Below, one piece after another: positions 1 to 64,000 of a DNA stretch of 64,000 bases; position 1 is the stretch's first letter, and each line of letters begins with the position of its first letter. The translations under genes and the position numbers were made by a program. The DNA lies in NCBI GenBank assembly GCA_965215165.1, contig CBDCCX010000006.1:3417097-3481096 (forward strand). The letters are read 5' to 3'. This stretch comes from Rhodothermales bacterium (lineage in GTDB: Bacteria > Bacteroidota > Rhodothermia > Rhodothermales > JANQRZ01). The notes beneath the pieces were generated by a model. The model worked only from the letters and a program-made list of their open reading frames with translations. It was not told where the DNA came from and searched no databases.

Positions 1-35
1 CCGCTCCGGTGGCACCTCGACCGGGTGCACCCCGG

Positions 36-1316
36 TCAGGCCGGCCGGCGCAAGCGGTAGAGCGCCTCGTCCAGCCCCCACAAGCCGAGGCTGAACGCCG
101 TCAGCACGGCGAGCGCCAGCACCGGCTCCCAGATCACGAACCCGCCGACGACACCCAGAATCCCGCCGAGGTACTTGATGTAGTTGAGCTGCTCATTCGA
201 GGTCTTCTTCAGGAGGTTCTCGAGCTGCGCCTCGTCGAAGCCCCGCGCGTTCTCGATGATCATGCTGTAGATGTCCAGTCGCTCGACGAAGCCGAGCACC
301 GTTTTGGTCGCGAACGTCTCGATCTCCTCGCTGCGCGCCTCGACGAGCGCCGGGACGCGGTCGAGGGCCCCGTCGAGGCGGTCGAGGACGGGGTCGAGCG
401 CGCCGGGGATTCCCTGGACGGCCCGCTCGATGCTGCGCTGGAACGCCTCCTCGTTGAGCGAACGGTACGCCTTGAGCGCGAAGCCGCGGACGCCCTGCCC
501 GGCAAAGTCCTCGATCTTCTCCATGACGATCTGCGTGAGCTGCGCCCGCATGGCCTCGGAGCCGAGCACGCTCTCGACGTAGACCGCCGTCAGGTCCTTC
601 AGCTCGTCCCGGAACCCCTCGTCCTCGACCACCGACTTCAGCACGCCCACGGCCTGCTCGCGGTAGCGCCGGATCGCGCCGCTCTCTTCGATCTTGGCCT
701 TGATGATGTCTTCGTTGATTAGCTCCTGCGAGATCGCCTGGGCGAGGCGGAAGATGACGCGCTCGCGCTGCGCCGGAATGAGCCCTTGCGGCACGATGGG
801 GCGTTTCTCGCGCGGCTGGAAGAGCATCGTGATCGCCAGCCAGTTGGTCGCAAACCCGATCAGCCCACTGACGGCCAGGATGCGGAGCAGGCCGCCGAGC
901 GCTAGGTCCCGACCGAAGAGCGTGACGCTCAGACCGGGGAAATCCCACGCGAACGAGACGAGGAAAAGCACGCCGAGGAGCCACGGGATCGTCCGCAGCA
1001 CCGGCAGAACCTGCCCGAGCCGGCCTTTCAGGCGCGGTGGTTCCGGTACGGGCGCGGGCGCGGCCGGTGGGCGCGCCGGGAGGTGGCGGCGGACGTAGCG
1101 CGCGACGAGCAGCCCGAGGTCGTGCGCCCGCCGCCGCGTGACGGCCTTCGCCTCCTCGACCGTCCGCGCGTGCCCGTCGTCCTTCGGCTTGGCGGGGGCG
1201 ACGGCCTCCGGCTCGGCTTCGTCCGGCTCGGTCGGCTCGACGTCCATCGGCTCGATCTCGTCGGGACCGATAATGCCGGGGACGGGCGTGAGGGTGCGGC
1301 GCTTTTTGTCAGTCAT
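36..1316 (-). CDS. DUF445 family membrane protein
   Basis: GLIGFATNWLAITMLF..GLIP N-terminal and LNYIKYLGGILG C-terminal motifs typical of DUF445/YheB. Confidence 0.8.
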   Translation of the reverse strand: MTDKKRRTLTPVPGIIGPDEIEPMDVEPTEPDEAEPEAVAPAKPKDDGHARTVEEAKAVTRRRAHDLGLLVARYVRRHLPARPPAAPAPVPEPPRLKGRLGQVLPVLRTIPWLLGVLFLVSFAWDFPGLSVTLFGRDLALGGLLRILAVSGLIGFATNWLAITMLFQPREKRPIVPQGLIPAQRERVIFRLAQAISQELINEDIIKAKIEESGAIRRYREQAVGVLKSVVEDEGFRDELKDLTAVYVESVLGSEAMRAQLTQIVMEKIEDFAGQGVRGFALKAYRSLNEEAFQRSIERAVQGIPGALDPVLDRLDGALDRVPALVEARSEEIETFATKTVLGFVERLDIYSMIIENARGFDEAQLENLLKKTSNEQLNYIKYLGGILGVVGGFVIWEPVLALAVLTAFSLGLWGLDEALYRLRRPA

Positions 1317-1324
1317 GCCAGCTT

Positions 1325-1894
1325 CTACGCGAACCCGAGCCGTTTGGCTTCACGCTGCATCCCGGCGATGACCGTCTCGATGTGCTCCGTCAGCTCGACC
1401 CCGAGTTCTTCCGCGCCCTGTTGGATGTCGTCGCGGCTGACGGCGGCGGCGAAGCGCTTGTCCTTGAGCTTCTTCTGGACCGACTTCGGCGTCAGCCCCT
1501 CCAGGCCGGTCGGGCGGACGTGGGCTACGGCGATGACGAACCCGGCCAGCTCGTCGACGGCGAAGAGCGTCTTCGCCATCGGCGTCGCGCGCGGCACGCC
1601 GGAGTAGGGCGCGTGCCCGAGGACGGCCGTCCGAATCTCCTCGTCGTAGCCCGCCTCTTCGAGCACCTTCACCCCGACGAACGGGTGCTCCTCCAGCGAC
1701 GGGTGCCGCTCGTAGTCTAGGTCATGCAGCAGCCCGGCGATCCGCCACCGCTCGACGTCCTCGCCAGAGTGCTCGGCGTAGTGGGCCATCGCGGCCTCGA
1801 CGGCGTAGGCGTGCCGGCGGAGGCTGTCCGTCTCGGTCCAGGCGTGGAAGAGGGCGAGCGCGTCGTCGTAACCGGGTTCGGGGTTCGGGGCCAT
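1325..1894 (-). CDS. HDIG-domain metal-dependent phosphohydrolase
   Basis: LRRHAYAVEAAM, GLLHDLDYE, LFAVDELAGF motifs; start re-picked at ATG 1894. Confidence 0.85.
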   Translation of the reverse strand: MAPNPEPGYDDALALFHAWTETDSLRRHAYAVEAAMAHYAEHSGEDVERWRIAGLLHDLDYERHPSLEEHPFVGVKVLEEAGYDEEIRTAVLGHAPYSGVPRATPMAKTLFAVDELAGFVIAVAHVRPTGLEGLTPKSVQKKLKDKRFAAAVSRDDIQQGAEELGVELTEHIETVIAGMQREAKRLGFA

Positions 1895-2036
1895 GAGTTT
1901 GGGCTGGACAGGCTCCCACGCGCGGCGCAACATACGCGACGGCGGCGCGACCCGGCCGTGTCACAGGGGGGCAGTATACTGTCGAAGATAGGCGGTCTGC
2001 GATCTGCGGTCTTTTTATTCAACGAACACAGCGAAC

Positions 2037-3410
2037 GTGGCAAAGCCGAAAACCATCTTCACCTGCCAGGAGTGCGGCCACATCGCCCACCGCTGGATGG
2101 GCAAGTGCCCCGAGTGCGAGGCCTGGAACTCGTTCGTCGAGGAGACCGAGCGCTCGTCGGTCAAGGCCCCCGTCATGCAGATCGTCCCGACCTTCGGGCG
2201 CGGCACGACCGGCAGCAAGGCGCAGCGGATCACCGACGTCGAGGTCGCCGAGCAGCCGCGCTTGGTCACCGGCCTGGCGGAGTTCGACCGGGTGATGGGC
2301 GGCGGGATCATGATGGGCAGCCTGACGCTCGTCGCGGGCGACCCCGGCATCGGCAAGTCGACGCTGATGACCGAGCTGGGGCGGTTCCTGCCGGCGCACA
2401 CCGTGCTCTACGTCACCGGCGAGGAGTCGGCGCGCCAGGTCAAGCTCCGCGCCCAACGCCTCGGCGTCGACACGGGCGAGTTCTTCCTCTTGGCCGAGAC
2501 GAACGTCGAGGAGATCGTCGCCGCCGTCCAGGACATCGGCCCCGACGTCCTCGTGATCGACTCGATCCAGACCGTCTACCGGCCCGACCTGACGAGCGCG
2601 CCCGGCTCGGTCAGCCAGGTCCGGGAGTCGACCGCCGCGCTCCTCAGCCTGACCAAGCAGCTCGCGACCGCGACCTTCCTCGTCGGGCACGTCACCAAGG
2701 CGGGGGCCATCGCCGGGCCGCGCGTCCTCGAGCACATGGTCGATACCGTGATTTATTTCGAGGGCGACCGGCACCACGCCTACCGCATCCTCCGCACCGT
2801 CAAGAACCGCTTCGGCGCGTCGGGCGAGATCGGCCTGTTCGAGATGCGCGAGTCTGGGCTGCGCGAGGTCGAGAACCCGAGCGAGATCTTCCTCTCCGAG
2901 CGGCAGTACGGCGCGAGTGGCTCAGCCATCGTCTGCGCCGTCGAGGGGACGCGCCCGATCCTGTGCGAGATCCAGGCGCTCGTCACCCCGGCGAGCTACG
3001 GCACCCCGCAGCGGACGGCGACGGGCTTCGACCCGAAGCGGCTCCAGATGCTCCTCGCCGTCTTGGAGAAGCGCGAGGGGATGCGGCTCTCGCAGCAGGA
3101 CGTCTTTCTCAACGTCGCCGGCGGGGTTCGCCTCGATGAGCCGGCGGTCGACCTCGGCGTCGCGCTCGCCGTGGCTTCCAGCTTCCGCGACGTGCCGGCC
3201 GACAGCGGGACCGTCGTGATCGGCGAAGTCGGGCTGGGCGGCGAGGTCCGGGCCGTGAGCCGGATCGAGGCGCGCGCGGCCGAGGTGGGCAAGCTCGGGT
3301 TCGAGCAGATCGTGCTCCCGAAGTCGAGCGTCAAGGGCGCGAAGCTCCCCAGCGGCCTCAAGGTGCAGCCCGTCGTCCGGCTCGGCCAAGCGCTCGACGC
3401 GGTGCTCTGA
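2037..3410 (+). CDS. radA: DNA repair protein RadA/Sms
   Basis: CxxC..CxxC zinc finger, Walker A GDPGIGKST, KNRFG motif, Lon-like C-terminus. Confidence 0.97.
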   Translation: MAKPKTIFTCQECGHIAHRWMGKCPECEAWNSFVEETERSSVKAPVMQIVPTFGRGTTGSKAQRITDVEVAEQPRLVTGLAEFDRVMGGGIMMGSLTLVAGDPGIGKSTLMTELGRFLPAHTVLYVTGEESARQVKLRAQRLGVDTGEFFLLAETNVEEIVAAVQDIGPDVLVIDSIQTVYRPDLTSAPGSVSQVRESTAALLSLTKQLATATFLVGHVTKAGAIAGPRVLEHMVDTVIYFEGDRHHAYRILRTVKNRFGASGEIGLFEMRESGLREVENPSEIFLSERQYGASGSAIVCAVEGTRPILCEIQALVTPASYGTPQRTATGFDPKRLQMLLAVLEKREGMRLSQQDVFLNVAGGVRLDEPAVDLGVALAVASSFRDVPADSGTVVIGEVGLGGEVRAVSRIEARAAEVGKLGFEQIVLPKSSVKGAKLPSGLKVQPVVRLGQALDAVL

Positions 3411-3428
3411 AGGACGAAGCGCCCGTCG

Positions 3429-5738
3429 CTAGGCCAGAGCGTTCTCGTGGCCCGAAGAGCCGCAGAAGAGGCACGCGCTCCGCGTGGCCCGCACCATCTC
3501 GGCGACGAAGTCCAGGTCCGGCCCGGCCCCGTCGCGCCGCAGGCCCATCACGTCGATGTCCGACTGCGGGGCCTGCGCTACGCAGTCTTCGAACGGCCCC
3601 ACCATCACCTCGGAGCGCGCCGCTTCGGGGATGCGGGCCAGGTCGCGCAGCTCGTTCAGGTGCTCCCACGCTGCCTGCGCCTCGCCCTCGTCGGGGATGG
3701 CCGTGATGAGGTTCAGCTCGGCGTCCCACGCCTTCGCCAGTCGGAGCGCCGTCAGGATGCCGAGGTTGAGGTCCGAGCGGTCGAGGTAGTCCTGCATCGA
3801 GACGCGCGCCGGCCGGGGGCGGACCCACAGGTTGACGACCTTGCTCATCCCCAGCCCCGCCTCTCCGTGGAGCGCCAGCAGCATCACGCCGACGTCGAGC
3901 CGCCGGGTCTCCTTGACGATGATCCGCAGCTCGTCGTGGCGCTCGGGGTGGTGCGGGAGGTTGAGGAAGAGCACGTTCGGCGCGAAGAACGCGCTCCGCA
4001 GCGCCTGCACGCCGGTCACGATGCCCGTCGTGAAGCCTACCGAGTCGATCACCGCGCTCGTGGTCAGCACGTCGTTCTTGCGGAGCGTCCGGGCGAGGCG
4101 CTCGATGCGCGGCGTGAGGTCGGCGACGGTCTCCGTCGTGGCGACCCCGAGGAGCTTGACCGAGCCCTCGGGCCGGCACACGTCGATCAGCAGGCGGAGC
4201 TCGCCGCGCAGCGTGGCCGGGTCGAGGACCGGGACCAAGAGGCTCGGCTTCCAGGCCCGGCTCGCGGTCATGTCGAGGGCGATCACCTTGCCGGCGGCCC
4301 ACTCGGCGAAGGCCGCGAAGATGCCGCTGCGGACGCTCCCCGTGCGGGGGGCCACGCCGCGCCAGGTGATCCAGAAGTAGATCCCCGCCACGACGGCCAC
4401 GGCCAGCAGCCCGACGACGGGGTTGACGATGAACATCGCGAAGACGCATCCGAGCGCGCCGAAGAGCGGGACCACGCGCGGCAGGTTGAAGGTCGGGCGG
4501 AAGCTCATCAGCCCGAGGCTCGCCTCGGCCAGCATCACCACGTTGATGACGGCGTAGGTGATCAGGAAGAACATCGTGATCATCGGGGCGATCACGTTGA
4601 GGTCGCGCAGGAGCAGCGCCGCTAGGACAATCACACCCGTGACGAGCATTGCGCGGCGCGGCTCGCCGCCCGTCGTCTTCGCCAGCCAACCGCCGGCGGG
4701 CACGAGTCCGTCCTTGCCGAGGGCCTGCATGATCCGCGGCGCGCCGACGAGCGAGGTCAGCGCCGAGGAGAACGTCGCCCCGAGCAGCCCGGCGAGCACC
4801 ACCGGCCCCCAGAGCGCCTTGTCGATCATCACGGTGTAGTTCGAGACCAGCTCCTCGGGCGTCGCGGCGCGCGCGGTCCACACGGCCAGGAGGACGTAGA
4901 TCACGAGCGAGACGCCGATCGCCGAGAGGGTCCCGAGCGGGATGCTCTTGCGCGGGTTCTTGAGCTCGCCCGACATGTTGGCCCCGGCCATGACGCCAGT
5001 TGCGGCCGGGAAGAAGACGGCGAAGACGAGCCAGAAGTTGGTCCCCCGGAACCCGTCCTCGGGCGCGCCGGGGTAGCTCCCCCAATACTGAATCTCGCCG
5101 ACGCCACGGAGAAAGTCCGGCGCGGCGAAGATCGAGACGAGCGAGAGCGCGATCACGGCCATCACCGCGTACTGAATCTTGAACGCGAGGCTCGCCGAGA
5201 GGTAGGCGATCCCGAAGACGACGGCGAAGATCGCGAGGTCCACGACGAGCGCCGGGTGGTCCGGGAAGATCCAGGTCCAGCCCTCCCGGAAGCCGAAGAC
5301 GTACATCGCCACCGCCAGGCCTTGGGAGAGGTAGAGCGGGACGCCGACCGACCCGCCGATCTCGAACCCGAGCGACTTCGAGATGATCGCGTACGGCCCG
5401 CCCGCCCCGAGCCGGGTGTTGGTGGCGATCGACGAGAGCGACAGCCCGGTGCACAGCGTGATGCCGTTTGCGAGCGCGATGATGAGCAGCCCCCCGAGCA
5501 GCCCGGCGTTGCCGACCACCCACCCGAGGCGGAGGTACATGATCACCCCGAGGATCGTCAGCAGCGTCGGGGTGAAGACGCCGGCGAAGGTGCCGAAGAG
5601 CTTCGGGCCCTTCGGGAGCACGATGCCGCCCTCGCCGCCTGGCGGGTCGAGCTCGGTCGAGGGGTCGCCGTCGGTGGGCACAGCGCCTATCGGCGGAGGG
5701 GCGTCGGCGGGGACGCGGGGGGCGTCGGGGTCAGGCAT
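3429..5738 (-). CDS. Cation-chloride cotransporter (SLC12-like) APC family transporter
   Basis: FGTFAGVFTPTLLTILGVIMYLRLGWVVG and FFPAATGVMAGANMSGELKNPRKSIPLGT signatures, ~12 TM plus large cytoplasmic C-terminal domain. Confidence 0.85.
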   Translation of the reverse strand: MPDPDAPRVPADAPPPIGAVPTDGDPSTELDPPGGEGGIVLPKGPKLFGTFAGVFTPTLLTILGVIMYLRLGWVVGNAGLLGGLLIIALANGITLCTGLSLSSIATNTRLGAGGPYAIISKSLGFEIGGSVGVPLYLSQGLAVAMYVFGFREGWTWIFPDHPALVVDLAIFAVVFGIAYLSASLAFKIQYAVMAVIALSLVSIFAAPDFLRGVGEIQYWGSYPGAPEDGFRGTNFWLVFAVFFPAATGVMAGANMSGELKNPRKSIPLGTLSAIGVSLVIYVLLAVWTARAATPEELVSNYTVMIDKALWGPVVLAGLLGATFSSALTSLVGAPRIMQALGKDGLVPAGGWLAKTTGGEPRRAMLVTGVIVLAALLLRDLNVIAPMITMFFLITYAVINVVMLAEASLGLMSFRPTFNLPRVVPLFGALGCVFAMFIVNPVVGLLAVAVVAGIYFWITWRGVAPRTGSVRSGIFAAFAEWAAGKVIALDMTASRAWKPSLLVPVLDPATLRGELRLLIDVCRPEGSVKLLGVATTETVADLTPRIERLARTLRKNDVLTTSAVIDSVGFTTGIVTGVQALRSAFFAPNVLFLNLPHHPERHDELRIIVKETRRLDVGVMLLALHGEAGLGMSKVVNLWVRPRPARVSMQDYLDRSDLNLGILTALRLAKAWDAELNLITAIPDEGEAQAAWEHLNELRDLARIPEAARSEVMVGPFEDCVAQAPQSDIDVMGLRRDGAGPDLDFVAEMVRATRSACLFCGSSGHENALA

Positions 5739-5770
5739 CGGTCACGGGATCGTCTTACGAATCACGGCGC

Positions 5771-6889
5771 TCAGCCGCCGCCCGTCGTATCGGCGGGGCT
5801 TGCTTGCCGCAGGTGCTGAAGCTCCTCGTCGATGAGCTCGCGGAGTTGCCGGCGCAGCACCTCCCGATCCGTCGCCGGGGCAGGAGCCGCCCGGTAGCCC
5901 TCGGCCGCCTCGGGGTTGAGCACGATGAACTCCACGCGGCGGTTGAGCGTGCGGGTCGTCGGGTTCGTGTTGGGCACGATGGGCTGGCTCTCGCCGTAGC
6001 CGTGTGCCTCGATGCGCGCCGGGCCGAGCGTCGGAAAGGCGCGGAGGAGATATTCGCGCACGGCCTCCGCGCGGCGCTGCGAGAGCTGGAGGTTGTAGGC
6101 CTCCGAGCCGATGTCGTCGGTATAGCCGGCGATGGCGATGAACAGGTCGGGGTAGCGCGTGAGCACCTCGCCCACGACGTCGAGCGTCCGCTGGGCCGAG
6201 GGCAGGAGGACCGACCGGTCGAACTCGAAGTTGACCGTGGTGGTGCGGAAGAGGCCGGTCTCGAGGATGGCGCGCTCGACCTCCTCGACCGTCGCCGGGC
6301 CGGCGGACACGCCGAGGCTGGGGGTGCCACCGGTGGGCAGGGATGGAGTCGGGGCCAGGCCCTGCGCCCCTCGCTGCTGAGGAAGCACGAACGTGCCGGG
6401 GGCTTGACCCGACGGTAGGACGTAGCTCGGGCTCCCGCTCGGCGCAGCGTAGGAGGACCGGCCACGGTCGGCTAGGAGGGGGATGAGCTGGCCGAGCTTG
6501 CTGTCGAGGTCCCGGCGCAGCGCGAGCTCCATGCGGAGGAGGTCCACGCGGCTGAGCGGTTCGCCGTCCGCCGCCGCCTCGCGCAGCAGGTCCTCCTCGG
6601 TCAGGTCCTCCGGCAGGGCATCCGACGTGGACCGGCGCGTGCCGGGGCGCGAGCGGATACGAACGCCGCCGGGTTTGCCGGAGCGGAAGTAGAAAACCCC
6701 ACGCCCGTTCGGGAGCGGGACGGTCGTCACCCGGTCGGACAGCCCCACGGGGTAGAGCACGTCGGGCGCGGTCGTCGTGGTCTGCGCCGCGCTGGAGTCG
6801 GGCGGTGCAGTCTGAGCGCGTGCCGTGTTCGTGAGGCCAGGAGCGGCGAGCAGCGCGAGGAGGAGCCAGGGAAGAAGGCGTCGCATCAT
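5771..6889 (-). CDS. Secreted OmpA-like peptidoglycan-binding domain protein
   Basis: Signal peptide (ARA-Q); VNFEFDRS, IAGYTDDIGSEAYNLQLSQRRA, NRRVEF OmpA_C motifs. Confidence 0.9.
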   Translation of the reverse strand: MMRRLLPWLLLALLAAPGLTNTARAQTAPPDSSAAQTTTTAPDVLYPVGLSDRVTTVPLPNGRGVFYFRSGKPGGVRIRSRPGTRRSTSDALPEDLTEEDLLREAAADGEPLSRVDLLRMELALRRDLDSKLGQLIPLLADRGRSSYAAPSGSPSYVLPSGQAPGTFVLPQQRGAQGLAPTPSLPTGGTPSLGVSAGPATVEEVERAILETGLFRTTTVNFEFDRSVLLPSAQRTLDVVGEVLTRYPDLFIAIAGYTDDIGSEAYNLQLSQRRAEAVREYLLRAFPTLGPARIEAHGYGESQPIVPNTNPTTRTLNRRVEFIVLNPEAAEGYRAAPAPATDREVLRRQLRELIDEELQHLRQASPADTTGGG

Positions 6890-7020
6890 GTCAGGAACGG
6901 TCGAGGTCCGGCGGTGGGATAGGACGGCGTGCTCGGCGGCCGGGTGGGCCCCGGACCGCCGAGCGGTGTCGCCGCGCCTCCTGAGTGAGCCTCCGGTGTG
7001 GGGCGGCTCACGGGAGTGGC

Positions 7021-9420
7021 CTACCGGAAGAGGAAGCGGTAGCCGGCGATGAGCCGGTTGAAGTCCCCGAAGCTGGCGGTCTGGAACTCGGTGAAGACGC
7101 GGTTCCGGCCGACGGTGTACTCGGTGCCGATCACGAGGTTGATCGTGAGCCTGGAGCCGGGCAGGTCGTCTTCCTCGTCGTCCCCATCGTCGCTGGAGCC
7201 GCTGTCGTTGAAGCCGAGAATACCGAGGCCGAGACCGGCATACGGAGCGAAGTCGACGTTCGGGCTGGGGAGCGGGAAGGCCGCGTTCACGTTGAGCGCG
7301 AACGAGCGCTCCCCGCCGAAGCCGAGCGTGAACTCGGGGTAGTAGCGGAGGGTGCTGGCCCCGCCGGGGCGGTAGTCCGCGCGAAGGCCGAAGACCGCCT
7401 GGGTCGCTCCCGAGCCGAAGCCGAAGCCCACCACGGGGTAGGCCGCCACGAAGCCGCCGGGCGTCGCGTTGACGACGGCCGACGTCGTGGAGACGACCTC
7501 GCCCTCCGGCGTCACCGCGACGACGTTCGGCTGCGCGGACTGCGACGGCACGACGATGGGCTGGTTGTTCTGCCGAGCCGTGTTCTGCTGGATGATCAGG
7601 TCGCGCAGGTCGTCGATCTCGTCGCTGAGGCGGTCCTCGATGCGGCGTTCCAAGAGCTGCATTTCGGTAGCCGACACGTCGCCGCCGCTCTCCGCGTTGA
7701 GCTGGCGCAGCAGGCGCTCCTCGACGCGGCGCTCGATCTCGGCCACGTCCTCGGTGGTGGCGGCGTCGCCCTGAGCCGCGAGCGACTCGCGCAGCGTCTC
7801 GCGGACGATCTCGCGGAGGTCGGTCTCGGTCGCAGCCCCGCCGCTTGCGGCAGCGGCCACGTCCTCGCCGTCGTAGACGGACTCGATCTGGACCCCGCCG
7901 GGGTCGCCGTAGCGGACGTAGAGCTCGCCCTGCTCGGGGAGCGGGACGGTCACGATGCGGTCGCCCTGCGCGGTGCGGACCTCGCGGCCTACGACGACCG
8001 GCACCCCGGCCGTACCGCCGCCGGTCACGAGGCCGGCACGCCGCTGCTCGGTGGTGAGGCGGGCGACAGCGAGCGAATCGCCCTCGGCCTGCGCTCGGGC
8101 GATCTCGGCTGCGAGCTCGGCCTCGGCGGCCGCGCGTTCGGCCGCGATCTGGCGTTCGAGCTCGGCCTGGGTCACGACCGGGATCGGGGCCGTGACGTCG
8201 CCGCCGAGGCCGAAGGAGACCCCGGCACGGTACTGCGGACTGAGGAAGACGTCCTCGGTCTGGCTGATGTCGCCCTCGTCCTGGGTGCTCATCAGCAGGC
8301 CGCGGACCTCACCGTGGAGCCGGAGCCGGTCGCCGAGCGGGAGTTCGAGGCCGCCGCCGCCGAGCGCGAAGGGCCGGTCCTCGGAGCGCGCGGCGAAGGG
8401 TCCGCCGCCATCGGCCTCGTTGTAGTCGCTGAGCACGTCGAGGTAGCCGGCCCCGAAGGTCAGGAACGGGACGATGCCCTGGCCCGAGGCAAGCCGGAGC
8501 TTGGCGTCGCCGCCGTACATCTGGATCGGCTCGAAGTCCGTCGGGTCGTCGGTGTCCACGCCGCGCGCGAAGAAGCCCCGCAGCCCGACGAGCGGCCCGA
8601 GGTTGACGCCGACCTCGGCCCCGACGAACGACTGGTCGCGGTAGGTGAAGGCATCGTTGAAGTTGACGCGGCTGTAGAACGGCTCGATCTGGAGGCTCAC
8701 GCCGCGCAGCCCGTCCGAGAACTGGTCGAGGAAGGCGCGGTCCACGTCGGAGAGCTCGCCCGGCCGCCGGCCGCCGAGGTAGAGCTGGAGCGCCGCGCGG
8801 AACGAGATGTTGTGGACGAGGGTCTGGTTGAAGTCGTCGAGGGTGAGGTTCGTCTCGGCGAGGTCGCCCGGGGTGAAGAACGTCGTGCCGGGGTTGTAGC
8901 GGTAGGCGAGGTCCTCAGCCTGGAGCGTCAGCGTGTAGCGGTCGGCGAGCGAGACCTGGAGGCCGGCCCCGCCGGTGAGGTAGATGTTGCGGGTCGGCTC
9001 CTTGTCCTCGACGTCGAAGCGGATGAGGCCGGCCCCGGCGGTGAGGAACGGGATGAGCGAGCCGCTCCCGAGGTTCAGCTTGAGCTCGCCGCCGTAGCGC
9101 TGGAGGTCTACCCCGCGCGGGTCGAGCGAGGTCAGCATCGAGTCGAGCTCGGCGTCCTCGATCCCGGAGAAGTCCGAGAAGTCCGTCTCGAAGTCGGAGC
9201 CGAAGAGGTAGAGCCCAGTGAGCTCGACGTACTCGCCGAAGCTGAGCCCGACGCCCCCGCCGTAGAGGAAGCCGTCGTCGAGGGCGGCGTCGCCGTCCCA
9301 CCGCACGTAGCTGCCGGACGGGACGAGGCGGTAGCCGACGCCGGAGACCTGGGCCGCTGCATCGGCAGCGAGCAGGCTCAGGCAGGCAGCCACGAGAGGG
9401 AGGAGGCGGAGGTGTTTCAT
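7021..9420 (-). CDS. Multi-domain outer membrane beta-barrel protein (three OmpA/OmpW-like barrels with coiled-coil linker)
   Basis: Signal peptide AAA-Q; two tandem repeats of amphipathic beta strands (IPFLTAGAG / VPFLTFGAG), helical charged linker, third barrel ending AGYRFLFR. Confidence 0.7.
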   Translation of the reverse strand: MKHLRLLPLVAACLSLLAADAAAQVSGVGYRLVPSGSYVRWDGDAALDDGFLYGGGVGLSFGEYVELTGLYLFGSDFETDFSDFSGIEDAELDSMLTSLDPRGVDLQRYGGELKLNLGSGSLIPFLTAGAGLIRFDVEDKEPTRNIYLTGGAGLQVSLADRYTLTLQAEDLAYRYNPGTTFFTPGDLAETNLTLDDFNQTLVHNISFRAALQLYLGGRRPGELSDVDRAFLDQFSDGLRGVSLQIEPFYSRVNFNDAFTYRDQSFVGAEVGVNLGPLVGLRGFFARGVDTDDPTDFEPIQMYGGDAKLRLASGQGIVPFLTFGAGYLDVLSDYNEADGGGPFAARSEDRPFALGGGGLELPLGDRLRLHGEVRGLLMSTQDEGDISQTEDVFLSPQYRAGVSFGLGGDVTAPIPVVTQAELERQIAAERAAAEAELAAEIARAQAEGDSLAVARLTTEQRRAGLVTGGGTAGVPVVVGREVRTAQGDRIVTVPLPEQGELYVRYGDPGGVQIESVYDGEDVAAAASGGAATETDLREIVRETLRESLAAQGDAATTEDVAEIERRVEERLLRQLNAESGGDVSATEMQLLERRIEDRLSDEIDDLRDLIIQQNTARQNNQPIVVPSQSAQPNVVAVTPEGEVVSTTSAVVNATPGGFVAAYPVVGFGFGSGATQAVFGLRADYRPGGASTLRYYPEFTLGFGGERSFALNVNAAFPLPSPNVDFAPYAGLGLGILGFNDSGSSDDGDDEEDDLPGSRLTINLVIGTEYTVGRNRVFTEFQTASFGDFNRLIAGYRFLFR

Positions 9421-9547
9421 CGGAGGCGGGAGTTCAGATTGGAGAGGTGGGGCCGGAGGGCGCAGGCGTACTCCACCCGTGCGGCGCTCGGCGGCCGTCG
9501 AAGAGAAGGGACGAAACCGTACTGGTCGGGGAACGGAGAGGGCCGCG

Positions 9548-10078
9548 TTACTCGGTGCGGCGCACGAGGCGGATCGTCAGCGTGCCCCCGACCGCGTTCA
9601 GGTCTTCGTACTCGACGGGATCGAAGGCTTCGAGGTCGACGGTCCGCTCTCCCTCGAAGAGGAGGACACCGTCGCCGTCGCGCTCGAACGGGATGGTGTT
9701 GCTGAGCAGGAGGCTGGCGAGCCGGTCCTCGGCGTTGGCGAACGTCAGCCGGAGCTCGGCGGCCGTCACCGTGAAGGTGCCCGAGATCCGGTCCGACGGG
9801 GCATTCTCGAACTTGTAGCGGAGGTCGGCCTCGCCGCTGCCGAACAGCTCGACGAACGTGTTGGCCGCCACGAGGGTGTCGAGCACGTTCGCGTCGGCGA
9901 TCCCCCCGGCGTTCGGGTCGAAGGAGAACTCGGTGAAGTCGTAGATCCCCTCGACGTCCTCTGGGGAGGGCGGATCGACGGGGTCCGAGGAGTCGCAGCC
10001 GACGGTGCCGGCGAGCAGCACCGCTGCGGTAACGCCGAGGAGCGCGGATCGGAAGGGAAGTGTGAGCATGGCGGGCAT
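9548..10078 (-). CDS. Lipoprotein, lipocalin-like beta-rich
   Basis: Lipobox TVG-C followed by DSSD; EGIYDF / GTFTV beta motifs. Confidence 0.7.
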   Translation of the reverse strand: MPAMLTLPFRSALLGVTAAVLLAGTVGCDSSDPVDPPSPEDVEGIYDFTEFSFDPNAGGIADANVLDTLVAANTFVELFGSGEADLRYKFENAPSDRISGTFTVTAAELRLTFANAEDRLASLLLSNTIPFERDGDGVLLFEGERTVDLEAFDPVEYEDLNAVGGTLTIRLVRRTE

Positions 10079-10156
10079 AGGTCAGGGGCTGGGAGTGGGT
10101 TAGGGCTGCTCGGGCGACTGGTGGCACCGAGCCCTGCAATCTAAGCCACCGCGTGG

Positions 10157-10642
10157 CTACTGGACGCGGGTGGTCACGTGCGTCTCCATATCTTCCTCGC
10201 CCTCGGGAAAGTAGAGGTCCATGACGTCGAGGTTTACCTCAACTACCCGGAGGCCGGTCATCGTCTCGATCCGGTCGGCGACGTTGCGCCGCACGGCGTC
10301 GGCCACGGCGGGGATGCTCGCGCCGTACTCGGCGATGATCCGCACGTCCACGGCCGCCTCCCGCTGCCCGACCTCGACGCTGACCCCGAGGTCGTGCATG
10401 TCGCTCCGCGTGATCGACTTGGCGAAGGAGGTCACGGTCTGGCCCGTGTCGTAGGGCACCAAGCGGTGGACGCCCTCGATCTCGCGCACGGCGAGGCCGG
10501 CGATCTTGGCGACGACCTGGTTGTGGACGATCGTGCGCCCGTCGTCGCCGATGAGCACGGAGGCCCCGGCGGGGATGTCGATTTGGTCGTTGCGCGTGGT
10601 GACGCTCGTGGTGGAGTCGGACTTGTCGGTTTTGGTAGCCAT
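10157..10642 (-). CDS. Asp23/Gls24 family envelope stress protein
   Basis: VVAKIAGLAVREIEGVH, GVSVEVGQREAAVDV, EYG..IP, MTGLRVVEVN motifs; start at ATG 10642. Confidence 0.9.
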   Translation of the reverse strand: MATKTDKSDSTTSVTTRNDQIDIPAGASVLIGDDGRTIVHNQVVAKIAGLAVREIEGVHRLVPYDTGQTVTSFAKSITRSDMHDLGVSVEVGQREAAVDVRIIAEYGASIPAVADAVRRNVADRIETMTGLRVVEVNLDVMDLYFPEGEEDMETHVTTRVQ

Positions 10643-10686
10643 GACGGTCAGGGGGTAGGAGCCGGATGTCCGGCGGTGGGTGAGAA

Positions 10687-11004
10687 TCAGGAGAGGCGGC
10701 GGAGGGTGTCCCATGCTCCGGCGACATCGAGTCCGCCCGAGCGGGCCGCGTGGACGAGGCCGCCGAGCACCGCGCCGAGGCCGGCACAGAGCGCGACGAC
10801 GAGCGCCGCCCCGAGGCCGACGAGGATCAGCAGCACGCCGAAGACGAGGCCGACAGCGAGGCCCACGAGTGGCGCGACCGAGCGGGGCGGGGGTACGACC
10901 TGTGGCATGAGCGGCGGCCGGCCGGTCGGTGTCGGATCGGCGCGCGGCGCGTCGAGCGGGTGCGGACGCACGGCAGGGTCGGCAAAGGGGTCTCCGGGTC
11001 CCAT
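10687..11004 (-). CDS. Small integral membrane protein (DUF2273-like)
   Basis: Two Gly-rich TM helices (LVGLAVGLVFGVLLILVGLGAALVVALCAGLGAVLG); position between amaP and asp23. Confidence 0.65.
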   Translation of the reverse strand: MGPGDPFADPAVRPHPLDAPRADPTPTGRPPLMPQVVPPPRSVAPLVGLAVGLVFGVLLILVGLGAALVVALCAGLGAVLGGLVHAARSGGLDVAGAWDTLRRLS

Positions 11005-11015
11005 AGCGGGTTCGG

Positions 11016-11627
11016 TTAGTGGACGCGGGTGCGCGCGTCGAGGGCGAAGAGCTGCACGTCGAGGTTGGTGGCGACGACTGGCAGGCCGGTGTGGCGCTCG
11101 AGTGCCTCGGCGAGCAGCGGCTTGAGGCGGCTCGCCACGGCGGGAAGCTCGGCGTCGGGCGTGACCACCAAGCGGCAGGCGAGGTGCCAGCCGTCGCGCC
11201 GGAGCCGGAGCACCGGGGCCGCCTCGCGCACCGCCGGGTCGCGCTCGGCCGTGTGGACCACGAGCGCGTAGAGGCTCCGCATCGAGACCGTCACCTCGCC
11301 GCTGCCGTAGAGGCCGTTGCGGGTATGCCCACTCAGGCGCACGCGCCGGCTCCGCTCCTGCTGCTCGGCCGTCCGCGCGAGCGCCAGCCCGAGCAGCCCG
11401 ACCCCGGTGAGGAGCACACCGAGACCACCTGCCGCCCACAGCCACCGCTGCCGCAGGGGGTACTCCGTCAGGTCGAGCGCGAGCGCGAGGCCGCCGCCGC
11501 CGACGAGGCGGAGCGGCCCGAGCGCGTCGAGAGCATGGGCCAGCACCACGACGCCGCCTGCGACGAGGGCCAGCCCGACGAGGGCGACGACGAGACGCCA
11601 GAGCGTGTGGAGGAGGCGGAGGTTCAT
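11016..11627 (-). CDS. Alkaline shock response membrane anchor AmaP-like protein
   Basis: Two N-terminal TM helices, GEVTVSMRSL motif, Asp23-like C-terminus ending LERHTGLPVV. Confidence 0.7.
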   Translation of the reverse strand: MNLRLLHTLWRLVVALVGLALVAGGVVVLAHALDALGPLRLVGGGGLALALDLTEYPLRQRWLWAAGGLGVLLTGVGLLGLALARTAEQQERSRRVRLSGHTRNGLYGSGEVTVSMRSLYALVVHTAERDPAVREAAPVLRLRRDGWHLACRLVVTPDAELPAVASRLKPLLAEALERHTGLPVVATNLDVQLFALDARTRVH

Positions 11628-11739
11628 CGAGGTGGGGTGACCGGGCGAGGGAAGCCGCGCGAAGGCAAAGTGCAACAGCGCGGCGTGCCCGGCATGAGTC
11701 TAGGGTAAGTCCTGGATGAGGATCGCATTAAGGATCGAG

Positions 11740-12144
11740 TCAAAAGACAGTCTCTTCCGAATCGGTCACGTCCACGATGTGGAGCCGTAGGTCGAGCGGC
11801 GGGGCCTCGGGGAAGTGCGCCCACGCGGCGCGGAGCCGCTGATCGGCAGCGCGGAGCGTGGCCCGGAGCCGCTCCGTCAGCGCCGCCACCGTAAGCACCA
11901 GGCCCACCTCCGCCCGCACGCTCTCGCCGGGGCCGGCGGTGAGGGCGACGCCGACCACGGCCGGGCCGCGCCCCCGCGTCTGGAAGCGCGCCGAGGCCGA
12001 AAGCCCCGCGATGTCATGCCCGTCGAGCGCGGCGTGGCGGAGCGCGGCGGCCGCGAGCAGCCAGCCGTCCTCGGCCCCCAGCCCGCGCACCGGCGGGGCG
12101 TCCCGCAACACGGGCGCGCGGCGTATCGAGGGCTGCGCCGTCAC
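11740..12144 (-). CDS. Hypothetical protein, divergent Asp23-like
   Basis: GTG start overlapping upstream TGA (GTGA); C-terminal LDLRLHIVDV resembles Asp23 terminal strand. Confidence 0.5.
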   Translation of the reverse strand: MTAQPSIRRAPVLRDAPPVRGLGAEDGWLLAAAALRHAALDGHDIAGLSASARFQTRGRGPAVVGVALTAGPGESVRAEVGLVLTVAALTERLRATLRAADQRLRAAWAHFPEAPPLDLRLHIVDVTDSEETVF

Positions 12145-12644
12145 GAGGGGTGCGGGGGCTGTGTCGGCGAGGCCGGAGCCGCGCCCGTCGGGTCCACGAC
12201 GTCCACGACCTCGACCGTCACCGGGCCGGGTTCCAGCCCGAGGGTGTCTTGGAGCGCGGCCTCGATGCTCGCTCGGACGCGCTCGGCCAGGCCGAGCAGG
12301 TCTTCGCCGTAGCGCGCCACGATGCGGACCTCCAGCGCGGGGGCGGTTTGCCCGTCGAGCGTGACGAGTTCGGCGCGGCGCTCGGCCAGCCACCGCGCCG
12401 TCGCCGCCCCCGCCGCTGAGCCGAGCGGGGCTCCAAGCGCGACTCCCGCCGGCCCCGCCTGCGCGAAGCCCACGGCTCCCCCGATGAGGCCGCCGACGAG
12501 TGCGCCCCCCACCAAGCTCTGCGTGTCCATCACGCCCTGCACGTCGCCGGCCGCGACGGTTACGAGGTGGTCGAGCACGCCGGCCGATAGGCGGAGGTGT
12601 CCGCTCACCGAAGGCTGATCGAGAAGCATGTCGGGGTGGGTCAT
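12141..12644 (-). CDS. Asp23/Gls24 family protein with inserted glycine zipper
   Basis: GHLRLSAGVLDHLVTVAAGDVQGV and IVARYGEDL..TLGL..VTVEVVDV; ATGA coupling to upstream gene. Confidence 0.7.
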   Translation of the reverse strand: MTHPDMLLDQPSVSGHLRLSAGVLDHLVTVAAGDVQGVMDTQSLVGGALVGGLIGGAVGFAQAGPAGVALGAPLGSAAGAATARWLAERRAELVTLDGQTAPALEVRIVARYGEDLLGLAERVRASIEAALQDTLGLEPGPVTVEVVDVVDPTGAAPASPTQPPHPS

Positions 12645-13426
12645 CGGGGAGAGGTCGTCTGCGGCTGAGCGGCACCGGTGGGCGGCACGAGCCGGTAGCC
12701 GACGCCACGAACGGTTTGGATTACGCCAGCGAAGCCGAGAGCCCTGAGCTTCCGCCGGAGCGTGTAGACGTAGACGTCCACCGAGTTCGAGCCGGGGTCG
12801 AAGTCCAGCCCCCAGACCCGCTCGAGGACCTCGTCGCGGGAGCAGCATGCCCCGGCGTGGTCGAGGAAGTAGGCTAGCAGGTCGAACTCCTTGAGCGTCA
12901 GCTCGAGCCGGTGCCCGGCGACGGTGCAGGTGTGGGCGCGCCGGTCGAGCCGGATCGGCCCGGCGGCACCTGGTCCCTCGGCTGCGACCACCGGGGCTCC
13001 GGTGCGCGAGGCCGTGGGCGCGCTGCGGGCGGCGGTGCGGCGGTAGGCCACGACGAGGGCGCGGAGCAGGCCAGGCTGGACGGGCAGTCCGCACGCCGCG
13101 TCGGCCCCGGCGTCGAGCGCGGCCGCTTGATCGCTGGGGCCACCTTCGCAGAGCGCGATGAGCGGCCCGCCGACGGCCCGCGCCTGCGCCACAGCGTCAG
13201 GGGCTCCGCCGCTCGCTCCCCACCACAAGAGGACCGCGTCGAGACCGCCCGCCGGCGGCCGGCCGAGCGCGTCCACGCGGTGCGGAGCCGGGCACCACAC
13301 CTGCACGATGGCCAGGGCCTGCGCCCGCATCTCCGGGGCCGCCGCCACGGCGAGCCGCAACGGAGCCTCGTGAACCTCCGTTGTGGCAGGCCCGCCGGGG
13401 AGTCGGTAGAGTGCGGCCTGCGGCAT
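12641..13426 (-). CDS. OmpR/PhoB family regulator with degenerate receiver domain
   Basis: Intact wHTH (LTLKEFDLL, SNSVDVYVYTLRRKL, IQTVRGVGY); receiver lacks phospho-Asp and conserved Lys. Confidence 0.85.
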   Translation of the reverse strand: MPQAALYRLPGGPATTEVHEAPLRLAVAAAPEMRAQALAIVQVWCPAPHRVDALGRPPAGGLDAVLLWWGASGGAPDAVAQARAVGGPLIALCEGGPSDQAAALDAGADAACGLPVQPGLLRALVVAYRRTAARSAPTASRTGAPVVAAEGPGAAGPIRLDRRAHTCTVAGHRLELTLKEFDLLAYFLDHAGACCSRDEVLERVWGLDFDPGSNSVDVYVYTLRRKLRALGFAGVIQTVRGVGYRLVPPTGAAQPQTTSPR

Positions 13427-13591
13427 GGGTGCGCCCGACGATGGGAAGGGGGAGGGGAACGTCGCAAAGCTCTCGCGTCTGGCTGCGCCGAACATGAGGG
13501 CCTGATTAATCCTCGCTCATGCGGGAGCCCCGTTCTTCCCTGGAAGAGCAGTCACCCCATGACATGGTGCGGATGTGCCCAGCCTACTCCC

Positions 13592-13656
13592 TTGAGGCCA
13601 TCGCCTTCGAAGCCGATGGCCTCAAACAGTCTCTACGGTCAAACAGTCTCTACGGT
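13592..13656. repeat. 34-bp palindrome followed by a 17-bp tandem duplication (TCAAACAGTCTCTACGG x2); probable MITE remnant
   Basis: TTGAGGCCATCG-CCTTCGAAGC-CGATGGCCTCAA; AACAGTCTC is the reverse complement of the GAGACTGTT end of the element at 22687. Confidence 0.6.
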
Positions 13657-13708
13657 GTTGCCGTCGCTCAGCTCGGGCAGGCGCTCGAGGTCGGCGCGGA
13701 AGCTCGCG

Positions 13709-15757
13709 TTACCTCGTGAGCGTCATGCGCCCCGTCTGAACCGCGTCGCCGACGACGAGGCGATAGAGATACGTTCCGGCGGCGAGGCCTGAGGCGTCGA
13801 ACGTGGCGCGGTGCGTGCCCGCCTCGACCCACCCGTCGACGAGCGTCGCCACCGTGCGGCCCAGCACGTCGTACACCGTAAGCCGAGCCTCCGTAGCCTC
13901 CGTCACGTCGAAGGTGAGCGTCGTGCGCTGGGCGAACGGGTTTGGCGCGGCGATTAGGGTGGTGGGGGGTGCAGAGCGAGCGGCAGCGAAGAAGTCCTGC
14001 TCCACCTCGAACGCGGTCCCAGCGCTGACGGCACCGCCGGAGACGGTCAAGGTGAAGGACTCGGTGTCGCAGGCCACTCCCTCGTCGAAGTCGCCGAGGT
14101 CGAGGGCGAGCGCATACGCCCCGGCCGGGGCGGCTCCGGGAACGCGGACGCGGAGGTCGCGCGTGATGGTTCCGCCTGCCGGGAGCGTCCCGCTGCCGAG
14201 CCGGAGCGTCGCGCTCACGGGTCCCGTCGCCCTCAGCCACAGATCGAGCGGGGCCGGAGCCGGGCCGTCGTTCGCCACCGAGACGGTGAAGGTGAGGTTC
14301 TGTCCCGGCGCGGGCGTCGCGTCGTCGAGCGTCGCGGTGAGGCGCTGCGCGCAGCCGGAGGCCGGGAGAACCGTGAACGTGCGCGCCCCGGCGGCCCCGA
14401 CGAGCGGAAAGCGCTCGGTCCGCCCGGAGGCATCGGCGGCGGAGAAATAGTAGGCGACCTCGCCGCCTTGCTGCGGGAGCGGGAGCGCGGCGGCGAACGT
14501 ATCGCCGCCCGCAGGTTGGAGCGCGAGCGTGTCGAACGCCGCCCCGTCCGTTTGGTAGATCAGGAACAGCTCCTCGCTCAGGAGGGGCTGCCCGCTGTAG
14601 GGAATGATCTCGACATCGAGCCGGATCTGGGGCTGGTACGGGACGGGGCCGGCGAGGGGCTGGTGCTGGAGCGAGAGCAGCTCGGTGTCGGCGACCTCTT
14701 TGATGCGGCAGTGCAGCGCGTCGGTCGACAGCCAGCTCCCGGTGAAGCCGAGGATCTCGTAGCCCGGCATCGCGGCCCGGTACACGTCGAGCGCGTCGTC
14801 GTCCCAGGAGGAGTTCGAGATCGGGACGTAGACCCGCTCGTTGACGATGAGGGCGTTGGTGTAGGGCTGCCCGCTCGGGCTGTAGACCCGGAAGACTTGG
14901 TAGGGCGTCCCGTAGGCGCTCGGCTGCGAGGCGAAGTAGTCGGCCACGGCCTCGTAGTCGTCGTAGCGCCAATCTGAGGTCGGGACCTCGGTGATGACGA
15001 CCTTGTCCACGTCGAGAAACTTGCCCCACGTGTCGATGTGCTGGATGTAGGACGCCTGCGGGTCGTCGGTGACGTGGTAGGTGTCGATCCCGAGGTAGTC
15101 GCGCATCTTCTCGAGCACGAGTGCCTCGTTGAACCCGTTCTCGGCCCAGACGAGGTCGGTCGAGGCGGAGATGCCCCAGCCGTCGGTCATGTAGTTGCCG
15201 CCGGTGTGGACGAGGTCCATCGCGTAGAGCGGCGAGCCGAGGAACGAGGCGAGGGCGTCGGGAACCGCGTTGTCGTCCGGGCGCGGGCGGTTGTAGATGA
15301 AGTCGACCACGCTGATCTCGCGGTCCCCGTCGGCGACGTAGAACGGGCCGTAGTCGCGGGTCCAGATCGAGTTGGTCCGGGCGCGGAGGAACGCGGCGTT
15401 CGTCATGGTCACGCCGGCGTTCTGGTAGGCGCTCCGAGCCTGGCTCTCCTGGGACGCGCTCGCCACCGTCGTGATGACGCGGACGTGCTCGGAGAGCGCC
15501 GCCACCAAGGCCAGCGGGATGCCGAGGGGATAGCGGACGAGCACGGCCTCGCTGCGCTCGAACTCGGCGATGTTGCGGATGGGGCTCGGCGGCGGGGCCG
15601 AGCGCGCAAAGCCCTGCCCGATCTCGTCGCGGCGCAGCTCCTCCTCCGGCGTCATGGTTTGGGGGAGCGGATCGGACTCGTACCAGGGCGTGTCCTGGGC
15701 GCGAGCGGCACCGGCGGTGACGAGGAGGAGCGCGACGGCGAGGAGGCGAGCGGACAT
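13709..15757 (-). CDS. Secreted agmatine/peptidyl-arginine deiminase family protein with T9SS C-terminal domain
   Basis: WTRDYGP, GGN, HID, LHC catalytic motifs; signal peptide ARA-Q; C-terminal PNPF..VYDVLGR..LAAGTYLYRL sorting domain. Confidence 0.88.
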   Translation of the reverse strand: MSARLLAVALLLVTAGAARAQDTPWYESDPLPQTMTPEEELRRDEIGQGFARSAPPPSPIRNIAEFERSEAVLVRYPLGIPLALVAALSEHVRVITTVASASQESQARSAYQNAGVTMTNAAFLRARTNSIWTRDYGPFYVADGDREISVVDFIYNRPRPDDNAVPDALASFLGSPLYAMDLVHTGGNYMTDGWGISASTDLVWAENGFNEALVLEKMRDYLGIDTYHVTDDPQASYIQHIDTWGKFLDVDKVVITEVPTSDWRYDDYEAVADYFASQPSAYGTPYQVFRVYSPSGQPYTNALIVNERVYVPISNSSWDDDALDVYRAAMPGYEILGFTGSWLSTDALHCRIKEVADTELLSLQHQPLAGPVPYQPQIRLDVEIIPYSGQPLLSEELFLIYQTDGAAFDTLALQPAGGDTFAAALPLPQQGGEVAYYFSAADASGRTERFPLVGAAGARTFTVLPASGCAQRLTATLDDATPAPGQNLTFTVSVANDGPAPAPLDLWLRATGPVSATLRLGSGTLPAGGTITRDLRVRVPGAAPAGAYALALDLGDFDEGVACDTESFTLTVSGGAVSAGTAFEVEQDFFAAARSAPPTTLIAAPNPFAQRTTLTFDVTEATEARLTVYDVLGRTVATLVDGWVEAGTHRATFDASGLAAGTYLYRLVVGDAVQTGRMTLTR

Positions 15758-16007
15758 GATGGCGCGGGCGAGAGGATGTCGGAATAGGGACCTAGGGGGC
15801 GCAGAGTATACAGCCGAATCGGTGCGTTCCCGATCCCGCCGCTCTCTACCTTCGGGAGAGGGCATTCGGCAGAGGCGGCCTCGCTCCATCGGTCATCGGG
15901 CGGCGAGGGTATCTTCCCCACGCCGGTCGCCGAGCAGGGGGCCGGCCCTCGCACAATATCCCCGAAGCGGCCCCGTTACCCGGCCGTGCGCCGCGAAGCC
16001 CAGCATC

Positions 16008-16601
16008 ATGGAGCACCTGCCCGACGAGGACCTCGTCGCAGCCTACATCGATCACGGCGACGAGCGGGCCTTCCGCACCCTCGTCGAACGGCACCAGGAC
16101 CGGATCTTCGGCTACCTGGTCGGGATGGTCCGCGACCGCGAGGTGGCGAGCGATCTCTTCCAGGAGACGTTCCTCCGCGCCATCGCCGCGATGCAGAAGC
16201 GACGGGGGTCCTACGAGAAGCAGGGCCGCTGGCTGGGCTGGACCATGCGCATCGCCCGCAACGCCGCGCTCGACCACATCCGCAGCCGCAAGAAGTGGCA
16301 GGACGTGGACTCGGGCGACGACGAGGGCACTTCGTTCTTCGACCGACTCCCGGCTGACGGCCCCGACGCCATCTCGATGCTCGACTTCGCCGAGCGCGCC
16401 GAGGAGCTGCGGGCCGCCATCGAGCTGCTGCCGCCCGAGCAGCGCGAGGTGGTCCTGCTCCGCCACGAGTCCGAGCTCACCTTTCGCGAGATCGCCGAGA
16501 TCACCGACGTCTCGATCAACACCGCCCTCGGGCGGATGCGCTACGCGCTGATCAACCTCCGCAAGACGCTCATCCCCGACCCGACCCGCACCACGCAATA
16601 A
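16008..16601 (+). CDS. ECF RNA polymerase sigma factor
   Basis: DLFQETF, IARNAALDHIR, LPPEQREVV, SINTALGRMRYALINLRK. Confidence 0.93.
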   Translation: MEHLPDEDLVAAYIDHGDERAFRTLVERHQDRIFGYLVGMVRDREVASDLFQETFLRAIAAMQKRRGSYEKQGRWLGWTMRIARNAALDHIRSRKKWQDVDSGDDEGTSFFDRLPADGPDAISMLDFAERAEELRAAIELLPPEQREVVLLRHESELTFREIAEITDVSINTALGRMRYALINLRKTLIPDPTRTTQ

Positions 16602-16630
16602 CCTCTGCCTCTGCTCCTACCGCTACCCCC

Positions 16631-17689
16631 ATGCACGACGAGTTGAACGCCCTCCGCCATGTCTACGGCGAGGAACCCGCCGCGCCGCTCGGCCCCGAAG
16701 ACGAGACCGAAGCCGCCCAGCTAGCCGCCCTCAAGGCTGCGCTCGACGCGCTGCCCTCGCAGCGCCCGGCCCCCGCCGCCCTCGAGGCGGTGCTGTCCGC
16801 CGCCGCCGAGGCCCCGGAGGCGAGCCTTGCGCCGGTCCGCACCGTCTACGACGCGGACCCGGTCCCGCTCACCACGCCCGAGGCGAAAGCCGAAGCCGCT
16901 GCCTTCGCCGAGGTGAAAGTCGCGCTCGACGCACTCCCTCGGCAGCGCCCGGCCCCGTCGCTCGTCGATGCCGTCGTGTCGGCTGCGGCAGCGCCCACCC
17001 GCTCGCGCCCCACGCCTGTGGTGGCAGCGGCGAACCGTGCCGCCGACCGGCCGGCCGTCGGTCGGTCCGGCGCTCGTCGCGGAGCGGTGGTTGCCCTCAG
17101 CGCGGCGTTCGCGCTTGTGCTCGCCGTGGGCGTCGGGCTGTGGCCGGACGGGGAGGTGAGCGGGCCGCCCGCCGTCGCAGAGCAAGCGATTCCATCCGGC
17201 GAAGGGGCTCCGGACGCGCCGGTACTCGCGGACGCGGTCCCGGTCGGTGCAGCGACGGCTGAGCCCACCGCGTCGACGGCTGCACCGGCCGGCGTCGCGC
17301 CGCCCACTGCCCGCGCGAGGCGGTCGGCTCCGGCCGTGTCAGCTTCGGCCGCATCGGCTCCGGCGGCGGGGTCGGCCGCGTCCGGGTTCCAGACCGTGTC
17401 CGCGCGCCGCGCCGCGGCGGCCGAGGCCGCGCCTGCCGAGGCGGACGAGGTTACCGAGCCCGCGTCGCTCGCCGAGGCGGACGAGGTTACCGAGCCCGCG
17501 TCGCTCGCCGAGGCGCTTCCGCTCGCCGACGGCGACGAGGAGTTGCAGGTGCTCTACCTCCGTGTGCAGGAGATGCAGGCCGGACAGGTCGGCGTCGGGT
17601 GGGACGGCCCGGCGGTCTCGCTCGGGGCCGCGCCGGACTCGACCCCCGCCGCCCACTCCGGCTGGATGCAGGTGCGCGTGCAGCGCTAG
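16631..17689 (+). CDS. Putative single-TM anti-sigma factor
   Basis: Immediately downstream of ECF sigma; cytoplasmic duplicated helical module, one TM, Ala/Pro-rich outer part. Confidence 0.55.
   Translation: MHDELNALRHVYGEEPAAPLGPEDETEAAQLAALKAALDALPSQRPAPAALEAVLSAAAEAPEASLAPVRTVYDADPVPLTTPEAKAEAAAFAEVKVALDALPRQRPAPSLVDAVVSAAAAPTRSRPTPVVAAANRAADRPAVGRSGARRGAVVALSAAFALVLAVGVGLWPDGEVSGPPAVAEQAIPSGEGAPDAPVLADAVPVGAATAEPTASTAAPAGVAPPTARARRSAPAVSASAASAPAAGSAASGFQTVSARRAAAAEAAPAEADEVTEPASLAEADEVTEPASLAEALPLADGDEELQVLYLRVQEMQAGQVGVGWDGPAVSLGAAPDSTPAAHSGWMQVRVQR
17435..17515 (+). repeat. 36-bp in-frame tandem duplication (AEADEVTEPASL x2)
   Basis: GCCGAGGCGGACGAGGTTACCGAGCCCGCGTCGCTC repeated exactly. 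Confidence 0.9.
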
Positions 17690-17734
17690 GCCTCTCCGCT
17701 AGACTTCTCCGCTGACTCCCTCCCCGGATACTCG

Positions 17735-18439
17735 ATGGCCCGCCTCCTCGCTCTCAGCCTCGCGCTCTGCACGCTCCCGGCCTCGGCCCAGGTCCAGCCC
17801 GCCGCCGAGTCCTCCGCCGCCCGCGCAGTCTCCGCGCCCAGCGTCCACCGGCTCGACATCCAGGGCGGCACGGTCTACCACGACGGCACCGCGCTCCCGT
17901 CCGACGCTCTCCCCGACGACCTCGACATCGAGGGACTGTCGATGTCGTTCGAGTACAGCGGCCCCGTTGCCCCGGCCATCGGGCTGAACGGCCGGCTCTA
18001 CACGCTCGACGGCGAGCGGCTCGTCGCTCTCGACGAAGCCGAGATGGAGCAGCAGGCGTTCGGCCTCTCGACGCCAGAGCCGCTCGGCCAGTCCGCCGCC
18101 GAGCAGGCCGAGGCCGCCTACCTCCAAGGCCTCTCCGAGCGCGACCAGGTGCTCTACGACCGGCTCCTGCGCGAGCGCGAGATGGAGGCCGAGGCCGGCC
18201 GCCTCGCCGAGCGGCTCCGCCAGAACCCAGCCGACGCCGCGCTCCGCGACCAGCTCCGCGACGCGCTCGCCGCCATGTTCGAGCTGAAGCAGGAGAACCG
18301 CCGCGACGAGGTGCGGCAGGTCGAGGACGTTCTCGAGGCCCTCCGCCTGCGCCTCCGCGAGCGCGAGGCGATGCGCGACGAGATCATCGAGCACCGGATG
18401 CGCGAGCTGACCGGGCAGGACGCGGGCGGCGGGCAGTGA
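17735..18439 (+). CDS. Secreted coiled-coil hypothetical protein
   Basis: Signal peptide ASA-Q, long charged helical C-terminus; third gene of ECF locus. Confidence 0.65.
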   Translation: MARLLALSLALCTLPASAQVQPAAESSAARAVSAPSVHRLDIQGGTVYHDGTALPSDALPDDLDIEGLSMSFEYSGPVAPAIGLNGRLYTLDGERLVALDEAEMEQQAFGLSTPEPLGQSAAEQAEAAYLQGLSERDQVLYDRLLREREMEAEAGRLAERLRQNPADAALRDQLRDALAAMFELKQENRRDEVRQVEDVLEALRLRLREREAMRDEIIEHRMRELTGQDAGGGQ

Positions 18440-18454
18440 TTCTTCCGGGAGCGC

Positions 18455-18483
18455 TTGGATTCTCGGACTTCATGTGATACTTT
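18455..18483 (+). promoter_or_regulatory. Candidate housekeeping promoter for amidase-apt
   Basis: TTGGAT-N17-TACTTT with extended TG in an AT-richer intergenic patch. Confidence 0.35.
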
Positions 18484-18663
18484 AGGTGGAGCACGCGCCA
18501 AGGCTCCGGCCGCCGGACCGTGCTGCCCTACCGCCCCCGTTTCGCAGGCCGCGCACTTGGAGAGGAGCGCTTCGCCCCGGCGAGACGATGGCGGGGCCCG
18601 GCCCAGGCCCATCGCGGCGCTCGGGCTTTGTGTCACGTCCCCACCACGCACCCGTCTTCCGCC

Positions 18664-19803
18664 ATGTCGCGGTCCCCTCTCCTCGCGCTCGCGCTCCTCG
18701 TCCTGCTCCCGCTCGCGGCGGAGGCTGCCTCGCCCGGCGTCACGCGCGTCTCCTTCACCGCTCGGTCCGACGACAAGGGCTACGTCGTCCGCGTCCATAC
18801 CACGGGCGAGGTGGCGCGCTACAGCCTCGACCAGTCGCCGACCGAGGTCACGCTGACGCTCCACCAGGCGAGCCTCGGGCCGTCGGTCCGCCGTGGCGAA
18901 GCGCGGGGCCCGGTCCGCGCCTACACCGTCCAGCCCGGCGACGGCCGCGTCGTGCTCGCCTTCCAGCTCGACCCGGCCCGACCCGTCGTAGCGGCCGCCT
19001 ACCCGGACCGCGACTCCGACGACGTGCTGCTCGGGCTGACCTACACCCAGCCGGCCCCCATCGCAGCGGGCGGGGCCGACGAGGCCAGCAGCGCGCATTG
19101 GGCGCTCGACTGCATCGTGCTCGACGCCGGGCACGGCGGGCACGACGGCGGGGCGAGCTCCAACGGCGTGCGCGAGAAAGACATCACGCTCGGGGTCGTC
19201 CGCAAAGTCGGGGCCTACGTCGAGGAGCGGCTCGGCATCGACGTGGTCTACACGCGCGAGGACGACCGCTTCATCGAGCTGCACGAGCGCGGGCGGATCG
19301 CCAACGAGTCCTGCGGCAAGCTCTTCGTCTCGGTCCACGCGAACGCGGCCGGCAACCGGCGGGCGCACGGCTCGGAGACCTATTTCCTCGGCCTCCACAA
19401 GAGCAAGACGGCCCTCGGCGTGATGGAGCGCGAGAACGGCGTGGTCGCCCTCGAGAGCGACCCGGGCCTCTACCAGGGCTTCGACGACGCCTCGCTCGTG
19501 GTCCAGACGATGGCGACGACGGCCTACCAGCGCGAGAGCGAGCGCCTCGCCTCGCTCATCCAGGACCAGTTCGAGCACCGCGCCGACCGTCCGAGCCGGG
19601 GCGTCAAGCAGGCCGGCTTCCTCGTGCTCTGGCGCGCCTCGATGCCGGCCGTGCTGATCGAGCTCGGCTTCGTGACGAACCCGGCCGAGGCCCGCTTCCT
19701 CCGCTCCGAGCAGGGCCAGGACCTCCTCGCCAGCGCCATCTTCCGCTCGATCCGCGACTACAAGGCGCAGTACGAGCGCGGCTTCCGCACCGTCGCCAAC
19801 TAA
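18664..19803 (+). CDS. N-acetylmuramoyl-L-alanine amidase (Amidase_3) with N-terminal AMIN-like domain
   Basis: VLDAGHGGHD, EKDI, FVSVHANA, PAVLIELGF. Confidence 0.93.
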   Translation: MSRSPLLALALLVLLPLAAEAASPGVTRVSFTARSDDKGYVVRVHTTGEVARYSLDQSPTEVTLTLHQASLGPSVRRGEARGPVRAYTVQPGDGRVVLAFQLDPARPVVAAAYPDRDSDDVLLGLTYTQPAPIAAGGADEASSAHWALDCIVLDAGHGGHDGGASSNGVREKDITLGVVRKVGAYVEERLGIDVVYTREDDRFIELHERGRIANESCGKLFVSVHANAAGNRRAHGSETYFLGLHKSKTALGVMERENGVVALESDPGLYQGFDDASLVVQTMATTAYQRESERLASLIQDQFEHRADRPSRGVKQAGFLVLWRASMPAVLIELGFVTNPAEARFLRSEQGQDLLASAIFRSIRDYKAQYERGFRTVAN

Positions 19804-20321
19804 TGGACGCTCTCCACCGCGCGCTCCGCACCGTCCCGGACTTCCCGACGCCGGGCATCCAGTTCAAAGACCTCGCGCCAATCCTGGCCGACCCGGCGCT
19901 CTTCCGCCAGGCCGTCGACGCGCTCGCCGCGCCGTTCGCCGAGCAGGGGATTACCCACGTGGTCGGGATCGAGGCGCGCGGGTTCTGGTTCGGGACCTCG
20001 CTGGCCGGCCGGCTCGGGGCGGGCTTCGTGCCGATTCGCAAACCGGGCAAGCTGCCCGGCGAGACGCTCCGCGAGGCGTACGCGCTCGAGTACGGCACCG
20101 ATACGATCGAAATGCAGGCCGATGCCCTCGGGTCGAGCGACCGGGTGCTGGTGCACGACGACGTCATTGCGACCGGCGGGACGGCGGCGGCCGCCGCGCG
20201 GCTCGTCGCCCGCGCCGGCGCGCCGGTGGCCGGCTTCTCGTTTCTGATCGAGCTAGCCGCGCTCGGCGGGCGGAGAGCGCTGCCCGAGGCCGAGACCGTC
20301 CATGCGGTCCTCTCCGCCTAG
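19803..20321 (+). CDS. apt: Adenine phosphoribosyltransferase
   Basis: PDFPTPGIQFKD, GIEARGF, RKPGKLPG, YALEYG, DDVIATGGT; TAATG coupling. Confidence 0.95.
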   Translation: MDALHRALRTVPDFPTPGIQFKDLAPILADPALFRQAVDALAAPFAEQGITHVVGIEARGFWFGTSLAGRLGAGFVPIRKPGKLPGETLREAYALEYGTDTIEMQADALGSSDRVLVHDDVIATGGTAAAAARLVARAGAPVAGFSFLIELAALGGRRALPEAETVHAVLSA

Positions 20322-20407
20322 CGCCTGCGGCACTACCTTTGTTACGCCAGCCCTGTTCGCCCCGGCTATCTCGCCGCTGCTTCCTCCCACCGCCAACCGC
20401 TACCGCC

Positions 20408-20971
20408 ATGATCCGCCTCTGCCGTTTCGCCCTTCCCCTCGCCTTCCTCTTCGTCCTCGCCGGCTGCGACAGCGGTGACGCAGACGACAACGGTGGGGGC
20501 GACACCTTTTTCCTCGACCCCGAGCGGGTCGCCTTCGAGTTCGAGTTCGACGGGGACGACCTGACGCCTGGACAGTTCACCGAGCTCTCCTCCGAGGGGA
20601 CCCAGAACCTGCGGACCTATATCGAGTCCAGCGCCTTCGCCCTGGACGACGTAGTCGCGGTGCGGCTTCGGGAAGGGTCCGGCGTGATCACCGTGGCGCG
20701 GCCTTCTGACGTGTCCATCGACTTCATCGACCGGGCGCGTCTCCGGCTCCAGCAGGGCACCAGCGCAGCGCTCACCGTGGCGACGGACAACGACATCATG
20801 CAGACGACCAGCCCCCGCACGGCCGCGATCGACGTCGAGACGACCAATCTGCAGACGTTTGCCACGACCGGCCCGTTCAGCGCGCTCCTCGACCTCGACC
20901 CGGCGATGGCCGTCGAGGGCAACTTCCTCGTCACGGTGACCTTCGACGCCGTCGTCGAGGTCAGGCCGTAG
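20408..20971 (+). CDS. Lipoprotein, hypothetical
   Basis: Lipobox LAG-C followed by DSGD. Confidence 0.7.
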   Translation: MIRLCRFALPLAFLFVLAGCDSGDADDNGGGDTFFLDPERVAFEFEFDGDDLTPGQFTELSSEGTQNLRTYIESSAFALDDVVAVRLREGSGVITVARPSDVSIDFIDRARLRLQQGTSAALTVATDNDIMQTTSPRTAAIDVETTNLQTFATTGPFSALLDLDPAMAVEGNFLVTVTFDAVVEVRP

Positions 20972-20972
20972 C

Positions 20973-21368
20973 CTAGCGAACGGCGGTGCAGGAGACCTCG
21001 ACGCGCGCGCCGCGCGGGAGCGCCGCCACCTCGATGGCCTCGCGCGCCGGCGGCGACTCGTTGAAGTAGCGCGCGTAGACCTCGTTGACCTGCCCGTAGT
21101 CGTTGATGTCGGTCAGGTAGACCGTGCAGGCGACGACGTTCTCGTAGCTCATCCCCGCCGCCTGGAGCACCGCCCCGAGGTTGTCGAGCACCCGCATCGT
21201 CTCCGCCTCGATGTCGCCCTGGAGGAGCTCGCCGGTCTTGGGGTCGAAGGCGACCTGCCCGGAGCAGTAGAGCGTATTGCCGGCCAGGATGGCCTGGCTG
21301 TACGGGCCGATGGCGGCGGGGGCGTGCGGCGTGCTGATGATCTCTCGGCGCGTGGGGGCAGCGGGCAT
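20973..21368 (-). CDS. ridA: RidA/YjgF family reactive intermediate deaminase
   Basis: APAAIGPYSQA, SGQV, PPAR, LPRGARVEV. Confidence 0.9.
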   Translation of the reverse strand: MPAAPTRREIISTPHAPAAIGPYSQAILAGNTLYCSGQVAFDPKTGELLQGDIEAETMRVLDNLGAVLQAAGMSYENVVACTVYLTDINDYGQVNEVYARYFNESPPAREAIEVAALPRGARVEVSCTAVR

Positions 21369-21555
21369 GGAGGCGGGGTTCGGTGGGAGACGGGGCTTAG
21401 TTTCGCCCCGCTCCCGCCCGGCTCCAAGCGAACTTTCCGGCAAGAGCCCGCCCAGTCAGAGGATTCAAGAATCCGGGGAGACGGAACGCCCGGCCCGGTC
21501 GCGGGTCCTTCGCCTCTGCTTTCGCGCGGCGGACTTGCACCAGAAGACCCTCTCC

Positions 21556-22686
21556 ATGAGCACGCACGGAAAAGTACTGGTAGCGATGAGCGGCGGCGTG
21601 GACTCGTCGGTCACCGCCGCGCTGCTGCGCGACGAGGGCTACGAGGTCGTCGGCATCACCATGAAGACGTGGGACTACGCGAGTTCGCTCGGCGCACCGA
21701 GCGGCGGGCCGCGCCGGCCGGGGCAGAAAGAGGTCGGCTGCTGCACGCTCGAGTCGATGAACGACGCGCGCGGCGTGGCGATGGCGATGGACTTCCCGCA
21801 CTTCATCGTCGACATCCGCCAGGAGTTCGGCGACTGGGTCGTCGAGCGCTTCACGAGCGAGTACCTCGCCGGGCGGACGCCCAACCCGTGCGTGCTCTGC
21901 AACACCCACATCAAGTGGGCCGCGCTGCTGCGCCGCGCCGACGACCTGGGCTGCGACTGGATCGCCACCGGCCACTACGCCCGCGTGCGACGCGACGAGA
22001 CCACCGGCCGGCACGTCGTCTCGCGCGGGCTCGACGCCAACAAGGACCAGAGCTACGCGCTGTGGGGCTTGCCTCAGGCGCACCTCGCCCGGAGCCTGTT
22101 CCCGCTCGGCACCTTCACCAAGCCGCGCATCCGGGAGATGGCGGCAGCCTACGGCTTCGACCGCGTCGCCGGCAAGCCGGACTCCTACGAGATCTGCTTC
22201 ATCCCCGACGACGACTACCGCGGCTTCCTCAAGCGCCGCACGCCCGGCCTCGAGGCCGCCGTGGCCGGGGGCGACTTCGTGCTCGAGGACGGCACCGTCG
22301 TCGGGCAGCACGACGGCTATCCGTTCTACACCGTCGGGCAGCGGCGCGGCCTCGGCCTCGCGCTCGGCGAGCCGGCCTACGTCACGCGCATCGACGCGGC
22401 GACGAACACCGTCACCGTCGGCCCGCGCGAGGCGCTCCTCGGGCAGACCCTCACCGCGCGGCAGCTCAACTTCGTCGCCCACCCGGACCTCCTCGACGAG
22501 CAGCCCGTCACGGCGAAAATCCGCTACAAGGACGCCGGGGCACCCGCCCTCGCTTGGCAGACCGGCGACGATGAGCTTCGCATCGCCTTCGCCGAGCCGC
22601 GCGCCGCCATCACCCCAGGGCAGGCGGTCGTGCTCTACGACGGCGACGACCTCGTGGCCGGCGGCTGGATTCACGAGGGGGACTAA
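21556..22686 (+). CDS. mnmA: tRNA 2-thiouridylase MnmA
   Basis: AMSGGVDSSV, TPNPCVLCN, ATGHYAR, KDQSY, TPGQAVVLY. Confidence 0.97.
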   Translation: MSTHGKVLVAMSGGVDSSVTAALLRDEGYEVVGITMKTWDYASSLGAPSGGPRRPGQKEVGCCTLESMNDARGVAMAMDFPHFIVDIRQEFGDWVVERFTSEYLAGRTPNPCVLCNTHIKWAALLRRADDLGCDWIATGHYARVRRDETTGRHVVSRGLDANKDQSYALWGLPQAHLARSLFPLGTFTKPRIREMAAAYGFDRVAGKPDSYEICFIPDDDYRGFLKRRTPGLEAAVAGGDFVLEDGTVVGQHDGYPFYTVGQRRGLGLALGEPAYVTRIDAATNTVTVGPREALLGQTLTARQLNFVAHPDLLDEQPVTAKIRYKDAGAPALAWQTGDDELRIAFAEPRAAITPGQAVVLYDGDDLVAGGWIHEGD

Positions 22687-22846
22687 GAGACTGTTCGGGA
22701 TTCACAATCGCGGGCTGCGAGCGGCTGCGAAACAGCCCGTCGGCGTTGCGCTGCATCGCCGAGCCTACAGGCTCGCGTGCTTCGCGCGCCTTGAAGGGCC
22801 ATTTCTCGCTCACTCTCGCCTGCACGCTCCAAATCCGGGCAGCCTC
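22687..22846. mobile_element. 160-bp MITE with IS5-like ends
   Basis: Imperfect TIRs GAGACTGTTCGGGATT / AATCCGGGCAGCCTC, flanked on both sides by TAA (left TAA is the mnmA stop); internal hairpin. Confidence 0.7.
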
Positions 22847-22944
22847 TAAGCGAGGGGCGCGGAGCCGGTGCTGCGTTTTTTCGCTCTCCGTTTTCTCCGT
22901 TCCTCCCGCGCCCTATCTTGCTTTTCCACCCGCCGCCTCCGCCC

Positions 22945-23238
22945 ATGCGCCGCCTCTTGCTTCTCGCCCTCCTCCTCACCGCCGGCTGCGAGCTCGGGGA
23001 GATCGAGCACGTCGGCACCGTCGTTCACGTGGACCAGGACGGCGGCTTCTGGGGCATCGTCAGCAGCGAAGACGGCACGCGGTTCCGCCCGACGAACCTG
23101 CCGGAGCTGTTCTGGCACGAGGGGACCGTCATAGAGTTCGAGGGCTACGTCGTCAGCGAGGGCCGGAAGGAGGGCGACTGGGGCATCCCGGTCGAGCTCA
23201 ACGAGGTCGAGGTCAGCCTTGACGGGAAGGATGACTGA
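22945..23238 (+). CDS. Small lipoprotein, OB-fold-like
   Basis: Lipobox TAG-C; GTVVHVDQDGGFWGIV..PTNLP..WGIPVEL pattern. Confidence 0.7.
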   Translation: MRRLLLLALLLTAGCELGEIEHVGTVVHVDQDGGFWGIVSSEDGTRFRPTNLPELFWHEGTVIEFEGYVVSEGRKEGDWGIPVELNEVEVSLDGKDD

Positions 23239-23410
23239 GTCGGTGCGCGAGTGCCCGTCGTGCGCGATGGTGGTCGACGCTGCGGCGTCCGTGTGCCCGG
23301 TGTGCGGCTACGAGTTTCCTGCGCCCAAAACCGGCTTCGGGCCGATGGCCTGGCTCTTCGTCGCGCTGATGCTGGTCCCGGTGCTGTGGGTACTGGCGCG
23401 GCTGTTCTGA
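23231..23410 (+). CDS. Small zinc-ribbon membrane protein
   Basis: CPSC..CPVCGYEF followed by one TM helix. Confidence 0.7.
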   Translation: MTESVRECPSCAMVVDAAASVCPVCGYEFPAPKTGFGPMAWLFVALMLVPVLWVLARLF

Positions 23411-23485
23411 AAAAGACGGCCTCCTCTGACACGGCGGTGGCAGGCCCGACGCCCTACCCTGCGGCCGACTCGCCACCGCCTCGCT

Positions 23486-24139
23486 ATGCACCCCTTCTCC
23501 GAGCGCGCCCGTGCCGTGCTCCAGCACAGCCGCGACGAAGCCGTCCGCCTCGGGCAGGACGCCGTCGGCACCGAGCATCTGCTGCTCGGCGTGCTGCGTG
23601 CCGGCGGCCTGCCGGTCCGCCTGCTGCGCGACCTCGGCGCGAGCGCGCAGCAGCTCCGCCGCGCCGCCGAAGCCGCCGCGCCGCCGCCGGTCGGGGAGCC
23701 GAGCGAGCTGGCCCGCGACGACCTCGCGCTCACCGCCGCGGCCGAACATGCGCTCGCCCTGGCTGAGCGCGAGGCGGCGGAGCTCGGCATTGACACCGTC
23801 GGCGCGGAGTGGCTGCTCGTGGGCCTGATGGGCGAGGCCGAGGGCGTGCTCCGCGCCGCGCTCGACCCGGACGCCGTGCGTGCCGAGGTGCGACGCTTCC
23901 ACGGGGCCGAACCGGACCCGGCGGCACCGACCGTGCGCGAACCGCCGACCCCGTACCTCCGGGACCGGGCTGCGAACGCGGCGCGGCGTCTCTCCATCGT
24001 CTTCGATGCCGAGACGCAGGAGGCCGACGTGGTGGAGCTGCTGCTGCTGCTCTCCGAGCTGTACCGCGCCCTCGGCGGCGACGGCCTAGTGATCCTCGAC
24101 AGCGGCGTCCCGGCGTGGGACGCGGAGGACGAGCGATGA
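23486..24139 (+). CDS. Stand-alone Clp N-terminal repeat domain protein
   Basis: FSERARAVL..VGTEHLLLGVL and second repeat VGAEWLLVGL; no AAA+ module. Confidence 0.8.
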   Translation: MHPFSERARAVLQHSRDEAVRLGQDAVGTEHLLLGVLRAGGLPVRLLRDLGASAQQLRRAAEAAAPPPVGEPSELARDDLALTAAAEHALALAEREAAELGIDTVGAEWLLVGLMGEAEGVLRAALDPDAVRAEVRRFHGAEPDPAAPTVREPPTPYLRDRAANAARRLSIVFDAETQEADVVELLLLLSELYRALGGDGLVILDSGVPAWDAEDER

Positions 24140-24567
24140 CGCCCTCAGACCGGCGCGGCCCGGTGCAGATCGACCTCGCCGGCCGCAACCCCGCGCTCTT
24201 CGACGCGCTCTTCGCCCGGCTCGAGGGCGCGCTCGTCGACGTCGTCGAGCGGCTGACGCACGCGCAGGTGGACCCGTCCTCACGCGAGATCATGGGCGAG
24301 CTGCTCGGCGCGGCGCAGGGCTACGTCGAGGCCCGCCTCAAAGCTCCGTCGATCGAGAACCAGCAGAAGCTCGCCGAGATCACGCGGCTCTACGCCGAGG
24401 CCGAGGAACGCCTGGCCCACGCCCGCGCGCAGCGCGCCTCGGCCGAGCGGCAGGAGCTCGAGAACCTCGAGACCAAGCTCGAGCTCGCCCTCACGCTGAT
24501 GCAGCGCCTCAGCACCGTCAAGCTCCGCCAGGGTCCCGACGGCACCACGCTCGATCTCACCGAATAG
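24136..24567 (+). CDS. Hypothetical coiled-coil protein
   Basis: ATGA coupling to ClpN gene, host-like codon usage, helical charged sequence. Confidence 0.65.
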   Translation: MTPSDRRGPVQIDLAGRNPALFDALFARLEGALVDVVERLTHAQVDPSSREIMGELLGAAQGYVEARLKAPSIENQQKLAEITRLYAEAEERLAHARAQRASAERQELENLETKLELALTLMQRLSTVKLRQGPDGTTLDLTE

Positions 24568-24599
24568 CGGCGCGACGGACTCGGAACCACCCTCAGATA

Positions 24600-24628
24600 T
24601 TGACAGTATTCGACAAGCACCCTACGAG
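24600..24628 (+). promoter_or_regulatory. Candidate sigma70-type promoter of parDE
   Basis: TTGACA-N17-TACGAG ~35 bp upstream of antitoxin ATG. Confidence 0.45.
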
Positions 24629-24661
24629 CCAGCCCCCGCCTACGCGCCAGTCTCCATTGCC

Positions 24662-24940
24662 ATGCAGCAACTCAACGTCTCCCTGACCGACGAACTGAAC
24701 GACCTCGTTCGCAGCCTCGTCGCGGCCGGCCGTTATGCCTCGGCGAGTGAGGTGGTACGCGACAGCCTCCGCCTCATGGAAGAGCGGGAGCAACTTCGGG
24801 TCCTCAAGCTCAAGGAGTTGCGCCAGCTAATCAAAGAAGGAAAAGAGAGTCCGACCGTCCCGTATGACTTCGAAGGGGCGCGGCGCGAAGCGCAAAAGAG
24901 AGCCGAGGCGATGAGGTCGGCGCAGGCCGATACCGCTTAG
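24662..24940 (+). CDS. parD: Type II antitoxin, ParD (ribbon-helix-helix) family
   Basis: LNVSLT..VAAGRYASASEVVRDSLRL..LRQLIKEG. Confidence 0.9.
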   Translation: MQQLNVSLTDELNDLVRSLVAAGRYASASEVVRDSLRLMEEREQLRVLKLKELRQLIKEGKESPTVPYDFEGARREAQKRAEAMRSAQADTA

Positions 24941-24942
24941 CG

Positions 24943-25239
24943 ATGCCGAGGATCGTAGAGCGACAAGCCGCCGTCGAAGACCGAATCGAGGTCGAGCTCT
25001 ACCTGATCCTGAACGCGCCCGAGGCCGTCAACAATGTGATGAGGGCCATCGATTCCAAGTATCGCTTTTTGGCGCAGCATTCCTTCGCCGGACGAGCGCG
25101 ACCCGACCTCGACGAGAACGCAACCCTCCGAAGTTCTCCGGTCGGGCGCTACGTCGTGTTCTACGAGCCGCTCGATGACGGCATCGAGGTCGTTCGACTG
25201 CTCCACGGCTCCCGCGATGTTCGAGGCGAGTTCGAGTAG
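24943..25239 (+). CDS. parE: Type II toxin, ParE/RelE family
   Basis: GRARPDL, YVVFY, IEVVRLLHGSRD. Confidence 0.9.
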   Translation: MPRIVERQAAVEDRIEVELYLILNAPEAVNNVMRAIDSKYRFLAQHSFAGRARPDLDENATLRSSPVGRYVVFYEPLDDGIEVVRLLHGSRDVRGEFE

Positions 25240-25297
25240 ACCGGTGGGTCGGTGTGCGCTCGTCGACCAAGCGGGATACCAGTCTGCTGGCTGTCGG

Positions 25298-26068
25298 CTA
25301 GGGCGCAAACGCACGGATCAACCGGACCATGTCGCCTATCATCTGGCTCACCAGGTCCGGCGCAACGGCTCCAAGCTGCTGCAGGAAAAGCGCGAACAGG
25401 CTCGTCCCGACCAGGATTTTCAGCGGCAGGCTGAGCGAGAACAGGTCCGCCTGCGGGACCATCCGGGCGAAGACGCCGAGCGCCACGTCGATCAGGAAGA
25501 GCGTCACCATGAACGGGGCCGACAGGCGCAGGGCCGAGACGAAGAACGCGCCCGTCCACTCGAGCAGCAGGGGGCCGCTCGCCGCCAGGTTCGCCCCGGC
25601 GAGGGGGACCACCTCGAACGACGACGCGAGCGCGACCACGAGCTGCTGCGGCCCGTCGAGCAGCAGGAAGAGCAGCATGAAGCCCAGCGTCAGCACGCGC
25701 CCGAGCGGGTTCGACGGCGCGCCGCTGATGGGGTTGTAGACCTGGGCCATGCTCAGGCTCATCTGGAACCCGATCACGTCGCCGGCGAACTGCACCGCGT
25801 GGAACACGAACTGCGCCGCGAATCCGAGCAGTACGCCGGTCAGCGCCTCGATCACGACGGCCACCACGAACCCGACGGGGTGCGTCACGCCCGGCGGCAG
25901 CGCGCCGCCCACGAGGCCGGCGAGGCTGAACGCCAGGATCGCCGCGAGCATCACCTTGACCTGCGCCGGGATGAACTTCTGGCTGAAGAACGGGGCCGCC
26001 GCCAGCAGCCCGCCGAGGCGGACGAAGACGAGCAGCACGCGCAGGATGTACTCGGGGTCGAGCAGCAC
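25298..26068 (-). CDS. fliR: Flagellar export gate protein FliR
   Basis: LVFVRLGG..APFFS, AGDVIGFQMSL, ARMVPQ; GTG start at 26068. Confidence 0.93.
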   Translation of the reverse strand: MLLDPEYILRVLLVFVRLGGLLAAAPFFSQKFIPAQVKVMLAAILAFSLAGLVGGALPPGVTHPVGFVVAVVIEALTGVLLGFAAQFVFHAVQFAGDVIGFQMSLSMAQVYNPISGAPSNPLGRVLTLGFMLLFLLLDGPQQLVVALASSFEVVPLAGANLAASGPLLLEWTGAFFVSALRLSAPFMVTLFLIDVALGVFARMVPQADLFSLSLPLKILVGTSLFALFLQQLGAVAPDLVSQMIGDMVRLIRAFAP

Positions 26069-26087
26069 GGCGAGCGTAGGTTTTATA

Positions 26088-26213
26088 GGGCGTGGAGGGC
26101 AGGGAAGGTGGGGAGGGCTAGAGGGAAACAGCTCCCCCATCGCCTGCGCGAACGACGCAGGCTGAGATCCCTCAGGATGAGATCCCTCCCTGCCCTCCTC
26201 CCCCTCCACGCCC
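26088..26213. repeat. Intergenic inverted-repeat element (copy 1)
   Basis: GGGCGTGGAGGG...CCCTCCACGCCC ends; purine/pyrimidine-skewed arms. Confidence 0.7.
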
Positions 26214-26262
26214 AAGAGACACGCCATTCCTCCACGCAGGGAAACAGGGCGCGACGCGCACC

Positions 26263-26532
26263 TCACCGCGAGACGTTCGGGATGAAGGTGAAGGCGTGGG
26301 CGGCGAAGTCGGTCAGCATCTCCAGCATCCACGGCGCGAGCAGCAGCAGGACCGCCGAGATGGCCAGGATTTTCGGGATGTAGCTCAGCGTCATCTCCTG
26401 CATCGAGGTCACGGCCTGGAACAGGCTCACCGTCAGGCCCACCGCGAGCGCGATGCCCAGCAGCGGGGCCGTCACCAGCACGGCGACCTGCATCGCCTCG
26501 CGCATCCAGAATAGGGCTACCTCTTCGTTCAC
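26263..26532 (-). CDS. fliQ: Flagellar export gate protein FliQ
   Basis: VSLFQAVTSMQEMTLSYIPK. Confidence 0.95.
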   Translation of the reverse strand: MNEEVALFWMREAMQVAVLVTAPLLGIALAVGLTVSLFQAVTSMQEMTLSYIPKILAISAVLLLLAPWMLEMLTDFAAHAFTFIPNVSR

Positions 26533-26592
26533 GAGTTTCGGAGTTGATGGGGTGGTGGAGGTCGTGGAGGGAGGGGCGAGAGCCTCTGCCTC

Positions 26593-27384
26593 TCAGCCTA
26601 AATATCCGCGCACGACGGACTCGACGATCAGGTACCACCCGTCGGTGAGCACGAACAGCAGCAGCTTGATCGGCAGCGAGATCATCACCGGCGGCAGCAT
26701 CATCATGCCCATCGACATCAGCACGCTCGCCACGATCAGGTCGACCACCAGGAACGGCAGGAACAGCATGAACCCGATCTGGAAGGCGATCCGCAGCTCG
26801 GAGATCACGAACGCCGGCACCAGCACGTGCAGCGGCACCTCATCGACCGTCGCGAACGGGTCGAGGTCGGCCATGTCCATGAAGAGCATCAGGTCCTTGT
26901 CGCGCGTCTGCTCCAGCATGAACGCCTTCGTCGGCGCGGCGGCGAGCGCGAGCGCCTCGTCCTGCGCGAGGGTGCCGTCGAGGTAGGGGGCGAGCGCGTT
27001 CGTGTTGACCTCCTCGATCACCGGGGCCATCACGAAGAACGTCAGGAAGAGCGCCAGCCCGACGATGATCTGCGTCGGCGGCGACTGCTGCATCCCGAGC
27101 GCGGTGCGGAGGATGCTGAAGACGACCACGAGCCGCGTGAAGCTGGTCATCAGGATGATGATCGACGGCGCGAGCGTGAGCACCGTCAGCAGCAGCAGGA
27201 GCTGGATCGGGAGGGCGAGGTCCTCGTCGCCCTTCGTCAGCGAGACGCCCGGCAGCGGCGAGAGCACGCTGCCCGACGCGGCTGCCGCCTCAGCCCCCTG
27301 CTCGGCCGGGGCCGTCTGCGCCACCACCTCGGGCGCGAGGCCGACGAGCAGCAGGACGAGCAGGAGCCGGCGGAGGTCAGGCAT
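26593..27384 (-). CDS. fliP: Flagellar export gate protein FliP
   Basis: MTSFTR, QQSPP, PAFVISELRIAFQIGF, MGMMMLPP, DGW. Confidence 0.96.
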   Translation of the reverse strand: MPDLRRLLLVLLLVGLAPEVVAQTAPAEQGAEAAAASGSVLSPLPGVSLTKGDEDLALPIQLLLLLTVLTLAPSIIILMTSFTRLVVVFSILRTALGMQQSPPTQIIVGLALFLTFFVMAPVIEEVNTNALAPYLDGTLAQDEALALAAAPTKAFMLEQTRDKDLMLFMDMADLDPFATVDEVPLHVLVPAFVISELRIAFQIGFMLFLPFLVVDLIVASVLMSMGMMMLPPVMISLPIKLLLFVLTDGWYLIVESVVRGYLG

Positions 27385-27928
27385 GGGTCCCGAGGCTACT
27401 CCCAAGGCTACCGTGGAGAAGCGCGCCGAAGCGGGGCGGCGGCTCGCCATCGAAACCAGCACCGAGACCGGCACCGGGAGCAGCACCGAAATCAGCGGGG
27501 TCGGAAACGGTCGCGTCGCCCGCTAGGTCGTCCGGGTAGCGTTGCAGGAGCGTGATCTGTCCGGCCGTGACGCCGAGCAGCAGCACCTCGCCGCGGCAGC
27601 GGACGAGCCGGAGGCTCTGCCCCTGCGCCAGCGGAAGCTGCCCGACGAGCCGGAGTGGCGAGGCCCCGCTCGGGGTGTCGGCCTGCTGCCGGAGGCGAAG
27701 GGCGAGCAGGCCGCCTCCGGCCAGGAGCGCGAGCGCGATCAGGTTGCCCGCGCTGAAAAGCCGAGGGCCGCTACGCCCGCCGCGCACTGCCTCGTACGCG
27801 ACCTCCGGGTCCGAGGCCGACGAGGGCGCAAGCTGAACGGCGACGAAGAGAATGACGAGGCCGAGCCCGAAGAGCAACGCCCGGCGCAGGGGCGGCGAGA
27901 GCGAGGCGAGCGGCAGGGGGAGGCGCAT
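27377..27928 (-). CDS. fliO: Flagellar protein FliO/FliZ
   Basis: Position between fliN and fliP; TM then LRLVGQLPL..LLLGVTAGQITLL. Confidence 0.8.
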   Translation of the reverse strand: MRLPLPLASLSPPLRRALLFGLGLVILFVAVQLAPSSASDPEVAYEAVRGGRSGPRLFSAGNLIALALLAGGGLLALRLRQQADTPSGASPLRLVGQLPLAQGQSLRLVRCRGEVLLLGVTAGQITLLQRYPDDLAGDATVSDPADFGAAPGAGLGAGFDGEPPPRFGALLHGSLGSSLGTHA

Positions 27929-27990
27929 GGCGGAGGACGCGGCAAGTAGATACACCGGGCGGAGCCTGCACCGGCGTGACATCCGCGTCC

Positions 27991-28005
27991 GCTAAAACGA
28001 TGCCA
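27991..28005 (-). promoter_or_regulatory. Candidate sigma54 promoter upstream of fliO
   Basis: TGGCATCGTTTTAGC = GG-N10-GC. Confidence 0.5.
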
Positions 28006-28087
28006 GCCGCTCCGCACCCTCGCCAAACCAGCCTGTTCCGTCGCCACAGGCCGATTTGCGATGCGCGTACTTGTGCTCGGGCCGCGC

Positions 28088-28519
28088 TCAGGGGAACGTG
28101 TTGCCGCCCGGCTTCGGCGCGGCCAGCTTCGTGATCCGCACCCCGAACTGCTCGTCCACCACGACCGCTTCGCCCTCGGCGATGAGCCGGCCGTTGGCGT
28201 AGACCGACAGCGACTCGCCGACCATCTTTTCCAGCTCGACCACGCTGCCCACGCCGAGGCGGAGCACGTCGGCCAGCGGCAGGTGCCGCCGCCCGAGCTC
28301 GACCGTCACGTCGAGCTCGACGTCGTGGAGGACGTGGAGGTTGGTCGGCATCACGCCGTCGCCGTCGAGGTGCTCGGCCCCCACGTCGGGGAAGGCGGCG
28401 GCGGCGACCTCGACGCCAGCGGCATCTGTGGGAGGCGCGTCCTTGGTCGGTGCGTCTTCGGTTGCGGGGCCGCCGGGGGCCACGTCGGGAGCCTCGGCGT
28501 CGGGGGCGTCAGGATTCAT
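28088..28519 (-). CDS. fliN: Flagellar motor switch protein FliN
   Basis: DVELDVTVELG, GSVVELEK, GEAVVVDEQFGVRI. Confidence 0.95.
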   Translation of the reverse strand: MNPDAPDAEAPDVAPGGPATEDAPTKDAPPTDAAGVEVAAAAFPDVGAEHLDGDGVMPTNLHVLHDVELDVTVELGRRHLPLADVLRLGVGSVVELEKMVGESLSVYANGRLIAEGEAVVVDEQFGVRITKLAAPKPGGNTFP

Positions 28520-29459
28520 CGTCGTCGTAGAAGAGGAGGGGTTCGGGAGGGGGGGCGAGGGCTTCGACGATGCGAAGGGCGCAGCGCGAGCCGGAGCGGC
28601 CGGCCGTCGCGCGGAAGCGCTGGTGCTCGCCGACGTAGACCGGCAGGGCCTCGGTGGGCCGCCGCCGCAGCGGGATCACGTCGCCGACGGCCAGGTGGAG
28701 GAGGTCGCCGAGCGGGAGCCGGGTGCGGCCCAACTCAGCCGTGAGGGCGACGGCGGTGCTGCCGACGGCCTCCTCGTAGCGCTCGCGCACCGGCCCTGGC
28801 GTCTCGTCGGGCGGCTCGGACACCTGCCGGCCCGCGCCGGGCGCGTTCATCACCTGGTGGACGAACGAGAACGGGTAGCACAGCCGCAGCGGCGCGCACT
28901 GCTCGCGGACGCACGCCTCGAAGGTCACGATCACGACGGGCGCGTCGTCGGGCAGAAGCTGCACGAACGGGGCTTCCTGCTCGTAGCCGACTTGCCGGAG
29001 CGCGAGCGGGGCCACGTCCCCCCAGCTCGTGCCCAGGTCGGCGAAGCCGTGGGCGGCCAGGCGGTGTGCCACGCGCTGCTCGATCTGCGAGAGGGGCCGC
29101 GCCTCGTCAGCCAGGGTACCGGTCCCGCCGAAGAGCCGCTCGGCCACGAAGAGCGCGAGGCGCGGGTCCACCTCCAGCAGGAACCGCTGCTCGATGGCCT
29201 TGGCCTCGCCGATGAAGAGCGCCGACGGCGAGGCGCTCGACGCGACGAAGTCGGCGTAGGTCTTCTGCTCGACCGCGCGCGTCGACACCTCGACGAGCAT
29301 CCGGAGCTGGACCGAGAGGTAGACCGCGAGCCGCCGCCCGAACGCCTCGTGGACGGTGTGGAGCGTGCGCAGCAGCTCGTGCGAGAGCAGGCGCGGCTGC
29401 CGGAAGTCGTACGGCTGCGCCTGCGGCGCGGGCGGGGTCGGGGCGGGGGCAGCGCTCAT
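28509..29459 (-). CDS. fliM: Flagellar motor switch protein FliM (lacks N-terminal CheY-binding peptide)
   Basis: YDFRQP, LFGGTG..RPLSQIE, LCYP, SpoA C-terminus. Confidence 0.9.
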   Translation of the reverse strand: MSAAPAPTPPAPQAQPYDFRQPRLLSHELLRTLHTVHEAFGRRLAVYLSVQLRMLVEVSTRAVEQKTYADFVASSASPSALFIGEAKAIEQRFLLEVDPRLALFVAERLFGGTGTLADEARPLSQIEQRVAHRLAAHGFADLGTSWGDVAPLALRQVGYEQEAPFVQLLPDDAPVVIVTFEACVREQCAPLRLCYPFSFVHQVMNAPGAGRQVSEPPDETPGPVRERYEEAVGSTAVALTAELGRTRLPLGDLLHLAVGDVIPLRRRPTEALPVYVGEHQRFRATAGRSGSRCALRIVEALAPPPEPLLFYDDDES

Positions 29460-29980
29460 TGGAGGACGTACTGGGTGAAGTAGAGCCGGTCGATCTGGTC
29501 CGGGCCGAGGATGACGTTGACCGTGTCCCGGATCTCGGTCTTGAGCGAGTCGCGGAACCCGATGGCCGCGAGCTGGTCGACGGTCTTCTTGCTGAGGATG
29601 TCCAGGACCGCGTCGCGCACGGCGACCTCCTTGGCAGTGAGCGCCTCGAGGGCCTTCTCCTGCTGGCTCTCGAAGCCGACGTTGACCATCAGGTACCGCT
29701 GCCCCTGGGAGCCGGCCGGGTTGACGATCAGGCCGTGAATTTCGGAGAAGGCTCCGTACTCGACGGGCGCTGCGGTCTCGTCAGGCTCCGCCTCGGCCGG
29801 CGCGTCGCCTACGCCGAGGAGCCCGCGCATCGTCTCGTGCTGGCTCACGGCGACGCCCGCGCCGAGCAGCGTTGGCACCAGGACGGCGGCGGCGAGGATC
29901 AGCTTGCGCTTGCCGGGCTTGGGGGCGTCGGCTACGGCTGCGTCGTCGCCAGGGCTGGGATCGTCGGCTCGGTCGGCCAT
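29456..29980 (-). CDS. fliL: Flagellar basal body protein FliL
   Basis: One TM, IVNPAG..RYL, LYFTQYVLQ. Confidence 0.92.
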   Translation of the reverse strand: MADRADDPSPGDDAAVADAPKPGKRKLILAAAVLVPTLLGAGVAVSQHETMRGLLGVGDAPAEAEPDETAAPVEYGAFSEIHGLIVNPAGSQGQRYLMVNVGFESQQEKALEALTAKEVAVRDAVLDILSKKTVDQLAAIGFRDSLKTEIRDTVNVILGPDQIDRLYFTQYVLQ

Positions 29981-30678
29981 GTCGGGTTCCACTCGAAGAA
30001 GATGTCGACGCGGCGGTTGCGCGCGCGTCCGGCGGCGGTGTCGTTGGGGACGAGGGGGCGGTGCTCGCCGTGCCCGAGCGCGGTGCACTGCGCCGGCGGG
30101 AGGGCGTCGGGGAGGTCGAGCAGGAAACGGACGACCGAGGCGGCGCGCGCGGCCGACAGCTCCCAGTTGGACGGGTAGCGCACCGTCTGGATGGGCCGGT
30201 CGTCGGTGTGGCCCTCCACGGTGACGGCGGCGACGTGCTCGCGCAGCAGCTCGGCGAGGGTCGCCAGGAGCTGGCGCGAGGGGTCGATCAGGTCGGCCGC
30301 GCCGGAGCGGAACATCACCGAGTCGGTGACGATGACGCGCAGGCCCGCCTCGGTCAGGCTCACGCTCACGTCGTCGGTCAGGCCCTGCTCCTCGAGGTAG
30401 CGCTGGACCTCCTCGAAGGCCTCGGCCTGGCGGCGGGTCTTGGCGTCGAGCGACGACTGGCGGCGCATCGTCGGGGTGATGGTCTCGTGCTGGAGCAGGC
30501 CGGTGCTGCCCTTGAAGTAGCTCAGCGCCTCCTCGAACTTCTTAACCTCGACCTCGGACATGGCGACGATCATCACGAAGAAGGTCAGCAGCAGCGTCAT
30601 CATGTCGCTGAAGGTCGCCATCCAGAAGGGGGCGGTCGGCTCGTCGTCCTCGGCATCTTGGTTGAACTCGTCGGCCAC
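29932..30678 (-). CDS. motB: Flagellar stator protein MotB
   Basis: WMATFSDMMTLLLTFFV, VEGHTDD, SNWELSAARA, NRRVDI. Confidence 0.95.
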   Translation of the reverse strand: MADEFNQDAEDDEPTAPFWMATFSDMMTLLLTFFVMIVAMSEVEVKKFEEALSYFKGSTGLLQHETITPTMRRQSSLDAKTRRQAEAFEEVQRYLEEQGLTDDVSVSLTEAGLRVIVTDSVMFRSGAADLIDPSRQLLATLAELLREHVAAVTVEGHTDDRPIQTVRYPSNWELSAARAASVVRFLLDLPDALPPAQCTALGHGEHRPLVPNDTAAGRARNRRVDIFFEWNPTWPTEPTIPALATTQP

Positions 30679-30690
30679 GGCGGGGGGCGA

Positions 30691-31485
30691 TTAGGCGGCT
30701 TGCTTGAGCGGCGGGGCGGCCTCGGCCTCGCCGGCCTCGGCCGGCTCGCCGGTGGTGTAGAGCGCGAGGCGCTTCTCGACCATGATCGGGGCCTCGCCGC
30801 GGACGATGGCGAGCACGCCGGCGTGGACCATCTGGTGGGCCTTGGCCGTCGAGCCGAGCTGCGCCTTGAGCTTGGCCGCGAACGGCAGGCAGACCAGGTT
30901 GGCGAAGAGCGCGCCGTAGAAGGTGGTGATCATGGCGACGGCCATCGCGGGGCCGATGGCGCTGGGGTCGGCGAGGTTCTGGAGCATCTGGATGAGTCCA
31001 ATCAGCGTGCCAACCATGCCGAAGGCCGGGGCGTAGGTGCCGGCCGTGTTGAAGAACCGCGCGGCGACGCCCTGGGCCTTCAGCTCATTTTTGATGCGGC
31101 CGGCCATCAGCTCGTCCACCTCGGCGGCCTCGGTGCCGTCGACGGCCAGCTCCAGCCCGAACCGTATGAGCGGGTTCTCGAACGTGGCGAGCTTGCTGTC
31201 GAGCGCGAGCAGCCCGTCCTTGCGGACCAGACGGGCTAGCTCGGCAAACTGCGTCACCAGCGCTTGGTAGGGGGGCTCCTCGTACGAGAAGAACGTCTTG
31301 AGCGCCGGCCCGATGGACTTCAGCTCGTCGGCCGAGAACGCGACAGCCAGCGCCGCCGCCGTCCCGCCGAGCACGATGGCGATCGACTTCGGGTCGATGA
31401 ACGTCATCCAGCCGCCACCGAGGAAGATGGCGGCGAACACGAGGCCGAAGCCGGTCACGAGGCCGACGAGCGTGGTCTTGTTCAT
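30691..31485 (-). CDS. motA: Flagellar stator protein MotA (PomA/MotP-like)
   Basis: IVLGGT, RKDGLLAL, PAFGMVGTLIGL, AMITTFYG. Confidence 0.95.
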   Translation of the reverse strand: MNKTTLVGLVTGFGLVFAAIFLGGGWMTFIDPKSIAIVLGGTAAALAVAFSADELKSIGPALKTFFSYEEPPYQALVTQFAELARLVRKDGLLALDSKLATFENPLIRFGLELAVDGTEAAEVDELMAGRIKNELKAQGVAARFFNTAGTYAPAFGMVGTLIGLIQMLQNLADPSAIGPAMAVAMITTFYGALFANLVCLPFAAKLKAQLGSTAKAHQMVHAGVLAIVRGEAPIMVEKRLALYTTGEPAEAGEAEAAPPLKQAA

Positions 31486-31574
31486 CCGGCGGCGGACGGG
31501 GAAAGAGGAACGGATGCCCGGCCGCGCGCGGCAATCCTTGCCGCCCGGCCGCCGGAGTGAGAGGGGTACCTGGG

Positions 31575-31601
31575 TTATCGGCCACCGCCACCCGGTTTAA
31601 G
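31575..31601 (-). promoter_or_regulatory. sigma28 (FliA) promoter of motAB
   Basis: CTTAA-N14-GCCGATAA. Confidence 0.75.
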
Positions 31602-31658
31602 AGCGGAGACGATATTTTTGGCGGCAGCGCGTGGGAGGACGGGCCTCGCTTCTCACAG

Positions 31659-31692
31659 GAAGCCCCACGCCGGAGGACCGACGCGGGGCTTC
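31659..31692 (-). terminator. Hairpin downstream of flgE
   Basis: GAAGCCCCGCGTCGG-TCCT-CCGGCGTGGGGCTTC on minus strand; weak U tail. Confidence 0.5.
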
Positions 31693-31739
31693 GTAAACAG
31701 TCCTAGACCCTACGGATCAGAGGACGCTAACCTGCTCGC

Positions 31740-32966
31740 CTACCGCTTGAGCGACACCACCTCCTGGAGAAGCTCGTCGGAGGTCGTGATGACCCGCGCC
31801 GAGGCCTGGTAGCCGCGCTGCGTCACGATCATGTCGGTGAACTCGGCCGCCAAGTCCACGTTGCTCATCTCGAGCGCCCCGGCGAGGATGCCCGTGTTGA
31901 CCTCCTGCCCGGCCCGGCCGAGGACGAGGTCGCCGGCGGCGCTGGTCAGCCCGTAGAAGTTGTCGCCGAGCTGCTGGAGGCCGTTCTGGTTGGTGACCGT
32001 CCCGATGGCGAGCTGGGTGACGGGCCGCTGCTCGCCGTTCGAGAAGCTCAGCACCACCGACCCCGAGGGGTCGATGCCGAAGCCGACGAGCCGCCCGGCG
32101 GCCTGCCCGTCCTGGCTGGGCACCGCCACGGTGGAGGACCCGCCGAACTGCGTCACGTCGTCGAAGTTGAGCGTGATCGCGAGGGTGTCGTTGTTGGTGT
32201 CCGGGAAGACGCCGTCCAGGTCGATCGTCGCCGGGGTCGGCCCGGTGAGGTTGCCGTCGATGTCGAACTCGAGGTCGATGCCGGTGCCGTTGAGGGCGGT
32301 CGGCGCGACGGGCGGGGTGGCGTCGGGGTCGCCGGCCAGCTCGGCGGTGCTGAGGGTCCAGGTGTCGAGGTCGCTCATCTCGAAGGTGAGCACGAGCGTG
32401 TGCGGGGTGCCCTGCGCGTCGTAGACGACGGTCGACATCGTGGCGTCGCTGCCCTCCTCGTTCGGGACCAGGTCCGAGGAGAAGTTGCCGGCGACGGTGA
32501 CGTTCTCGGTCTCCTCGGGCGGCGAGGTCGCGTTGAGGTCCACCTGGACGTCCTGCGTGGCCCCGGTCGTGATCGTGCCGTCGGGGTTGTAGGCCCAGCC
32601 CTGGACGTTCATGCCATTGGCGGTGACCAGGTAGCCGTCGGGGTCGAACTGGAAGTTGCCGCTGCGCGTGAGCGCGTCGCCCTCGGAGCCGCTGACGACG
32701 AAGTAGCCGTCGCCGGCGAGCGCGAGGTCGGTGGCGAGGTTGGTGTACTCGAACGAGCCCTGGGCGAAGGACTGGTCGATGGCCCCGACGATCGCGCCGT
32801 TGCCGACGTTGCCGCCGGGCACGTTCTGCCCGAGCATGTCGTGGAAGGCCACGCGGCCGCGCTTGAAGGCGACCGTGTTGACGTTGGCGATGTTGTTACC
32901 GATGACGTCCATGCGGACCTGGTGGCTGCGAAGGCCGAGGACGCCGGTGCGGAGGGAACGAATCAT
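31740..32966 (-). CDS. flgE: Flagellar hook protein FlgE
   Basis: MDVIGNNIANVNT, TRSGNF, LEMSNVDLAAEFTDMIVTQRGYQA. Confidence 0.96.
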   Translation of the reverse strand: MIRSLRTGVLGLRSHQVRMDVIGNNIANVNTVAFKRGRVAFHDMLGQNVPGGNVGNGAIVGAIDQSFAQGSFEYTNLATDLALAGDGYFVVSGSEGDALTRSGNFQFDPDGYLVTANGMNVQGWAYNPDGTITTGATQDVQVDLNATSPPEETENVTVAGNFSSDLVPNEEGSDATMSTVVYDAQGTPHTLVLTFEMSDLDTWTLSTAELAGDPDATPPVAPTALNGTGIDLEFDIDGNLTGPTPATIDLDGVFPDTNNDTLAITLNFDDVTQFGGSSTVAVPSQDGQAAGRLVGFGIDPSGSVVLSFSNGEQRPVTQLAIGTVTNQNGLQQLGDNFYGLTSAAGDLVLGRAGQEVNTGILAGALEMSNVDLAAEFTDMIVTQRGYQASARVITTSDELLQEVVSLKR

Positions 32967-33080
32967 GTTTTTACCTTTTGGGTTAGGGTCCGCAGCGTCC
33001 GTCGGTCGGCTGCGGCTCGGCTTCCCGGAGAGGTCCGGCCGAGGGGGTTTGAGTAGGGGTCGGTGGGTAGCGAGCGCGAG

Positions 33081-33476
33081 CTAGAGGAGCAGCGCGCTGT
33101 CGATCTGGGTGAAGGCGCGGTCCCGCAGCTCGTCGGCGGCAACAGCCGTGACGACGGTTCGCGAGGGGACGCTGACGACGAAGGCGGCATCGCTCCGCAG
33201 CAGGAGCGCGTCGCGCGCGCCCTTGGCGTCGAGGAGCTGCACGGCGTCGGCGAGGGACCGCCGCTCGGCCGCGTCGAGCGAGATGCCGCGCTCCTGGAGG
33301 CGGCGCTCGGCGTGGGCCGAGAGCGTGATCCCGTCGTCGGCGTTCCGCGCTCGGTGGAGCGCGTCGGCGAACGAGGGCGCGCCGGGCGGGGTCGGCGCAC
33401 GCGGTGCGTTCGGGCGGACGCCGGCCGCGCCGGGACCGTCGACGCGCGCGGCGAGATGACGAACGTTCATAGGCAT
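33081..33476 (-). CDS. Flagellar operon protein (TIGR02530-like)
   Basis: LSAHAERRLQERGI, KGARDALL, VVSVPSRTVVTA, FTQIDSA; between flgD and flgE. Confidence 0.85.
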   Translation of the reverse strand: MPMNVRHLAARVDGPGAAGVRPNAPRAPTPPGAPSFADALHRARNADDGITLSAHAERRLQERGISLDAAERRSLADAVQLLDAKGARDALLLRSDAAFVVSVPSRTVVTAVAADELRDRAFTQIDSALLL

Positions 33477-33486
33477 CGGAAGTTGG

Positions 33487-33522
33487 TTGGGGAGTCGACA
33501 GGTTTTGGGGAGTCGACAGGTT
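33487..33522. repeat. 18-bp tandem duplication at flgD 3' end
   Basis: TTGGGGAGTCGACAGGTT x2. Confidence 0.85.
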
Positions 33523-34255
33523 AGGGAGTAGAAAGTGTGCCGCCGCCCGGCGACTCGCCGTCCGGCTCAGGAGCGACGATGCTGCGGAGGTCGTCGAGCC
33601 GGACCGAGCGCTCGCCGAACCAGAGCATCACGTGGCCCTGCTCGATCGTGATGCGGTCGACGGTCCCGCGAACGAAGCGCGTTGCGCCCACGGCGTCGCC
33701 GTCAGAGGTCTCGGCGCTGACCTCGAAGGTGTAGGTCCCCTCGGGGACCTCCGTGCCGTCGTCGTTCTGCCCGTCCCACGACAGGTCGTGGCTCCCGGCG
33801 TCGCGCGCGCCGAGCGTGAGCGTGCGGACCACGTCCCCGTCGGCGTTCGTGATCGTGACCTCGACCTCGGCCGCCGCGCCGCCCAGCTCGAAGCCGAAGT
33901 CCGTCGCCTCGGTCCCGTTCCAGGCGACCTCGCGGCTGGCGACCTCGACCGTCTGCCCGAGCATCGCCGAGGCCGTGCTGAGGTTCGACCCGCTGGCGTA
34001 GGCTCCGGCGAGCGCCGAGAGTTGGCCCGAGTGGGCATCGAGCGTAGCGCTGATGTTGGCGAGCTGCTCGACCGATGAGAACTGCGCGAGCTGGGCGACG
34101 AACTCGTGCCCCTCCTGCGGGTTGAGCGGGTCCTGGTTGCGGAGCTGCGCCACGAGCAGGTTCAGGAACTCGTCCTTGCCGAGGCTCGGGTCGCCGAACG
34201 TCTGCAACGACGGGCCGGGCGTGCTCTCGGCAGGGTTGAAGGATGCGATATCCAT
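33521..34255 (-). CDS. flgD: Flagellar hook capping protein FlgD
   Basis: [33 protein letters not shown]. Confidence 0.96.
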
Positions 34256-34273
34256 TGGGCGTGGGGGACCGGG

Positions 34274-36505
34274 CTAGCCGACCCATTCGTGGTGCCCGCT
34301 ACCGCGACGCGGTGCAGGCGAGGCAGCCGGAGCGTCGGAGTCCGAAGCGGCGGCTGGAGAGGAAAACGAGGGACCGAGCGGCTGCTCGTCGGCGCGGTCC
34401 TGCGGCGGCGCGTCGCCCGCGCCGCCGCCGGAGAGCGAGAGGTCGACGCTCGCGCCGAAGTGCTCCTGGAGGACGGCCTGGATGCGGTCGGCCCCGGCCG
34501 AGGCGAGGCCGCGCAGCCCCGCGTCGCTGAAGCCGACGGCGACCACGAGGCCGTCGTCGCTGCGCCGGGTCTGGATGGTGAGCGTGCCCTCGCCGTCGTC
34601 GAGGCGGATCTGGAGCGACTGCCACGCGGCCGTCGGCGCGTGCCCCCGGAGCGGGCGGTCGAGCACGGCGCGGAGCCACGCGGCGGACAGCGCGCGCCGG
34701 GGCGACGCCGTCTCCCGCGCCGAGGTCGGCTCGGACGCGGCAGCGCCTTCGACGTGCTCGTCCGTCCTGACCCCGGCGAGATCGAGGCGGGGCTCGGTCG
34801 CAGCTTCGGCGACCGGCGGCGCGAAGGCGAGGCCCTCACCGGTGGGAGCCTCGGGTGCAGGGGCTAACGGGCCGGGCGCGTCGGGACCGGCGGGCGGCGG
34901 CGGGCGATCCGGCGCAACCGCGGCCTTCTGCGGTGAAGCCTCTGAGAGCGACTGTTTTGCTCTCGGAGCAGCCTCCTCCAGTGTGAGCAGGGAGACGCGC
35001 TCACGGACGCGGACGGAGGGCGCGGGAGCCGGGGCCTCCCCGTCGATTTCTGGACGGACCGCCGCCGTCTTCTCCGAAGAGACCTCGTCGCCCTCGACAG
35101 CGACGGGAACCGAGGGCTTCGAAGAAAACGGACGCCTCGGCGCGAGGACGGTCGCTAGGGCCGGTGTCTCCTGAGACTTGGTCGCTCCGGCGGTCGGCAC
35201 CGCTTCGGCCTGCACCGTCTGGGTACGCAGGGCCTCGAGCTTCGCCCCATCGAGCTTCGCCACGTCAGGCCTGGTCGCGTCGAGCTTCGTCCCGTCGGGC
35301 ATCGAGGTCTTGGGCGGTGTCGAAGTCTTGGGCGGTGTCGTCTCGGATGGGCGGGTCTCTGGCTTCGGTGCCTCAGTGCGAGACGAGTCTGGGGTCTGGA
35401 GTAGGTCTGGCTGTCGGACTTCCGCCGCCGGGCCGCTCGCCGGTGTCACCGTTCCGGCATCGGCCGTGCTCGCTGCCGGGGCGGCGTGCATGGTCGGACT
35501 GAGCGCAGGCGAAGAGGGCCGCGCCGCGCCCTGGGCGGGCGGCTGCGGGGCGCGGAGAGGGTGCGGTCCGAGCGGGGAGCGTCCTGCGTCAGGGCGTGGA
35601 GCCTCCGCTGTCGGCATTGGTAGCGCAGCGTCGGCGAGGGGTCTCGTCTCCGGGATGAAGGCGGCGAGGTCCGGCGAGCGAAGCGGCGTGACGAGGGCCG
35701 GTGCTGCGACGTGGGGCGGCGCGGCTCCCTCCGCCCGTGTCGGGACGAGCGAGGAGGCAGACGGTCGTGGGGTGCGCGAAGGACGGGACGCTCCGGCCGG
35801 CTCTGGCCCCGGCGGCGGCGCGGTCGGCGGCGTCGCATCCTCTGGTGCAGCGAGCGGTGCGGGAGGCGGCCCGGCGCTCCCTCGCGGAGAATCAGACGGC
35901 AGCGCGGCGGGTCGGGTGACAGTGGACTGAGCAGCGGAAGTCCGGACGACCGGCACTCCCTGAGCCTCGACACGGCCGTCCTCGACGCCGTCTGTCGGCT
36001 CTGGCCGGGAGGCGGTCAGCGGCATCGGGTCGTTCGAGGAACCACCGAGCGGTCGGAGAGGGGAGCCGGGGGTCCCATTCGGGAGACCTGACGGCGGCGC
36101 GGCGGACCGGACAACGGAGGGCCGAACGACGGGCGACCGGACGACCGACTCTGCTGGAGGCTCAGCACCGCCGGCCTCGGCATCGCGGGCCTCGAGACTG
36201 CCGGCCTCGGACGCTTGGTCCACAGCCTTGAGCGTCGCATCGACCGGGGCGGGCGGCGTAGGCGGTACGGGGACGAGCAGCACGGGCGCAGTGCTCGCGG
36301 TCTCCTCGACGAGCAGGGGAAGAGCCTCGGCGGCGGGATGGCCCGGACGGAGCGTATCGGCGAGGAGCGCGGCGAACGGTGGGGTGCCGGTCGACGAGGC
36401 GGTGGGCGCCGGGGCGTCGGGCGTCGGCACGCCATCCGCGAGCGCTGCACCGAGCTCGTCGGACGCAGCGGGGTGGGCTAAGAGGAGAGGAGACGCGGTC
36501 ATCAA
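34274..36505 (-). CDS. fliK: Flagellar hook-length control protein FliK
   Basis: Long Pro/Ala/Thr-rich region plus C-terminal LQIRLDDGEGTLTI domain; directly upstream of flgD. Confidence 0.75.
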   Translation of the reverse strand: MMTASPLLLAHPAASDELGAALADGVPTPDAPAPTASSTGTPPFAALLADTLRPGHPAAEALPLLVEETASTAPVLLVPVPPTPPAPVDATLKAVDQASEAGSLEARDAEAGGAEPPAESVVRSPVVRPSVVRSAAPPSGLPNGTPGSPLRPLGGSSNDPMPLTASRPEPTDGVEDGRVEAQGVPVVRTSAAQSTVTRPAALPSDSPRGSAGPPPAPLAAPEDATPPTAPPPGPEPAGASRPSRTPRPSASSLVPTRAEGAAPPHVAAPALVTPLRSPDLAAFIPETRPLADAALPMPTAEAPRPDAGRSPLGPHPLRAPQPPAQGAARPSSPALSPTMHAAPAASTADAGTVTPASGPAAEVRQPDLLQTPDSSRTEAPKPETRPSETTPPKTSTPPKTSMPDGTKLDATRPDVAKLDGAKLEALRTQTVQAEAVPTAGATKSQETPALATVLAPRRPFSSKPSVPVAVEGDEVSSEKTAAVRPEIDGEAPAPAPSVRVRERVSLLTLEEAAPRAKQSLSEASPQKAAVAPDRPPPPAGPDAPGPLAPAPEAPTGEGLAFAPPVAEAATEPRLDLAGVRTDEHVEGAAASEPTSARETASPRRALSAAWLRAVLDRPLRGHAPTAAWQSLQIRLDDGEGTLTIQTRRSDDGLVVAVGFSDAGLRGLASAGADRIQAVLQEHFGASVDLSLSGGGAGDAPPQDRADEQPLGPSFSSPAAASDSDAPAASPAPRRGSGHHEWVG

Positions 36506-37050
36506 CTCTGCGGCGTGGGAGCGTCGGCGGGCGCGGGGTCGCCGACGGGCGCGGGGGCTGGGCCGGTGGTGAGGTGCTGCACTAGGCGGGCGGCGCGCTC
36601 CGCCGGCAGCGCCTGGAGCAGCCGCGTCCGGTTCCGCGACGAGGCGGCACTGTAGATCATCCCGACGACCTCGAGGTCGAGGCGCGCGAGAATCGAGCTC
36701 AGCTCAGCGGGTTCGAGCTTGCTCAGCGTCCCGCTCAGGGCCTGGGCCTCGGCCTGCTGGCTCGCCGTCTGCTGGTCGTGCTCGGTGGCCTCGGCCGTGC
36801 GGATCTGCTCGCGCAGCGCCTCGACGTCGCGCATGGCGGCCTCGAGGTCGCGCTCCAAATCCACGGGACCGTCTGCCGTCGCTAGACTCGAATCCTCGAC
36901 CGCCCGGTCGGTGGCGGGCACGGCCGGCGGCGTGGCGAGGCTGTCGGCCACGACCTCGGGCTCCTCGCCCGGCAGCACGAACGTCGTCCCGACGAGGCTG
37001 GCGACGAAGCAGACGGCACCGAGGAGAGCGGGAAGAAGGGCCGATTTCAT
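36502..37050 (-). CDS. MotE/YlxF-like (MgtE N-domain) flagellar protein
   Basis: TM, coiled coil, helical repeats; position between fliJ and fliK. Confidence 0.65.
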   Translation of the reverse strand: MKSALLPALLGAVCFVASLVGTTFVLPGEEPEVVADSLATPPAVPATDRAVEDSSLATADGPVDLERDLEAAMRDVEALREQIRTAEATEHDQQTASQQAEAQALSGTLSKLEPAELSSILARLDLEVVGMIYSAASSRNRTRLLQALPAERAARLVQHLTTGPAPAPVGDPAPADAPTPQS

Positions 37051-37505
37051 CAGGCGGCCTCGCGCTGGGCGCGGCAGTAGGCCACGACGGCCTGTTCGTC
37101 GAGGAAGGCGAGCTCGGCGTCGGCCTGCGTTTTCCGGTGCGCGGTCTGTTCGCGGTCGCGGAGGGTCTCGAGGGCCTCCTCGGGGCGGCGCGTCAGGACG
37201 AGGGCGCGCTGCGCGGTGGCCTCCTGCGCTTGGCGCTCGGCGAGGGTCTGCGCTTCGGCCTCGGCGGCCCGCTGCGCGCGGAGTCGGTGCGCGGCTGCCT
37301 GCCGGAGACGGGCCACGCCGGTGCCGCCGCGGCTCGGAGTCGCCCCGAGAAGGCCCGCGAGCTTCTCCTGGGCCTCGGTGACGCGCGCCTCTTGGGCGCG
37401 GCGCGCGTCGGCGGCTTGGAGGACGGTGCGCTCGGCCTGCTGCGTCTCGTGGCGGCGGAGCTTGAGCACGGCGCGGAGCGAGAAGAGGAACTTCTTTCCA
37501 GACAT
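37050..37505 (-). CDS. fliJ: Flagellar export protein FliJ
   Basis: FLFSLRAVLKLR N-terminus, LDE C-terminus, follows fliI. Confidence 0.88.
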   Translation of the reverse strand: MSGKKFLFSLRAVLKLRRHETQQAERTVLQAADARRAQEARVTEAQEKLAGLLGATPSRGGTGVARLRQAAAHRLRAQRAAEAEAQTLAERQAQEATAQRALVLTRRPEEALETLRDREQTAHRKTQADAELAFLDEQAVVAYCRAQREAA

Positions 37506-37575
37506 TCTTGCCTCAGGCTATCGGTTTCGGGAGGAGTACGGGCGTATTCCGGTGTAATGCAAGCAGCCGGCCAAG

Positions 37576-38904
37576 TCACGCATCGAGGGCGGCGCGCAGG
37601 CTCGCCGTGGCGTCGGGCTCGGCCGGCTCGGCGACGCTTTGGCGGAGGAAGGCGGTGAGCGCGCCGTGCGCGTCGAGGGCGCGGTCGGTCTGGGCGTCGT
37701 GCCCGCGCTCGTAGGCCCCGATGCGGACGAGGTCTTCGATCGTGCGGTAGTCCGCGAGCAGGCGGCGCGCCTCGTCCGCGGTCGCGAGGGCGTGGGGCGA
37801 GACGACGCGCGGCATCACCCGGCTGACGCTCGCCGGCACGTCGATGGCCGGGAAGTGGCCCGCGTGGGCGAGGGCGCGCGAGAGCACGATGTGCCCGTCG
37901 AGGATGCCGCGCGCGGCGTCGGCGACCGGGTCGTTCATGTCGTCGCCGTCGACGAGCACGGTGAAGATGCCCGTGATGGTGCCGCTCGCGCCCGGCCCGG
38001 CGCGCTCCAGCAGGCGCGGCAAGAGGGCGAACACGCTCGGCGTGTAGCCCCGCGTCGTCGGCGGCTCCCCGACGGCCAGGCCGATCTCGCGCTGCGCCAT
38101 CGCCACGCGCGTCACCGAGTCCATCGTCAGCAGCACGTCGAGGCCGCGGTCGCGGAAGTGCTCGGCCAAGGCCATCGCCACGCTCGCGCCCTTGACCCGG
38201 CTCATCGCCGCCTGGTCGCCGGTCACGGCGACGACCACCGAGCGCCGCAGGCCGTCCTCGCCGAGGTTGTCCTCGACGAACTCGCGCACCTCGCGCCCGC
38301 GCTCGCCGACGAGCGCGATCACGTTGACGTCGGCCTCGGCGCGCCGCGCGATCATCCCCAAGAGCGTGCTCTTGCCGACCCCGGAGCCGGCGAAGATCCC
38401 GATCCGCTGCCCCTTGCCGATGGTCAGGAAAGCGTCGATCGCGCGGACGCCCGTCGCCATCGGCTCGGCGATGGTGCGGCGCGACAGCGGCGACGGCGGC
38501 TCGGCGTGGACCGCCCGCTCCTCGGCCGACCGGATCGGCCCCTTGCCGTCGAGCGGCCGGCCGTTCGCGTCGATCACGCGGCCCAGGAGCGCGTCGCCGA
38601 CCCGGACGGTCAGCGGCAGGCGCGAGCGCTCGACGAGGAAGCCCGCCTGCAGGCCGTGGGTCTCCTCGAGCGGCATCAGGACGGTCCGCCCGTCGCGCAC
38701 GCCGACGACCTCGGCCCGCAGCGAGCGCCCGCGGCCCTCGCCGTCGGCGCGGATCGTGCACAGCTCGCCGACGGCCGCGTCCAGCCCGCTCGCCTCGATC
38801 AGCAGGCCGACGACCGACTGCACGCGGCCGTAGGCCACCGGCCCCGGCGGTGCCTCGTGGAGCTGCGCCAGGCTCTGGGCGACGAACGACAGCGGCTCAG
38901 GCAT
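37576..38904 (-). CDS. fliI: Flagellar export ATPase FliI
   Basis: GIFAGSGVGKST, GERGREV, MDSVTR, GEPP, LDGHIVLSR. Confidence 0.97.
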   Translation of the reverse strand: MPEPLSFVAQSLAQLHEAPPGPVAYGRVQSVVGLLIEASGLDAAVGELCTIRADGEGRGRSLRAEVVGVRDGRTVLMPLEETHGLQAGFLVERSRLPLTVRVGDALLGRVIDANGRPLDGKGPIRSAEERAVHAEPPSPLSRRTIAEPMATGVRAIDAFLTIGKGQRIGIFAGSGVGKSTLLGMIARRAEADVNVIALVGERGREVREFVEDNLGEDGLRRSVVVAVTGDQAAMSRVKGASVAMALAEHFRDRGLDVLLTMDSVTRVAMAQREIGLAVGEPPTTRGYTPSVFALLPRLLERAGPGASGTITGIFTVLVDGDDMNDPVADAARGILDGHIVLSRALAHAGHFPAIDVPASVSRVMPRVVSPHALATADEARRLLADYRTIEDLVRIGAYERGHDAQTDRALDAHGALTAFLRQSVAEPAEPDATASLRAALDA

Positions 38905-39703
38905 CGTCGTCGAGCTCGGCGTCGGCGTCGTCCGGCAGGCCGAGGCGGTCTCGGAGCTGCCCGAGCAGCTCGGCCCGGACGCGGCGGACCGCCGCCTTCG
39001 GGGTTTCGACGAGCCAGTCTCCCTCGGCGAGGGACGGGTCCGTGGTCCAGCGAAGGCCGGGGAAGGTGGCGTCGAGGTGCTCGGCCAGGCCGTGCTCTTG
39101 CAGCCGCAGCCGGTCGGCCGGGTGGAGCGTCAGGGTCAGCGGGGCCTCCTCGGCGAGCTGCTCAACGGCGGCGGTGAGGGCCTCCTCCCCGAGGGCACGG
39201 AGGCCGTCCGGCAGGGGCGCGTCGAGGAGCGCCTCGGCCGTGTCGATCGCGAGCTGCACCAGCAAGGGTTCGGCGCGGCGGAGGTGGTCGGTCCAGCGAG
39301 CGCGCAGGCGCTTGGCGTCCTCGGCGAAGGCAGAGCGGTCGGCGTCGCGGTCGGCTTCGGCCTCGGCCTCGGCGGCGTTCGCTCCTTCAGCCAGGCCCTC
39401 GGCCCGACCGGCGGCAAAGGCCTCCTCGCGCGCGGCGGCGACAGCCTCGGCGAGCGCCGCGTCGGCCTCCGCCTGCCAAGCGGCGTGGGCCTCGTCCAGC
39501 GGGCTCGGCTCGGGGTCCGGCGGCGATTCGGGAAGCGCCTCCGGCGGCGCATCCAGCGGGAGGTCCGGCGTCCAGCTCGCCTCGATCTCGAACGGCTGCG
39601 CGAGCAGGCGCGCCTCGGCGCTCCGCAGCACCCCGCGCCGCCGGAACGGCTCTGCGGCCGGGGCCGGGGCGAGGCGATTGCGCTTGAGGAGAGGAGAGGA
39701 CAT
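38897..39703 (-). CDS. fliH: Flagellar assembly protein FliH
   Basis: AxxxG(xxxG) repeat, LTLHPAD, between fliG and fliI. Confidence 0.85.
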   Translation of the reverse strand: MSSPLLKRNRLAPAPAAEPFRRRGVLRSAEARLLAQPFEIEASWTPDLPLDAPPEALPESPPDPEPSPLDEAHAAWQAEADAALAEAVAAAREEAFAAGRAEGLAEGANAAEAEAEADRDADRSAFAEDAKRLRARWTDHLRRAEPLLVQLAIDTAEALLDAPLPDGLRALGEEALTAAVEQLAEEAPLTLTLHPADRLRLQEHGLAEHLDATFPGLRWTTDPSLAEGDWLVETPKAAVRRVRAELLGQLRDRLGLPDDADAELDDDA

Positions 39704-39778
39704 GGGGATAGACGAGGATGGGAAAAGTGGAGCGAGGGGCGGGCGGGACGGACATTCGATCTCCTCCGCGTTCGTCTG

Positions 39779-40813
39779 CTAGACCAGCACCTCCTCTTTC
39801 TGCTGGGCCGAGAGCGTGACCTCGCCGCGCTCCTCCAGGTCCTGCGCCACCTCGACGATCCGGCTCTGCGCCTCCTCGACGTCGGTGACGCGGACCGGCC
39901 CGAGCAGCTCGATCTCCTCGACGATGGACTCGCGGACGCGCTCGCTGACGTTGGCGAGCACCTTCTCCTTGAGCTCGTCCGGCGAGCCCTTGAGCGCGAG
40001 CGCCAGGTCCTTCTGGTCGACGCCGGTGAGCAGGCGCTGGAGGTCGCGGCCCTCGACCGAGATCAGGTCGTCGAAGACGAACATGAAGCCCTTGATGGAG
40101 CCGGCCAGCTCGGGCGAGCGCTCGCGCAGGGCGTCCATGATCGCCGCACCCGTCGAGCGGCCGGCGCTGTTGAGGATAGCCGCCACCTTCTCGACGCCGC
40201 CCTGGGCGCTCGCGCCGCCGAAGACGGGGCCGAGCTCCTGGCGGATCACCTCCTCGACCTCGGCCAGCAGGTCGGGGGCGGCCTCGTTCATCGTCGCGAG
40301 GCGGTAGACGACCTCGCTCTGGAAGTCGGGGCCGAGCGCGGCGAGGACCTCGCTGGCCTTGCGGGCGCTCATCCGGTCGAGGATGAGGGCGGCCGTCTGG
40401 GGGTGCTCGCCGCGGACGAAGCCGACGACCTGGTCCGTCGTGACGGTCTGGAGCAGCTCGAAGGCGGACCGCGCGGTGGCGGCCTCGACCTTGACCATCA
40501 CCTGGTCGGCCCGCTCGTTGCCGACCGCGTTGAGCAGCATCTCGCGCGCGACCGAGGCCCCGCCCTGGACGAGGTGGTTCGAGTCGAACGTCGCGTCGCG
40601 GTAGTCGAGCAGCACGCTCTCGACGACCTCGGCCGAGACGTTGCGCAGGCGCGCGATCTCGACCGAGATCTTCTCGAGGTCAGCGTCGGGCAGCAGCGGC
40701 ATGATCTTGGTCGCGGCCTCGACGCCGAGCGTGGTCAGCAGCACGGCCCCGCGCTGCGCGCCGGAGAGCGCCGTCGGGTCCTTGGCCGCAGGGGCGAATG
40801 GGGAGGGGATCAT
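39779..40813 (-). CDS. fliG: Flagellar motor switch protein FliG
   Basis: EHPQTAALIL, GGVEKVAAILN, MFVFDDL, LALALKG; start ATG 40813. Confidence 0.96.
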   Translation of the reverse strand: MIPSPFAPAAKDPTALSGAQRGAVLLTTLGVEAATKIMPLLPDADLEKISVEIARLRNVSAEVVESVLLDYRDATFDSNHLVQGGASVAREMLLNAVGNERADQVMVKVEAATARSAFELLQTVTTDQVVGFVRGEHPQTAALILDRMSARKASEVLAALGPDFQSEVVYRLATMNEAAPDLLAEVEEVIRQELGPVFGGASAQGGVEKVAAILNSAGRSTGAAIMDALRERSPELAGSIKGFMFVFDDLISVEGRDLQRLLTGVDQKDLALALKGSPDELKEKVLANVSERVRESIVEEIELLGPVRVTDVEEAQSRIVEVAQDLEERGEVTLSAQQKEEVLV

Positions 40814-40818
40814 GGCGG

Positions 40819-42474
40819 TCAGTTGGCGAGCGCGTGCTCCTGGTCCTGGGCGAGCCAGACGCGGATCAGCTCGGCGGTCTCCTCGGGCTGCTCGATGGCC
40901 TGCTGCTTGGTCTCCTCGTACATCGCCTCGCGGGCTTCGAGGCGGGCGCGGGCGCGGTCGGAGAGCTTGCGCGTGTAGAAGTCGCCGCTGTCGCCGAACT
41001 CGGCGAGCGCGTCGGGGTCGTCGCCGTCGGCGTGGGCGGGGAGGGCCCCGGCGGTCTGCGCGCCGGGCAGGGCGGGGGCACCGGCCTGGGCGGCGAGCTC
41101 GCCGGCGGTGTGGCGGCCGAGCACGGGGTCGGTGCGGACCAAGTCGAGCGGGTCGCCGGCGGCGTCGGCGACGCGGCGGACCGAGGAGCGGATGAGCCAC
41201 GCGGCCAGGCCGAGCGCGAGCACCATCAGCCCGTAGCGGAGGTAGAGCCGGAGGCGCTCGGCGCGCTCGTGCTCGCGCAGCTCGGCCACCACCTGGTCGT
41301 CGATCGAGGTGTCGAACTTGGCCTGGTGGATGGCGAAGCGGTCGCCGCGCTCGGGGTTGAAGCCGACGGCGTTCTTGACGAGCGCCTCGACCTCGCTGAT
41401 CTCGCGGTCGGTGTAGGGGACCGGCTCGGGGGCCGCGTCCTCGTCGCCCTCCGGCGCGGCGGGGGCGGGGCGGTGGTCGAGGATGACCGAGACGGTGAGG
41501 TAGTCCACGTCGCCGATGCTCTTCTCGGAGCGCCGGCGGGTGCGCGAGAGCTCGTAGTTGCGGACGGTCGAGTTGGAGGCGTCGAACTCGGCGTTCTCCT
41601 CGAGGCGCTCCTCGCTGATGACGGTCGCGCTCTCGGGATCGATGTCCTCGGACTCCTGGACGCTGCGGCTGAAGTCGAGCGCGGCGGCGATGCGGACGAC
41701 GGCCCGGCCCGGCCCGAGCACGCGGTCGAGCATCGACTGCCCGCTCTCGGTGAGGTGGCTCTCGACGGCGCGCTGGGTGCGGAGCTGGTTCGAGGTGAGC
41801 GTCAGGTCGGCGTTGCCGGCGTCGGGGTTGGAGAGGAGCGTCCCGCGCGCGTCGAGCACGGTCACGTCGGCGACGGCCATGCCCTCGACGGCCCCGGCCA
41901 CGAGCGAGGCGATGCCCTCGACCTGGCCGCGGTCGAGCGAGCCGCTGCCGGCGAGCTGGAGGACGACGCTCGCGCTGGGCTTGGTCTGCTGCTCGCGGAA
42001 CGGGCTGCGCTCGGGGAGCACCAGGTGGACCCGCGCCTGCGCCACCTGGCGGACGTTCGAGACGGTCCGCGCGAGCTCGCCCTCGAGGGCGCGCTTGTAG
42101 TTGAGCCGCTGCATGAAGTCCGTCATCCCAAGCGTCCCGCCGTCGAACAGCTCGTAGCCCACCGGCCCCTCGGCGACGACGCCCTCGCCGGCGAAGCGGA
42201 GGCGGAGGTCGTAGACCTGGTCGCGCGGGACGTAGACGGCCGTCCCGCCCTCCTCGAGCTGGTACGGGATGTCGTCGGCGCGGAGCGACTCCACGACGCG
42301 GCTGGCGTCGGTGGCCTCGAGCCGGCCGAAGAGGAGGGCGTAGTCGGGCTGGCTGGCCCAGTACGCGACCCCGCCGAGCACCGCCACGCCGCCGACGAGC
42401 ACCGCCCCGAGGGCGAGCTGCTGGCCGAGCGCGAGCCGGGCGAGGAACTGACGGATGTTGTCGAGAAAAGCCAC
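40819..42474 (-). CDS. fliF: Flagellar MS-ring protein FliF
   Basis: GYELFD, RALEGELARTV, ARVHLVLP, PSASV, AVGFNPERGD. Confidence 0.96.
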   Translation of the reverse strand: MAFLDNIRQFLARLALGQQLALGAVLVGGVAVLGGVAYWASQPDYALLFGRLEATDASRVVESLRADDIPYQLEEGGTAVYVPRDQVYDLRLRFAGEGVVAEGPVGYELFDGGTLGMTDFMQRLNYKRALEGELARTVSNVRQVAQARVHLVLPERSPFREQQTKPSASVVLQLAGSGSLDRGQVEGIASLVAGAVEGMAVADVTVLDARGTLLSNPDAGNADLTLTSNQLRTQRAVESHLTESGQSMLDRVLGPGRAVVRIAAALDFSRSVQESEDIDPESATVISEERLEENAEFDASNSTVRNYELSRTRRRSEKSIGDVDYLTVSVILDHRPAPAAPEGDEDAAPEPVPYTDREISEVEALVKNAVGFNPERGDRFAIHQAKFDTSIDDQVVAELREHERAERLRLYLRYGLMVLALGLAAWLIRSSVRRVADAAGDPLDLVRTDPVLGRHTAGELAAQAGAPALPGAQTAGALPAHADGDDPDALAEFGDSGDFYTRKLSDRARARLEAREAMYEETKQQAIEQPEETAELIRVWLAQDQEHALAN

Positions 42475-42480
42475 GGAGCG

Positions 42481-42558
42481 ATTTTAGACTGTGGAGTGGG
42501 GATTTGGGATTGGGAGGGTGCGGCGAGAAATCCGCAATCCCCAATCGGCCATCCAAAA
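42481..42558. repeat. Degenerate heptamer inverted repeats between fliE and fliF
   Basis: GATTTGG-GATTGGG ... AATCCGC-AATCCCC-AATCGGC-CATCCAA. Confidence 0.6.
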
Positions 42559-42561
42559 CCG

Positions 42562-42870
42562 TCAGACTTGCATCCGCATCAGCTCCTGGTAGGTCTCGAG
42601 CATCCGGTTGCGGACCTCGGTCATGAGCTGGAAGTGGAGCTTGGCCTCGTTCATCGAGATCATCACCTCGTGGACGTTCTCCTGCTCGCCGGCCACGAAC
42701 GCCTCGACGTGCTCGTCGGCGACCTTCTGCGAGGTGTCGACCTGGTCGATGGCGTCGGCGAGGGTGTCGCTGAAGCCGGTGCCCTCGGGGACGTCGACGC
42801 CGAAGGGCTGGCGGGCGAAGCCGTCGGTGCCGGTGGCGGGGCGTAAGCGCTGGAGCTCAGTAACGGTCAT
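42562..42870 (-). CDS. fliE: Flagellar hook-basal body protein FliE
   Basis: VHEVMIS..EVRNRMLETYQELMRMQV. Confidence 0.96.
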   Translation of the reverse strand: MTVTELQRLRPATGTDGFARQPFGVDVPEGTGFSDTLADAIDQVDTSQKVADEHVEAFVAGEQENVHEVMISMNEAKLHFQLMTEVRNRMLETYQELMRMQV

Positions 42871-42877
42871 GGCGAGG

Positions 42878-43153
42878 CTAGGCGTGGAGGTCGAGGCGGC
42901 CCCCGATGGCGTCGGGCTGGACGGCGTGCGCTTCGCGGTCGGGGCCGTAGAGGCGCTGCGTCAGCTCGGGCGCGGGCGGGAAGTAGCGGTCGATCATGCG
43001 CTGCTCGTCGGCCGAGAGCCCGCCGGACGGCGCGGCGGTCGATGCGGCAGCCGACGTTTGCGCCGGCTTGGCGTCGGCCGGAGCGTTTGGAGTCGGCTGG
43101 GCCGGGGGCGTTTGGAGGCGGCTGGCGGCGACGCCGAGGTGCGGGATCTTCAT
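42878..43153 (-). CDS. Small hypothetical protein in flgC-fliE operon
   Basis: Fills the gap co-directionally; LSADEQRMIDRYFP..YG..GGRLD motif. Confidence 0.65.
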   Translation of the reverse strand: MKIPHLGVAASRLQTPPAQPTPNAPADAKPAQTSAAASTAAPSGGLSADEQRMIDRYFPPAPELTQRLYGPDREAHAVQPDAIGGRLDLHA

Positions 43154-43199
43154 AGCAGTCGGGAAGTGGGGAGGAGCAAGGGAGGACGAACCGGCTGTG

Positions 43200-43706
43200 C
43201 TAGATCTCCATCGTGCGCTTGAGCATCTCCTTGACCGCCTGGACGGTCGTGAGGTTGGCCTCGTAGACGCGGTTGGCCGAGATCATGTGGGCCATCTCCT
43301 CGACCACGTTGACGTCGGGGTAGTGGACGTAGCCCTCGGCGTCGGCGTTGGGGTGGTCGGGGTCGTACTCGGTCCGCTCGGCGTCGATCTCGGCGATGTC
43401 GGTGGTCGGCCCGGTGTCGCGGTTGCGGAAGCGGCCGGTGAGCTGGCCGCTAGGGAAGTGGCGGTCGTCGGTGGTGCGGAGGCGGCTCTGAGCCTCGGTG
43501 AGCGAGCGGCCGAAGCGGGAACTGCCTGTCGGGTCGGCGGTCTGGACGGCGCGCTTGATGGCGTAGGCCTCGCCGTCCTGGGCGCGGGAGGAGGTGGCGT
43601 TGGCGATGTTGTCGGTCGCCGCGCCGAGCGCCAGGCGCTGGGCCTCGAGCCCGCGCGCGGCGGTGCGGAAGACGGAGAACGACGGCGTGTTCTTGATGAT
43701 CGGCAT
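43200..43706 (-). CDS. flgC: Flagellar basal-body rod protein FlgC
   Basis: NIANA, YDPDHPNADAEGYVHYPDVNVVEEM, YEAN. Confidence 0.96.
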   Translation of the reverse strand: MPIIKNTPSFSVFRTAARGLEAQRLALGAATDNIANATSSRAQDGEAYAIKRAVQTADPTGSSRFGRSLTEAQSRLRTTDDRHFPSGQLTGRFRNRDTGPTTDIAEIDAERTEYDPDHPNADAEGYVHYPDVNVVEEMAHMISANRVYEANLTTVQAVKEMLKRTMEI

Positions 43707-43795
43707 GGCGGAGAGCTGGGCGTGCGAGAAGCGGGGTGGGTGGGGGGAGCGTTTGGGCAGGGGCCGGGCTGCGGCCCCCCGCTCCCGTCCACCCA

Positions 43796-44134
43796 TTAGC
43801 CGGTGCGGCCGGTGATGCCGGTGCGGAGGATGTCGAAGTGCTCGCGGAGCGCGCGCGAGGTGAGCTGCGTCCGCATCTGGGTGTCGGCGAGGCTCATCAT
43901 CTCCTCCTCGAGGAACGCCGGGGCGTCCTCGATCTCGTAGCGCCCCTGGACGTCCTCGGGCGTGCGGAGCGACGGCGTGCTCCGGCGGCGGAGCTGCAGC
44001 TCATCCTCGAAGCGGACGGTCTCGCGCTGGTAGTCCGGCGTGTCGAGGTTGGCGATGTTGTCGGCGAGGGCCTGGCTCCGCATCGCGTACGCCTGCATGG
44101 CGTGGCGGAGGACGGAGAGCGTGGGGGTGTCCAT
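43796..44134 (-). CDS. flgB: Flagellar basal-body rod protein FlgB
   Basis: ADNIANLDTPDY, first gene of rod operon. Confidence 0.92.
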   Translation of the reverse strand: MDTPTLSVLRHAMQAYAMRSQALADNIANLDTPDYQRETVRFEDELQLRRRSTPSLRTPEDVQGRYEIEDAPAFLEEEMMSLADTQMRTQLTSRALREHFDILRTGITGRTG

Positions 44135-44182
44135 GGTCGTCGGGGGCCGGGTCGTCGGGAGCGCGTGGCTGCTCCTGGCCTG

Positions 44183-44197
44183 ACAACGACTGTGCCG
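44183..44197 (-). promoter_or_regulatory. Candidate sigma54 promoter of flgB operon
   Basis: CGGCACAGTCGTTGT: good -24, variant -12 (GT). Confidence 0.55.
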
Positions 44198-44389
44198 CCG
44201 CGCGGTCGCGGTGCGCTGGGGCGGGCGGCAGACCGTGCCCCAGGGCGGAACGGGTCTGGTTTATGCCCACAGACCCGGCACCTACCGCCCTGGCGCGCCC
44301 TGCGCCGAGGCGCTCTCCCTCCACCGCCCGAAGGCCTCGGCCGGGAAGAACCTCCCACGCCGCCCCGGAAAAACTTGCCGCCGCCCCCT

Positions 44390-45124
44390 ATGCAGCTCTC
44401 CGACCCAACGCCCTCCGACTTCCCCTCGCTCGACGATCCCTCGCTGGCCGACCTCGCCCAGGTGCTCGCCCACCGCCTGCGGAGCCCGCTCACCAGCATC
44501 CAGTGCTACACGGACCTGCTTGCCGACCGCCTCGGCACGGCCGAGGAGCGCGACATGGCGCTCCGCATCTTCGAGGGCGTCGCCGCCATCGAGGACGTGC
44601 TGGCCGACCTCCAGCGGTTCAGCGTCGCCCTCACGCCGGTGCTCCGCCCGCTCGACGCCTGCCGCCTGACGAAAGACGTGATCGACGGCCTGGGCGAGGG
44701 GGCCCGCGTCACGCTCGACGCGCCGCCGAGCGCCCCCGTCGAGGCCGACCCGCAGCTCCTCCGCCAGGCCCTGCTCATCCTGCTCCGCAACGCCCTCGAC
44801 GCCGTACCCGTCTCGACCGTCCGCCTCGCCATCGAGCTCGACGCCGACGGTTGCTCGCCGAGTGCCTCGACGGTGCAGTTCGAGGTGTGGAACGCGGGCG
44901 CGCTCCCCGACGCCGAGCGCGCCTTCGCGCCGTTCTTCACGACCAAGTCCCAGAACCTCGGCCTCGGCCTGTCGATGGCCCGCCGCATCGCCGTCGCCCA
45001 CGGCGGGAGCCTGTGCGTGGCCGCGAGCGACCCCGAGGCCCCGGACGCCGGCGTCACGTTTACGCTTCTACTGCCGGCCGGTGGGAATGACGATGAGACA
45101 AAGCACAAAGGCGATGGAAAATAA
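44390..45124 (+). CDS. Cytoplasmic histidine kinase without sensor domain (FleS/FlgS-like)
   Basis: H-box LAHRLRSPL, N-box LLRNALDA, FFTTK, LGLGL. Confidence 0.85.
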   Translation: MQLSDPTPSDFPSLDDPSLADLAQVLAHRLRSPLTSIQCYTDLLADRLGTAEERDMALRIFEGVAAIEDVLADLQRFSVALTPVLRPLDACRLTKDVIDGLGEGARVTLDAPPSAPVEADPQLLRQALLILLRNALDAVPVSTVRLAIELDADGCSPSASTVQFEVWNAGALPDAERAFAPFFTTKSQNLGLGLSMARRIAVAHGGSLCVAASDPEAPDAGVTFTLLLPAGGNDDETKHKGDGK

Positions 45125-45266
45125 AGCCTGTTAATTTGGAGCTTAGCGCCCGACCGTCGTTCGGGTATGTGATTTGTTGAAGCGTCCGGTTTGGAGGCCG
45201 GCCCGCGCCGCGTGTGCGGTGCCCGGCCCTCCCGTCCCGCGACCGCCATCTCACTTCGCCCCCGCT

Positions 45267-46682
45267 ATGCCCGCCACGTCCGACCGCCCGCCGCACGTCC
45301 TCGTCGTCGACGACGAACACCTCCTCCACGGCGTCCTCGAGCGCCTGCTGACGCGCCACCAGATGCGGGTCACGAGCTGCCACAGCGCCGACCAAGCCCT
45401 CGAGGTGCTCGCCCAGGACGAGGTGGACCTGGTGATCACCGACTTCCAGATGCCCGGCATGAACGGTTTCGAGCTGCTGTCGCGCGTCCGTGAGGACTAC
45501 GCGCACATCGGGGTCATCCTGATCACCGGCCACGCCAACATCCAGCACGCCGTCCAGGCGATGGCGCGCGGTGCCGTAGACTACCTCCCGAAGCCGTTCT
45601 CGACCTCGGCGCTGCTGGAGCGCGTGCAGGGCTACTTCGCCCAGCCCACCGCCGAGCCGGCCCCGGCCCCGCGCCGCTCGTCGGGCAAGACCTCGGGCAA
45701 GGCCAAGCAGTCGTCGTTCGTCGGCGAGCACGCCAGCATCGAAGCGCTGCGCCGGCTGGTGCCGCGCGTGGCGCAGAGCCTCGCGCCGGTCTTCATCCAC
45801 GGCGAGAGCGGGACCGGCAAGGAGGTCGTCTCCCGGCTCGTCCACGAGGAGAGCGGCCGGGCCGGCGGCCCGTTCGTCGCCATCAACTGCGCCAACCTGC
45901 CGCGCGAGCTGGTCGAGAGCCACCTCTTCGGCCACCGCAAAGGGGCCTTCACCGGAGCCGTCGACGACGTGGTCGGGGCCTTCGAACAGGCCGAGGGCGG
46001 GACGCTGCTGCTCGACGAGGTGACGGAGGTCGAGCTGGCGGTCCAGGCGAAGCTGCTGCGCGTGTTGCAGGAGCAGGAGTACCGCCGCGTCGGCGACTCG
46101 AAGCCGCGCAGGGCGGACGTCCGCGTCGTCGCCACGAGCAACCGCGACCTGAAGGCGGCCGTGGCGCAGGGCGTCTTCCGCGAGGACCTCTACCACCGCC
46201 TCGCCGTCTTCCCGCTCACGCTCCCGCCGCTCCGCGCGCGCCGCTCCGACGTGCCCCTCTTGGCCGAGCGCTTCATCGCGAAGTTCGCCGACCTCTACGG
46301 CCTGCCGCCCAAGACGCTCGACCCGGCCCTCGCCGACCAGCTCCAGCGCTACGACTGGCCCGGCAACGTCCGCGAGCTGGAAAACATGGTCCACCGCGGG
46401 GTCGTGATGGCCGCCGACGCCGCGACGATCTCGCCGGACGACGTGATGAACCCGTTCTTCTCCGGCGCGCCGACCGTGCCCGTCGGCGTGTCTCTGACCG
46501 ACGGCGAGGGCGAGCGCCTGACCATCGAGGAGATGGAGCGGCACATGATTCTGGAGGCCCTCGCCGAGTCGGGCAACAACCAGCGCGAGGCGGCCGAGAA
46601 GCTCGGCATCTGCGCGCGCACGATCCGCAACAAGCTCAAGAAGTACCGCGAGGACGGCGAGCTGAGCGCCCCCCTCGCGTAA
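45267..46682 (+). CDS. sigma54-dependent response regulator (FleR/FlrC-like)
   Basis: Receiver VVDD..DFQMP..KPF, GESGTGKE, GAFTGA, WPGNVREL, Fis HTH. Confidence 0.95.
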   Translation: MPATSDRPPHVLVVDDEHLLHGVLERLLTRHQMRVTSCHSADQALEVLAQDEVDLVITDFQMPGMNGFELLSRVREDYAHIGVILITGHANIQHAVQAMARGAVDYLPKPFSTSALLERVQGYFAQPTAEPAPAPRRSSGKTSGKAKQSSFVGEHASIEALRRLVPRVAQSLAPVFIHGESGTGKEVVSRLVHEESGRAGGPFVAINCANLPRELVESHLFGHRKGAFTGAVDDVVGAFEQAEGGTLLLDEVTEVELAVQAKLLRVLQEQEYRRVGDSKPRRADVRVVATSNRDLKAAVAQGVFREDLYHRLAVFPLTLPPLRARRSDVPLLAERFIAKFADLYGLPPKTLDPALADQLQRYDWPGNVRELENMVHRGVVMAADAATISPDDVMNPFFSGAPTVPVGVSLTDGEGERLTIEEMERHMILEALAESGNNQREAAEKLGICARTIRNKLKKYREDGELSAPLA

Positions 46683-46707
46683 CCGGCGGCTTGGGTAGCC
46701 GGCCTCG

Positions 46708-47085
46708 TTAGGACGCGTCGCGCAGCGGCATCCCGACCAGGTCGTCGTAGAGCCGCTCGGCGACCTCCTGGAGCGTGTCCGGCCGCGAGTAGAAGCCTTC
46801 CTCGAGCCGCGCCATGATCTGCGCCTTGCGCTCGGGGTCGAGGCTCGGCCAGTCGCGGAGGGTCTGGCTCGCCTTCTCGACGGTGGGGTCCTTCGGCTCG
46901 GCCGGCACCTCGGTCTCGGCGCTGCGGGCGCGGGCCGCCTCGGACAGCTCGACGCGGTCGGTCTCGACTACGCGACTCGGTTCGGGACGAGCCTCGTCGG
47001 CGCTCGGCCGCGCCGGGGCGTCGGGCGGAGCCGGCGCGTTCGCGTCGAGGCGGGAGAGGTCGGGGCGGTTGGGTTGAATGGTCAT
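46708..47085 (-). CDS. flgM: Anti-sigma28 factor FlgM
   Basis: DRVELSEAAR, ERKAQIMARLEEGFY..VAERL; own sigma28 promoter. Confidence 0.8.
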   Translation of the reverse strand: MTIQPNRPDLSRLDANAPAPPDAPARPSADEARPEPSRVVETDRVELSEAARARSAETEVPAEPKDPTVEKASQTLRDWPSLDPERKAQIMARLEEGFYSRPDTLQEVAERLYDDLVGMPLRDAS

Positions 47086-47131
47086 GGCATAAACCCTTGC
47101 TGTGTGCGAGAGGATTAGGGTCTTGCTTCGG

Positions 47132-47159
47132 TTATCGGACGCCGTGCTACGGCGCTAAG
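47132..47159 (-). promoter_or_regulatory. sigma28 promoter of flgM
   Basis: CTTAG-N15-TCCGATAA. Confidence 0.75.
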
Positions 47160-47191
47160 CCCCGGCGGAGAAAAAAAGATACGCGCCCGCC

Positions 47192-47235
47192 CGGTCAGCC
47201 GTGGGCTCGGTCAGCCGTGGGCTCGGTCAGCCGTG
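47192..47235. repeat. 16-bp tandem repeat (2.75 copies) over the fliT-like stop codon
   Basis: CGGTCAGCCGTGGGCT x2 plus partial. Confidence 0.85.
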
Positions 47236-47547
47236 AAGGGTGCGGAGGATCGGCGCGCGGGCTGGGGCCGGGCCGTAGGAGGCGTGGGCCTGGCGCTGCA
47301 CGGCGACGCCGCCGAGCACAGCCCGCAGCGCCTCCTCGTGCCGGGCGAGCACGGCGTCGAGGGCGTGCTGCTGCGCGCGGAGCGCCGCCGCCTCGGCGGC
47401 CGGGTACGACGCCGGGTCGGTCTCGAGGAGGCGCTCGACCAAGCTGCCGCGCTCGGCGGCGAGGGCGGCCACGCGCTCGACGTCTTCGGCCTCGGCGGCG
47501 GCGTGCAGCGCGTCACCGCACGCGAGGAGGGTTTGGGAGAGGGTCAT
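47227..47547 (-). CDS. FliT-like flagellar chaperone
   Basis: Small helical protein directly after fliD; LAAERGSLVERL. Confidence 0.6.
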   Translation of the reverse strand: MTLSQTLLACGDALHAAAEAEDVERVAALAAERGSLVERLLETDPASYPAAEAAALRAQQHALDAVLARHEEALRAVLGGVAVQRQAHASYGPAPARAPILRTLHG

Positions 47548-47551
47548 CGCG

Positions 47552-49387
47552 CTAGCCGAAGAAAGAGAAGATGGACTGCTGCTGGCCCTGAACGAGGGCG
47601 ATGGTCTCCTGGAGCGAGGCATACTGCGCGCGGAGCGTGCCGGCGCGCTGGTCGAGGCGCTCGTCCCAGCGCTCGATCTGGCCGTCGAGGCGGCGGAGCC
47701 GCTCGTCGATGGAGTCGGTGCGGGCCTTGAGGATGCCGTCGGTGCCGAGGAACGTGTCGAGCCGGGACTGGAGCCGCGTGCCGAGGCCCTCGTCGCCGGA
47801 GAAGAAGCCCTGCACGGCGTCGGGGTTGGCGGCGGCGGCGGCCGTGAGCGCGTCCTGGTCGGCGAGCTTGAGCGTGCCGTCGTTGTTGATCTCGATGCCC
47901 AGGTCGGCGAGGGCTTCGGGCGCGCCGATGAGCGCGCTCTCGACGGACTGCGCGGCGTCGTTCCGCATCCCGAACCGGAGGCTGCGGATGGACGAGTCGC
48001 CGGCGAAGTCGCCGCGCGTCCCGGCCTCGGCGTCGATCGCGGACTTGCGCTCGATGAAGCCGAGGACCGCGTTGTAGTCCTTGATGAACTTCTTGACCGA
48101 GCCAGTGACGGACTCGCCGTCGGAGCCGATGCTGAAGGCCGTCGCCTCGCCGGTGGTGTCGAGCGAGAAGGTCACGCCGTCGAGCGCGTCGTCGACCTCG
48201 TTCGTGGGGCGGTAGAGCGTCAGGCCGTCGAGTTGGAAGCGGGCGTTGAGCGCGCTGTCGGTCTCGCTCGTGCCGATGGCGACGACCTGCCCGCCGGTGC
48301 CCTCGGTCTGGGTCTCGGTCGTGGCGTCGGTGCCGGTGACGGGCTGGTCCTGGACCTCGAAGCCGAACGCGTCGACGAGGCTGCCGCCGGTCACCTGGAG
48401 CGAGGCCGCCTGGCCCGTGGCGGCCGTCGTGATCTGGAGCGCGCCGTCGACGACCTCGACCGTCACGTCGCCGCCGATCTCGTCGCCGAGGGCCGTCGCG
48501 AGGTCGTCGGCGGTGTAGCTGCCCTGGCCGAGGTCGAGGGTGTAGGCCGTGCCGTTGACCTCGATGTCGAGGTCGCCGCCGAAGAGGCCAACCGAGACCG
48601 GCTCGTCGATCCGGTCGCCGGTGAACGAGGCGGCGGTCGCGGGCGTGGTGGTCGTGACCGGTTCGCCGACCAAGCCGTCGCTGTTGACCTGGAGGAAGCT
48701 GAGCAGGCCGCCCTCGGAGTCGGTGAAGTCGAGCCGGTTCTGGAAGCCGGTCGTGCCGCTGCGGAGCGAGAGGCGCGCGGTCTCGGAGGTCTCGTTGACG
48801 ACCGAGGCGTTGGCGACCTCGCCGCGCTGGATGGTGCCGTCGTCCACGGCCGCGTCCATCGCCTCGTCGATGGCGGTCTCGATCTCGTCGAGGATCTCTT
48901 CGTCCGTGCCGTTCGGCGGATCGACGGTGACCTCGATGCCGACGCGGCGCTCGGGCTCGTCCTCGGTCGGGCTGGCGACCTCGATGGTGAAGGTCTGCGC
49001 GCCGTTGGCGTCGAAGAAGTCGTCGAGGCTGGTGCCCTCGCGCGTGAACTGCTGCGAGAGGCGGGCGTCGGCCGAGGCGAGGCGCTCGACCTCGAGCGTG
49101 TGCGAGCCGGGGGCGGCGAGGTCGGTCACGGCGACGCCAAAGCCCGCGCCCTCGGGGACCGTCGCGGCGCGCGCGGCGAACGGGTTGGCGAAGGCGTCGG
49201 TGAGCGCGTCGAGCGAGCTGTTGAGGGCCGAGAGCGCGCTGTCGAAGTCGTTCAGGACGGCCTTGAAGACGGTCTGGTCGCTGCGCCGCTGCCGGAGGGT
49301 GTTCTGCGGCTGGCGCTCGATCGAGATGATCTGCGCGATCAGCAGCTCGTAGGGGTCGTTGGCGTTGAAAGCGGCGACGGAGTTCAT
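47552..49387 (-). CDS. fliD: Flagellar filament cap protein FliD
   Basis: IISIERQP, VERLA, NEVDDALDGVTF, FIKDYN, LADLGI, LRAQYASL. Confidence 0.93.
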   Translation of the reverse strand: MNSVAAFNANDPYELLIAQIISIERQPQNTLRQRRSDQTVFKAVLNDFDSALSALNSSLDALTDAFANPFAARAATVPEGAGFGVAVTDLAAPGSHTLEVERLASADARLSQQFTREGTSLDDFFDANGAQTFTIEVASPTEDEPERRVGIEVTVDPPNGTDEEILDEIETAIDEAMDAAVDDGTIQRGEVANASVVNETSETARLSLRSGTTGFQNRLDFTDSEGGLLSFLQVNSDGLVGEPVTTTTPATAASFTGDRIDEPVSVGLFGGDLDIEVNGTAYTLDLGQGSYTADDLATALGDEIGGDVTVEVVDGALQITTAATGQAASLQVTGGSLVDAFGFEVQDQPVTGTDATTETQTEGTGGQVVAIGTSETDSALNARFQLDGLTLYRPTNEVDDALDGVTFSLDTTGEATAFSIGSDGESVTGSVKKFIKDYNAVLGFIERKSAIDAEAGTRGDFAGDSSIRSLRFGMRNDAAQSVESALIGAPEALADLGIEINNDGTLKLADQDALTAAAAANPDAVQGFFSGDEGLGTRLQSRLDTFLGTDGILKARTDSIDERLRRLDGQIERWDERLDQRAGTLRAQYASLQETIALVQGQQQSIFSFFG

Positions 49388-49409
49388 AGCGGGGCGGGCT
49401 AGGGGAGGG

Positions 49410-49727
49410 TCAGGCGGCGGGGCGGAGGACGCTCTCCTGCCACGCCTCGCGAAGGCCGCCGAGCAGGTCGCTCACCGAGGCGAGGTCGCCGAGGGCGCTC
49501 TCGTTGAGGCAGTAGGTGTAGAGGGCCTGGAGGCGGCCGGCGAGGTCGCCGCCCTGCTCATGGTCGAGCGACGCCATCAGCTCGACGAGGACGGCGCGGA
49601 GCTTGGCCCGGTCGGCGCGGTGGCAGGCGGCGATGCCGAGGTCGTAGAGCTTGACGACCAGGCGCTCGGGCGACGCCTCGGTGACGGCCTGGCGCTGGTA
49701 CTGGTGCATTCGCTGGGCGGGGTGCAT
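49410..49727 (-). CDS. fliS: Flagellin chaperone FliS
   Basis: ASPERLVVKLYD, ELMASLD, LREAW. Confidence 0.93.
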   Translation of the reverse strand: MHPAQRMHQYQRQAVTEASPERLVVKLYDLGIAACHRADRAKLRAVLVELMASLDHEQGGDLAGRLQALYTYCLNESALGDLASVSDLLGGLREAWQESVLRPAA

Positions 49728-49766
49728 GGCGCGGGGGCAAGGTGGAGAAGAGGAGCGGTACCTGAC

Positions 49767-49794
49767 TTATCGGCTCGGCGCGCGCCGCGCTAAG
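49767..49794 (-). promoter_or_regulatory. sigma28 promoter of fliS-fliD-fliT
   Basis: CTTAG-N15-GCCGATAA. Confidence 0.8.
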
Positions 49795-49998
49795 GGCCTA
49801 GCCGGAAAGTCGGCTTGATCAGCGGCGTCTGGGCGAACGGGTGCTGCGCAAGGCGCACGAGGGACGCGTCCCGTAGGAGGCAAATGCCGCTGCATCGGGC
49901 GACGGGGGCAACGCCGCGCCGCGCCCGAGCAGCCCGACGGGGCCGAGAGGGCTTTTCGAATAGATCCTAAGCCGGCCCGCCGGCTTTCTCCCGCGCAG

Positions 49999-50030
49999 GC
50001 GCGGCCGCCCCCCGAGGGAGACGGCCGCGC
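49999..50030 (-). terminator. GC-rich hairpin after fliC
   Basis: GCGCGGCCG...CGGCCGCGC stem; no strong U tail. Confidence 0.5.
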
Positions 50031-50065
50031 GGCGTGCTGCCCGGAGAACCGGGTGGGGTGAGGCC

Positions 50066-51469
50066 TTAGCCGATCAGCGACAGGACCGACTGCGGGGCCG
50101 AGTTCGCCTGGGCCAGCGAGGCGATGCCCGTCTGCTGGAGGATCTGGAGCTTGACGATCTCCATCTGCTCCTTGGCGAAGTCCGCATCCTCGATCCGGCT
50201 CCGGGCGGCTTCGTTGTTGGTCATCGCCGTCTGGAGGTTGTCGCCCTTGAACGAGAGCCGGCTCTGGCTGTCGCCGATGGAGCCGAGCTCGTCCGAGAGC
50301 GACTGGATCGCCGCGTCGATGGTCGCGATGGAGTCGCGCGCCGCGTCGTTCGTGGTGACGTTGATGCCGCCCGTGTCGGCCTCGATGGAGAACGTGTCGC
50401 CGGCGAGCGTTCCGTTGAAGTCGGCCTTGAAGCTGAGCGCGGCGTCGTTCGAGGAGTAGGTCTCGCTGGAGGCGTCGTAGGAGACCGCGCCGTCGCCGTC
50501 GGTGAGGCCGCCGGCGGTGAGGTCGAACTCGAGGCCGCCGGCCGTGGTCGCGTCGGCCGCGCCGGTGAGGTCGAACTGGAGGCCATCGAGCGAGAAGGTC
50601 ACGCCGGCGGTGTTGGCCGCCGAGAGGTCGGCGCTCTCGTCGAGCGTCTGCCACTCGCCGTCCGTGTCCTTGTACTCGACGAGCATGTCGGCGGCCTTGT
50701 CGGCGTCGCTGGCGCTGCCGGCGGCGTTGGTCGTGGCGCGGAACTCGACGTTCTGGCCGATGGCGAGCGAGTTGGTCCCGGTCGTGAACGTGCTCTCGTC
50801 AACGAGAGCGGCGTTGGTACCGGCGGCGTCGACGTCAAGGTCGACCGTCACGTCGTAGTCGGCCGCCGTGGTGCCGCTGTAGGCGGAGACGGTGACGTCG
50901 CCGGCAGTGAGGCCCGTCGTGTCGACGGTCGAGCCGTTGCCGATGAGGGCCTCCTTGCTCGTGCGGCCGATGTTGACGTCGAAGCTGTCCGACTTGTCGG
51001 CTCCGACGTGGAACGAGAGGTCGGTGCCGTCGGCGTCGTTGGTGAAGAGGTCCTTGCCGTTGAACTCGGCGGTGCCGAGGATGTCGGTGACCTCGGAGGA
51101 GAGCGCGTCGATCTGGTTCTGGATGGACTTGCGCTCGTTGTCGCCGAGGCTGTCGTTGGCGGCCTGGACGGACTTCTCCTTCATCGTCTGGAGGATGTCC
51201 ATCACATTGCCGAGCGCGCCTTCGGCGACGGTCAGCATGCTCTTGGCGTCGCCGACGTTCGACATCGCCTGGGCCTGGCCGCGGACGCGGCTCTCGAGCT
51301 TCTTGGCGATCGAGTAGCCGGCCGAGTCGTCCTCGGCGCGGTTGAGGCGGCTGCCCGTGGCGAGGCGCATCTGGCGCATGCCGAGCATGTCGTTGGTCTT
51401 GTTGAACGAGCCGAGCGACTTGAGCGCCTGGGTGTTCGAGTTGATGCGACTAAGGTCTCCGATAGCCAT
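50066..51469 (-). CDS. fliC: Flagellin
   Basis: RLATGSRLNRAEDDSAG, SRIEDADFAKE, LAQANSAPQSVLSL. Confidence 0.97.
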   Translation of the reverse strand: MAIGDLSRINSNTQALKSLGSFNKTNDMLGMRQMRLATGSRLNRAEDDSAGYSIAKKLESRVRGQAQAMSNVGDAKSMLTVAEGALGNVMDILQTMKEKSVQAANDSLGDNERKSIQNQIDALSSEVTDILGTAEFNGKDLFTNDADGTDLSFHVGADKSDSFDVNIGRTSKEALIGNGSTVDTTGLTAGDVTVSAYSGTTAADYDVTVDLDVDAAGTNAALVDESTFTTGTNSLAIGQNVEFRATTNAAGSASDADKAADMLVEYKDTDGEWQTLDESADLSAANTAGVTFSLDGLQFDLTGAADATTAGGLEFDLTAGGLTDGDGAVSYDASSETYSSNDAALSFKADFNGTLAGDTFSIEADTGGINVTTNDAARDSIATIDAAIQSLSDELGSIGDSQSRLSFKGDNLQTAMTNNEAARSRIEDADFAKEQMEIVKLQILQQTGIASLAQANSAPQSVLSLIG

Positions 51470-51531
51470 GATGAGGTAGGGATAGGTGGAGTGATTGAGG
51501 ATCGAGGAGGGAGCGTTCCGTCCTGGTCCTG

Positions 51532-51559
51532 TTATCGAGCACACCCAGCCGGCACTAAG
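51532..51559 (-). promoter_or_regulatory. sigma28 promoter of fliC
   Basis: CTTAG-N15-CTCGATAA. Confidence 0.75.
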
Positions 51560-51696
51560 GCTCGCGCCGGAAAAAAGAGGGCGTGGGATGGTGGGAGAGT
51601 GATTTCGGTCGCGGGGGGATGGGAAGAGGGGAGGGGACTCGGCCTAGACGGCAAGCGCAAGAGCGAGGGGTGGCTCTCTCTCGTCTCTCCTCTACA

Positions 51697-51726
51697 TAAG
51701 AAAAGCGGCACCGCGCACGGTGCCGC
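51697..51726 (-). terminator. Intrinsic terminator after HDOD gene
   Basis: GCGGCACCG-TGCG-CGGTGCCGC-TTTTCTTA on minus strand. Confidence 0.8.
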
Positions 51727-51750
51727 CCTGGGAGGCGCAGGCGGAGAGGC

Positions 51751-52692
51751 TCACCGCGCTGCGTCCGGCGCGCTGCCTTCGGGATCGGAGAACGCGGCGA
51801 CGTAGCGGTCGAGGTCGGTCTGCCGCTCATGCAGCCGCTCGGCGAGGGTCTCGGGCGTGAAGGCGGGTGCGTGCTCGGCGAAGAGCGCCCAGGCCGGCTC
51901 GGCGAGGCAGTCCTCCCAGCTCCGCTGCTGGCTGAAGGCGTAGCCCATCGCCTGCGCCGCGAGGTTCGCCACGGCGACGGTGCGGACGAGCCGCCCGGTC
52001 TCGGCGTCGCGCGTGGCGCGGGCCGGGTCGTGGTGGTGGCGGATCACGTCGGCGAGCATGGCCGGGAAGCGGAGCCGGAGCGCGGCGAACTCGCCGGCCT
52101 CGGTGTGGTCCGCCCCGAAGAGCAGGCTCTCGGTCTCGCGCTCGGTCTCGGCGCGGGCCGCGAGCGAGCCGTCGTCGTAGAGCGCGACGGCCTCGGCGGG
52201 GAAGTTGTAGACCAGGATGATCTTGCCGAAGTCGTGGAGCAGCCCGGCCGTGAAACCGGCGTTGGCGCGCTTCGAGGGCTGCGCCCCGCCCTCCGGCTTG
52301 CCGTCGGCCAGCCCCGCCGTGAGAAAGGCCGTCGCCACGCTGTGGCGGATCAGGCGCGAGAAGCAGTCGCCCGCCGGCCCGTCGAGCACCGAGCGCAGCC
52401 GGAGCATGCTCATCCCCACGATCACCCCGACGACCGCCACCGGCCCGAGCATCACGACCGCCCGCTCGGGGCTGCTCACCGAGCGCTGCAGCCCGTAGTA
52501 CGCCGAGTTGACGGTCTGGAGGAGCCGCGCCACCACGAGCGGGTCGCGCTCCAGGACCGCCGTCACCGTCCGGGTGTCGATCCGGTCCGGGTGGTCCATC
52601 AGGTCGAGCGCCTCGACGAGCGTGTGGGGCAGCGGCGGGCACCGCAGCTCGAGGCCGCCGAGCGAGCGGGCCGTGGACGAGGCGAGGTTCAT
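51751..52692 (-). CDS. HDOD domain protein
   Basis: PPLP, DPLVVARLLQTVNSAYYG, AGLLHDFGK, IRHHH. Confidence 0.92.
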   Translation of the reverse strand: MNLASSTARSLGGLELRCPPLPHTLVEALDLMDHPDRIDTRTVTAVLERDPLVVARLLQTVNSAYYGLQRSVSSPERAVVMLGPVAVVGVIVGMSMLRLRSVLDGPAGDCFSRLIRHSVATAFLTAGLADGKPEGGAQPSKRANAGFTAGLLHDFGKIILVYNFPAEAVALYDDGSLAARAETERETESLLFGADHTEAGEFAALRLRFPAMLADVIRHHHDPARATRDAETGRLVRTVAVANLAAQAMGYAFSQQRSWEDCLAEPAWALFAEHAPAFTPETLAERLHERQTDLDRYVAAFSDPEGSAPDAAR

Positions 52693-52707
52693 AGGGGGGA
52701 TGTTTAA

Positions 52708-52815
52708 GGGCGTGGGGGGCGGGGCGGGAAAGGAGAGATTTCAGTCTAAATCGTTGGCGCAAGGATGAAGGCTAGAGCTCCCCCACCCTCCCTGCCCTCC
52801 TGTCCCTCCGCGCCT
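52708..52815. repeat. Intergenic inverted-repeat element (copy 2)
   Basis: GGGCGTGGGGGG...CCCTCCCTGCCCTCCT..CCCTCCGCGCC; shares CCCTCCCTGCCCTCCT with copy 1. Confidence 0.7.
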
Positions 52816-52830
52816 ATAAAAAGCTCCTCT

Positions 52831-53742
52831 CTAGCGGAGGTAGTCGAGCAGCGAGGTTTGGACGACCGAGGCCGTCGTGCGGAGCGCGGCCTCGAGCCTG
52901 GTCTGGCCCTGCTGGAAGGCGGTGATCGTGGCGAAGTAGTCGGCGTCCTCCGTCTCGGAGCGGCGGCGCTCGACCTCGACCGAGGCGTCGGCCAAGCGCA
53001 GCTCGGCGTGGTCCAGCCGGCGCGACAGCGACCCGCTCTCGGCCCCGAGGTTGATGACGTGGTCGCGCGCCTCCTGGACCTGCCCGACGGCCTCCTGGAG
53101 CGAGATCGTGTCGGTGTCGTCAGGGTCGGCGCGGAGGGCGGCGATCATGTTCTGCAGGCTCTCGACGATCGAGTAGCCCTCGCCGGTATCGCTGACGGCC
53201 TCGCCCGTGACGTTGATGGCGACGGTCGTGTTCGGCCCGATCTGCCGGAGCCGCTCGCCGCTCAGGTCGCCGGTCGGGAGGCCGTCCGCGCCGAAGGGAG
53301 CGGTCTTGGTGCGCGTGCCGCCGAAGAGGTACTCGCCGCCTGCTTGCGCGTTGAGGCTCTCGAGGACCTCACCGAGGAGGCCCTCGACGTGCGCGGCGAT
53401 GGAGGCGCGGTCGCCGTCGTTGAGCGTCCCGTTGAGCGCCTGGATGCCCTTCTCGTGGGCGTCAGCGAAGCGCTCGGCGAGGGTGTCGAGCTCGTCGGCC
53501 GTCCGGTCGGTCCAGAACTGCGACGCGTTGATGGTGCGGGTGTACTCGGCGTAGCGGTCGTTCAGCGCGTCCAGCCGCCGCGCCTGCCCGTAGGCTCCCG
53601 GATCGTCGGAGGGCCGGTTGACGCGCAGGCCGGTGGCGAGCTGCTCCTGGAGCGAGGCGAGGTCGCGCCGGATGCCGGGGATGGCCCCGTAGGCGTTGGA
53701 CGAGTAGAGGCTCTGCTCGCGGGCGATGCGGGTGGAGATCAT
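52831..53742 (-). CDS. flgL: Hook-associated protein 3 FlgL
   Basis: QLATGLRVNRPSDDP, YLFGGT, SLLDYLR. Confidence 0.95.
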   Translation of the reverse strand: MISTRIAREQSLYSSNAYGAIPGIRRDLASLQEQLATGLRVNRPSDDPGAYGQARRLDALNDRYAEYTRTINASQFWTDRTADELDTLAERFADAHEKGIQALNGTLNDGDRASIAAHVEGLLGEVLESLNAQAGGEYLFGGTRTKTAPFGADGLPTGDLSGERLRQIGPNTTVAINVTGEAVSDTGEGYSIVESLQNMIAALRADPDDTDTISLQEAVGQVQEARDHVINLGAESGSLSRRLDHAELRLADASVEVERRRSETEDADYFATITAFQQGQTRLEAALRTTASVVQTSLLDYLR

Positions 53743-53854
53743 GGGGAGTGTCAGGGGTGAGTTGTTGGTTGCTCGTGGCGGGGTGTCGGTAGGGGATCGT
53801 TGGGCGATGGGGACAAGTCCGCTGTCCACTACCTACCCTCTACTGACCACGAAC

Positions 53855-55207
53855 CTAGAGCGCCAGGATCGTCTGCATCATTTCGTCGGCGGTGTTGAGC
53901 ACGCGGGCGGCGGCCTCGAAGGCGCGCTGGGCCTCGATGAGGTGGGTCATCTCCTCGTCGATCGAGACGCCGGAGACGCCGCGCGCGAGCGCGTCGAGGT
54001 GGTTCGCTACGGCGGCGTGCCCCTTGGCGGCCGTCCGCGCGGCGCTGAGCTTCGAGCCGACGCCGGAGACGATGCCGATCAGCTCGTCGTCGAACCCTTC
54101 GCGCAGGCCGCCCATCAGGAGCGCGACCCCGGAGTCGCCCGGTGCCTCGGGGTCGCTCGCGGCGGCGATCGCGGCGGGGTCGCCCATGTCGTCCGAGAGG
54201 CGGATCGAGCCGGCGGTGAGGCCGTCGGGGTCGAAGAAGCTCAGCCCGGTGCTGCCGTCGAGGCCGTAGCCGGCGGCGTGGGCCGCGTTGACGTCGGTGA
54301 CGAGACGGGCGGCGAAGGCGTCGAGCGCGCCGCGTGTCTCGGGGATCGTCTCGTTGAGGGTGCGGAGCTGCGCGCCGATGGCCCCGTCGGGCGAGGTGAA
54401 GCCGACCTCGGTCCCCTCGAAGCGGACGGACGGCGGGCCGTCACCGTCGCGGTCGAGTGTCAGGCCCGAGGCCTGGTCGCCCTGGACGGCGGCCATGCCG
54501 CTGATGGTGACCGTGTAGCCGTCGTCGCCGGGGGTGACGTCCACCGGGACGAAGGCCGAGAGCTCGGCGACGGCCGCGTCGCGCCGGTCCTCGGCGGCGA
54601 GGTCGGGCGAGCCGGCGGCCTGCGCCGTCTGGATCTGGGTGTTGAGCGACGCGATCTCGTCGAGCAGGCCGTTGACCTGGTCGATGCTGTCCGAGAGCCC
54701 GGTTTCGGTTTCGGCGGCGAGCCGGGTCAGGTTGTCGTCGAGGTCGTTGAGGGCGGCGGCGGCGGTCTCGGCCTGGCCGAGGAGGGTGCTCCGCACGCCG
54801 AGGTCGGTCGGGTTGTTGGCGAGGTCGCCCCACGCGTCCCAGAAGCCGCCCATCGTGTCCTGGAGCGAGCCGCCGCTGCCGACGCCGAACAGGCCCTCCA
54901 TCGCGCCGAGCAAGCGGGTCTCTTCGGCCGACCCGCCGAGGCCGGTCCGGGCGTCGCTGGCGGCCGAGTCCAAGAGGCCGTCGCGCATCCGGCTGAGGTG
55001 CGTCGCCGAGACGCCGCCGCCGATGGACGGCTGCGCCCCGCGCATCTGAATGCCGGAGCGGGGCGGGCCGAGGGGGCTGAGCGCGAGGCGGCGGCGCGAG
55101 TAGCCGGGCGTCCCGGCGTTGGCGATGTTCTGACCGGCGACGCTCATCTGCGCGGTGTAGACGCTGAACGAGCGGCGGCTCATCGCGTAGAGGCTGCTGA
55201 GACTCAT
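53855..55207 (-). CDS. flgK: Hook-associated protein 1 FlgK
   Basis: NIANAGTPGYSR, DRRD, SGVSIDEEM. Confidence 0.95.
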   Translation of the reverse strand: MSLSSLYAMSRRSFSVYTAQMSVAGQNIANAGTPGYSRRRLALSPLGPPRSGIQMRGAQPSIGGGVSATHLSRMRDGLLDSAASDARTGLGGSAEETRLLGAMEGLFGVGSGGSLQDTMGGFWDAWGDLANNPTDLGVRSTLLGQAETAAAALNDLDDNLTRLAAETETGLSDSIDQVNGLLDEIASLNTQIQTAQAAGSPDLAAEDRRDAAVAELSAFVPVDVTPGDDGYTVTISGMAAVQGDQASGLTLDRDGDGPPSVRFEGTEVGFTSPDGAIGAQLRTLNETIPETRGALDAFAARLVTDVNAAHAAGYGLDGSTGLSFFDPDGLTAGSIRLSDDMGDPAAIAAASDPEAPGDSGVALLMGGLREGFDDELIGIVSGVGSKLSAARTAAKGHAAVANHLDALARGVSGVSIDEEMTHLIEAQRAFEAAARVLNTADEMMQTILAL

Positions 55208-55210
55208 GGG

Positions 55211-55768
55211 TTAGCCCAGATGGTTGAGAAAAGAGCGCGCGGGCGCGGTGTCGGATCGGGTGCCGCCGGCCGTGTAGGCGGGCAGCGGGAGCGGCGCGTC
55301 GAGGTGCTGCCCGGCCTGGAGCAGCTCGCGGCCGATGTGCACGGCGACGTGGAGCGCGAAGGCGACCTCGTCGGAGCGGGTCTGCCCCGCCTCAATCCGG
55401 GCTCGAAGCGCGTGGCGGGCGTCCCGGAGCCGGTCGGCGAGCGCGGCGTCGCGGTCGGCGAGGGCCGTCAGGAGCGATTCGGGCTCGGCCTCGTCGGTGC
55501 CGAGGACGCGGGCGAGGAGGCGGGTCTGGCGGCGACGGCGCTCGCGCAGGCGGCTGAGGTCGCCGACGATCCGGCTGGCGTCGTCGGTAGCGTCCATGAG
55601 CGGCTCGGTGTCGGAGGTCTGGAGGGCACCGAGCTGCCGGTCGAGGGCCTCGGTGAGCTGGTCCACGGCCGCGCACTCGGCGTCGAGCGTCTTGAGCAGC
55701 GCCTCGACGGCGGGCGCGGGCGTGCCGGTTGGGGCGCTAGTCATAGGGATGTTTTCGGGAGCGGACAT
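55211..55768 (-). CDS. flgN: Flagellar chaperone FlgN
   Basis: Helical protein upstream of flgK with C-terminal YTAGG motif. Confidence 0.75.
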   Translation of the reverse strand: MSAPENIPMTSAPTGTPAPAVEALLKTLDAECAAVDQLTEALDRQLGALQTSDTEPLMDATDDASRIVGDLSRLRERRRRQTRLLARVLGTDEAEPESLLTALADRDAALADRLRDARHALRARIEAGQTRSDEVAFALHVAVHIGRELLQAGQHLDAPLPLPAYTAGGTRSDTAPARSFLNHLG

Positions 55769-55789
55769 GGAGGTCGAAGGTGCGTGCGT

Positions 55790-56101
55790 TTAGTCGGCCG
55801 CAGCGTCCTGGCCGCGTGACCACTGGCGCAGGAGAAGGTCCGAGAGCGAGAGCGCCCCGCTGTCGACGAGGTGGTCGGTGAGGGCGTCGGTGAGCACGTC
55901 GCGCTGCGCGTCGGCGTGCCCGCTCGTGAGGCCGCCCTCGCCGCCGAGCGAGGTCTTGAAGAGGTCCTTCGTCATCGCCTGCACGAACTGCCGGACGAGC
56001 ACGGCCTCGAACTGCTCGGCGGCCTCGGCCTCGGTGCGAGGTGTGTCGGCGGTGGGCGAGGTCGCGGGAGAGCGGAGCGTGGTAGCAGTGAGGGAAGTCA
56101 T
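55790..56101 (-). CDS. flgJ: Rod-binding protein FlgJ (no muramidase domain)
   Basis: AAEQFEAVLVRQFVQAM..LSLSDLLLRQ; follows flgI. Confidence 0.8.
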   Translation of the reverse strand: MTSLTATTLRSPATSPTADTPRTEAEAAEQFEAVLVRQFVQAMTKDLFKTSLGGEGGLTSGHADAQRDVLTDALTDHLVDSGALSLSDLLLRQWSRGQDAAAD

Positions 56102-56123
56102 AAACTCGGGAAAGAGAACGGAA

Positions 56124-56274
56124 GGCGTGGGGGGCAGGGAGGGCATGGGGGCAGGGAGGGAACAGGGGGTACAGTAGGAATGGCTAGTCATCCATTCTTT
56201 GCATGTACGGTTCAGGCTGAAATCCCTTCATGCCCTCCACGCCCAGAAATAACCCCCTTCCTCCCCCCCACGCC
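56124..56274. repeat. Intergenic inverted-repeat element (copy 3)
   Basis: GGCGTGGGGGGCAGGGAGGG...CCCTCCACGCCC..CCCCCCCACGCC. Confidence 0.7.
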
Positions 56275-56285
56275 ATACAAAACAA

Positions 56286-57401
56286 TTACAGAATCACCAG
56301 CTCGCCCTGGAGCGCGCCGGCGCGGTCGATGGCCTGGAAAATCGAGATCACGTCGCGCGCGGCCAGGCCGAGGTCGTTGAGCGCGGCGGCGAGCTGGCCG
56401 ACGTCGGTGTTCGGCTGGAGCACCACGCTCTGGGCGATCTCCTGCTCGATGCCGACGCTGCCGACCTCTCCGGCGACGGTCTGCCCGCCCGAGAGCGGGG
56501 CCGGCTGCGAGACCACGGGGTCGGACTGGGTGGCGATCACCAGGCTGCCGTAGGTCACCATGACCTCGCTGATGCGGACGTTGCCGCCGGCCACGATCGT
56601 CCCGGTCCGCTCGTTGACCACGACGCGCGCGGGCACGTCGATGGTCACGAACAGGCCTTCGAGCTGGGCCATCGCACCCGCCGCGCCGCCCTGTGCGCCG
56701 GCCACGTCCACCTCGATGAACCCGGCGTGGACGACGGTCGCCGCGCCCGGCAGCACCGAGTTGACGGCCTCGGCGATGGCGCGGGCGTTCGTGAAGTCTG
56801 GCTGCTTCATCACCAAGCCGAGCGAGGCGGCATCGAAGCCCGTCGGCGCGGCGACGACGACGAGGCCGCCGCCGGGGATGCGGCCGGTATTCGTTGGGCC
56901 AGTGCGGGCACCTGCGCCCAAGCTGGAGGCGGAGACGGTGCCGGTCGAGACCGGTCCCTGGGCGGTGACATGGACCTGGCCAGTGACGGGGTTGAGGATC
57001 GGCGTCTGGAGCAGGACGCCGCCCGAGAGCGAGCGGGCGTCGCCGAGCGCCGAGACCGTCACGTCGAGCTGGCTGCCGGGCCGGCTGAACGGGTCCATCA
57101 CGGTGGTCACCATCACGGCGGCGGCGTTGCGCGTCGAGAGGACGGCCGGGTCGACGGTGATGCCGAAGGTGCGGAGCATGTTGGCGACGCTCTGGACGGT
57201 GTAGGGCGCGCCGCGCCGCCCGCGCGCCCGGTCGCCGGTGCGGTCGAGGCCGACGACCAGGCCGTAGCCGGTGAGCTGGACCGGGGCCGCGCCCTCGGGC
57301 ACGACCAAGTCCTTGAGCCGCGCCGTGCCCGTGACCTGAGCGCAGACCTCGCCGCCGAGCAGGAGAACAAGCAGGAGGGCGAAGAGCGAGCGAGGCATCA
57401 T
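56286..57401 (-). CDS. flgI: Flagellar P-ring protein FlgI
   Basis: GYGLVVGLDRTGD, GDARSLSGGVL, NERTGTIV, AGALQGEL. Confidence 0.96.
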   Translation of the reverse strand: MMPRSLFALLLVLLLGGEVCAQVTGTARLKDLVVPEGAAPVQLTGYGLVVGLDRTGDRARGRRGAPYTVQSVANMLRTFGITVDPAVLSTRNAAAVMVTTVMDPFSRPGSQLDVTVSALGDARSLSGGVLLQTPILNPVTGQVHVTAQGPVSTGTVSASSLGAGARTGPTNTGRIPGGGLVVVAAPTGFDAASLGLVMKQPDFTNARAIAEAVNSVLPGAATVVHAGFIEVDVAGAQGGAAGAMAQLEGLFVTIDVPARVVVNERTGTIVAGGNVRISEVMVTYGSLVIATQSDPVVSQPAPLSGGQTVAGEVGSVGIEQEIAQSVVLQPNTDVGQLAAALNDLGLAARDVISIFQAIDRAGALQGELVIL

Positions 57402-57438
57402 CGTGGGGTGAGGTCCGAGACGGAAAAGGCGCATCGCG

Positions 57439-58044
57439 CTACTGACTCCCGAGGAACAGCGCGGCCCCGACGAGCGCGGCGGCTCCGAACTTGAGGAGCG
57501 TGCCGGGCTTGAGGAACTTCGGCCGCAGGCCCTTCTGCCGGTACTCGACGTCGGCGTTGGCGATCTGGTAGGAGAGGACCGTGTTGTCGTAGGTCACGTC
57601 GAGCGGGCGGACTAGGCCGGAGACCTTCATCAGGTGCGTGACGCCGTTGACGTGGAGCGTCCGCTCGCCGGCGATCTGGAGCGTCCCGGTGCTGTCGATG
57701 CCGACGACGAGGGCGGTGATGGTGCCGCTCAGGAGGTCGCTCTGGACGGCCTGGCTCTGGGCGGCGGTGTTCTGCCGCAGGTTGGCGTCGAGGCCGAATT
57801 GCCCGCCGAGCTCGCCGGCGTTGACGTTGGCGCTGCCGTTGAGGCTGGACTGCGCCTGGTCCTGGAACTGGCCCTGGCTCGAGGCCGAGGTCCGCTCGGC
57901 CAAGACGACGGTGATCGGGTCGCCCACGCGCCCGGCCTTGGGGTCGGCGAACATGGACTGCGCCCCGGCGGCGTGCGGCACGGCGAGGGCGAAGAGGAGC
58001 GCGAGCGAGCGGACAGGCGTCAGCGTCAGAGGGGGCATCGGCAT
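57439..58044 (-). CDS. flgH: Flagellar L-ring protein FlgH
   Basis: FADPKAGRVGDPITV, SGLVRPLDV..N..S.QIANA. Confidence 0.92.
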   Translation of the reverse strand: MPMPPLTLTPVRSLALLFALAVPHAAGAQSMFADPKAGRVGDPITVVLAERTSASSQGQFQDQAQSSLNGSANVNAGELGGQFGLDANLRQNTAAQSQAVQSDLLSGTITALVVGIDSTGTLQIAGERTLHVNGVTHLMKVSGLVRPLDVTYDNTVLSYQIANADVEYRQKGLRPKFLKPGTLLKFGAAALVGAALFLGSQ

Positions 58045-58742
58045 CAGAGGGTGGCGATCCACTCGGCGGTGGCCGGCCCGGTGAGCCGGGCGCGGTAGGT
58101 CGCCTTCGTGGTCGGGTTGTGGAGGCGGACGGCGTCGCCGATGGCTCCCGGTTCGCGCGCGTGGCAGGGCACGTCGAAGACGAGGGAGCCGCGGCGGTAG
58201 CGCATCGTCACGGTGTCGCCGGTCTCGGCGGCGGGCGGCGGGCGGAGGTCGCCCTGGCGGAGCGCCCGGTCGGGGCGCAGCGAGCGGGCGGCGAGCAGGC
58301 CGGCGGTCGCGGGGAGGTCGGCCGCGCGGAGAGGCGTGCCGTGAAAGCGCGTCGTCTCGATCCACGCCACGCCGAGGTCGGCCGGGGCGACGGCTTCGCC
58401 GCGCCGGACGGCGCGCCGGGCGACGACCACCGAGTCGAAGTGGGCGACGTAGAGCAGCGCCCACCCTGTTTTCTTCCACGCGCCGTCAGCGGAGGCGAGG
58501 ACGTCGACCTGCGTGTGGCCTCGCGGAGCGGCCTCGCTCTGGGGAAAGACGAGGCGCAGCGGGGCCGTCTCGTTCAGCGCCCCGCCGGTGCGGAGGACGC
58601 GGACGGTGAGGTGGTCGGCCGCGCTCGGGAAGCGCTCGGCGAGGGCCGACTCGGCGGCGGCCTGAAGCCCGGTTGCCGCGGTTGGCGTCACCCCAGGTGG
58701 GGCGGCGGCCAGCGCAATCAGCAGGAGGAGGAGGGGCAGCAC
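58044..58742 (-). CDS. flgA: P-ring formation chaperone FlgA
   Basis: Signal peptide, SAF domain VVVARRAVRRGE, GAIGDAVRLHN. Confidence 0.88.
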   Translation of the reverse strand: MLPLLLLLIALAAAPPGVTPTAATGLQAAAESALAERFPSAADHLTVRVLRTGGALNETAPLRLVFPQSEAAPRGHTQVDVLASADGAWKKTGWALLYVAHFDSVVVARRAVRRGEAVAPADLGVAWIETTRFHGTPLRAADLPATAGLLAARSLRPDRALRQGDLRPPPAAETGDTVTMRYRRGSLVFDVPCHAREPGAIGDAVRLHNPTTKATYRARLTGPATAEWIATL

Positions 58743-59521
58743 TAGCGTTTGACGTTGTTGGCGATCTGGAGCATCTCCTCGCTGGTGGTGATCATCTTCG
58801 AGTTCAGCTCGTAGGCGCGCTGCGCGGTGATGAGGTTGACCATCTCCTGCACCACGTCCACGTTCGCCCCTTCCAGGAAGCCCTGGGTGAGCGTCCCGAT
58901 GCCGTCGCTGCCGGGGAGGCCGATGGTCGGCTCGCCGCTGGAGGCGGTCTGGGCGTAGAGGTTCGCGCCGAGGCTCTCGAGACCGCCGGCATTCGCGAAG
59001 CGGGCCAGCTCGATCTGGCCGAGCTCCACCGGCTCCGGCTCGCCCTGGAGGCGGGCGCTCACGACGCCGTCGGCGCTGACGGTGAGGCCCGTCGCCTCGG
59101 GCGGGATCGCCACGCCGGGCTCGACGATCAGGCCGCTCTGGCTCACCAAGTCGCCGTCGGCGCTGAGCGCGAAGGTGCCGTCGCGGGTGTAGGCGATCGT
59201 GCCGTCGGCCTGCTGGACCTGGAAGAAGCCGTCGCCGTTGATCGCGATGTCGAGCGAGTTGCCGGTCTCGACCAAGCCGCCCTGCTCGAAGCTGCGGACC
59301 GTCGCGATGGCCGAGGCCCCGTGGCCCATCTGCATCGAGGCGGGGGCCGCGCCGCCGCCGGGGCCGCGCGCCTGGACGCTCTGGTAGAGCAGGTCGTGGA
59401 AGACGACCGTCGAGCGCTTGTAGCCCGTCGTGTTGGCGTTGGCGAGGTTGTTGGCCGTGTTGTCGACGCCGTTCTGCTGGGCGCTCATCCCGAGGGCGGC
59501 CGTGCGGAGTGCTCGAAGCAT
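58742..59521 (-). CDS. flgG: Distal rod protein FlgG
   Basis: ANNLANANTTGYK, YTRDGTF, LEGANVDVVQEMVNLITAQRAYE. Confidence 0.96.
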   Translation of the reverse strand: MLRALRTAALGMSAQQNGVDNTANNLANANTTGYKRSTVVFHDLLYQSVQARGPGGGAAPASMQMGHGASAIATVRSFEQGGLVETGNSLDIAINGDGFFQVQQADGTIAYTRDGTFALSADGDLVSQSGLIVEPGVAIPPEATGLTVSADGVVSARLQGEPEPVELGQIELARFANAGGLESLGANLYAQTASSGEPTIGLPGSDGIGTLTQGFLEGANVDVVQEMVNLITAQRAYELNSKMITTSEEMLQIANNVKR

Positions 59522-59568
59522 GGGGGGGCGGGTGGAGTAGGAAGGTCGAGGGTGGAGGTCGCCGCTCG

Positions 59569-60282
59569 CTAGAACTTGCCGAGGTCGCGGGAGATGGCCC
59601 CGAGGGTCTGGTCGGCGGTCTGGAGCATCTTCTGCTGCGACTCGAAGAGCCGGAAGTGGGCGATCATGTCGGTCATCTCCGAGAGGGGGTTGACGTTGCT
59701 GCCCTCGGCGAAACCCTGGCGCACGTCGGGGGCCTCCATCGCCTCGGGCTCGGCGTCGGTGCCGAGCATCGAGCCGTCGAGCCGCTCGAACTCCTGCCCC
59801 TCGGGGAAGGCCACCACGCGGAGCGTGCCGACCGCCTCGCCGTCGACGCGGATGGCCCCGCCGGTGTCGATCTCGATGGTGGTGCCGCCCGGCGGAATCT
59901 GGACCGGGCCGTCCTCGCCCTGCACCTCGGCCCCTTCGGCGGTGATGAGCGTGCCGTCGGGCGTGGTGGTGAACTGGCCGGAGCGGGTGTAGCGCGTTGC
60001 GCCGCCGTCGGTGACGACGAAGAAGCCGTCGCCGCCGAGCGCCACGTCGAGCGGGTTGCCGGTGGCCTCGAGCAGGCCGGTCTTCTGGTCGGTCCACTGC
60101 GTGGTGGTGCGGACGCTGCTCGGGTTGCCCTCGAGGTCGACGCGGTCGCTGAGGACGTCGGTGAAGGTGCGAACGCGGCGGTAGCCGGCGGTGCTGGCGT
60201 TGGCGAGGTTGTTGGCGGTGCGCTCCTGCTGCCGGTTCATCTCGGACATCGAGGCGGCGGCGTTGCGAAGGCGATAGAGCAT
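59569..60282 (-). CDS. flgF: Proximal rod protein FlgF
   Basis: ANNLANASTAGY, TGNPLDVAL, YTRSG, EGSNVNP; precedes flgG. Confidence 0.92.
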   Translation of the reverse strand: MLYRLRNAAASMSEMNRQQERTANNLANASTAGYRRVRTFTDVLSDRVDLEGNPSSVRTTTQWTDQKTGLLEATGNPLDVALGGDGFFVVTDGGATRYTRSGQFTTTPDGTLITAEGAEVQGEDGPVQIPPGGTTIEIDTGGAIRVDGEAVGTLRVVAFPEGQEFERLDGSMLGTDAEPEAMEAPDVRQGFAEGSNVNPLSEMTDMIAHFRLFESQQKMLQTADQTLGAISRDLGKF

Positions 60283-60312
60283 GGCGCGAGGGCTAGGTTC
60301 GCCCTCCCCCTG

Positions 60313-60327
60313 TCAAAGGCAGGGCCA
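60313..60327 (-). promoter_or_regulatory. Candidate sigma54 promoter of flgF operon
   Basis: TGGCCCTGCCTTTGA: -24 TGGC, variant -12 (GA). Confidence 0.45.
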
Positions 60328-60428
60328 AGCCCCCGAAACCATGGGAGCCGCCGGTCCGCCCCTCGGCCCGGCATTTTTTTCCGCCCGCGCGCGGTACGAT
60401 CTGCCCGTCGCCTGCGCTCGCCGAGACG

Positions 60429-60682
60429 TCAGTCGTAGATATCCTTCCGGTGGCCGTCGTCGAGCACGGTCACGACACGCACAGCCTCCCCGACTTCGTA
60501 GATCACGCGGTAGCACCCGACCCGAATGCGCCAGCCACTACGGCCGACGAGCTTTTTGCACCCCGGCGGACGGGGATCAGACCGCAACGCACGGAGGGCA
60601 TCGCGAACCCGCTCGTGCTCCTGAGGCGGCAGCTTCGAGAGCCTTTTTGCCGCGTCGCGGAGATCTCGACGCGGTAGCTCAT
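60429..60682 (-). pseudogene. relE: RelE/ParE family toxin, frameshifted after codon 7
   Basis: ATG 60682 (ATGA-coupled to antitoxin) gives MSYRVEI; the RelE body (AAKRLSKLP..PRPPGCKKL..WRIRVGCYRVIY..GHRKDIY) is in another frame. Confidence 0.75.
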
Positions 60683-60888
60683 CCAGCGGCGCGAGTCCGC
60701 TCAATCTCGCGCGTAGCCTCCTCGAAAGGGATCGCCCCGTCGCCACTCGCCGTCGTTTCGTCGTAAGCCCGCACGGCGTCAACTTCTTCGAGGGCGTCCA
60801 GGAGTTGGCGGTGGCGGTCGAGTCCAATGAGGACGGCAACGCGGCGGCCGGCGGCGTCGGTTACAAACTGAGTCTCGGTTGTACGCAT
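60679..60888 (-). CDS. Putative antitoxin of RelE module
   Basis: QFVTDAAGRRVAVLI..LEEVDAVRAYDE..IPFEEA; small acidic gene upstream of toxin. Confidence 0.75.
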   Translation of the reverse strand: MRTTETQFVTDAAGRRVAVLIGLDRHRQLLDALEEVDAVRAYDETTASGDGAIPFEEATREIERTRAAG

Positions 60889-60936
60889 GGCATGGGCATT
60901 TTAGCTTTCCACGTCACCGAGCCGGGGAACATTCCG

Positions 60937-61839
60937 CTACGTCCTCGCCTGCTGCGCCAGGGCGACCGCTCCGTGGACGGGGCGGCGCGCGGCCCGCACG
61001 ATGCGCCAGCGCGGGAGATGTCGCAGCAGGGCCTCGGCCAGACATTCGCGGTAATACACCTCTTGCGTCATCCCGCCAAGCAGCACGACGCGGGGCGCGA
61101 TCGCCCCCTCTGCCTGCGCCGCCAGCCAGCCGGCCTGCTGCGCGAGGGCGTTCGCCTCGGCCTTGAGGATGCGCGTCCCTACCCAGTCGTGGCTCTCGGC
61201 CGCCGCGACCGCGAGCGGGGCGAGGCTCTGCACCGCGAGGCCGTCGGCGTAGACCAGCCGGATCAGGTCCTCCGGGGCCTCGGTGCCGGTCTGCTCGGCG
61301 AGGAGGTGGCGCAGCGCGGTCGGCTCGCCCCCGTCGAAGTCGGCGGCGACGGCGGCGAGGACGGCCTGCCCGAGGGCCATGCCGCTCCCCTCGTCCCCGA
61401 TGCGCGGCCCCCAGCCGCCGGCCCGCACCAGGTCGCCTGCCTCGGTCCGCGCCAGCACGACGGAGCCGGTCCCGGCAACGACGACCATCCCGCTCTCACC
61501 TTCGAACGCGGCCTCGAGCGCGATGCGCCCGTCGTGCTCGACGGTGAGTGGGGCCTCGCCGATCTCCGGGAGGCGGGCGCGGAGGCGGGCCGCGAGGTCG
61601 GCCTGCTCGTCGGCCCGTCCCGCGCCGGCGACGCCCGCGCAGAGGCCGCCGACGCCGTCGTGCTCGAGCCGGCGGAGGGTGCCGGCGATGAGGGCGGCCA
61701 GCACCTCGGCGCTGCGCTCGGCTCCGTCGCGCTGCAGGTTGACGCCCGCCCCGCGCCGCCCGGCCGAGGCCCCGCCGGCCACGGCCAGCACCTCGGTCTT
61801 GGTCCCGCCCGCGTCGACGCCGATGTAGAGAGGCGGCAC
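60937..61839 (-). CDS. BadF/BadG/BcrA/BcrD family (N-acetylglucosamine/MurNAc kinase-like)
   Basis: IGVDAGGTKT, VVAGTGS, GGWG..GDEGSG. Confidence 0.9.
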   Translation of the reverse strand: MPPLYIGVDAGGTKTEVLAVAGGASAGRRGAGVNLQRDGAERSAEVLAALIAGTLRRLEHDGVGGLCAGVAGAGRADEQADLAARLRARLPEIGEAPLTVEHDGRIALEAAFEGESGMVVVAGTGSVVLARTEAGDLVRAGGWGPRIGDEGSGMALGQAVLAAVAADFDGGEPTALRHLLAEQTGTEAPEDLIRLVYADGLAVQSLAPLAVAAAESHDWVGTRILKAEANALAQQAGWLAAQAEGAIAPRVVLLGGMTQEVYYRECLAEALLRHLPRWRIVRAARRPVHGAVALAQQART

Positions 61840-61841
61840 GG

Positions 61842-63923
61842 TCAGTCCTCGGCCGGTAGCAGCCGGAGCGTGTGCTCGGCCGGGGCGTCCCACCGCACGG
61901 CGCGCGGCGCGACGGGCCGGGCCACGGCGAGCGCCCGCGCGGTCTCCCCGGCCAGGACGCGGTGCCGGATCAGGAGATCCGCCGCGCCCGGCATCGTGGC
62001 CTGAGCCGACCACGCGGCGGCCGACGCGGCGGCGGGGAAGACGGCCGACGGCCCCCAGGCAATCGCCGTCGGGTGCCCCCCTTCAGGGACGAGCACCGGG
62101 GCGAAGCGGCCGGCCTCGGTCGTGTCGGTTCCGAAGAGCGGGTACGAGCGGACGGCGCGCTGCGCGGTCTGCCAGCGCCACCCCGCGCCCTCGCGGCCTT
62201 GGGTAGAATTCAGGTCGGATACGGCGCGGCGGAGCGACCGCTTGAGCGACGCCACGGCCGGGCGCTCGGCGACGTTCCCGAGCGAGTCCGGCGGCAGCGG
62301 CGGCAGCGCCACCGAGTCGGGGTCGGGGAGGGCCCCGGTGCGGTCACGGTGCGCGGTCAGCCACGCCTCGAAGATCGTCGCGCCGATGGAGGCGGGGTCG
62401 TAGCGGAAGTCCCAGCCGCGGAGGTAGGCCGCCGCGTCCCGGAGGCCGGCCGGGACCTCGTCGGGACCCCCGAGCGCGCCGATGAGCGGCGGGGCAAGCG
62501 CCGCAGCCCACGCGCTGTAGGCGTCGGCGAGGAGCCCGTCGTCCCCGGCCCCCGCGCTGTCCACCGCCAGCAGCGCCACCCGGTCGGCGACCGCCTCGGT
62601 ACTCGCGTCCGCTCCGGCGAAGACGCCGCCCGGCAGCGCGCGCACGACGGCCGGCGAGCCGAGCACGCGGACCTGCCCGCCTTCGAGCAGCACGCCCGCG
62701 CCCGGAACGAGCGAGAACGTGGCGGCCCCGCCCCGGAGCAGCGCCCGCCACGCGCCGAGGTCGGTCCCCGCCCCAAAGCCCCGCCACCGGACCTGCCACG
62801 TGGCGTCGGCAGCGAGAGAATCGACACCGAGAGAATCGACACTGAGCAAGTCGGCAGCGACGGAGTCGGCGCGCGTGGAGTCCCGCCTGCCAGGCCGTCG
62901 GGGTGCGGCGGGATCGTAGAGATAGAGGGCACCCGGCGCGCGGTAGGTCGTCACCAGGGTCTCGCCGCCGTTCTGCGCGACGATCCGGTCGAAGCTCGGC
63001 GTGAGGGCTGCCGAGTCCACGGGCGCGGAGACGAAGGCGGCCTCGCCGTTCAGAAAGAGGCTCCACGCGCGGTCGGCGGCGTAGCCCGAGGGCAGCATGA
63101 GCGTGCCCGGCACCGAGGCCACGAGCGTCTGCCGGCCGCCCTGCCGGAGCACGACCTCCTGCACGAGCGGCAGCGCCGAGGAGCCGTAGACGAGGCGCTG
63201 CACGAGGGTCGTCCCCCCCGCGCCCGGCACCGCGAAGGCGAGGCTGTGCTCGAGCCCGCCCACGCCGAGCATGCTCCGAAACGCCGAGTCTGCCGCCACG
63301 AACCGCCCCAGCCGCGGATTCGCCCGGTAGGTCCGCCGCGCCGTCGAGTCGGGCAGCGCCGGGGCGGGCGTGGCGAGGTAGGCGACGAGCCGCTCGACGG
63401 CGAGGGCGTCCCACGGCCGCCACGGCCCGGCGTCGACGCCGAGCAGGACGAAGGCGTCGCCCTCGCCGAGCCGGTCCCGCTCGAAGGCGGCGTTGACCCC
63501 GCGCGCGTAGGCGTCGAGCACGGCGCGGTCGGCCTCGGGGAGCGCCGCGTAGCTCGCCCGCGCCTCGGCCCCGAAGCCGAGCGCGGTGGCGTGCCGGTCC
63601 AGGCCGAGCGCCGACTCGTCGTCGAACCACTGCGAGAGCGCGCCGGTGGCGGTCTGCCGCCAGAGCGCCATCGGCCACGCGCTGTGGAGGGCGTGCGCGT
63701 AGCCGAGCCCCGCCATCAGGTCCTCCTCGCTCCGGGCCTCGACCGTCGCCGTCCCGCTCTCGTCGTGCGTGACGGTGACCGCCGCGCCGAGGCCGGGCAC
63801 GCGCGCCTCGCCCTCGAAGCTCGGCCCGACCCCGTAGGCGAGGACCCACGCCGCCATCGACAGCCCGACGGCCAGCAGCAGCACGGCGGCGAGAGCGGTG
63901 AGAGTCCGGGCGAGCAGGGACAC
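61842..63923 (-). CDS. Penicillin acylase (Ntn hydrolase)-like protein, degenerate
   Basis: PGLGAAVTVTHDESG, GLGYAHA, LDAYARGVNA, YLRGWD, WRW motifs; beta-chain start degenerate. Confidence 0.75.
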   Translation of the reverse strand: MSLLARTLTALAAVLLLAVGLSMAAWVLAYGVGPSFEGEARVPGLGAAVTVTHDESGTATVEARSEEDLMAGLGYAHALHSAWPMALWRQTATGALSQWFDDESALGLDRHATALGFGAEARASYAALPEADRAVLDAYARGVNAAFERDRLGEGDAFVLLGVDAGPWRPWDALAVERLVAYLATPAPALPDSTARRTYRANPRLGRFVAADSAFRSMLGVGGLEHSLAFAVPGAGGTTLVQRLVYGSSALPLVQEVVLRQGGRQTLVASVPGTLMLPSGYAADRAWSLFLNGEAAFVSAPVDSAALTPSFDRIVAQNGGETLVTTYRAPGALYLYDPAAPRRPGRRDSTRADSVAADLLSVDSLGVDSLAADATWQVRWRGFGAGTDLGAWRALLRGGAATFSLVPGAGVLLEGGQVRVLGSPAVVRALPGGVFAGADASTEAVADRVALLAVDSAGAGDDGLLADAYSAWAAALAPPLIGALGGPDEVPAGLRDAAAYLRGWDFRYDPASIGATIFEAWLTAHRDRTGALPDPDSVALPPLPPDSLGNVAERPAVASLKRSLRRAVSDLNSTQGREGAGWRWQTAQRAVRSYPLFGTDTTEAGRFAPVLVPEGGHPTAIAWGPSAVFPAAASAAAWSAQATMPGAADLLIRHRVLAGETARALAVARPVAPRAVRWDAPAEHTLRLLPAED

Positions 63924-64000
63924 GGGAGTGGAGGGAATGGAGAAAGTAAGACGGGAAAGATACCCATGCCCGTCGCGCCCCGTGCCCGTAGGGGCGACCC

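Follow-up and report, generated by a model that had tools for sequence, protein, structure and literature searches.

Two neighboring genes in a stretch of Rhodothermales DNA raise the question of how an outer-membrane protein with no wall-binding domain and a wall-binding protein with no membrane anchor might be linked, and whether a sequence module found in both does the linking. The 64,000-nucleotide stretch analyzed (hereafter, the window) encodes a 799-aa protein with outer-membrane barrels and, next to it, a 372-aa protein with an OmpA_C domain, referred to below as the barrel protein and the partner. The original prediction had taken them for a split OmpA-like tether or ring held together by an oligomerizing module; both ORFs, the positions of the two motif copies and the sequences quoted for them proved correct. 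[quoted passage not shown] Multibarrel outer-membrane proteins have been discovered by computation only.

The two ORFs are separate, with 131 nt between them, and upstream of them lies a gene for a small lipoprotein, lip176 (Table 1). A promoter scan of positions 5400-10900 found no promoter-like site; a terminator scan of the same region returned one terminator-like site, within the partner gene, a number that equals the chance expectation. The window contains a conserved envelope cluster of three genes, whose products are the small lipoprotein, the three-barrel protein of the outer membrane and the secreted OmpA_C partner.

Table 1. Positions in the window of the three genes and of the features of their products (residue numbers refer to the respective protein).
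Feature	Position	Strand	Basis
lip176 gene, 176-aa small lipoprotein	9548..10078	-	ORF; first gene of conserved trio
799-aa three-barrel outer-membrane protein gene	7021..9420	-	ORF; PF13505; AF2 model
Barrel 1, residues 28-214	8779..9339	-	AF2, 8 strands
Barrel 2, residues 241-405	8206..8700	-	AF2, 8 strands, 241-252 through 391-405
Two long helices opening the periplasmic insert, residues 418-467	8020..8169	-	AF2 H418-445, H449-467
Hairpin-like motif, acidic copy, residues 487-514	7879..7962	-	Orthologue alignments
Three amphipathic helices, residues 532-617	7570..7827	-	AF2 H532-549, H556-577, H584-617; alignments
Barrel 3, residues 656-797	7030..7455	-	AF2, 8 strands, 656-669 through 787-797
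372-aa barrel-less periplasmic OmpA_C protein gene (partner)	5771..6889	-	ORF; PF00691; AF2 model
Hairpin-like motif, basic copy, residues 52-80, ending GGVRIRS-R	6650..6736	-	BLASTP; hhalign
Partner helix with common G[VL][ST]xxDLxxLExRL unit, residues 114-142	6464..6550	-	AF2 H114-142, pLDDT 84-93
Pro-rich disordered linker, residues 145-200	6290..6457	-	AF2 pLDDT 39-67, no secondary structure
OmpA_C peptidoglycan-binding domain, residues 201-325	5915..6289	-	Pfam 221-317; AF2
C-terminal amphipathic helix of partner, residues 339-363	5801..5875	-	AF2 H339-363, pLDDT up to 95

Pfam matched the barrel protein to PF13505 (OMP_b-brl) in three stretches at 71.7 bits (cut-off 28.7) and detected no wall-binding domain in it. 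Its AlphaFold2 (AF2) model, with a mean pLDDT of 74.5, contains three separate eight-stranded barrels (8 + 8 + 8), and a single large barrel was ruled out on these grounds. Within the barrels, the pLDDT of ten-residue blocks ranges from 43 to 96. Most blocks score 81-96 in barrel 1 (strands 28-40, 50-61, 65-79, 103-116, 122-137, 143-157, 162-175 and 200-214) and more than 69 in barrels 2 and 3, and the loop at 740-754 scores below 50. A helical insert of ~250 aa separates barrels 2 and 3. Most of residues 420-459 at its beginning have a pLDDT of 77-92, and in alignments its three amphipathic helices carry one or two [LV][ST]xxDLxxLExR[LI] units. Since the number of strands in each barrel is even, the insert is placed in the periplasm. 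A Foldseek search of the PDB with the whole three-barrel model returned generic barrel matches only, with TM-scores of 0.1-0.3, and the ESM Atlas gave no usable match for residues 410-650. In the NCBIfam scan, TIGR04565 (OMP_myx_plus) scored 39.9 bits and did not reach its curated cut-off of 60.

The leader of the partner ends in ..ARA/Q, and the protein contains neither Cys nor a barrel. It is thus predicted to have a cleavable leader but no barrel or lipid anchor and, hence, no membrane anchor of its own. The only Pfam family found in it is PF00691 (OmpA), at 73.2 bits (cut-off 27.2). In the AF2 model (mean pLDDT 72.2), one helix stands between the N-terminus and the linker, both of which are disordered, and an OmpA_C fold follows, with a pLDDT mostly above 88 that falls to 71 at residues 301-320. 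The Pro-rich linker varies in length across alignments, and the C-terminal helix is present in 9 of 15 aligned partners. Seven residues of the OmpA_C domain (G255, D258, N266, L269, S270, R273 and A274) are invariant in all 56 aligned partners. In the structures of OmpA and Pal, a conserved Asp and a conserved Arg touch the peptide stem of peptidoglycan; we take D258 and R273 to be these residues. The division of labor that had been read from the sequence, barrels without a peptidoglycan-binding domain in one protein versus OmpA_C without a barrel in the other, was thus borne out by Pfam and the AF2 models.

The module found in both proteins was compared at two levels. BLASTP aligned the 799-aa and 372-aa proteins with 35/94 identities (E 1e-6) over the motif and the helical stretch that follows. 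In profile-to-profile comparison by hhalign (21 modules of the large protein versus 11 partner modules), the hairpin motif matched with a probability of 96.0% (E 4.3e-9, 35 columns), and the helix unit of the partner matched the last insert helix of the barrel protein with 67.5% (E 5e-5, 26 columns). The common module, previously claimed from the two sequences, is therefore paralogous, as judged from the hairpin motif and, more weakly, from the helix unit. A 38-column profile of the motif retrieved 204 matches at E<=1e-3 from 1.84 billion proteins. Among the 150 matches listed, 61 were scanned with Pfam: 18 contained OmpA only, with the motif near the N-terminus, 10 contained OMP_b-brl only, 2 contained both, 3 were unrelated repeat proteins and 28 had no family. 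By these sequence comparisons, essentially all matches seem to have the architecture of the barrel protein, that of the OmpA_C protein, or a fusion thereof. The motif is short (~30 aa) and its flanking helices are charged and repetitive, which might suggest similarity by chance or low complexity; the hhalign E value, the narrow range of architectures retrieved and the confinement of the module to these two genes in the window's own genome effectively refute this explanation. Searches of Pfam, NCBIfam and the PDB returned no entry that covers the motif, in agreement with the earlier failure to recognize it as a named family. The best PDB sequence profile matches (E 0.28 for the module and 0.034 for the motif) were viral polymerases, i.e., chance matches.

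The consensus of the motif in the barrel protein is T-x-P-x-P-E-x-G-E-[LI]-Y-[VI]-R-[YF]-G, with the P, G, E, R and G invariant. As can be seen from two alignment sets, the acidic copy is kept in every barrel-protein orthologue (21/21 and 39/39), so a loss of the motif in orthologues, which would have spoken against the original prediction, was not found on this side of the pair. The 12 residues after the motif carry a net charge of 0 to -4 in 38/38 barrel proteins versus +1 to +5 in 29/29 motif-bearing partners. R79 of the partner motif is invariant (15/15 partners). A full hairpin was found in 10 of 32 adjacent partners in an unbiased locus set and in 7 of 15 partners of another alignment; more distant partners retain no more than a basic G-V-x-R-V-R-x-R stretch, a V-x-V-P-x-P strand with the order changed and, in most cases, the helix unit. 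Since most partners lack the full hairpin, it cannot be a universal docking element. In the AF2 monomer models, the motif is disordered, with a pLDDT below 50 in the barrel protein and below 62 in both. Prediction of a complex between residues 410-625 of the barrel protein and residues 40-145 of the partner gave a score of 0.00 in a run without controls and speaks neither for nor against binding.

Of the 121 genomes examined in the order, 45 encode the barrel protein, and 173 relatives were found in GTDB species genomes, among them Rhodothermales, Balneolales, Saprospiraceae, Cytophagales and Flavobacteriaceae. The partner gene lies directly downstream in 14 of 20 extended loci and in 32 of the 38 loci that carry the motif and extend 1 kb or more downstream, where the barrel stop and the partner start often overlap by 0-4 nt. 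This synteny extends over Rubricoccaceae, Roseithermus, Salinibacter, Salinivenus, Balneolales, Cyclonatronaceae and an Eiseniibacteriota MAG; the proposed gene pairing thus holds across many families. In the remaining 6 of these 38 loci no partner gene adjoins the barrel gene, and in 5/5 partnerless genomes that were searched whole the motif occurs once only, in the barrel protein. The barrel protein can therefore exist without a motif-bearing partner, and pairing is not obligate. Nor is the cluster essential, since it is entirely absent from four other congeneric species.

The first gene of the trio, lip176, belongs to no Pfam or NCBIfam family. All 16 aligned orthologues have a Cys behind a hydrophobic leader (..AC(D/Q)S..), and a strict lipobox expression fits 13 of them. 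Its neighbors in the ESM Atlas are small hypothetical lipoproteins, with minor shares of Lipocalin_4 and NlpE_N that serve as a lead only. In 16 of 20 extended loci, it precedes the barrel gene. It heads the trio in 31 of the 39 motif-bearing loci with room upstream and is found in none of the 27 loci whose barrel protein is motif-less, an association that is confounded by phylogeny, as the motif-less loci are all of the Bacteroidota type. Motif-bearing loci without lip176 include L070, L094, L097, L105, L108, L112 and L119.

A barrel and an OmpA_C domain on one polypeptide, which the window does not have, were found only in certain relatives. The one-chain fusions P0134 (1107 aa), P0154 (1179 aa) and P0174 (1068 aa) start with two barrels, continue with the motif, the helices and barrel 3, and end in a coiled coil and OmpA_C. 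P0177-P0180 (~820 aa) combine two barrels, motif, helices and OmpA_C, with the third barrel absent, and the partner profile is collinear with their C-terminal halves. A phylum-wide genome search with P0177 had matches in 364 of 401 genomes; among the matches listed, all were partial (barrels or OmpA domains), and none ran from the barrels through OmpA_C in one frame. The single-chain fusions strongly suggest a functional link between the barrel protein and OmpA_C as an outer-membrane-to-peptidoglycan tether.

Several known systems resemble the cluster in part. Classical OmpA and OprF likewise combine a PF13505-type eight-stranded barrel with a PF00691 domain, but they do so in one chain with one barrel, whereas the window has two polypeptides and three barrels and, in place of a short Pro-rich hinge, the ~250-aa insert with its conserved hairpin motif. 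Judged by architecture, the partner is like Neisseria RmpM (PIII), a secreted, barrel-less protein in which a short N-terminal segment is joined to a C-terminal OmpA-like domain. [quoted passage not shown] RmpM works with several ordinary porins, and its gene does not lie next to that of a dedicated partner, whereas the partner adjoins one dedicated three-barrel gene; unlike in the RmpM system, the barrel protein itself carries a paralogous copy of the candidate docking module. OmpM of diderm Firmicutes and other Terrabacteria, as presented in PMC10628300, also ties an outer-membrane barrel to a wall binder via an extended helical periplasmic stalk, but there SLH, coiled-coil stalk and porin barrel follow one another, while the window has OmpA_C on a separate chain and small eight-stranded barrels. 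An OmpM-type tether was ruled out, as Pfam showed no SLH family at E<=0.1 in the barrel protein or the partner. Bacteroidetes three-barrel proteins with an alpha-helical linker were catalogued computationally by Solan, Pereira, Lupas, Kolodny and Ben-Tal (Solan et al. 2021, PNAS; PMC8346858), whose poly-8 superfamily lists 118 proteins, and by architecture and taxa the window protein has exactly their 8-8-helical-8 layout. The novelty of the finding is tempered accordingly: the motif is unnamed, as originally thought, but the three-barrel type was already catalogued, although the relevant parts of that work mention no function, hairpin motif, OmpA_C partner, lipoprotein neighbor or fused forms. 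Our literature search found no described function for the barrel family or the pair.

The reading that we favor, with moderate confidence, is that the cluster encodes a split OmpA-type tether from the outer membrane to peptidoglycan, similar to RmpM with the Neisseria porins. The C-terminal OmpA_C domain of the partner would bind peptidoglycan, and the partner would attach without a covalent bond to the barrel protein, at the periplasmic insert, where its basic module copy would pair with the acidic one via strands and/or helices. Both modules should lie in the periplasm. Docking through the common module is suggested by one observation, the opposite charge of the two copies. The pair would have arisen by fission of a barrel-module-OmpA_C protein, or the single chains by fusion, and lip176 might be a third subunit. 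As for the earlier proposal, the tether link is supported by the fusions and the synteny; assembly through the module fits less well with the scarcity of the full hairpin among adjacent partners, and no evidence for a ring emerged from this analysis. The single chains keep the motif without any need of docking, so its main role may be a different one, e.g., self-association or the structure of a stalk. A bolder version, to which we would give only tentative credence, holds that the hairpin-plus-helix module is a new periplasmic "zipper", in which acidic and basic copies form a heteromeric stalk, possibly with the lipoprotein, as a dedicated modular tether of Rhodothermales and their allies that has been repeatedly split and fused.

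These readings have to be weighed against one in which the module is common by descent only: the C-terminal half of a barrel-module-OmpA_C ancestor would have split off to become the partner, the two proteins would not bind each other through the module, which would serve in each as a self-associating or spacing stalk, and the partner would reach the outer membrane otherwise or never. This would account for the motif in single chains that need no partner, for the loss of the full hairpin from most partners and for the barrel protein standing alone in all partnerless genomes searched. We nevertheless consider it unlikely. An anchor-less, barrel-less OmpA_C gene so regularly placed directly downstream, often overlapping, points to joint function, opposite charge is not expected of copies that self-associate independently, and the helix unit and the basic stretch persist in partners without the hairpin.

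It is less probable still that both copies bind a common third component, lip176 or peptidoglycan, which would hold the complex together in place of contact between modules. The position of lip176 at the head of most motif-bearing loci and of no motif-less ones, as well as the lipoprotein-type Cys in all its aligned orthologues, would fit such a role, but the phylogenetic confounding and the motif-bearing loci without lip176 weaken the case. Finally, the barrel protein could be mainly an adhesin, a channel or a surface-layer anchor next to a generic OmpA_C protein, with the tether over-interpreted. In discussing poly-8 proteins, Solan et al. (PMC8346858) suggested a role in avidity or adhesion, and the cluster is dispensable within the genus; fusions to OmpA_C in at least two architectures are, however, hard to explain without a wall-linking role, and the topology places the insert in the periplasm, which leaves this the most improbable of the three.

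In a 2026 review, multibarrel outer-membrane proteins are, in the passages that concern them, still mentioned as no more than an architectural curiosity (PMC13721041). If the cluster is indeed a split OmpA-type tether, this would be the first function for such proteins and would supply a defined, testable docking module. The natural series of split and fused forms would offer a model for how a tether passes from one chain to two.

The original prediction held that the 799-aa three-barrel outer-membrane protein (barrel protein) and the adjacent 372-aa barrel-less OmpA_C protein (partner) share a motif of ca. 28 amino acids. The peptides quoted for this hairpin-like motif are found exactly, at residues 487-514 in the barrel protein and 52-80 in the partner. 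BLASTP (35/94 identities, E 1e-6), profile-profile comparison and a search of 1.84 billion proteins confirmed that the sharing is not due to chance. When a 167-aa query comprising the module (the motif and the helix unit that follows it) was run against the window's own genome, only the query itself and the partner were retrieved. Orthologues from 20 extended loci in genomes of the same order were aligned: 21/21 barrel proteins contain the core T-x-P-x-P-E-x-G-E-[LI]-Y-[VI]-R-[YF]-G, in which P, G, E, R and G do not vary, and comparison of the barrel-protein modules (21 sequences) with partner modules (11 sequences) gave a profile-profile match of 96.0% probability (E 4.3e-9, 35 columns). Past a variable spacer, both proteins carry a second shared element, a helix that starts with G-[VL]-[ST]-x-x-D-L-x-x-L-E-x-R-L. 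Its match between the two proteins (67.5%, E 5e-5, 26 columns) is weaker than that of the hairpin, a difference to be expected of charged helices.

A 38-column motif profile built from 28 motif copies retrieved 204 matches at E ≤ 1e-3 among 1.84 billion representative proteins. Most of the listed matches belong to one of two size classes: in proteins of ~700-900 aa the motif lies around residues 430-610, and in those of ~290-430 aa it mostly falls before about residue 110. Sixty-one of the 150 listed matches (58 shorter than 700 aa, with three fragments of less than 75 aa excluded, and 3 long ones) were scanned with Pfam, which assigned OmpA only to 18, OMP_b-brl only to 10, both to 2, unrelated repeats to 3 and no family to 28; many of the latter agree in length and motif position with fragments of the barrel protein. 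The module has no match among PDB sequences and, as had been proposed, the motif lies outside named families, with no match in PDB, in Pfam or above NCBIfam cut-offs.

OMP_b-brl (71.7 bits, three stretches) is the sole Pfam family of the barrel protein and OmpA (73.2 bits, residues 221-317) that of the partner; Pfam returned no family for lip176, a 176-aa small lipoprotein encoded next to them, and NCBIfam gave nothing above its cut-offs for any of the three proteins. An AlphaFold2 model of the barrel protein, built with a 39-sequence alignment (mean pLDDT 74.5), contains three separate 8-stranded barrels (residues 28-214, 241-405 and 656-797), the second and third being separated by two long helices (418-467), the motif region (pLDDT <50) and three more helices (532-617). 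In the established topology of OmpA and OmpX, both ends of an 8-stranded barrel are periplasmic, and the whole insert is therefore placed in the periplasm. Residues 532-617 (7570-7827) consist of repeated [LV]-[ST]-x-x-D-L-x-x-L-E-x-R-[LI] units, each with a Gly/Ser/Thr cap, an indication that the module was duplicated internally. The helix unit occurs in one or two copies per barrel-protein orthologue and once in the partner, and its strict pattern was matched at least once in 28/39 orthologues.

The partner model (56 sequences, mean pLDDT 72.2) shows a disordered N-terminus that includes the motif, one confidently predicted helix (residues 114-142, pLDDT 84-93), a Pro-rich linker that is also disordered (145-200) and a confident OmpA_C fold (201-325). 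The OmpA_C domain is followed by a confident amphipathic C-terminal helix (residues 339-363, 5801-5875; pLDDT up to 95), which is present in 9/15 aligned orthologues. The leader of the partner ends in ARA/Q, and the protein has no cysteine, barrel or lipid anchor. OmpA_C residues G255, D258, N266, L269, S270, R273 and A274 are invariant in 56/56 partners; D258 and R273 occupy the positions that contact peptidoglycan in OmpA-family structures. In lip176, a Cys follows the hydrophobic leader in 16/16 orthologues, and the strict lipobox pattern is found in 13/16.

The barrel protein was detected in 45/121 sampled genomes of the order, representing 31/66 genera. A scan of GTDB species genomes yielded 173 relatives, from which 76 loci were kept (Rubricoccaceae, Rubrivirga, Roseithermus, Salinibacter, Salinivenus, Balneolales, Cyclonatronaceae, an Eiseniibacteriota MAG, Saprospiraceae, Chitinophagales, Cytophagales and Flavobacteriaceae by name). 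The barrel ORF is complete in 68 of them and is cut by contig ends or broken in 8. The motif is present in 41 of the complete ORFs and absent from 27, whose record titles are Saprospiraceae, Chitinophagales, Cytophagales, Flavobacteriaceae or, broadly, Bacteroidota/Bacteroidia. Conserved gene pairing, proposed as something a motif-profile search should reveal, was scored at the 38 of 41 motif-bearing loci with at least 1 kb downstream (L072, whose barrel gene is in pieces, was counted by eye): a same-strand OmpA_C gene starts no more than 110 nt from the barrel stop in 32/38, many of the pairs overlapping by 1-4 nt or abutting directly, but the other six have no adjacent partner. The lip176 gene is located upstream in 31/39 motif-bearing loci with room for it, compared with 0/27 motif-less loci. 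Of the 20 extended loci, 14 have the partner and 16 have lip176.

The motif-less Bacteroidota relatives, which also have no lip176, vary in layout (L068, L086, L087, L116, L120, L125; L107, L109, L110, L114, L118; L123, L126-L128). Saprospiraceae forms are ~675-705 aa long and are followed by a longer OmpA-domain protein (431-518 aa), Cytophagales forms are 943-1120 aa long with a longer insert, and the loci labelled Flavobacteriaceae (L123, L126-L128) have an OmpA-domain gene upstream in divergent orientation. Two barrel genes look broken or shortened: that of L038 (genome G009) encodes 713 aa and stops before the third barrel, and that of L072 consists of three overlapping ORF pieces. Both could be sequencing errors or decay.

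Coordinates of the lip176, barrel-protein and partner genes and of their flanking genes in the window
Feature	Position	Strand	Description
lip176	9548-10078	minus	ORF, 176 aa
Barrel protein	7021-9420	minus	ORF, 799 aa
Partner	5771-6889	minus	ORF, 372 aa
Cation-chloride cotransporter-type permease	3429-5738		flanking gene of the trio
Asp23-family gene	10157-10714		flanking gene of the trio

The genes of the co-directional trio are separated by gaps of 127 and 131 nt. Asp23-family and small membrane-protein genes (10157-13100), in the same orientation as lip176, lie immediately upstream of it. The block at 5745-13190, comprising the partner, the barrel protein, lip176 and this upstream cluster, is collinear in the sister-genus genome G039 (68-70% nucleotide identity), where the Asp23-family cluster accompanies the trio (Asp23 adjacent, 71% identical). 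Neither a DNA match to the block nor a match to the Asp23 protein was found in the three same-genus genomes searched (G018, G054 and G092), and the barrel protein was not found in 4/4 same-genus species (these three and G103). Presence of the cluster thus differs between species of the genus, through loss in the others or gain in this one. In the same-genus genomes, similarity to the window begins only at about 13,720 (72-88% nucleotide identity). The permease gene is 93% identical in DNA and 97% in protein to a gene of G054, the similarity stopping at about 5744, at the edge of the partner gene. The G054 copy has a different neighbourhood, its flanking sequence corresponding to a site near 1.91 Mb on the contig of the window (80-88% identity), which suggests that the permease gene moved recently.

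A follow-up protein search, with domains mapped by purpose-built profiles, revealed two single-chain architectures among the relatives. P0134 (1107 aa), P0154 (1179 aa) and P0174 (1068 aa; JGI name [quoted passage not shown]) contain two barrels, the motif, helices, the third barrel, a coiled coil and OmpA_C, and P0175 (630 aa), which lacks a leader, appears to be the C-terminal portion of another such chain. P0177-P0180 (~820 aa) contain two barrels, the motif, a helical region and OmpA_C, the third barrel being absent. The partner profile is collinear with the C-terminal halves of P0177-P0180, so that the window partner amounts to the C-terminal half of such a single-chain protein. No fused form was found in 401 genomes of the phylum among the matches listed. 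The single-chain forms are the strongest evidence that the barrel protein and the partner act jointly, with the wall involved.

Taking module architecture and periplasmic placement, module homology, gene adjacency, single-chain versions and the intact OmpA_C signature as observed, we lean slightly towards a composite explanation in which the barrel protein and the partner form a split OmpA-type tether between the outer membrane and peptidoglycan, with lip176 as a possible third subunit. The partner would bind peptidoglycan and would be held at the outer membrane by docking onto the barrel-protein insert. That the shared module itself is the docking interface can be put forward only tentatively. 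The 12 residues past the motif carry a net charge of 0 to -4 in 38/38 barrel proteins (e.g., GGVQIES) and of +1 to +5 in 29/29 motif-bearing partners (e.g., GGVRIRSR), and the barrel-protein hairpin has a pair of conserved Glu that the partner hairpin lacks. The opposite charge of the two copies fits heteromeric docking via the module. R79, in the basic stretch of the partner, is invariant even where the hairpin is absent.

The original interpretation, that the module is an oligomerisation domain assembling such a tether, stands in part: the motif is conserved, the genes are paired and fused forms exist, but the full hairpin is found in only 10/32 adjacent partners (7/15 in the aligned set; the count of 31/56 is biased by 15 sequences picked from the motif search), and some motif-bearing barrel genes lack a neighbouring partner. 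In 5/5 partner-less genomes of the extended-locus set, the motif occurs only once. Distant partners retain the basic stretch, a V-x-V-P-x-P strand in a different order and, usually, the helix unit. The motif is disordered in both monomer models, and four other species of the same genus have no cluster. Because the motif persists in the single-chain forms, its primary role may be self-association or stalk structure rather than docking.

For the partner, the nearest functional precedent is Neisseria RmpM, in which, according to the available text of PMC4226279, an N-terminal part binds outer-membrane protein complexes and the OmpA-like domain binds peptidoglycan. The barrel protein has the same architecture as the multibarrel class described in the available part of Solan et al. 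2021 (PMC8346858), so its family is very probably already in that catalogue; multibarrel proteins are also cited in a 2026 review (PMC13721041, available text). The accessible portions of these two sources and of the other literature searched are silent on function, motif, partner and fusions alike. The gene pair with its unnamed paralogous periplasmic module is a real and conserved feature, and probably a split, multibarrel OmpA-type tether.

Follow-up and report, generated by a model that had tools for sequence, protein, structure and literature searches.

The gene cluster described here is probably a self-contained six-gene cassette of the Asp23 family that belongs to the Rhodothermales, a reading that takes its mechanism, regulation, and history jointly and that treats it as an old possession of the order. 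The six co-directional genes occupy positions 10157-13426 on the minus strand of the window (the whole 64-kb stretch of DNA that was analysed), in the order OmpR-type regulator, g2, g3, AmaP-like, DUF2273-like, and Asp23 (Table 1). The regulator gene ends and g2 begins within one ATGA (12644-12641), and g2 and g3 overlap likewise by a GTGA (12144-12141); the gene models thus bear out the order, orientation, and overlaps given in the preliminary description. Each of the 13 other Rhodothermales genomes with PF03780 has g2, amaP, the DUF2273-like gene, and asp23 arranged in this sequence. The GC content of the cassette (72-73%) is like that of the remaining window. The host is a double-membraned (diderm), marine-type bacterium, as had been proposed: the window encodes FlgI (P ring), OmpA-family proteins, and OMP_b-brl proteins, together with a T9SS sorting domain that scores 26.3 bits, slightly below the cut-off of 27.

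Table 1. The cassette, its candidate cis-elements, and the neighbouring envelope genes (positions in the window).
Feature	Positions	Strand	Length and basis
Regulator, atypical OmpR/PhoB family	12641..13426	-	261 aa; Trans_reg_C
g2, Asp23-fold with glycine-zipper-like insert	12141..12644	-	167 aa; PF03780
g3, putative small divergent Asp23-fold protein	11740..12144	-	134 aa; weak profiles and AF2 model
AmaP-like membrane anchor (predicted)	11016..11627	-	203 aa; NF033218
DUF2273-like small membrane protein (predicted)	10687..11004	-	105 aa; PF10031
Asp23	10157..10642	-	161 aa; PF03780
cis-element P1	13494..13509	-	motif match directly upstream of regulator
cis-element P2	11688..11731	-	g3-amaP gap; second motif match
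Lipoprotein, neighbour outside proposed cassette	9548..10078	-	176 aa; signal sequence then Cys
Outer-membrane protein, neighbour	7021..9420	-	799 aa; PF13505 71.7 bits
OmpA-family protein, neighbour	5771..6889	-	372 aa; PF00691 73.2 bits

Components of the cassette

The preliminary description had named Asp23, AmaP, and DUF2273 homologues and two further Asp23-like genes, and these calls are supported to different degrees. Asp23 scores 91.5 bits against PF03780 (cut-off 28), is the sole strong match in the genome in a profile search, and is 56-73% identical to its orthologues within the order. The g2 protein also exceeds the PF03780 cut-off (33.3 versus 28 bits), in its C-terminal half only, and aligns with the Asp23 profile over 119 columns (hhalign, 96.7%). 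It carries a hydrophobic, Gly/Ala-rich insert of about 45 residues between the first strand and the hairpin, with weak Gly-zipper matches and a hydrophobic segment at residues 43-61. Searched against 5.8 billion proteins, the g2 profile retrieves no more than 24 at E<=1e-5; the five of these rows that name a source organism are from Rhodothermales or 'Bacteroidetes'. Judged by these profiles, we regard the identities of Asp23 and g2 as firm. The g3 protein, detected in nine of the 13 other carriers, has no Pfam match, so that in its case the earlier call stands on fold order and weak profiles: hhalign matches it weakly to Asp23 (36%) and to g2 (46%), and its AlphaFold (AF2) model (pLDDT 83.9) has the element order H-E-E-E-H-E of the Asp23 model. 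Genes at the g3 position in Chloroflexota- and Hyphomicrobiaceae-labelled loci give full-length PF03780 alignments of 18.7 and 23.4 bits. By secondary-structure order and weak profile matches, and not by structural superposition, g3 would be Asp23-like.

The AmaP-like protein aligns with positions 3-166 of 166 of NF033218 at 43.8 bits, under the equivalog cut-off of 55, and all 18 aligned members of its family match this profile at E<=1e-3. It has two N-terminal hydrophobic segments (residues 12-30 and 65-83) and ends in an Asp23-like domain. The DUF2273-like protein, for which there is an alternative start at 10908, has a Pro-rich N-terminus and a hydrophobic core at about residues 44-88; its 25.4 bits against PF10031 equal the cut-off exactly, and three of 13 orthologues match at E<=0.01, every one of them under the cut-off. 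Both identities appear right by profile similarity, with scores near or below curated cut-offs and with marginal support for DUF2273. Hydrophobic segments are found in AmaP (two) and in g2 and the DUF2273-like protein (one region each); none was found in Asp23, g3, or the regulator, nor a signal peptide in Asp23.

An atypical regulator and 11-bp-phased repeats

What is new here is, in part, the cassette's own regulator, which by its sequence has a degenerate receiver domain devoid of a phospho-acceptor Asp. Its winged-helix DNA-binding domain is clear (Trans_reg_C, 85.8 bits), and its N-domain is receiver-like, with no Response_reg Pfam match even at E<=1. In the alignment of 13 orthologues neither the acidic pocket nor a conserved phospho-Asp or Lys is present, and a conserved Cys stands where Thr/Ser is expected. 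Among NCBIfam models NblR comes closest, with 78.6 bits, far short of the cut-off of 300, over the C-terminal part only. OmpR/PhoB-family regulators without a phosphorylation site are a known, NblR-like class, with which the cassette regulator shares the winged-helix output and the receiver-like domain without Asp pocket; it differs from them in that full-length matches to its N-domain are confined to cassette-linked regulators (seven in the 285 genomes of the order). Related regulators are present without the cassette in two genomes (G011 and G031). The regulator adjoins the cassette in 12 of the 13 other carriers, and the contig of the thirteenth ends before it. Conservation of the protein begins at 13426, giving 261 aa; counted from an upstream in-frame ATG at 13495 the protein would have 284 aa, but that codon falls within a conserved DNA motif.

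The second novelty is a set of apparently cassette-specific, 11-bp-phased repeats. The motif TTAAT-N6-CTCAT has exactly two matches in the window at <=1 mismatch, against 0.07 expected, one upstream of the regulator (P1) and one upstream of amaP (P2). P1 (TTAATCAGGCCCTCAT) consists of two pentamers spaced 11 bp, and a (C/T)TT(G) box lies 24 nt past its CTCAT in all six loci compared. P2 consists of four phased 11-mers (TTAATGCGATC, CTCATCCAGGA, CTTACCCTAGA, and CTCATGCCGGG), of which the first 16 bases form the motif. The motif is present at both positions in all eight cassettes of group A (the window and seven others), with a background of four matches in 422,786 bases of other loci. Four of the five loci of group B have instead phased TTAA[ATG]-N6-TTAA[ATG] repeats at one to four places per locus (background: two matches in 913,711 bases), and in one carrier (G496, locus L036) neither motif was found. 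The phasing and the cassette-specific distribution make the repeats a putative binding site of the regulator, although they could alternatively be promoter elements of a sigma factor. No site fitting the published SigB pattern of S. aureus was found in the cassette, which agrees with the earlier suggestion that it is controlled otherwise than by sigma-B.

Comparison with known systems

The best-studied counterpart is in Staphylococcus aureus, where AmaP anchors Asp23, Asp23 makes filaments, and deletion of either gene induces cell-wall stress genes (PMC6954212), and where asp23 is SigB-dependent and has a SigB promoter (PMC11350273). Both loci have three co-directional genes in the same order, which code for an AmaP-type anchor (N-terminal membrane segments and a C-domain like Asp23), then for a small membrane protein, and last for Asp23, with all components predicted to face the cytoplasm; the S. 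aureus order is amaP, DUF2273-type gene, asp23. The cassette is set apart by an atypical OmpR-type regulator of its own, the lack of a SigB-type site, two additional Asp23-fold genes (g2, with its glycine-zipper insert, and g3), an AmaP below the equivalog cut-off, and a diderm host. The Asp23/Gls24 proteins of Bacillus subtilis, Enterococcus (Gls24), and Streptococcus have PF03780 in common with the cassette. Such Gram-positive proteins have been tied to lipid metabolism, bile and acid stress, and cell morphology (PMC6954212), and none is known to have been described alongside a cassette-type regulator or g2/g3 partners.

Uncharacterised loci from Myxococcota-, Bradymonadales-, and 'Deltaproteobacteria'-labelled genomes (L047-L062) have the three core genes in common with the cassette. 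Five of the seven that show all three have asp23 first, and two (L059 and L061) have it last; HMM searches for the regulator, g2, and g3 found nothing in these loci. Actinomycetota clusters (such as those of Nonomuraea and Streptosporangium, L082-L118) have, like the cassette, several Asp23-fold genes together with a DUF2273-like and a weakly AmaP-like gene, and some of their second Asp23 copies carry an insert in the same loop as g2. They differ from it in gene order and in the lack of any OmpR-type regulator seen, and their Asp23 is 41-52% identical. An ECF sigma-factor gene lies near six of the 25 scanned loci from outside the Rhodothermales.

Distribution, neighbourhood, and relatives

PF03780 was found in 14 of the 285 genomes of the order (nine of 105 genera, eight of 27 families), a lower bound, since the genome scan missed a divergent mini-variant in G016, which keeps the regulator, with a pair of short Asp23-like genes, beside the same outer-membrane-protein (OMP) locus. 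It was not found in any of the four congeners searched, and its three matches among the 401 genomes of a phylum sample all belong to the window's order, so that the family is, as the preliminary description implied, rare in the phylum. Among control genomes it also matches in Thermus, Deinococcus, and Thermotoga, and in the Myxococcota-type phylum sample it is sparse (18 of 301 genomes).

In 12 of the 13 other carriers, spread over eight families, the cassette lies directly upstream of the gene for the 799-aa OMP and in the same orientation, and lipoprotein homologues lie downstream of asp23 in nine of the 13. The OMP combines OMP_b-brl stretches with a charged middle part, and its homologues occur in 93 of the 285 genomes, versus 14 for the cassette; most OMP copies therefore stand without it. 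The regulator was absent from all 12 cassette-negative OMP loci retrieved, and lipoprotein homologues are also found at Asp23-negative loci without the cassette. The OmpA-family gene is the left end of an 8-kb block of nine genes (window positions 5745-13718) unmatched at the DNA level in the four congeners (G001-G004), where both flanks match and lie on different contigs, which leaves gain and loss within the genus indistinguishable. Genome G547, which has no cassette, retains a frameshifted relic of the 3'-end of asp23 some 50 bp upstream of its lipoprotein gene, at the empty site, and five of five Asp23 queries match it (tblastn, E 2e-5 to 4e-4); the cassette has therefore been lost at least once.

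The nearest relatives beyond the order are in Myxococcota-, Bradymonadales-, or Deltaproteobacteria-labelled genomes (Asp23 identity 52-63%, and 47-63% over loci L047-L062). The trees were built from the 80 best pattern-selected loci, among which there is no Bacillota, and are unrooted, so that they do not give the direction of any transfer. In that of Asp23, all 15 rows from Rhodothermales group in a single clade with moderate support (SH-aLRT 81), sister to a 15-row clade labelled Myxococcota/Bradymonadales/Pseudomonadota (84; joint node 99), and the Actinomycetota lie on the opposite side, across the longest internal split. The two sets also join in the AmaP tree (100/99), where monophyly of the Rhodothermales is neither resolved nor rejected (AU p 0.49). 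Within the order, the closest cassette (AmaP 77%, Asp23 72-73% identical) is that of G007, which is also the nearest carrier in taxonomy and in RadA sequence (85% identical), and cassette divergence across the eight families is similar to that of this housekeeping protein.

Where the cassette came from and what it includes

The preliminary description called the operon 'Gram-positive-type' and saw in it a horizontal acquisition from Bacillota or Actinomycetota by this genome or its recent ancestors, later re-regulated. The near-absence of PF03780 from the phylum sample and the congeners, the unmatched 8-kb block, and a core gene order agreeing with that of S. aureus would all fit such an import. 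Yet we consider it highly improbable: the closest outside relatives are diderm-lineage MAGs, which form a joint clade with the Rhodothermales in both trees, while the Actinomycetota stand across the longest split and the Bacillota are missing from the best 80 loci. Nor does the acquisition appear recent, given the unremarkable GC content, the closest copy in the closest carrier, the relic, and a cassette, regulator, and neighbourhood common to eight families at RadA-like divergence. The opposite extreme, vertical descent from an ancestor of the phylum or of the FCB bacteria with no horizontal transfer at any stage, is compatible with a chromosomal position conserved in the order and with documented loss. 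We find it quite unlikely nevertheless, as the family is absent from the phylum sample beyond the order and its sister group belongs to another phylum, where it is sparse too; an operon widespread and vertically inherited in FCB bacteria, the alternative that the preliminary description had raised, is not what we observe.

Patchiness could also come mainly from repeated transfer of the cassette or of the 8-kb block within the order, with recombination at the OMP locus, whose widespread flanking gene is a possible target. The block is set in different outer contexts in the window and in G007, and is missing from eight of the ten genomes of their family. Moreover, family f21 is sister to f10 in the cassette tree (100/100), in conflict with the single-gene RadA tree, which joins f1 and f10 without f21 (99/97); the cassette data reject that grouping (AU p 4e-5), which was chosen post hoc, once the tree was known. 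This conflict implies a history that was not wholly vertical and hints at transfer inside the order. However, RadA is one marker, on whose tree f21 has a long branch, the other resolved relationships agree (window with G007; f1 near f10), and the relic attests to loss, so that transfer as the main cause is a serious possibility that we do not favour. A different question is whether the cassette, lipoprotein, OMP, and OmpA-family genes make up one envelope-spanning unit co-regulated by the atypical regulator. The conserved adjacency and orientation, the mini-variant of G016 at the OMP locus, and the lack of the entire nine-gene block in the congeners speak for it, as do two group-B loci (L038 and L044) with phased repeats also in the intergenic region between regulator and lipoprotein genes. 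We doubt it all the same: the OMP locus mostly lacks the cassette and, in the loci retrieved, the regulator, no motif was found upstream of the lipoprotein gene in group A, and in group B the regulator gene breaks co-transcription.

Proposed function and history

We favour the reading of the cassette as a self-contained unit of the order. By analogy with S. aureus, the AmaP-like protein would cross the inner membrane twice and display a cytoplasmic Asp23-like domain, which would tether oligomers of soluble Asp23 to the cytoplasmic face of that membrane. By the same kind of analogy, g2, through its own glycine-zipper membrane insert, and the small, soluble g3 may be extra Asp23-fold subunits of this scaffold, and the DUF2273-like protein a small membrane partner. 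The scaffold proteins have no export signal and should therefore act on the cytoplasmic side; nothing in such a system would demand a Gram-positive envelope. The OmpR-type regulator encoded in the cassette, its phosphorylation site apparently lost, most likely binds the TTAAT/CTCAT repeats at two promoters, one of which would drive regulator-g2-g3 and the other amaP-DUF2273-asp23.

An early member of the order probably either took up the cassette or had it already, its source being a pool common to the Myxococcota-type cassettes; the cassette would then have settled beside the lipoprotein/OMP locus and been lost from most lineages, with perhaps one or more moves inside the order. Its sparse spread, its conserved site, and the asp23 relic point to an early acquisition and many subsequent losses, and the cassette looks like an old, often-lost accessory locus of the Rhodothermales rather than a recent import.

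Gene content and family assignment

The preliminary description reported six co-directional genes of the Asp23/Gls24-AmaP-DUF2273 type. The observation is real and reflects more than chance: it is backed by the identities of the genes, by the ATGA and GTGA overlaps among the first three, and by the order of g2, amaP, the DUF2273-like gene and asp23, which is the same in 13/13 of the other carriers (genomes positive for the Asp23/Gls24 family domain, PF03780). Here g2 denotes the gene for an Asp23-like protein with a glycine-zipper-like insert and g3 that for a small divergent protein. The G+C content of the cassette region (72-73%) does not stand out from that of the window (~70%).

Features of the cassette and its surroundings (coordinates within the window)
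Feature	Coordinates	Strand	Remarks
Flagellar cluster	26000..58000		FliP, FliM, MotA/B, FlgE, FlgD, FliI, FliF, FliD, flagellins, FlgK, FlgI
Sigma-54-dependent response regulator	45174..46682		within the flagellar cluster
Match to SigB promoter pattern	16623..16648		outside the cassette
Deiminase gene	13709..15889	-	726 aa
17-bp tandem repeat	13622..13656		perfect, 2.1 copies
Candidate cis-element P1	13494..13509		immediately upstream of regulator
Regulator	13426..12641	-	Trans_reg_C domain
g2	12644..12141	-	ATGA overlap with regulator stop codon
g3	12144..11740	-	GTGA overlap with g2 stop codon
Candidate cis-element P2	11688..11731		in the g3-amaP gap
AmaP-like gene	11627..11016	-	separated from g3 by a 112-bp gap
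DUF2273-like gene	11004..10687	-	PF10031, 25.4 bits
Asp23 gene	10642..10157	-	PF03780, 91.5 bits
Outer-membrane protein (OMP) gene	7021..9420	-	799 aa
Block from OmpA gene through regulator	5745..13718		no DNA match in four congeners

The score of Asp23 lies above the PF03780 gathering score of 28 and its alignment covers positions 3-106 of 108, which places the protein in the Asp23/Gls24 family. The match of g2 (33.3 bits against the same threshold) is confined to its C-terminal half, and comparison with the Asp23 profile (hhalign, 96.7%) aligns both halves around the insert, so that g2 belongs to PF03780 by a score above the cut-off and by homology across the whole domain. These two calls of the preliminary description thus stand, whereas g3 has no Pfam match and gives weak profile comparisons (hhalign, 36% and 46%). 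Because its AlphaFold model is confident (pLDDT 83.9) and has the element order of the Asp23 model (helix, strand, hairpin, helix, strand), and because its positional counterparts in clusters of other phyla match the whole length of PF03780, if below threshold (18.7-23.4 bits), g3 is probably a very divergent Asp23-fold protein. A Foldseek search of this model against the PDB returned only generic alpha/beta domains and nothing at E<=1e-3, and a search by sequence with the Asp23 profile found no solved structure for the family.

The AmaP-like protein aligns with NF033218 from position 3 to 166 of 166, and 18/18 of its aligned relatives match this model at E<=1e-3, but its 43.8 bits fall below the curated equivalog cut-off of 55, and we therefore call the gene AmaP-like and not a certified equivalog. 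Its architecture is that of AmaP, with N-terminal hydrophobic segments (residues 12-30 and 65-83), an Asp23-like C-terminal domain and asp23 nearby, two genes downstream. The AmaP call is thus right in architecture and full-length alignment and falls short in score. The DUF2273 call stands exactly at the PF10031 gathering score (25.4); the same profile is found at E<=0.01 in 3/13 of the orthologues, each below the cut-off, and the size, hydrophobic core and position of the protein fit DUF2273. Finally, a search of 5.8 billion proteins with the g2 profile, in which only word-sharing candidates were scored, gave 24 proteins at E<=1e-5; those whose source name includes an organism are from Rhodothermales or 'Bacteroidetes', and the g2 type appears confined to a small Rhodothermales group.

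Predicted topology and envelope of the host

Hydrophobic segments are found in three of the six proteins: the two that precede the Asp23-like domain in the AmaP-like protein, the single core of the DUF2273-like protein, and one Gly/Ala-rich stretch in g2, which shows weak glycine-zipper matches and is inserted exactly at the site of the low-confidence loop of the Asp23 model. No such segment and no signal peptide were found in Asp23, g3 or the regulator. From this pattern, and from the lack of export signals in the soluble parts, the whole system is predicted to reside within the inner membrane or at its cytoplasmic side, an arrangement that PMC6954212 reports for AmaP and Asp23 of Staphylococcus aureus. 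The outer membrane is irrelevant to this arrangement.

By its gene content the host is a diderm, as the preliminary description had it: the window encodes a flagellar P-ring protein, OmpA-family proteins and beta-barrel outer-membrane proteins. The type 9 secretion (T9SS) cargo invoked in the same argument is a closer call, since the C-terminal T9SS-type sorting domain of the candidate scores 26.3 bits, near but just below the cut-off of 27. This protein, encoded upstream of the regulator, carries a Porphyromonas-type peptidyl-arginine deiminase domain (93.4 bits), and its gene is kept in congeners at 79-83% DNA identity.

A pseudo-receiver regulator and its candidate operators

The preliminary description placed the operon under a regulator other than SigB, and this is supported by the presence of an own OmpR/PhoB-type regulator and by the lack of SigB pattern matches in the cassette. 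The regulator has the winged-helix output domain of OmpR/PhoB-type proteins (Trans_reg_C, 85.8 bits against 26.2) and gives no match to the receiver domain PF00072 even at E<=1. The N-terminal domain aligns among orthologues, and in an alignment of 13 of them, with receiver positions assigned by eye from the consensus, the receiver hallmarks (acidic pocket, phospho-acceptor Asp, Thr/Ser and Lys) are missing: there is no acidic pair after the first strand, the third strand does not end in a conserved Asp, an invariant Cys takes the place of the Thr/Ser, and a hydrophobic residue that of the Lys. No histidine-kinase gene was found among the called genes beside the regulator. An alternative start at ATG 13495 was rejected, as it lies inside a conserved DNA motif and the conserved protein block begins at 13426.

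Used as a lone query against 285 genomes of the order, the N-terminal domain has full-length matches only to seven cassette-linked regulators. Shorter matches involve related regulators, including some from genomes that lack the cassette, and for this reason the family looks native to the order. Two close relatives of the regulator, at L158 (G031:C49, 3184-3966) and L159 (G011:C1, 3382-4209), have no Asp23 cassette nearby; they score 217-224 bits with our regulator profile and share the stretch 'CPPPH'.

With up to one mismatch allowed, the motif TTAAT-N6-CTCAT has just two matches in the 64 kb of the window (0.07 expected), one in P1, directly ahead of the regulator, and one in P2, between g3 and amaP. 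The same two positions are filled in 8/8 of the group-A cassettes (families f1, f10 and f21), against four matches in 422,786 bases of other loci. Pentamer starts are 11 bp apart, and the second site of the window can be read as four phased 11-mers. In all six group-A loci whose sequence was inspected, that of the window among them, a (C/T)TT(G) box stands exactly 24 nt beyond the last CTCAT of either site. In group B, where the regulator is divergent or convergent, the phased version TTAA[ATG]-N6-TTAA[ATG] lies upstream of g2 and of asp23 in 4/5 loci (two matches in 913,711 background bases), and in L038 and L044 also between the regulator and the lipoprotein gene; neither version was found in L036 (G496:C29), a locus whose cassette ends in two tandem asp23 genes (4752-5828) 58-60% identical to that of the window. 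Dimers of OmpR/PhoB-type regulators classically bind direct repeats spaced by one turn of the helix, and from this match in phasing we infer that the repeats are candidate operators of the regulator. The cassette would then be read as two transcription units, regulator-g2-g3 and amaP-DUF2273-asp23.

Other signals were sought in the same region. A scan of 5500-14000 for consensus promoters and terminators gave zero promoter-like and one terminator-like element, no more than expected from shuffled sequence, and is uninformative for this lineage. The SigB promoter pattern GTTTAA-N14-GGGTAT, located upstream of S. aureus asp23 according to PMC11350273, has, at up to two mismatches, a single match in the window, which lies outside the cassette. 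The interval from the deiminase stop codon to the regulator holds a tandem repeat of unit TCAAACAGTCTCTACGG, followed on the coding strand by a GC-rich inverted repeat; it was rejected as an operator since it is not conserved in other cassette loci.

Distribution, origin and loss

In the genome of the window PF03780 is detected at the cassette locus only. It is found in 0/4 congeners, in 5/41 close relatives (counting the genome of the window), and in 3/401 genomes of a phylum-wide sample, all three from the same order. Within the order it occurs in 14/285 genomes, 9/105 genera and 8/27 families, the first figure being a lower bound because the genome scan missed the variant of G016. This mini-variant (L157, G016:C138, 2406-5858) adjoins the same lipoprotein/OMP locus. 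Its atypical regulator is followed by a pair of short Asp23-like genes, which score 29.7 and 20.6 bits with PF03780, and these by a gene for a mechanosensitive channel (MS_channel_1st_1, in four stretches); phased TTAA repeats lie ahead of the regulator and between the Asp23-like genes. The cassette is also present in records whose titles name cultured strains, Rubrivirga sp. IMCC45206 and Roseithermus sacchariphilus. Elsewhere, the domain is detected in Thermus, Deinococcus and Thermotoga among 14 control genomes, and in 18/301 genomes of the phylum surrounding a Myxococcota-labelled genome.

Among the 13 other carriers g3 was found in nine and not in G428, G430, G022 and G496, and the regulator is adjacent in 12, the contig of the thirteenth ending first; it is co-directional and upstream, as in the window, in eight of these, divergent in one, and convergent and downstream in three. 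Downstream of asp23, a homologue of the OMP is present in 12/13, that of the lipoprotein is detectable in nine of those carriers, and the OmpA-family gene in six with enough flank. OMP homologues are far commoner than the cassette in the order (93/285 genomes), where they are usually preceded by a small lipoprotein gene and followed by one of the OmpA family; that of the window combines beta-barrel-type stretches at its two ends with a long, charged region between them that resembles a coiled coil. In 12/12 of the cassette-negative OMP loci fetched we found neither cassette genes nor the regulator, which therefore travels with the cassette. On the present evidence the OMP locus is a constant neighbour of the cassette and not one of its parts.

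Such a scattered distribution resembles that of a recent horizontal transfer, and the preliminary description regarded the operon as Gram-positive-type and horizontally acquired by this diderm. This is only partly right, since the nearest outside relatives are of Myxococcota type. A pattern-seeded search of one genome per species with the Asp23 alignment gave 259 confirmed loci, of which the best 80 were taken. Rhodothermales copies come at the top of these 80 (55-72% identity), followed by sequences labelled Myxococcota, Bradymonadales, 'Deltaproteobacteria' or 'Proteobacteria' (47-63%), then by Armatimonadota and Chloroflexota, and only afterwards by Actinomycetota (41-52%); there are no Bacillota among the best 80 of 259. 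(Three loci, L049, L057 and L060, are from metagenome-assembled genomes titled 'uncultured Enterobacterales/Enterobacteriaceae bacterium'; their Asp23 clusters with Myxococcota-labelled sequences and the labels look unreliable.) A quick maximum-likelihood tree of 88 Asp23 rows, each above 100 bits with our Asp23 profile, groups 15 Rhodothermales rows in a clade (SH-aLRT 81) whose sister is a 15-row Myxococcota-type clade (84; joint node 99), with the Actinomycetota across the midpoint. In a careful AmaP tree of 31 rows the two sets also join (100/99), and Rhodothermales monophyly is neither shown nor rejected (AU p 0.49). Both trees are unrooted, so that the direction of transfer is not readable from them. 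The cassette belongs to a diderm-lineage branch of a widely scattered family.

Within the order, the trees of the cassette and of RadA agree that the copy of the window is closest to that of G007, from the same family, and that f1 is near f10. They conflict in the placement of f21, which hints at one transfer within the order, the comparison resting on a single marker and on a grouping chosen after the tree was seen. The block that spans exactly from the OmpA gene through the regulator has no DNA match in four congeners, and both its flanks match them at 77-93%; in G001 and G004, where both flanks are matched, these lie on different contigs, so there is no clean insertion or deletion site. No signs of mobile elements were found among the ORFs and Pfam matches of the genes adjoining the block. 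G547 lacks the cassette and belongs to a genus in which four genomes carry it. There, a frameshifted remnant of the 3' end of asp23 lies directly upstream of the lipoprotein gene, in the preceding 130 bases (L130, G547:C1, 6984-7110). It corresponds to Asp23 residues ~110-151, split over two reading frames, stops at the point where intact asp23 genes do, and was recovered by 5/5 Asp23 queries (E from 2e-5 to 4e-4): the cassette was deleted in this genome. We conclude that the cassette has probably long been established in Rhodothermales, at a fixed locus, and that its patchiness is at least partly the product of loss.

Discussion

The cassette shares its core with the AmaP/Asp23 module of S. 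aureus and is predicted, by analogy, to work alike. It differs in having an AmaP-like protein that is not a certified equivalog, two extra subunits (g2 and the probable Asp23-fold protein g3), a different phylogenetic home, and a different, self-contained control system, without the SigB pattern of the SigB-dependent asp23 operon. With the Myxococcota-type loci it has in common asp23, amaP and the DUF2273-like gene; in those loci no regulator, g2 or g3 was found, and an ECF sigma-factor gene is sometimes nearby (beside asp23 in L047, L051, L058, L060, L061 and L062), a hint that the core module is there placed under yet another kind of control. In public annotation several cassette genes are already called 'Asp23/Gls24 family', and the genes are therefore not unknown; what is added here is 1) the pseudo-receiver regulator; 2) its candidate operator; 3) the two extra subunits; and 4) the constant outer-membrane neighbours.

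A joint reading of these elements can be proposed, although we consider it unlikely: the cassette would be the cytoplasmic half of an envelope-spanning stress module peculiar to diderm Rhodothermales. The pseudo-receiver, independent of phosphorylation and with its conserved Cys in place of Thr/Ser, would directly sense an envelope or redox cue; the regulator, bound to the phased TTAAT-type repeats, would bring a scaffold of four Asp23 paralogues at the inner membrane into step with the adjacent lipoprotein, the 799-aa OMP and an OmpA-family tether. If true, this would link the state of the inner membrane to outer-membrane attachment or vesiculation.

The Asp23 family is stated to be exclusive to Gram-positives in PMC6954212, and our literature search, which missed most subscription journals, brought up no publication dealing with Asp23 in these diderm lineages. 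The generalisation of Asp23 as a Gram-positive speciality fails, because a complete Asp23/AmaP module is present in two diderm phyla. As the whole module is predicted to face the cytoplasm, its function should be independent of a thick wall or of the absence of an outer membrane. In Rhodothermales the module brings its own regulator and a candidate operator that is short and sharply defined, and it occurs in cultured strains by record title, so that its regulation and function are directly testable outside pathogens. It also offers a worked example of gene history, in which a patchiness that looks like recent transfer is at least partly the result of loss.
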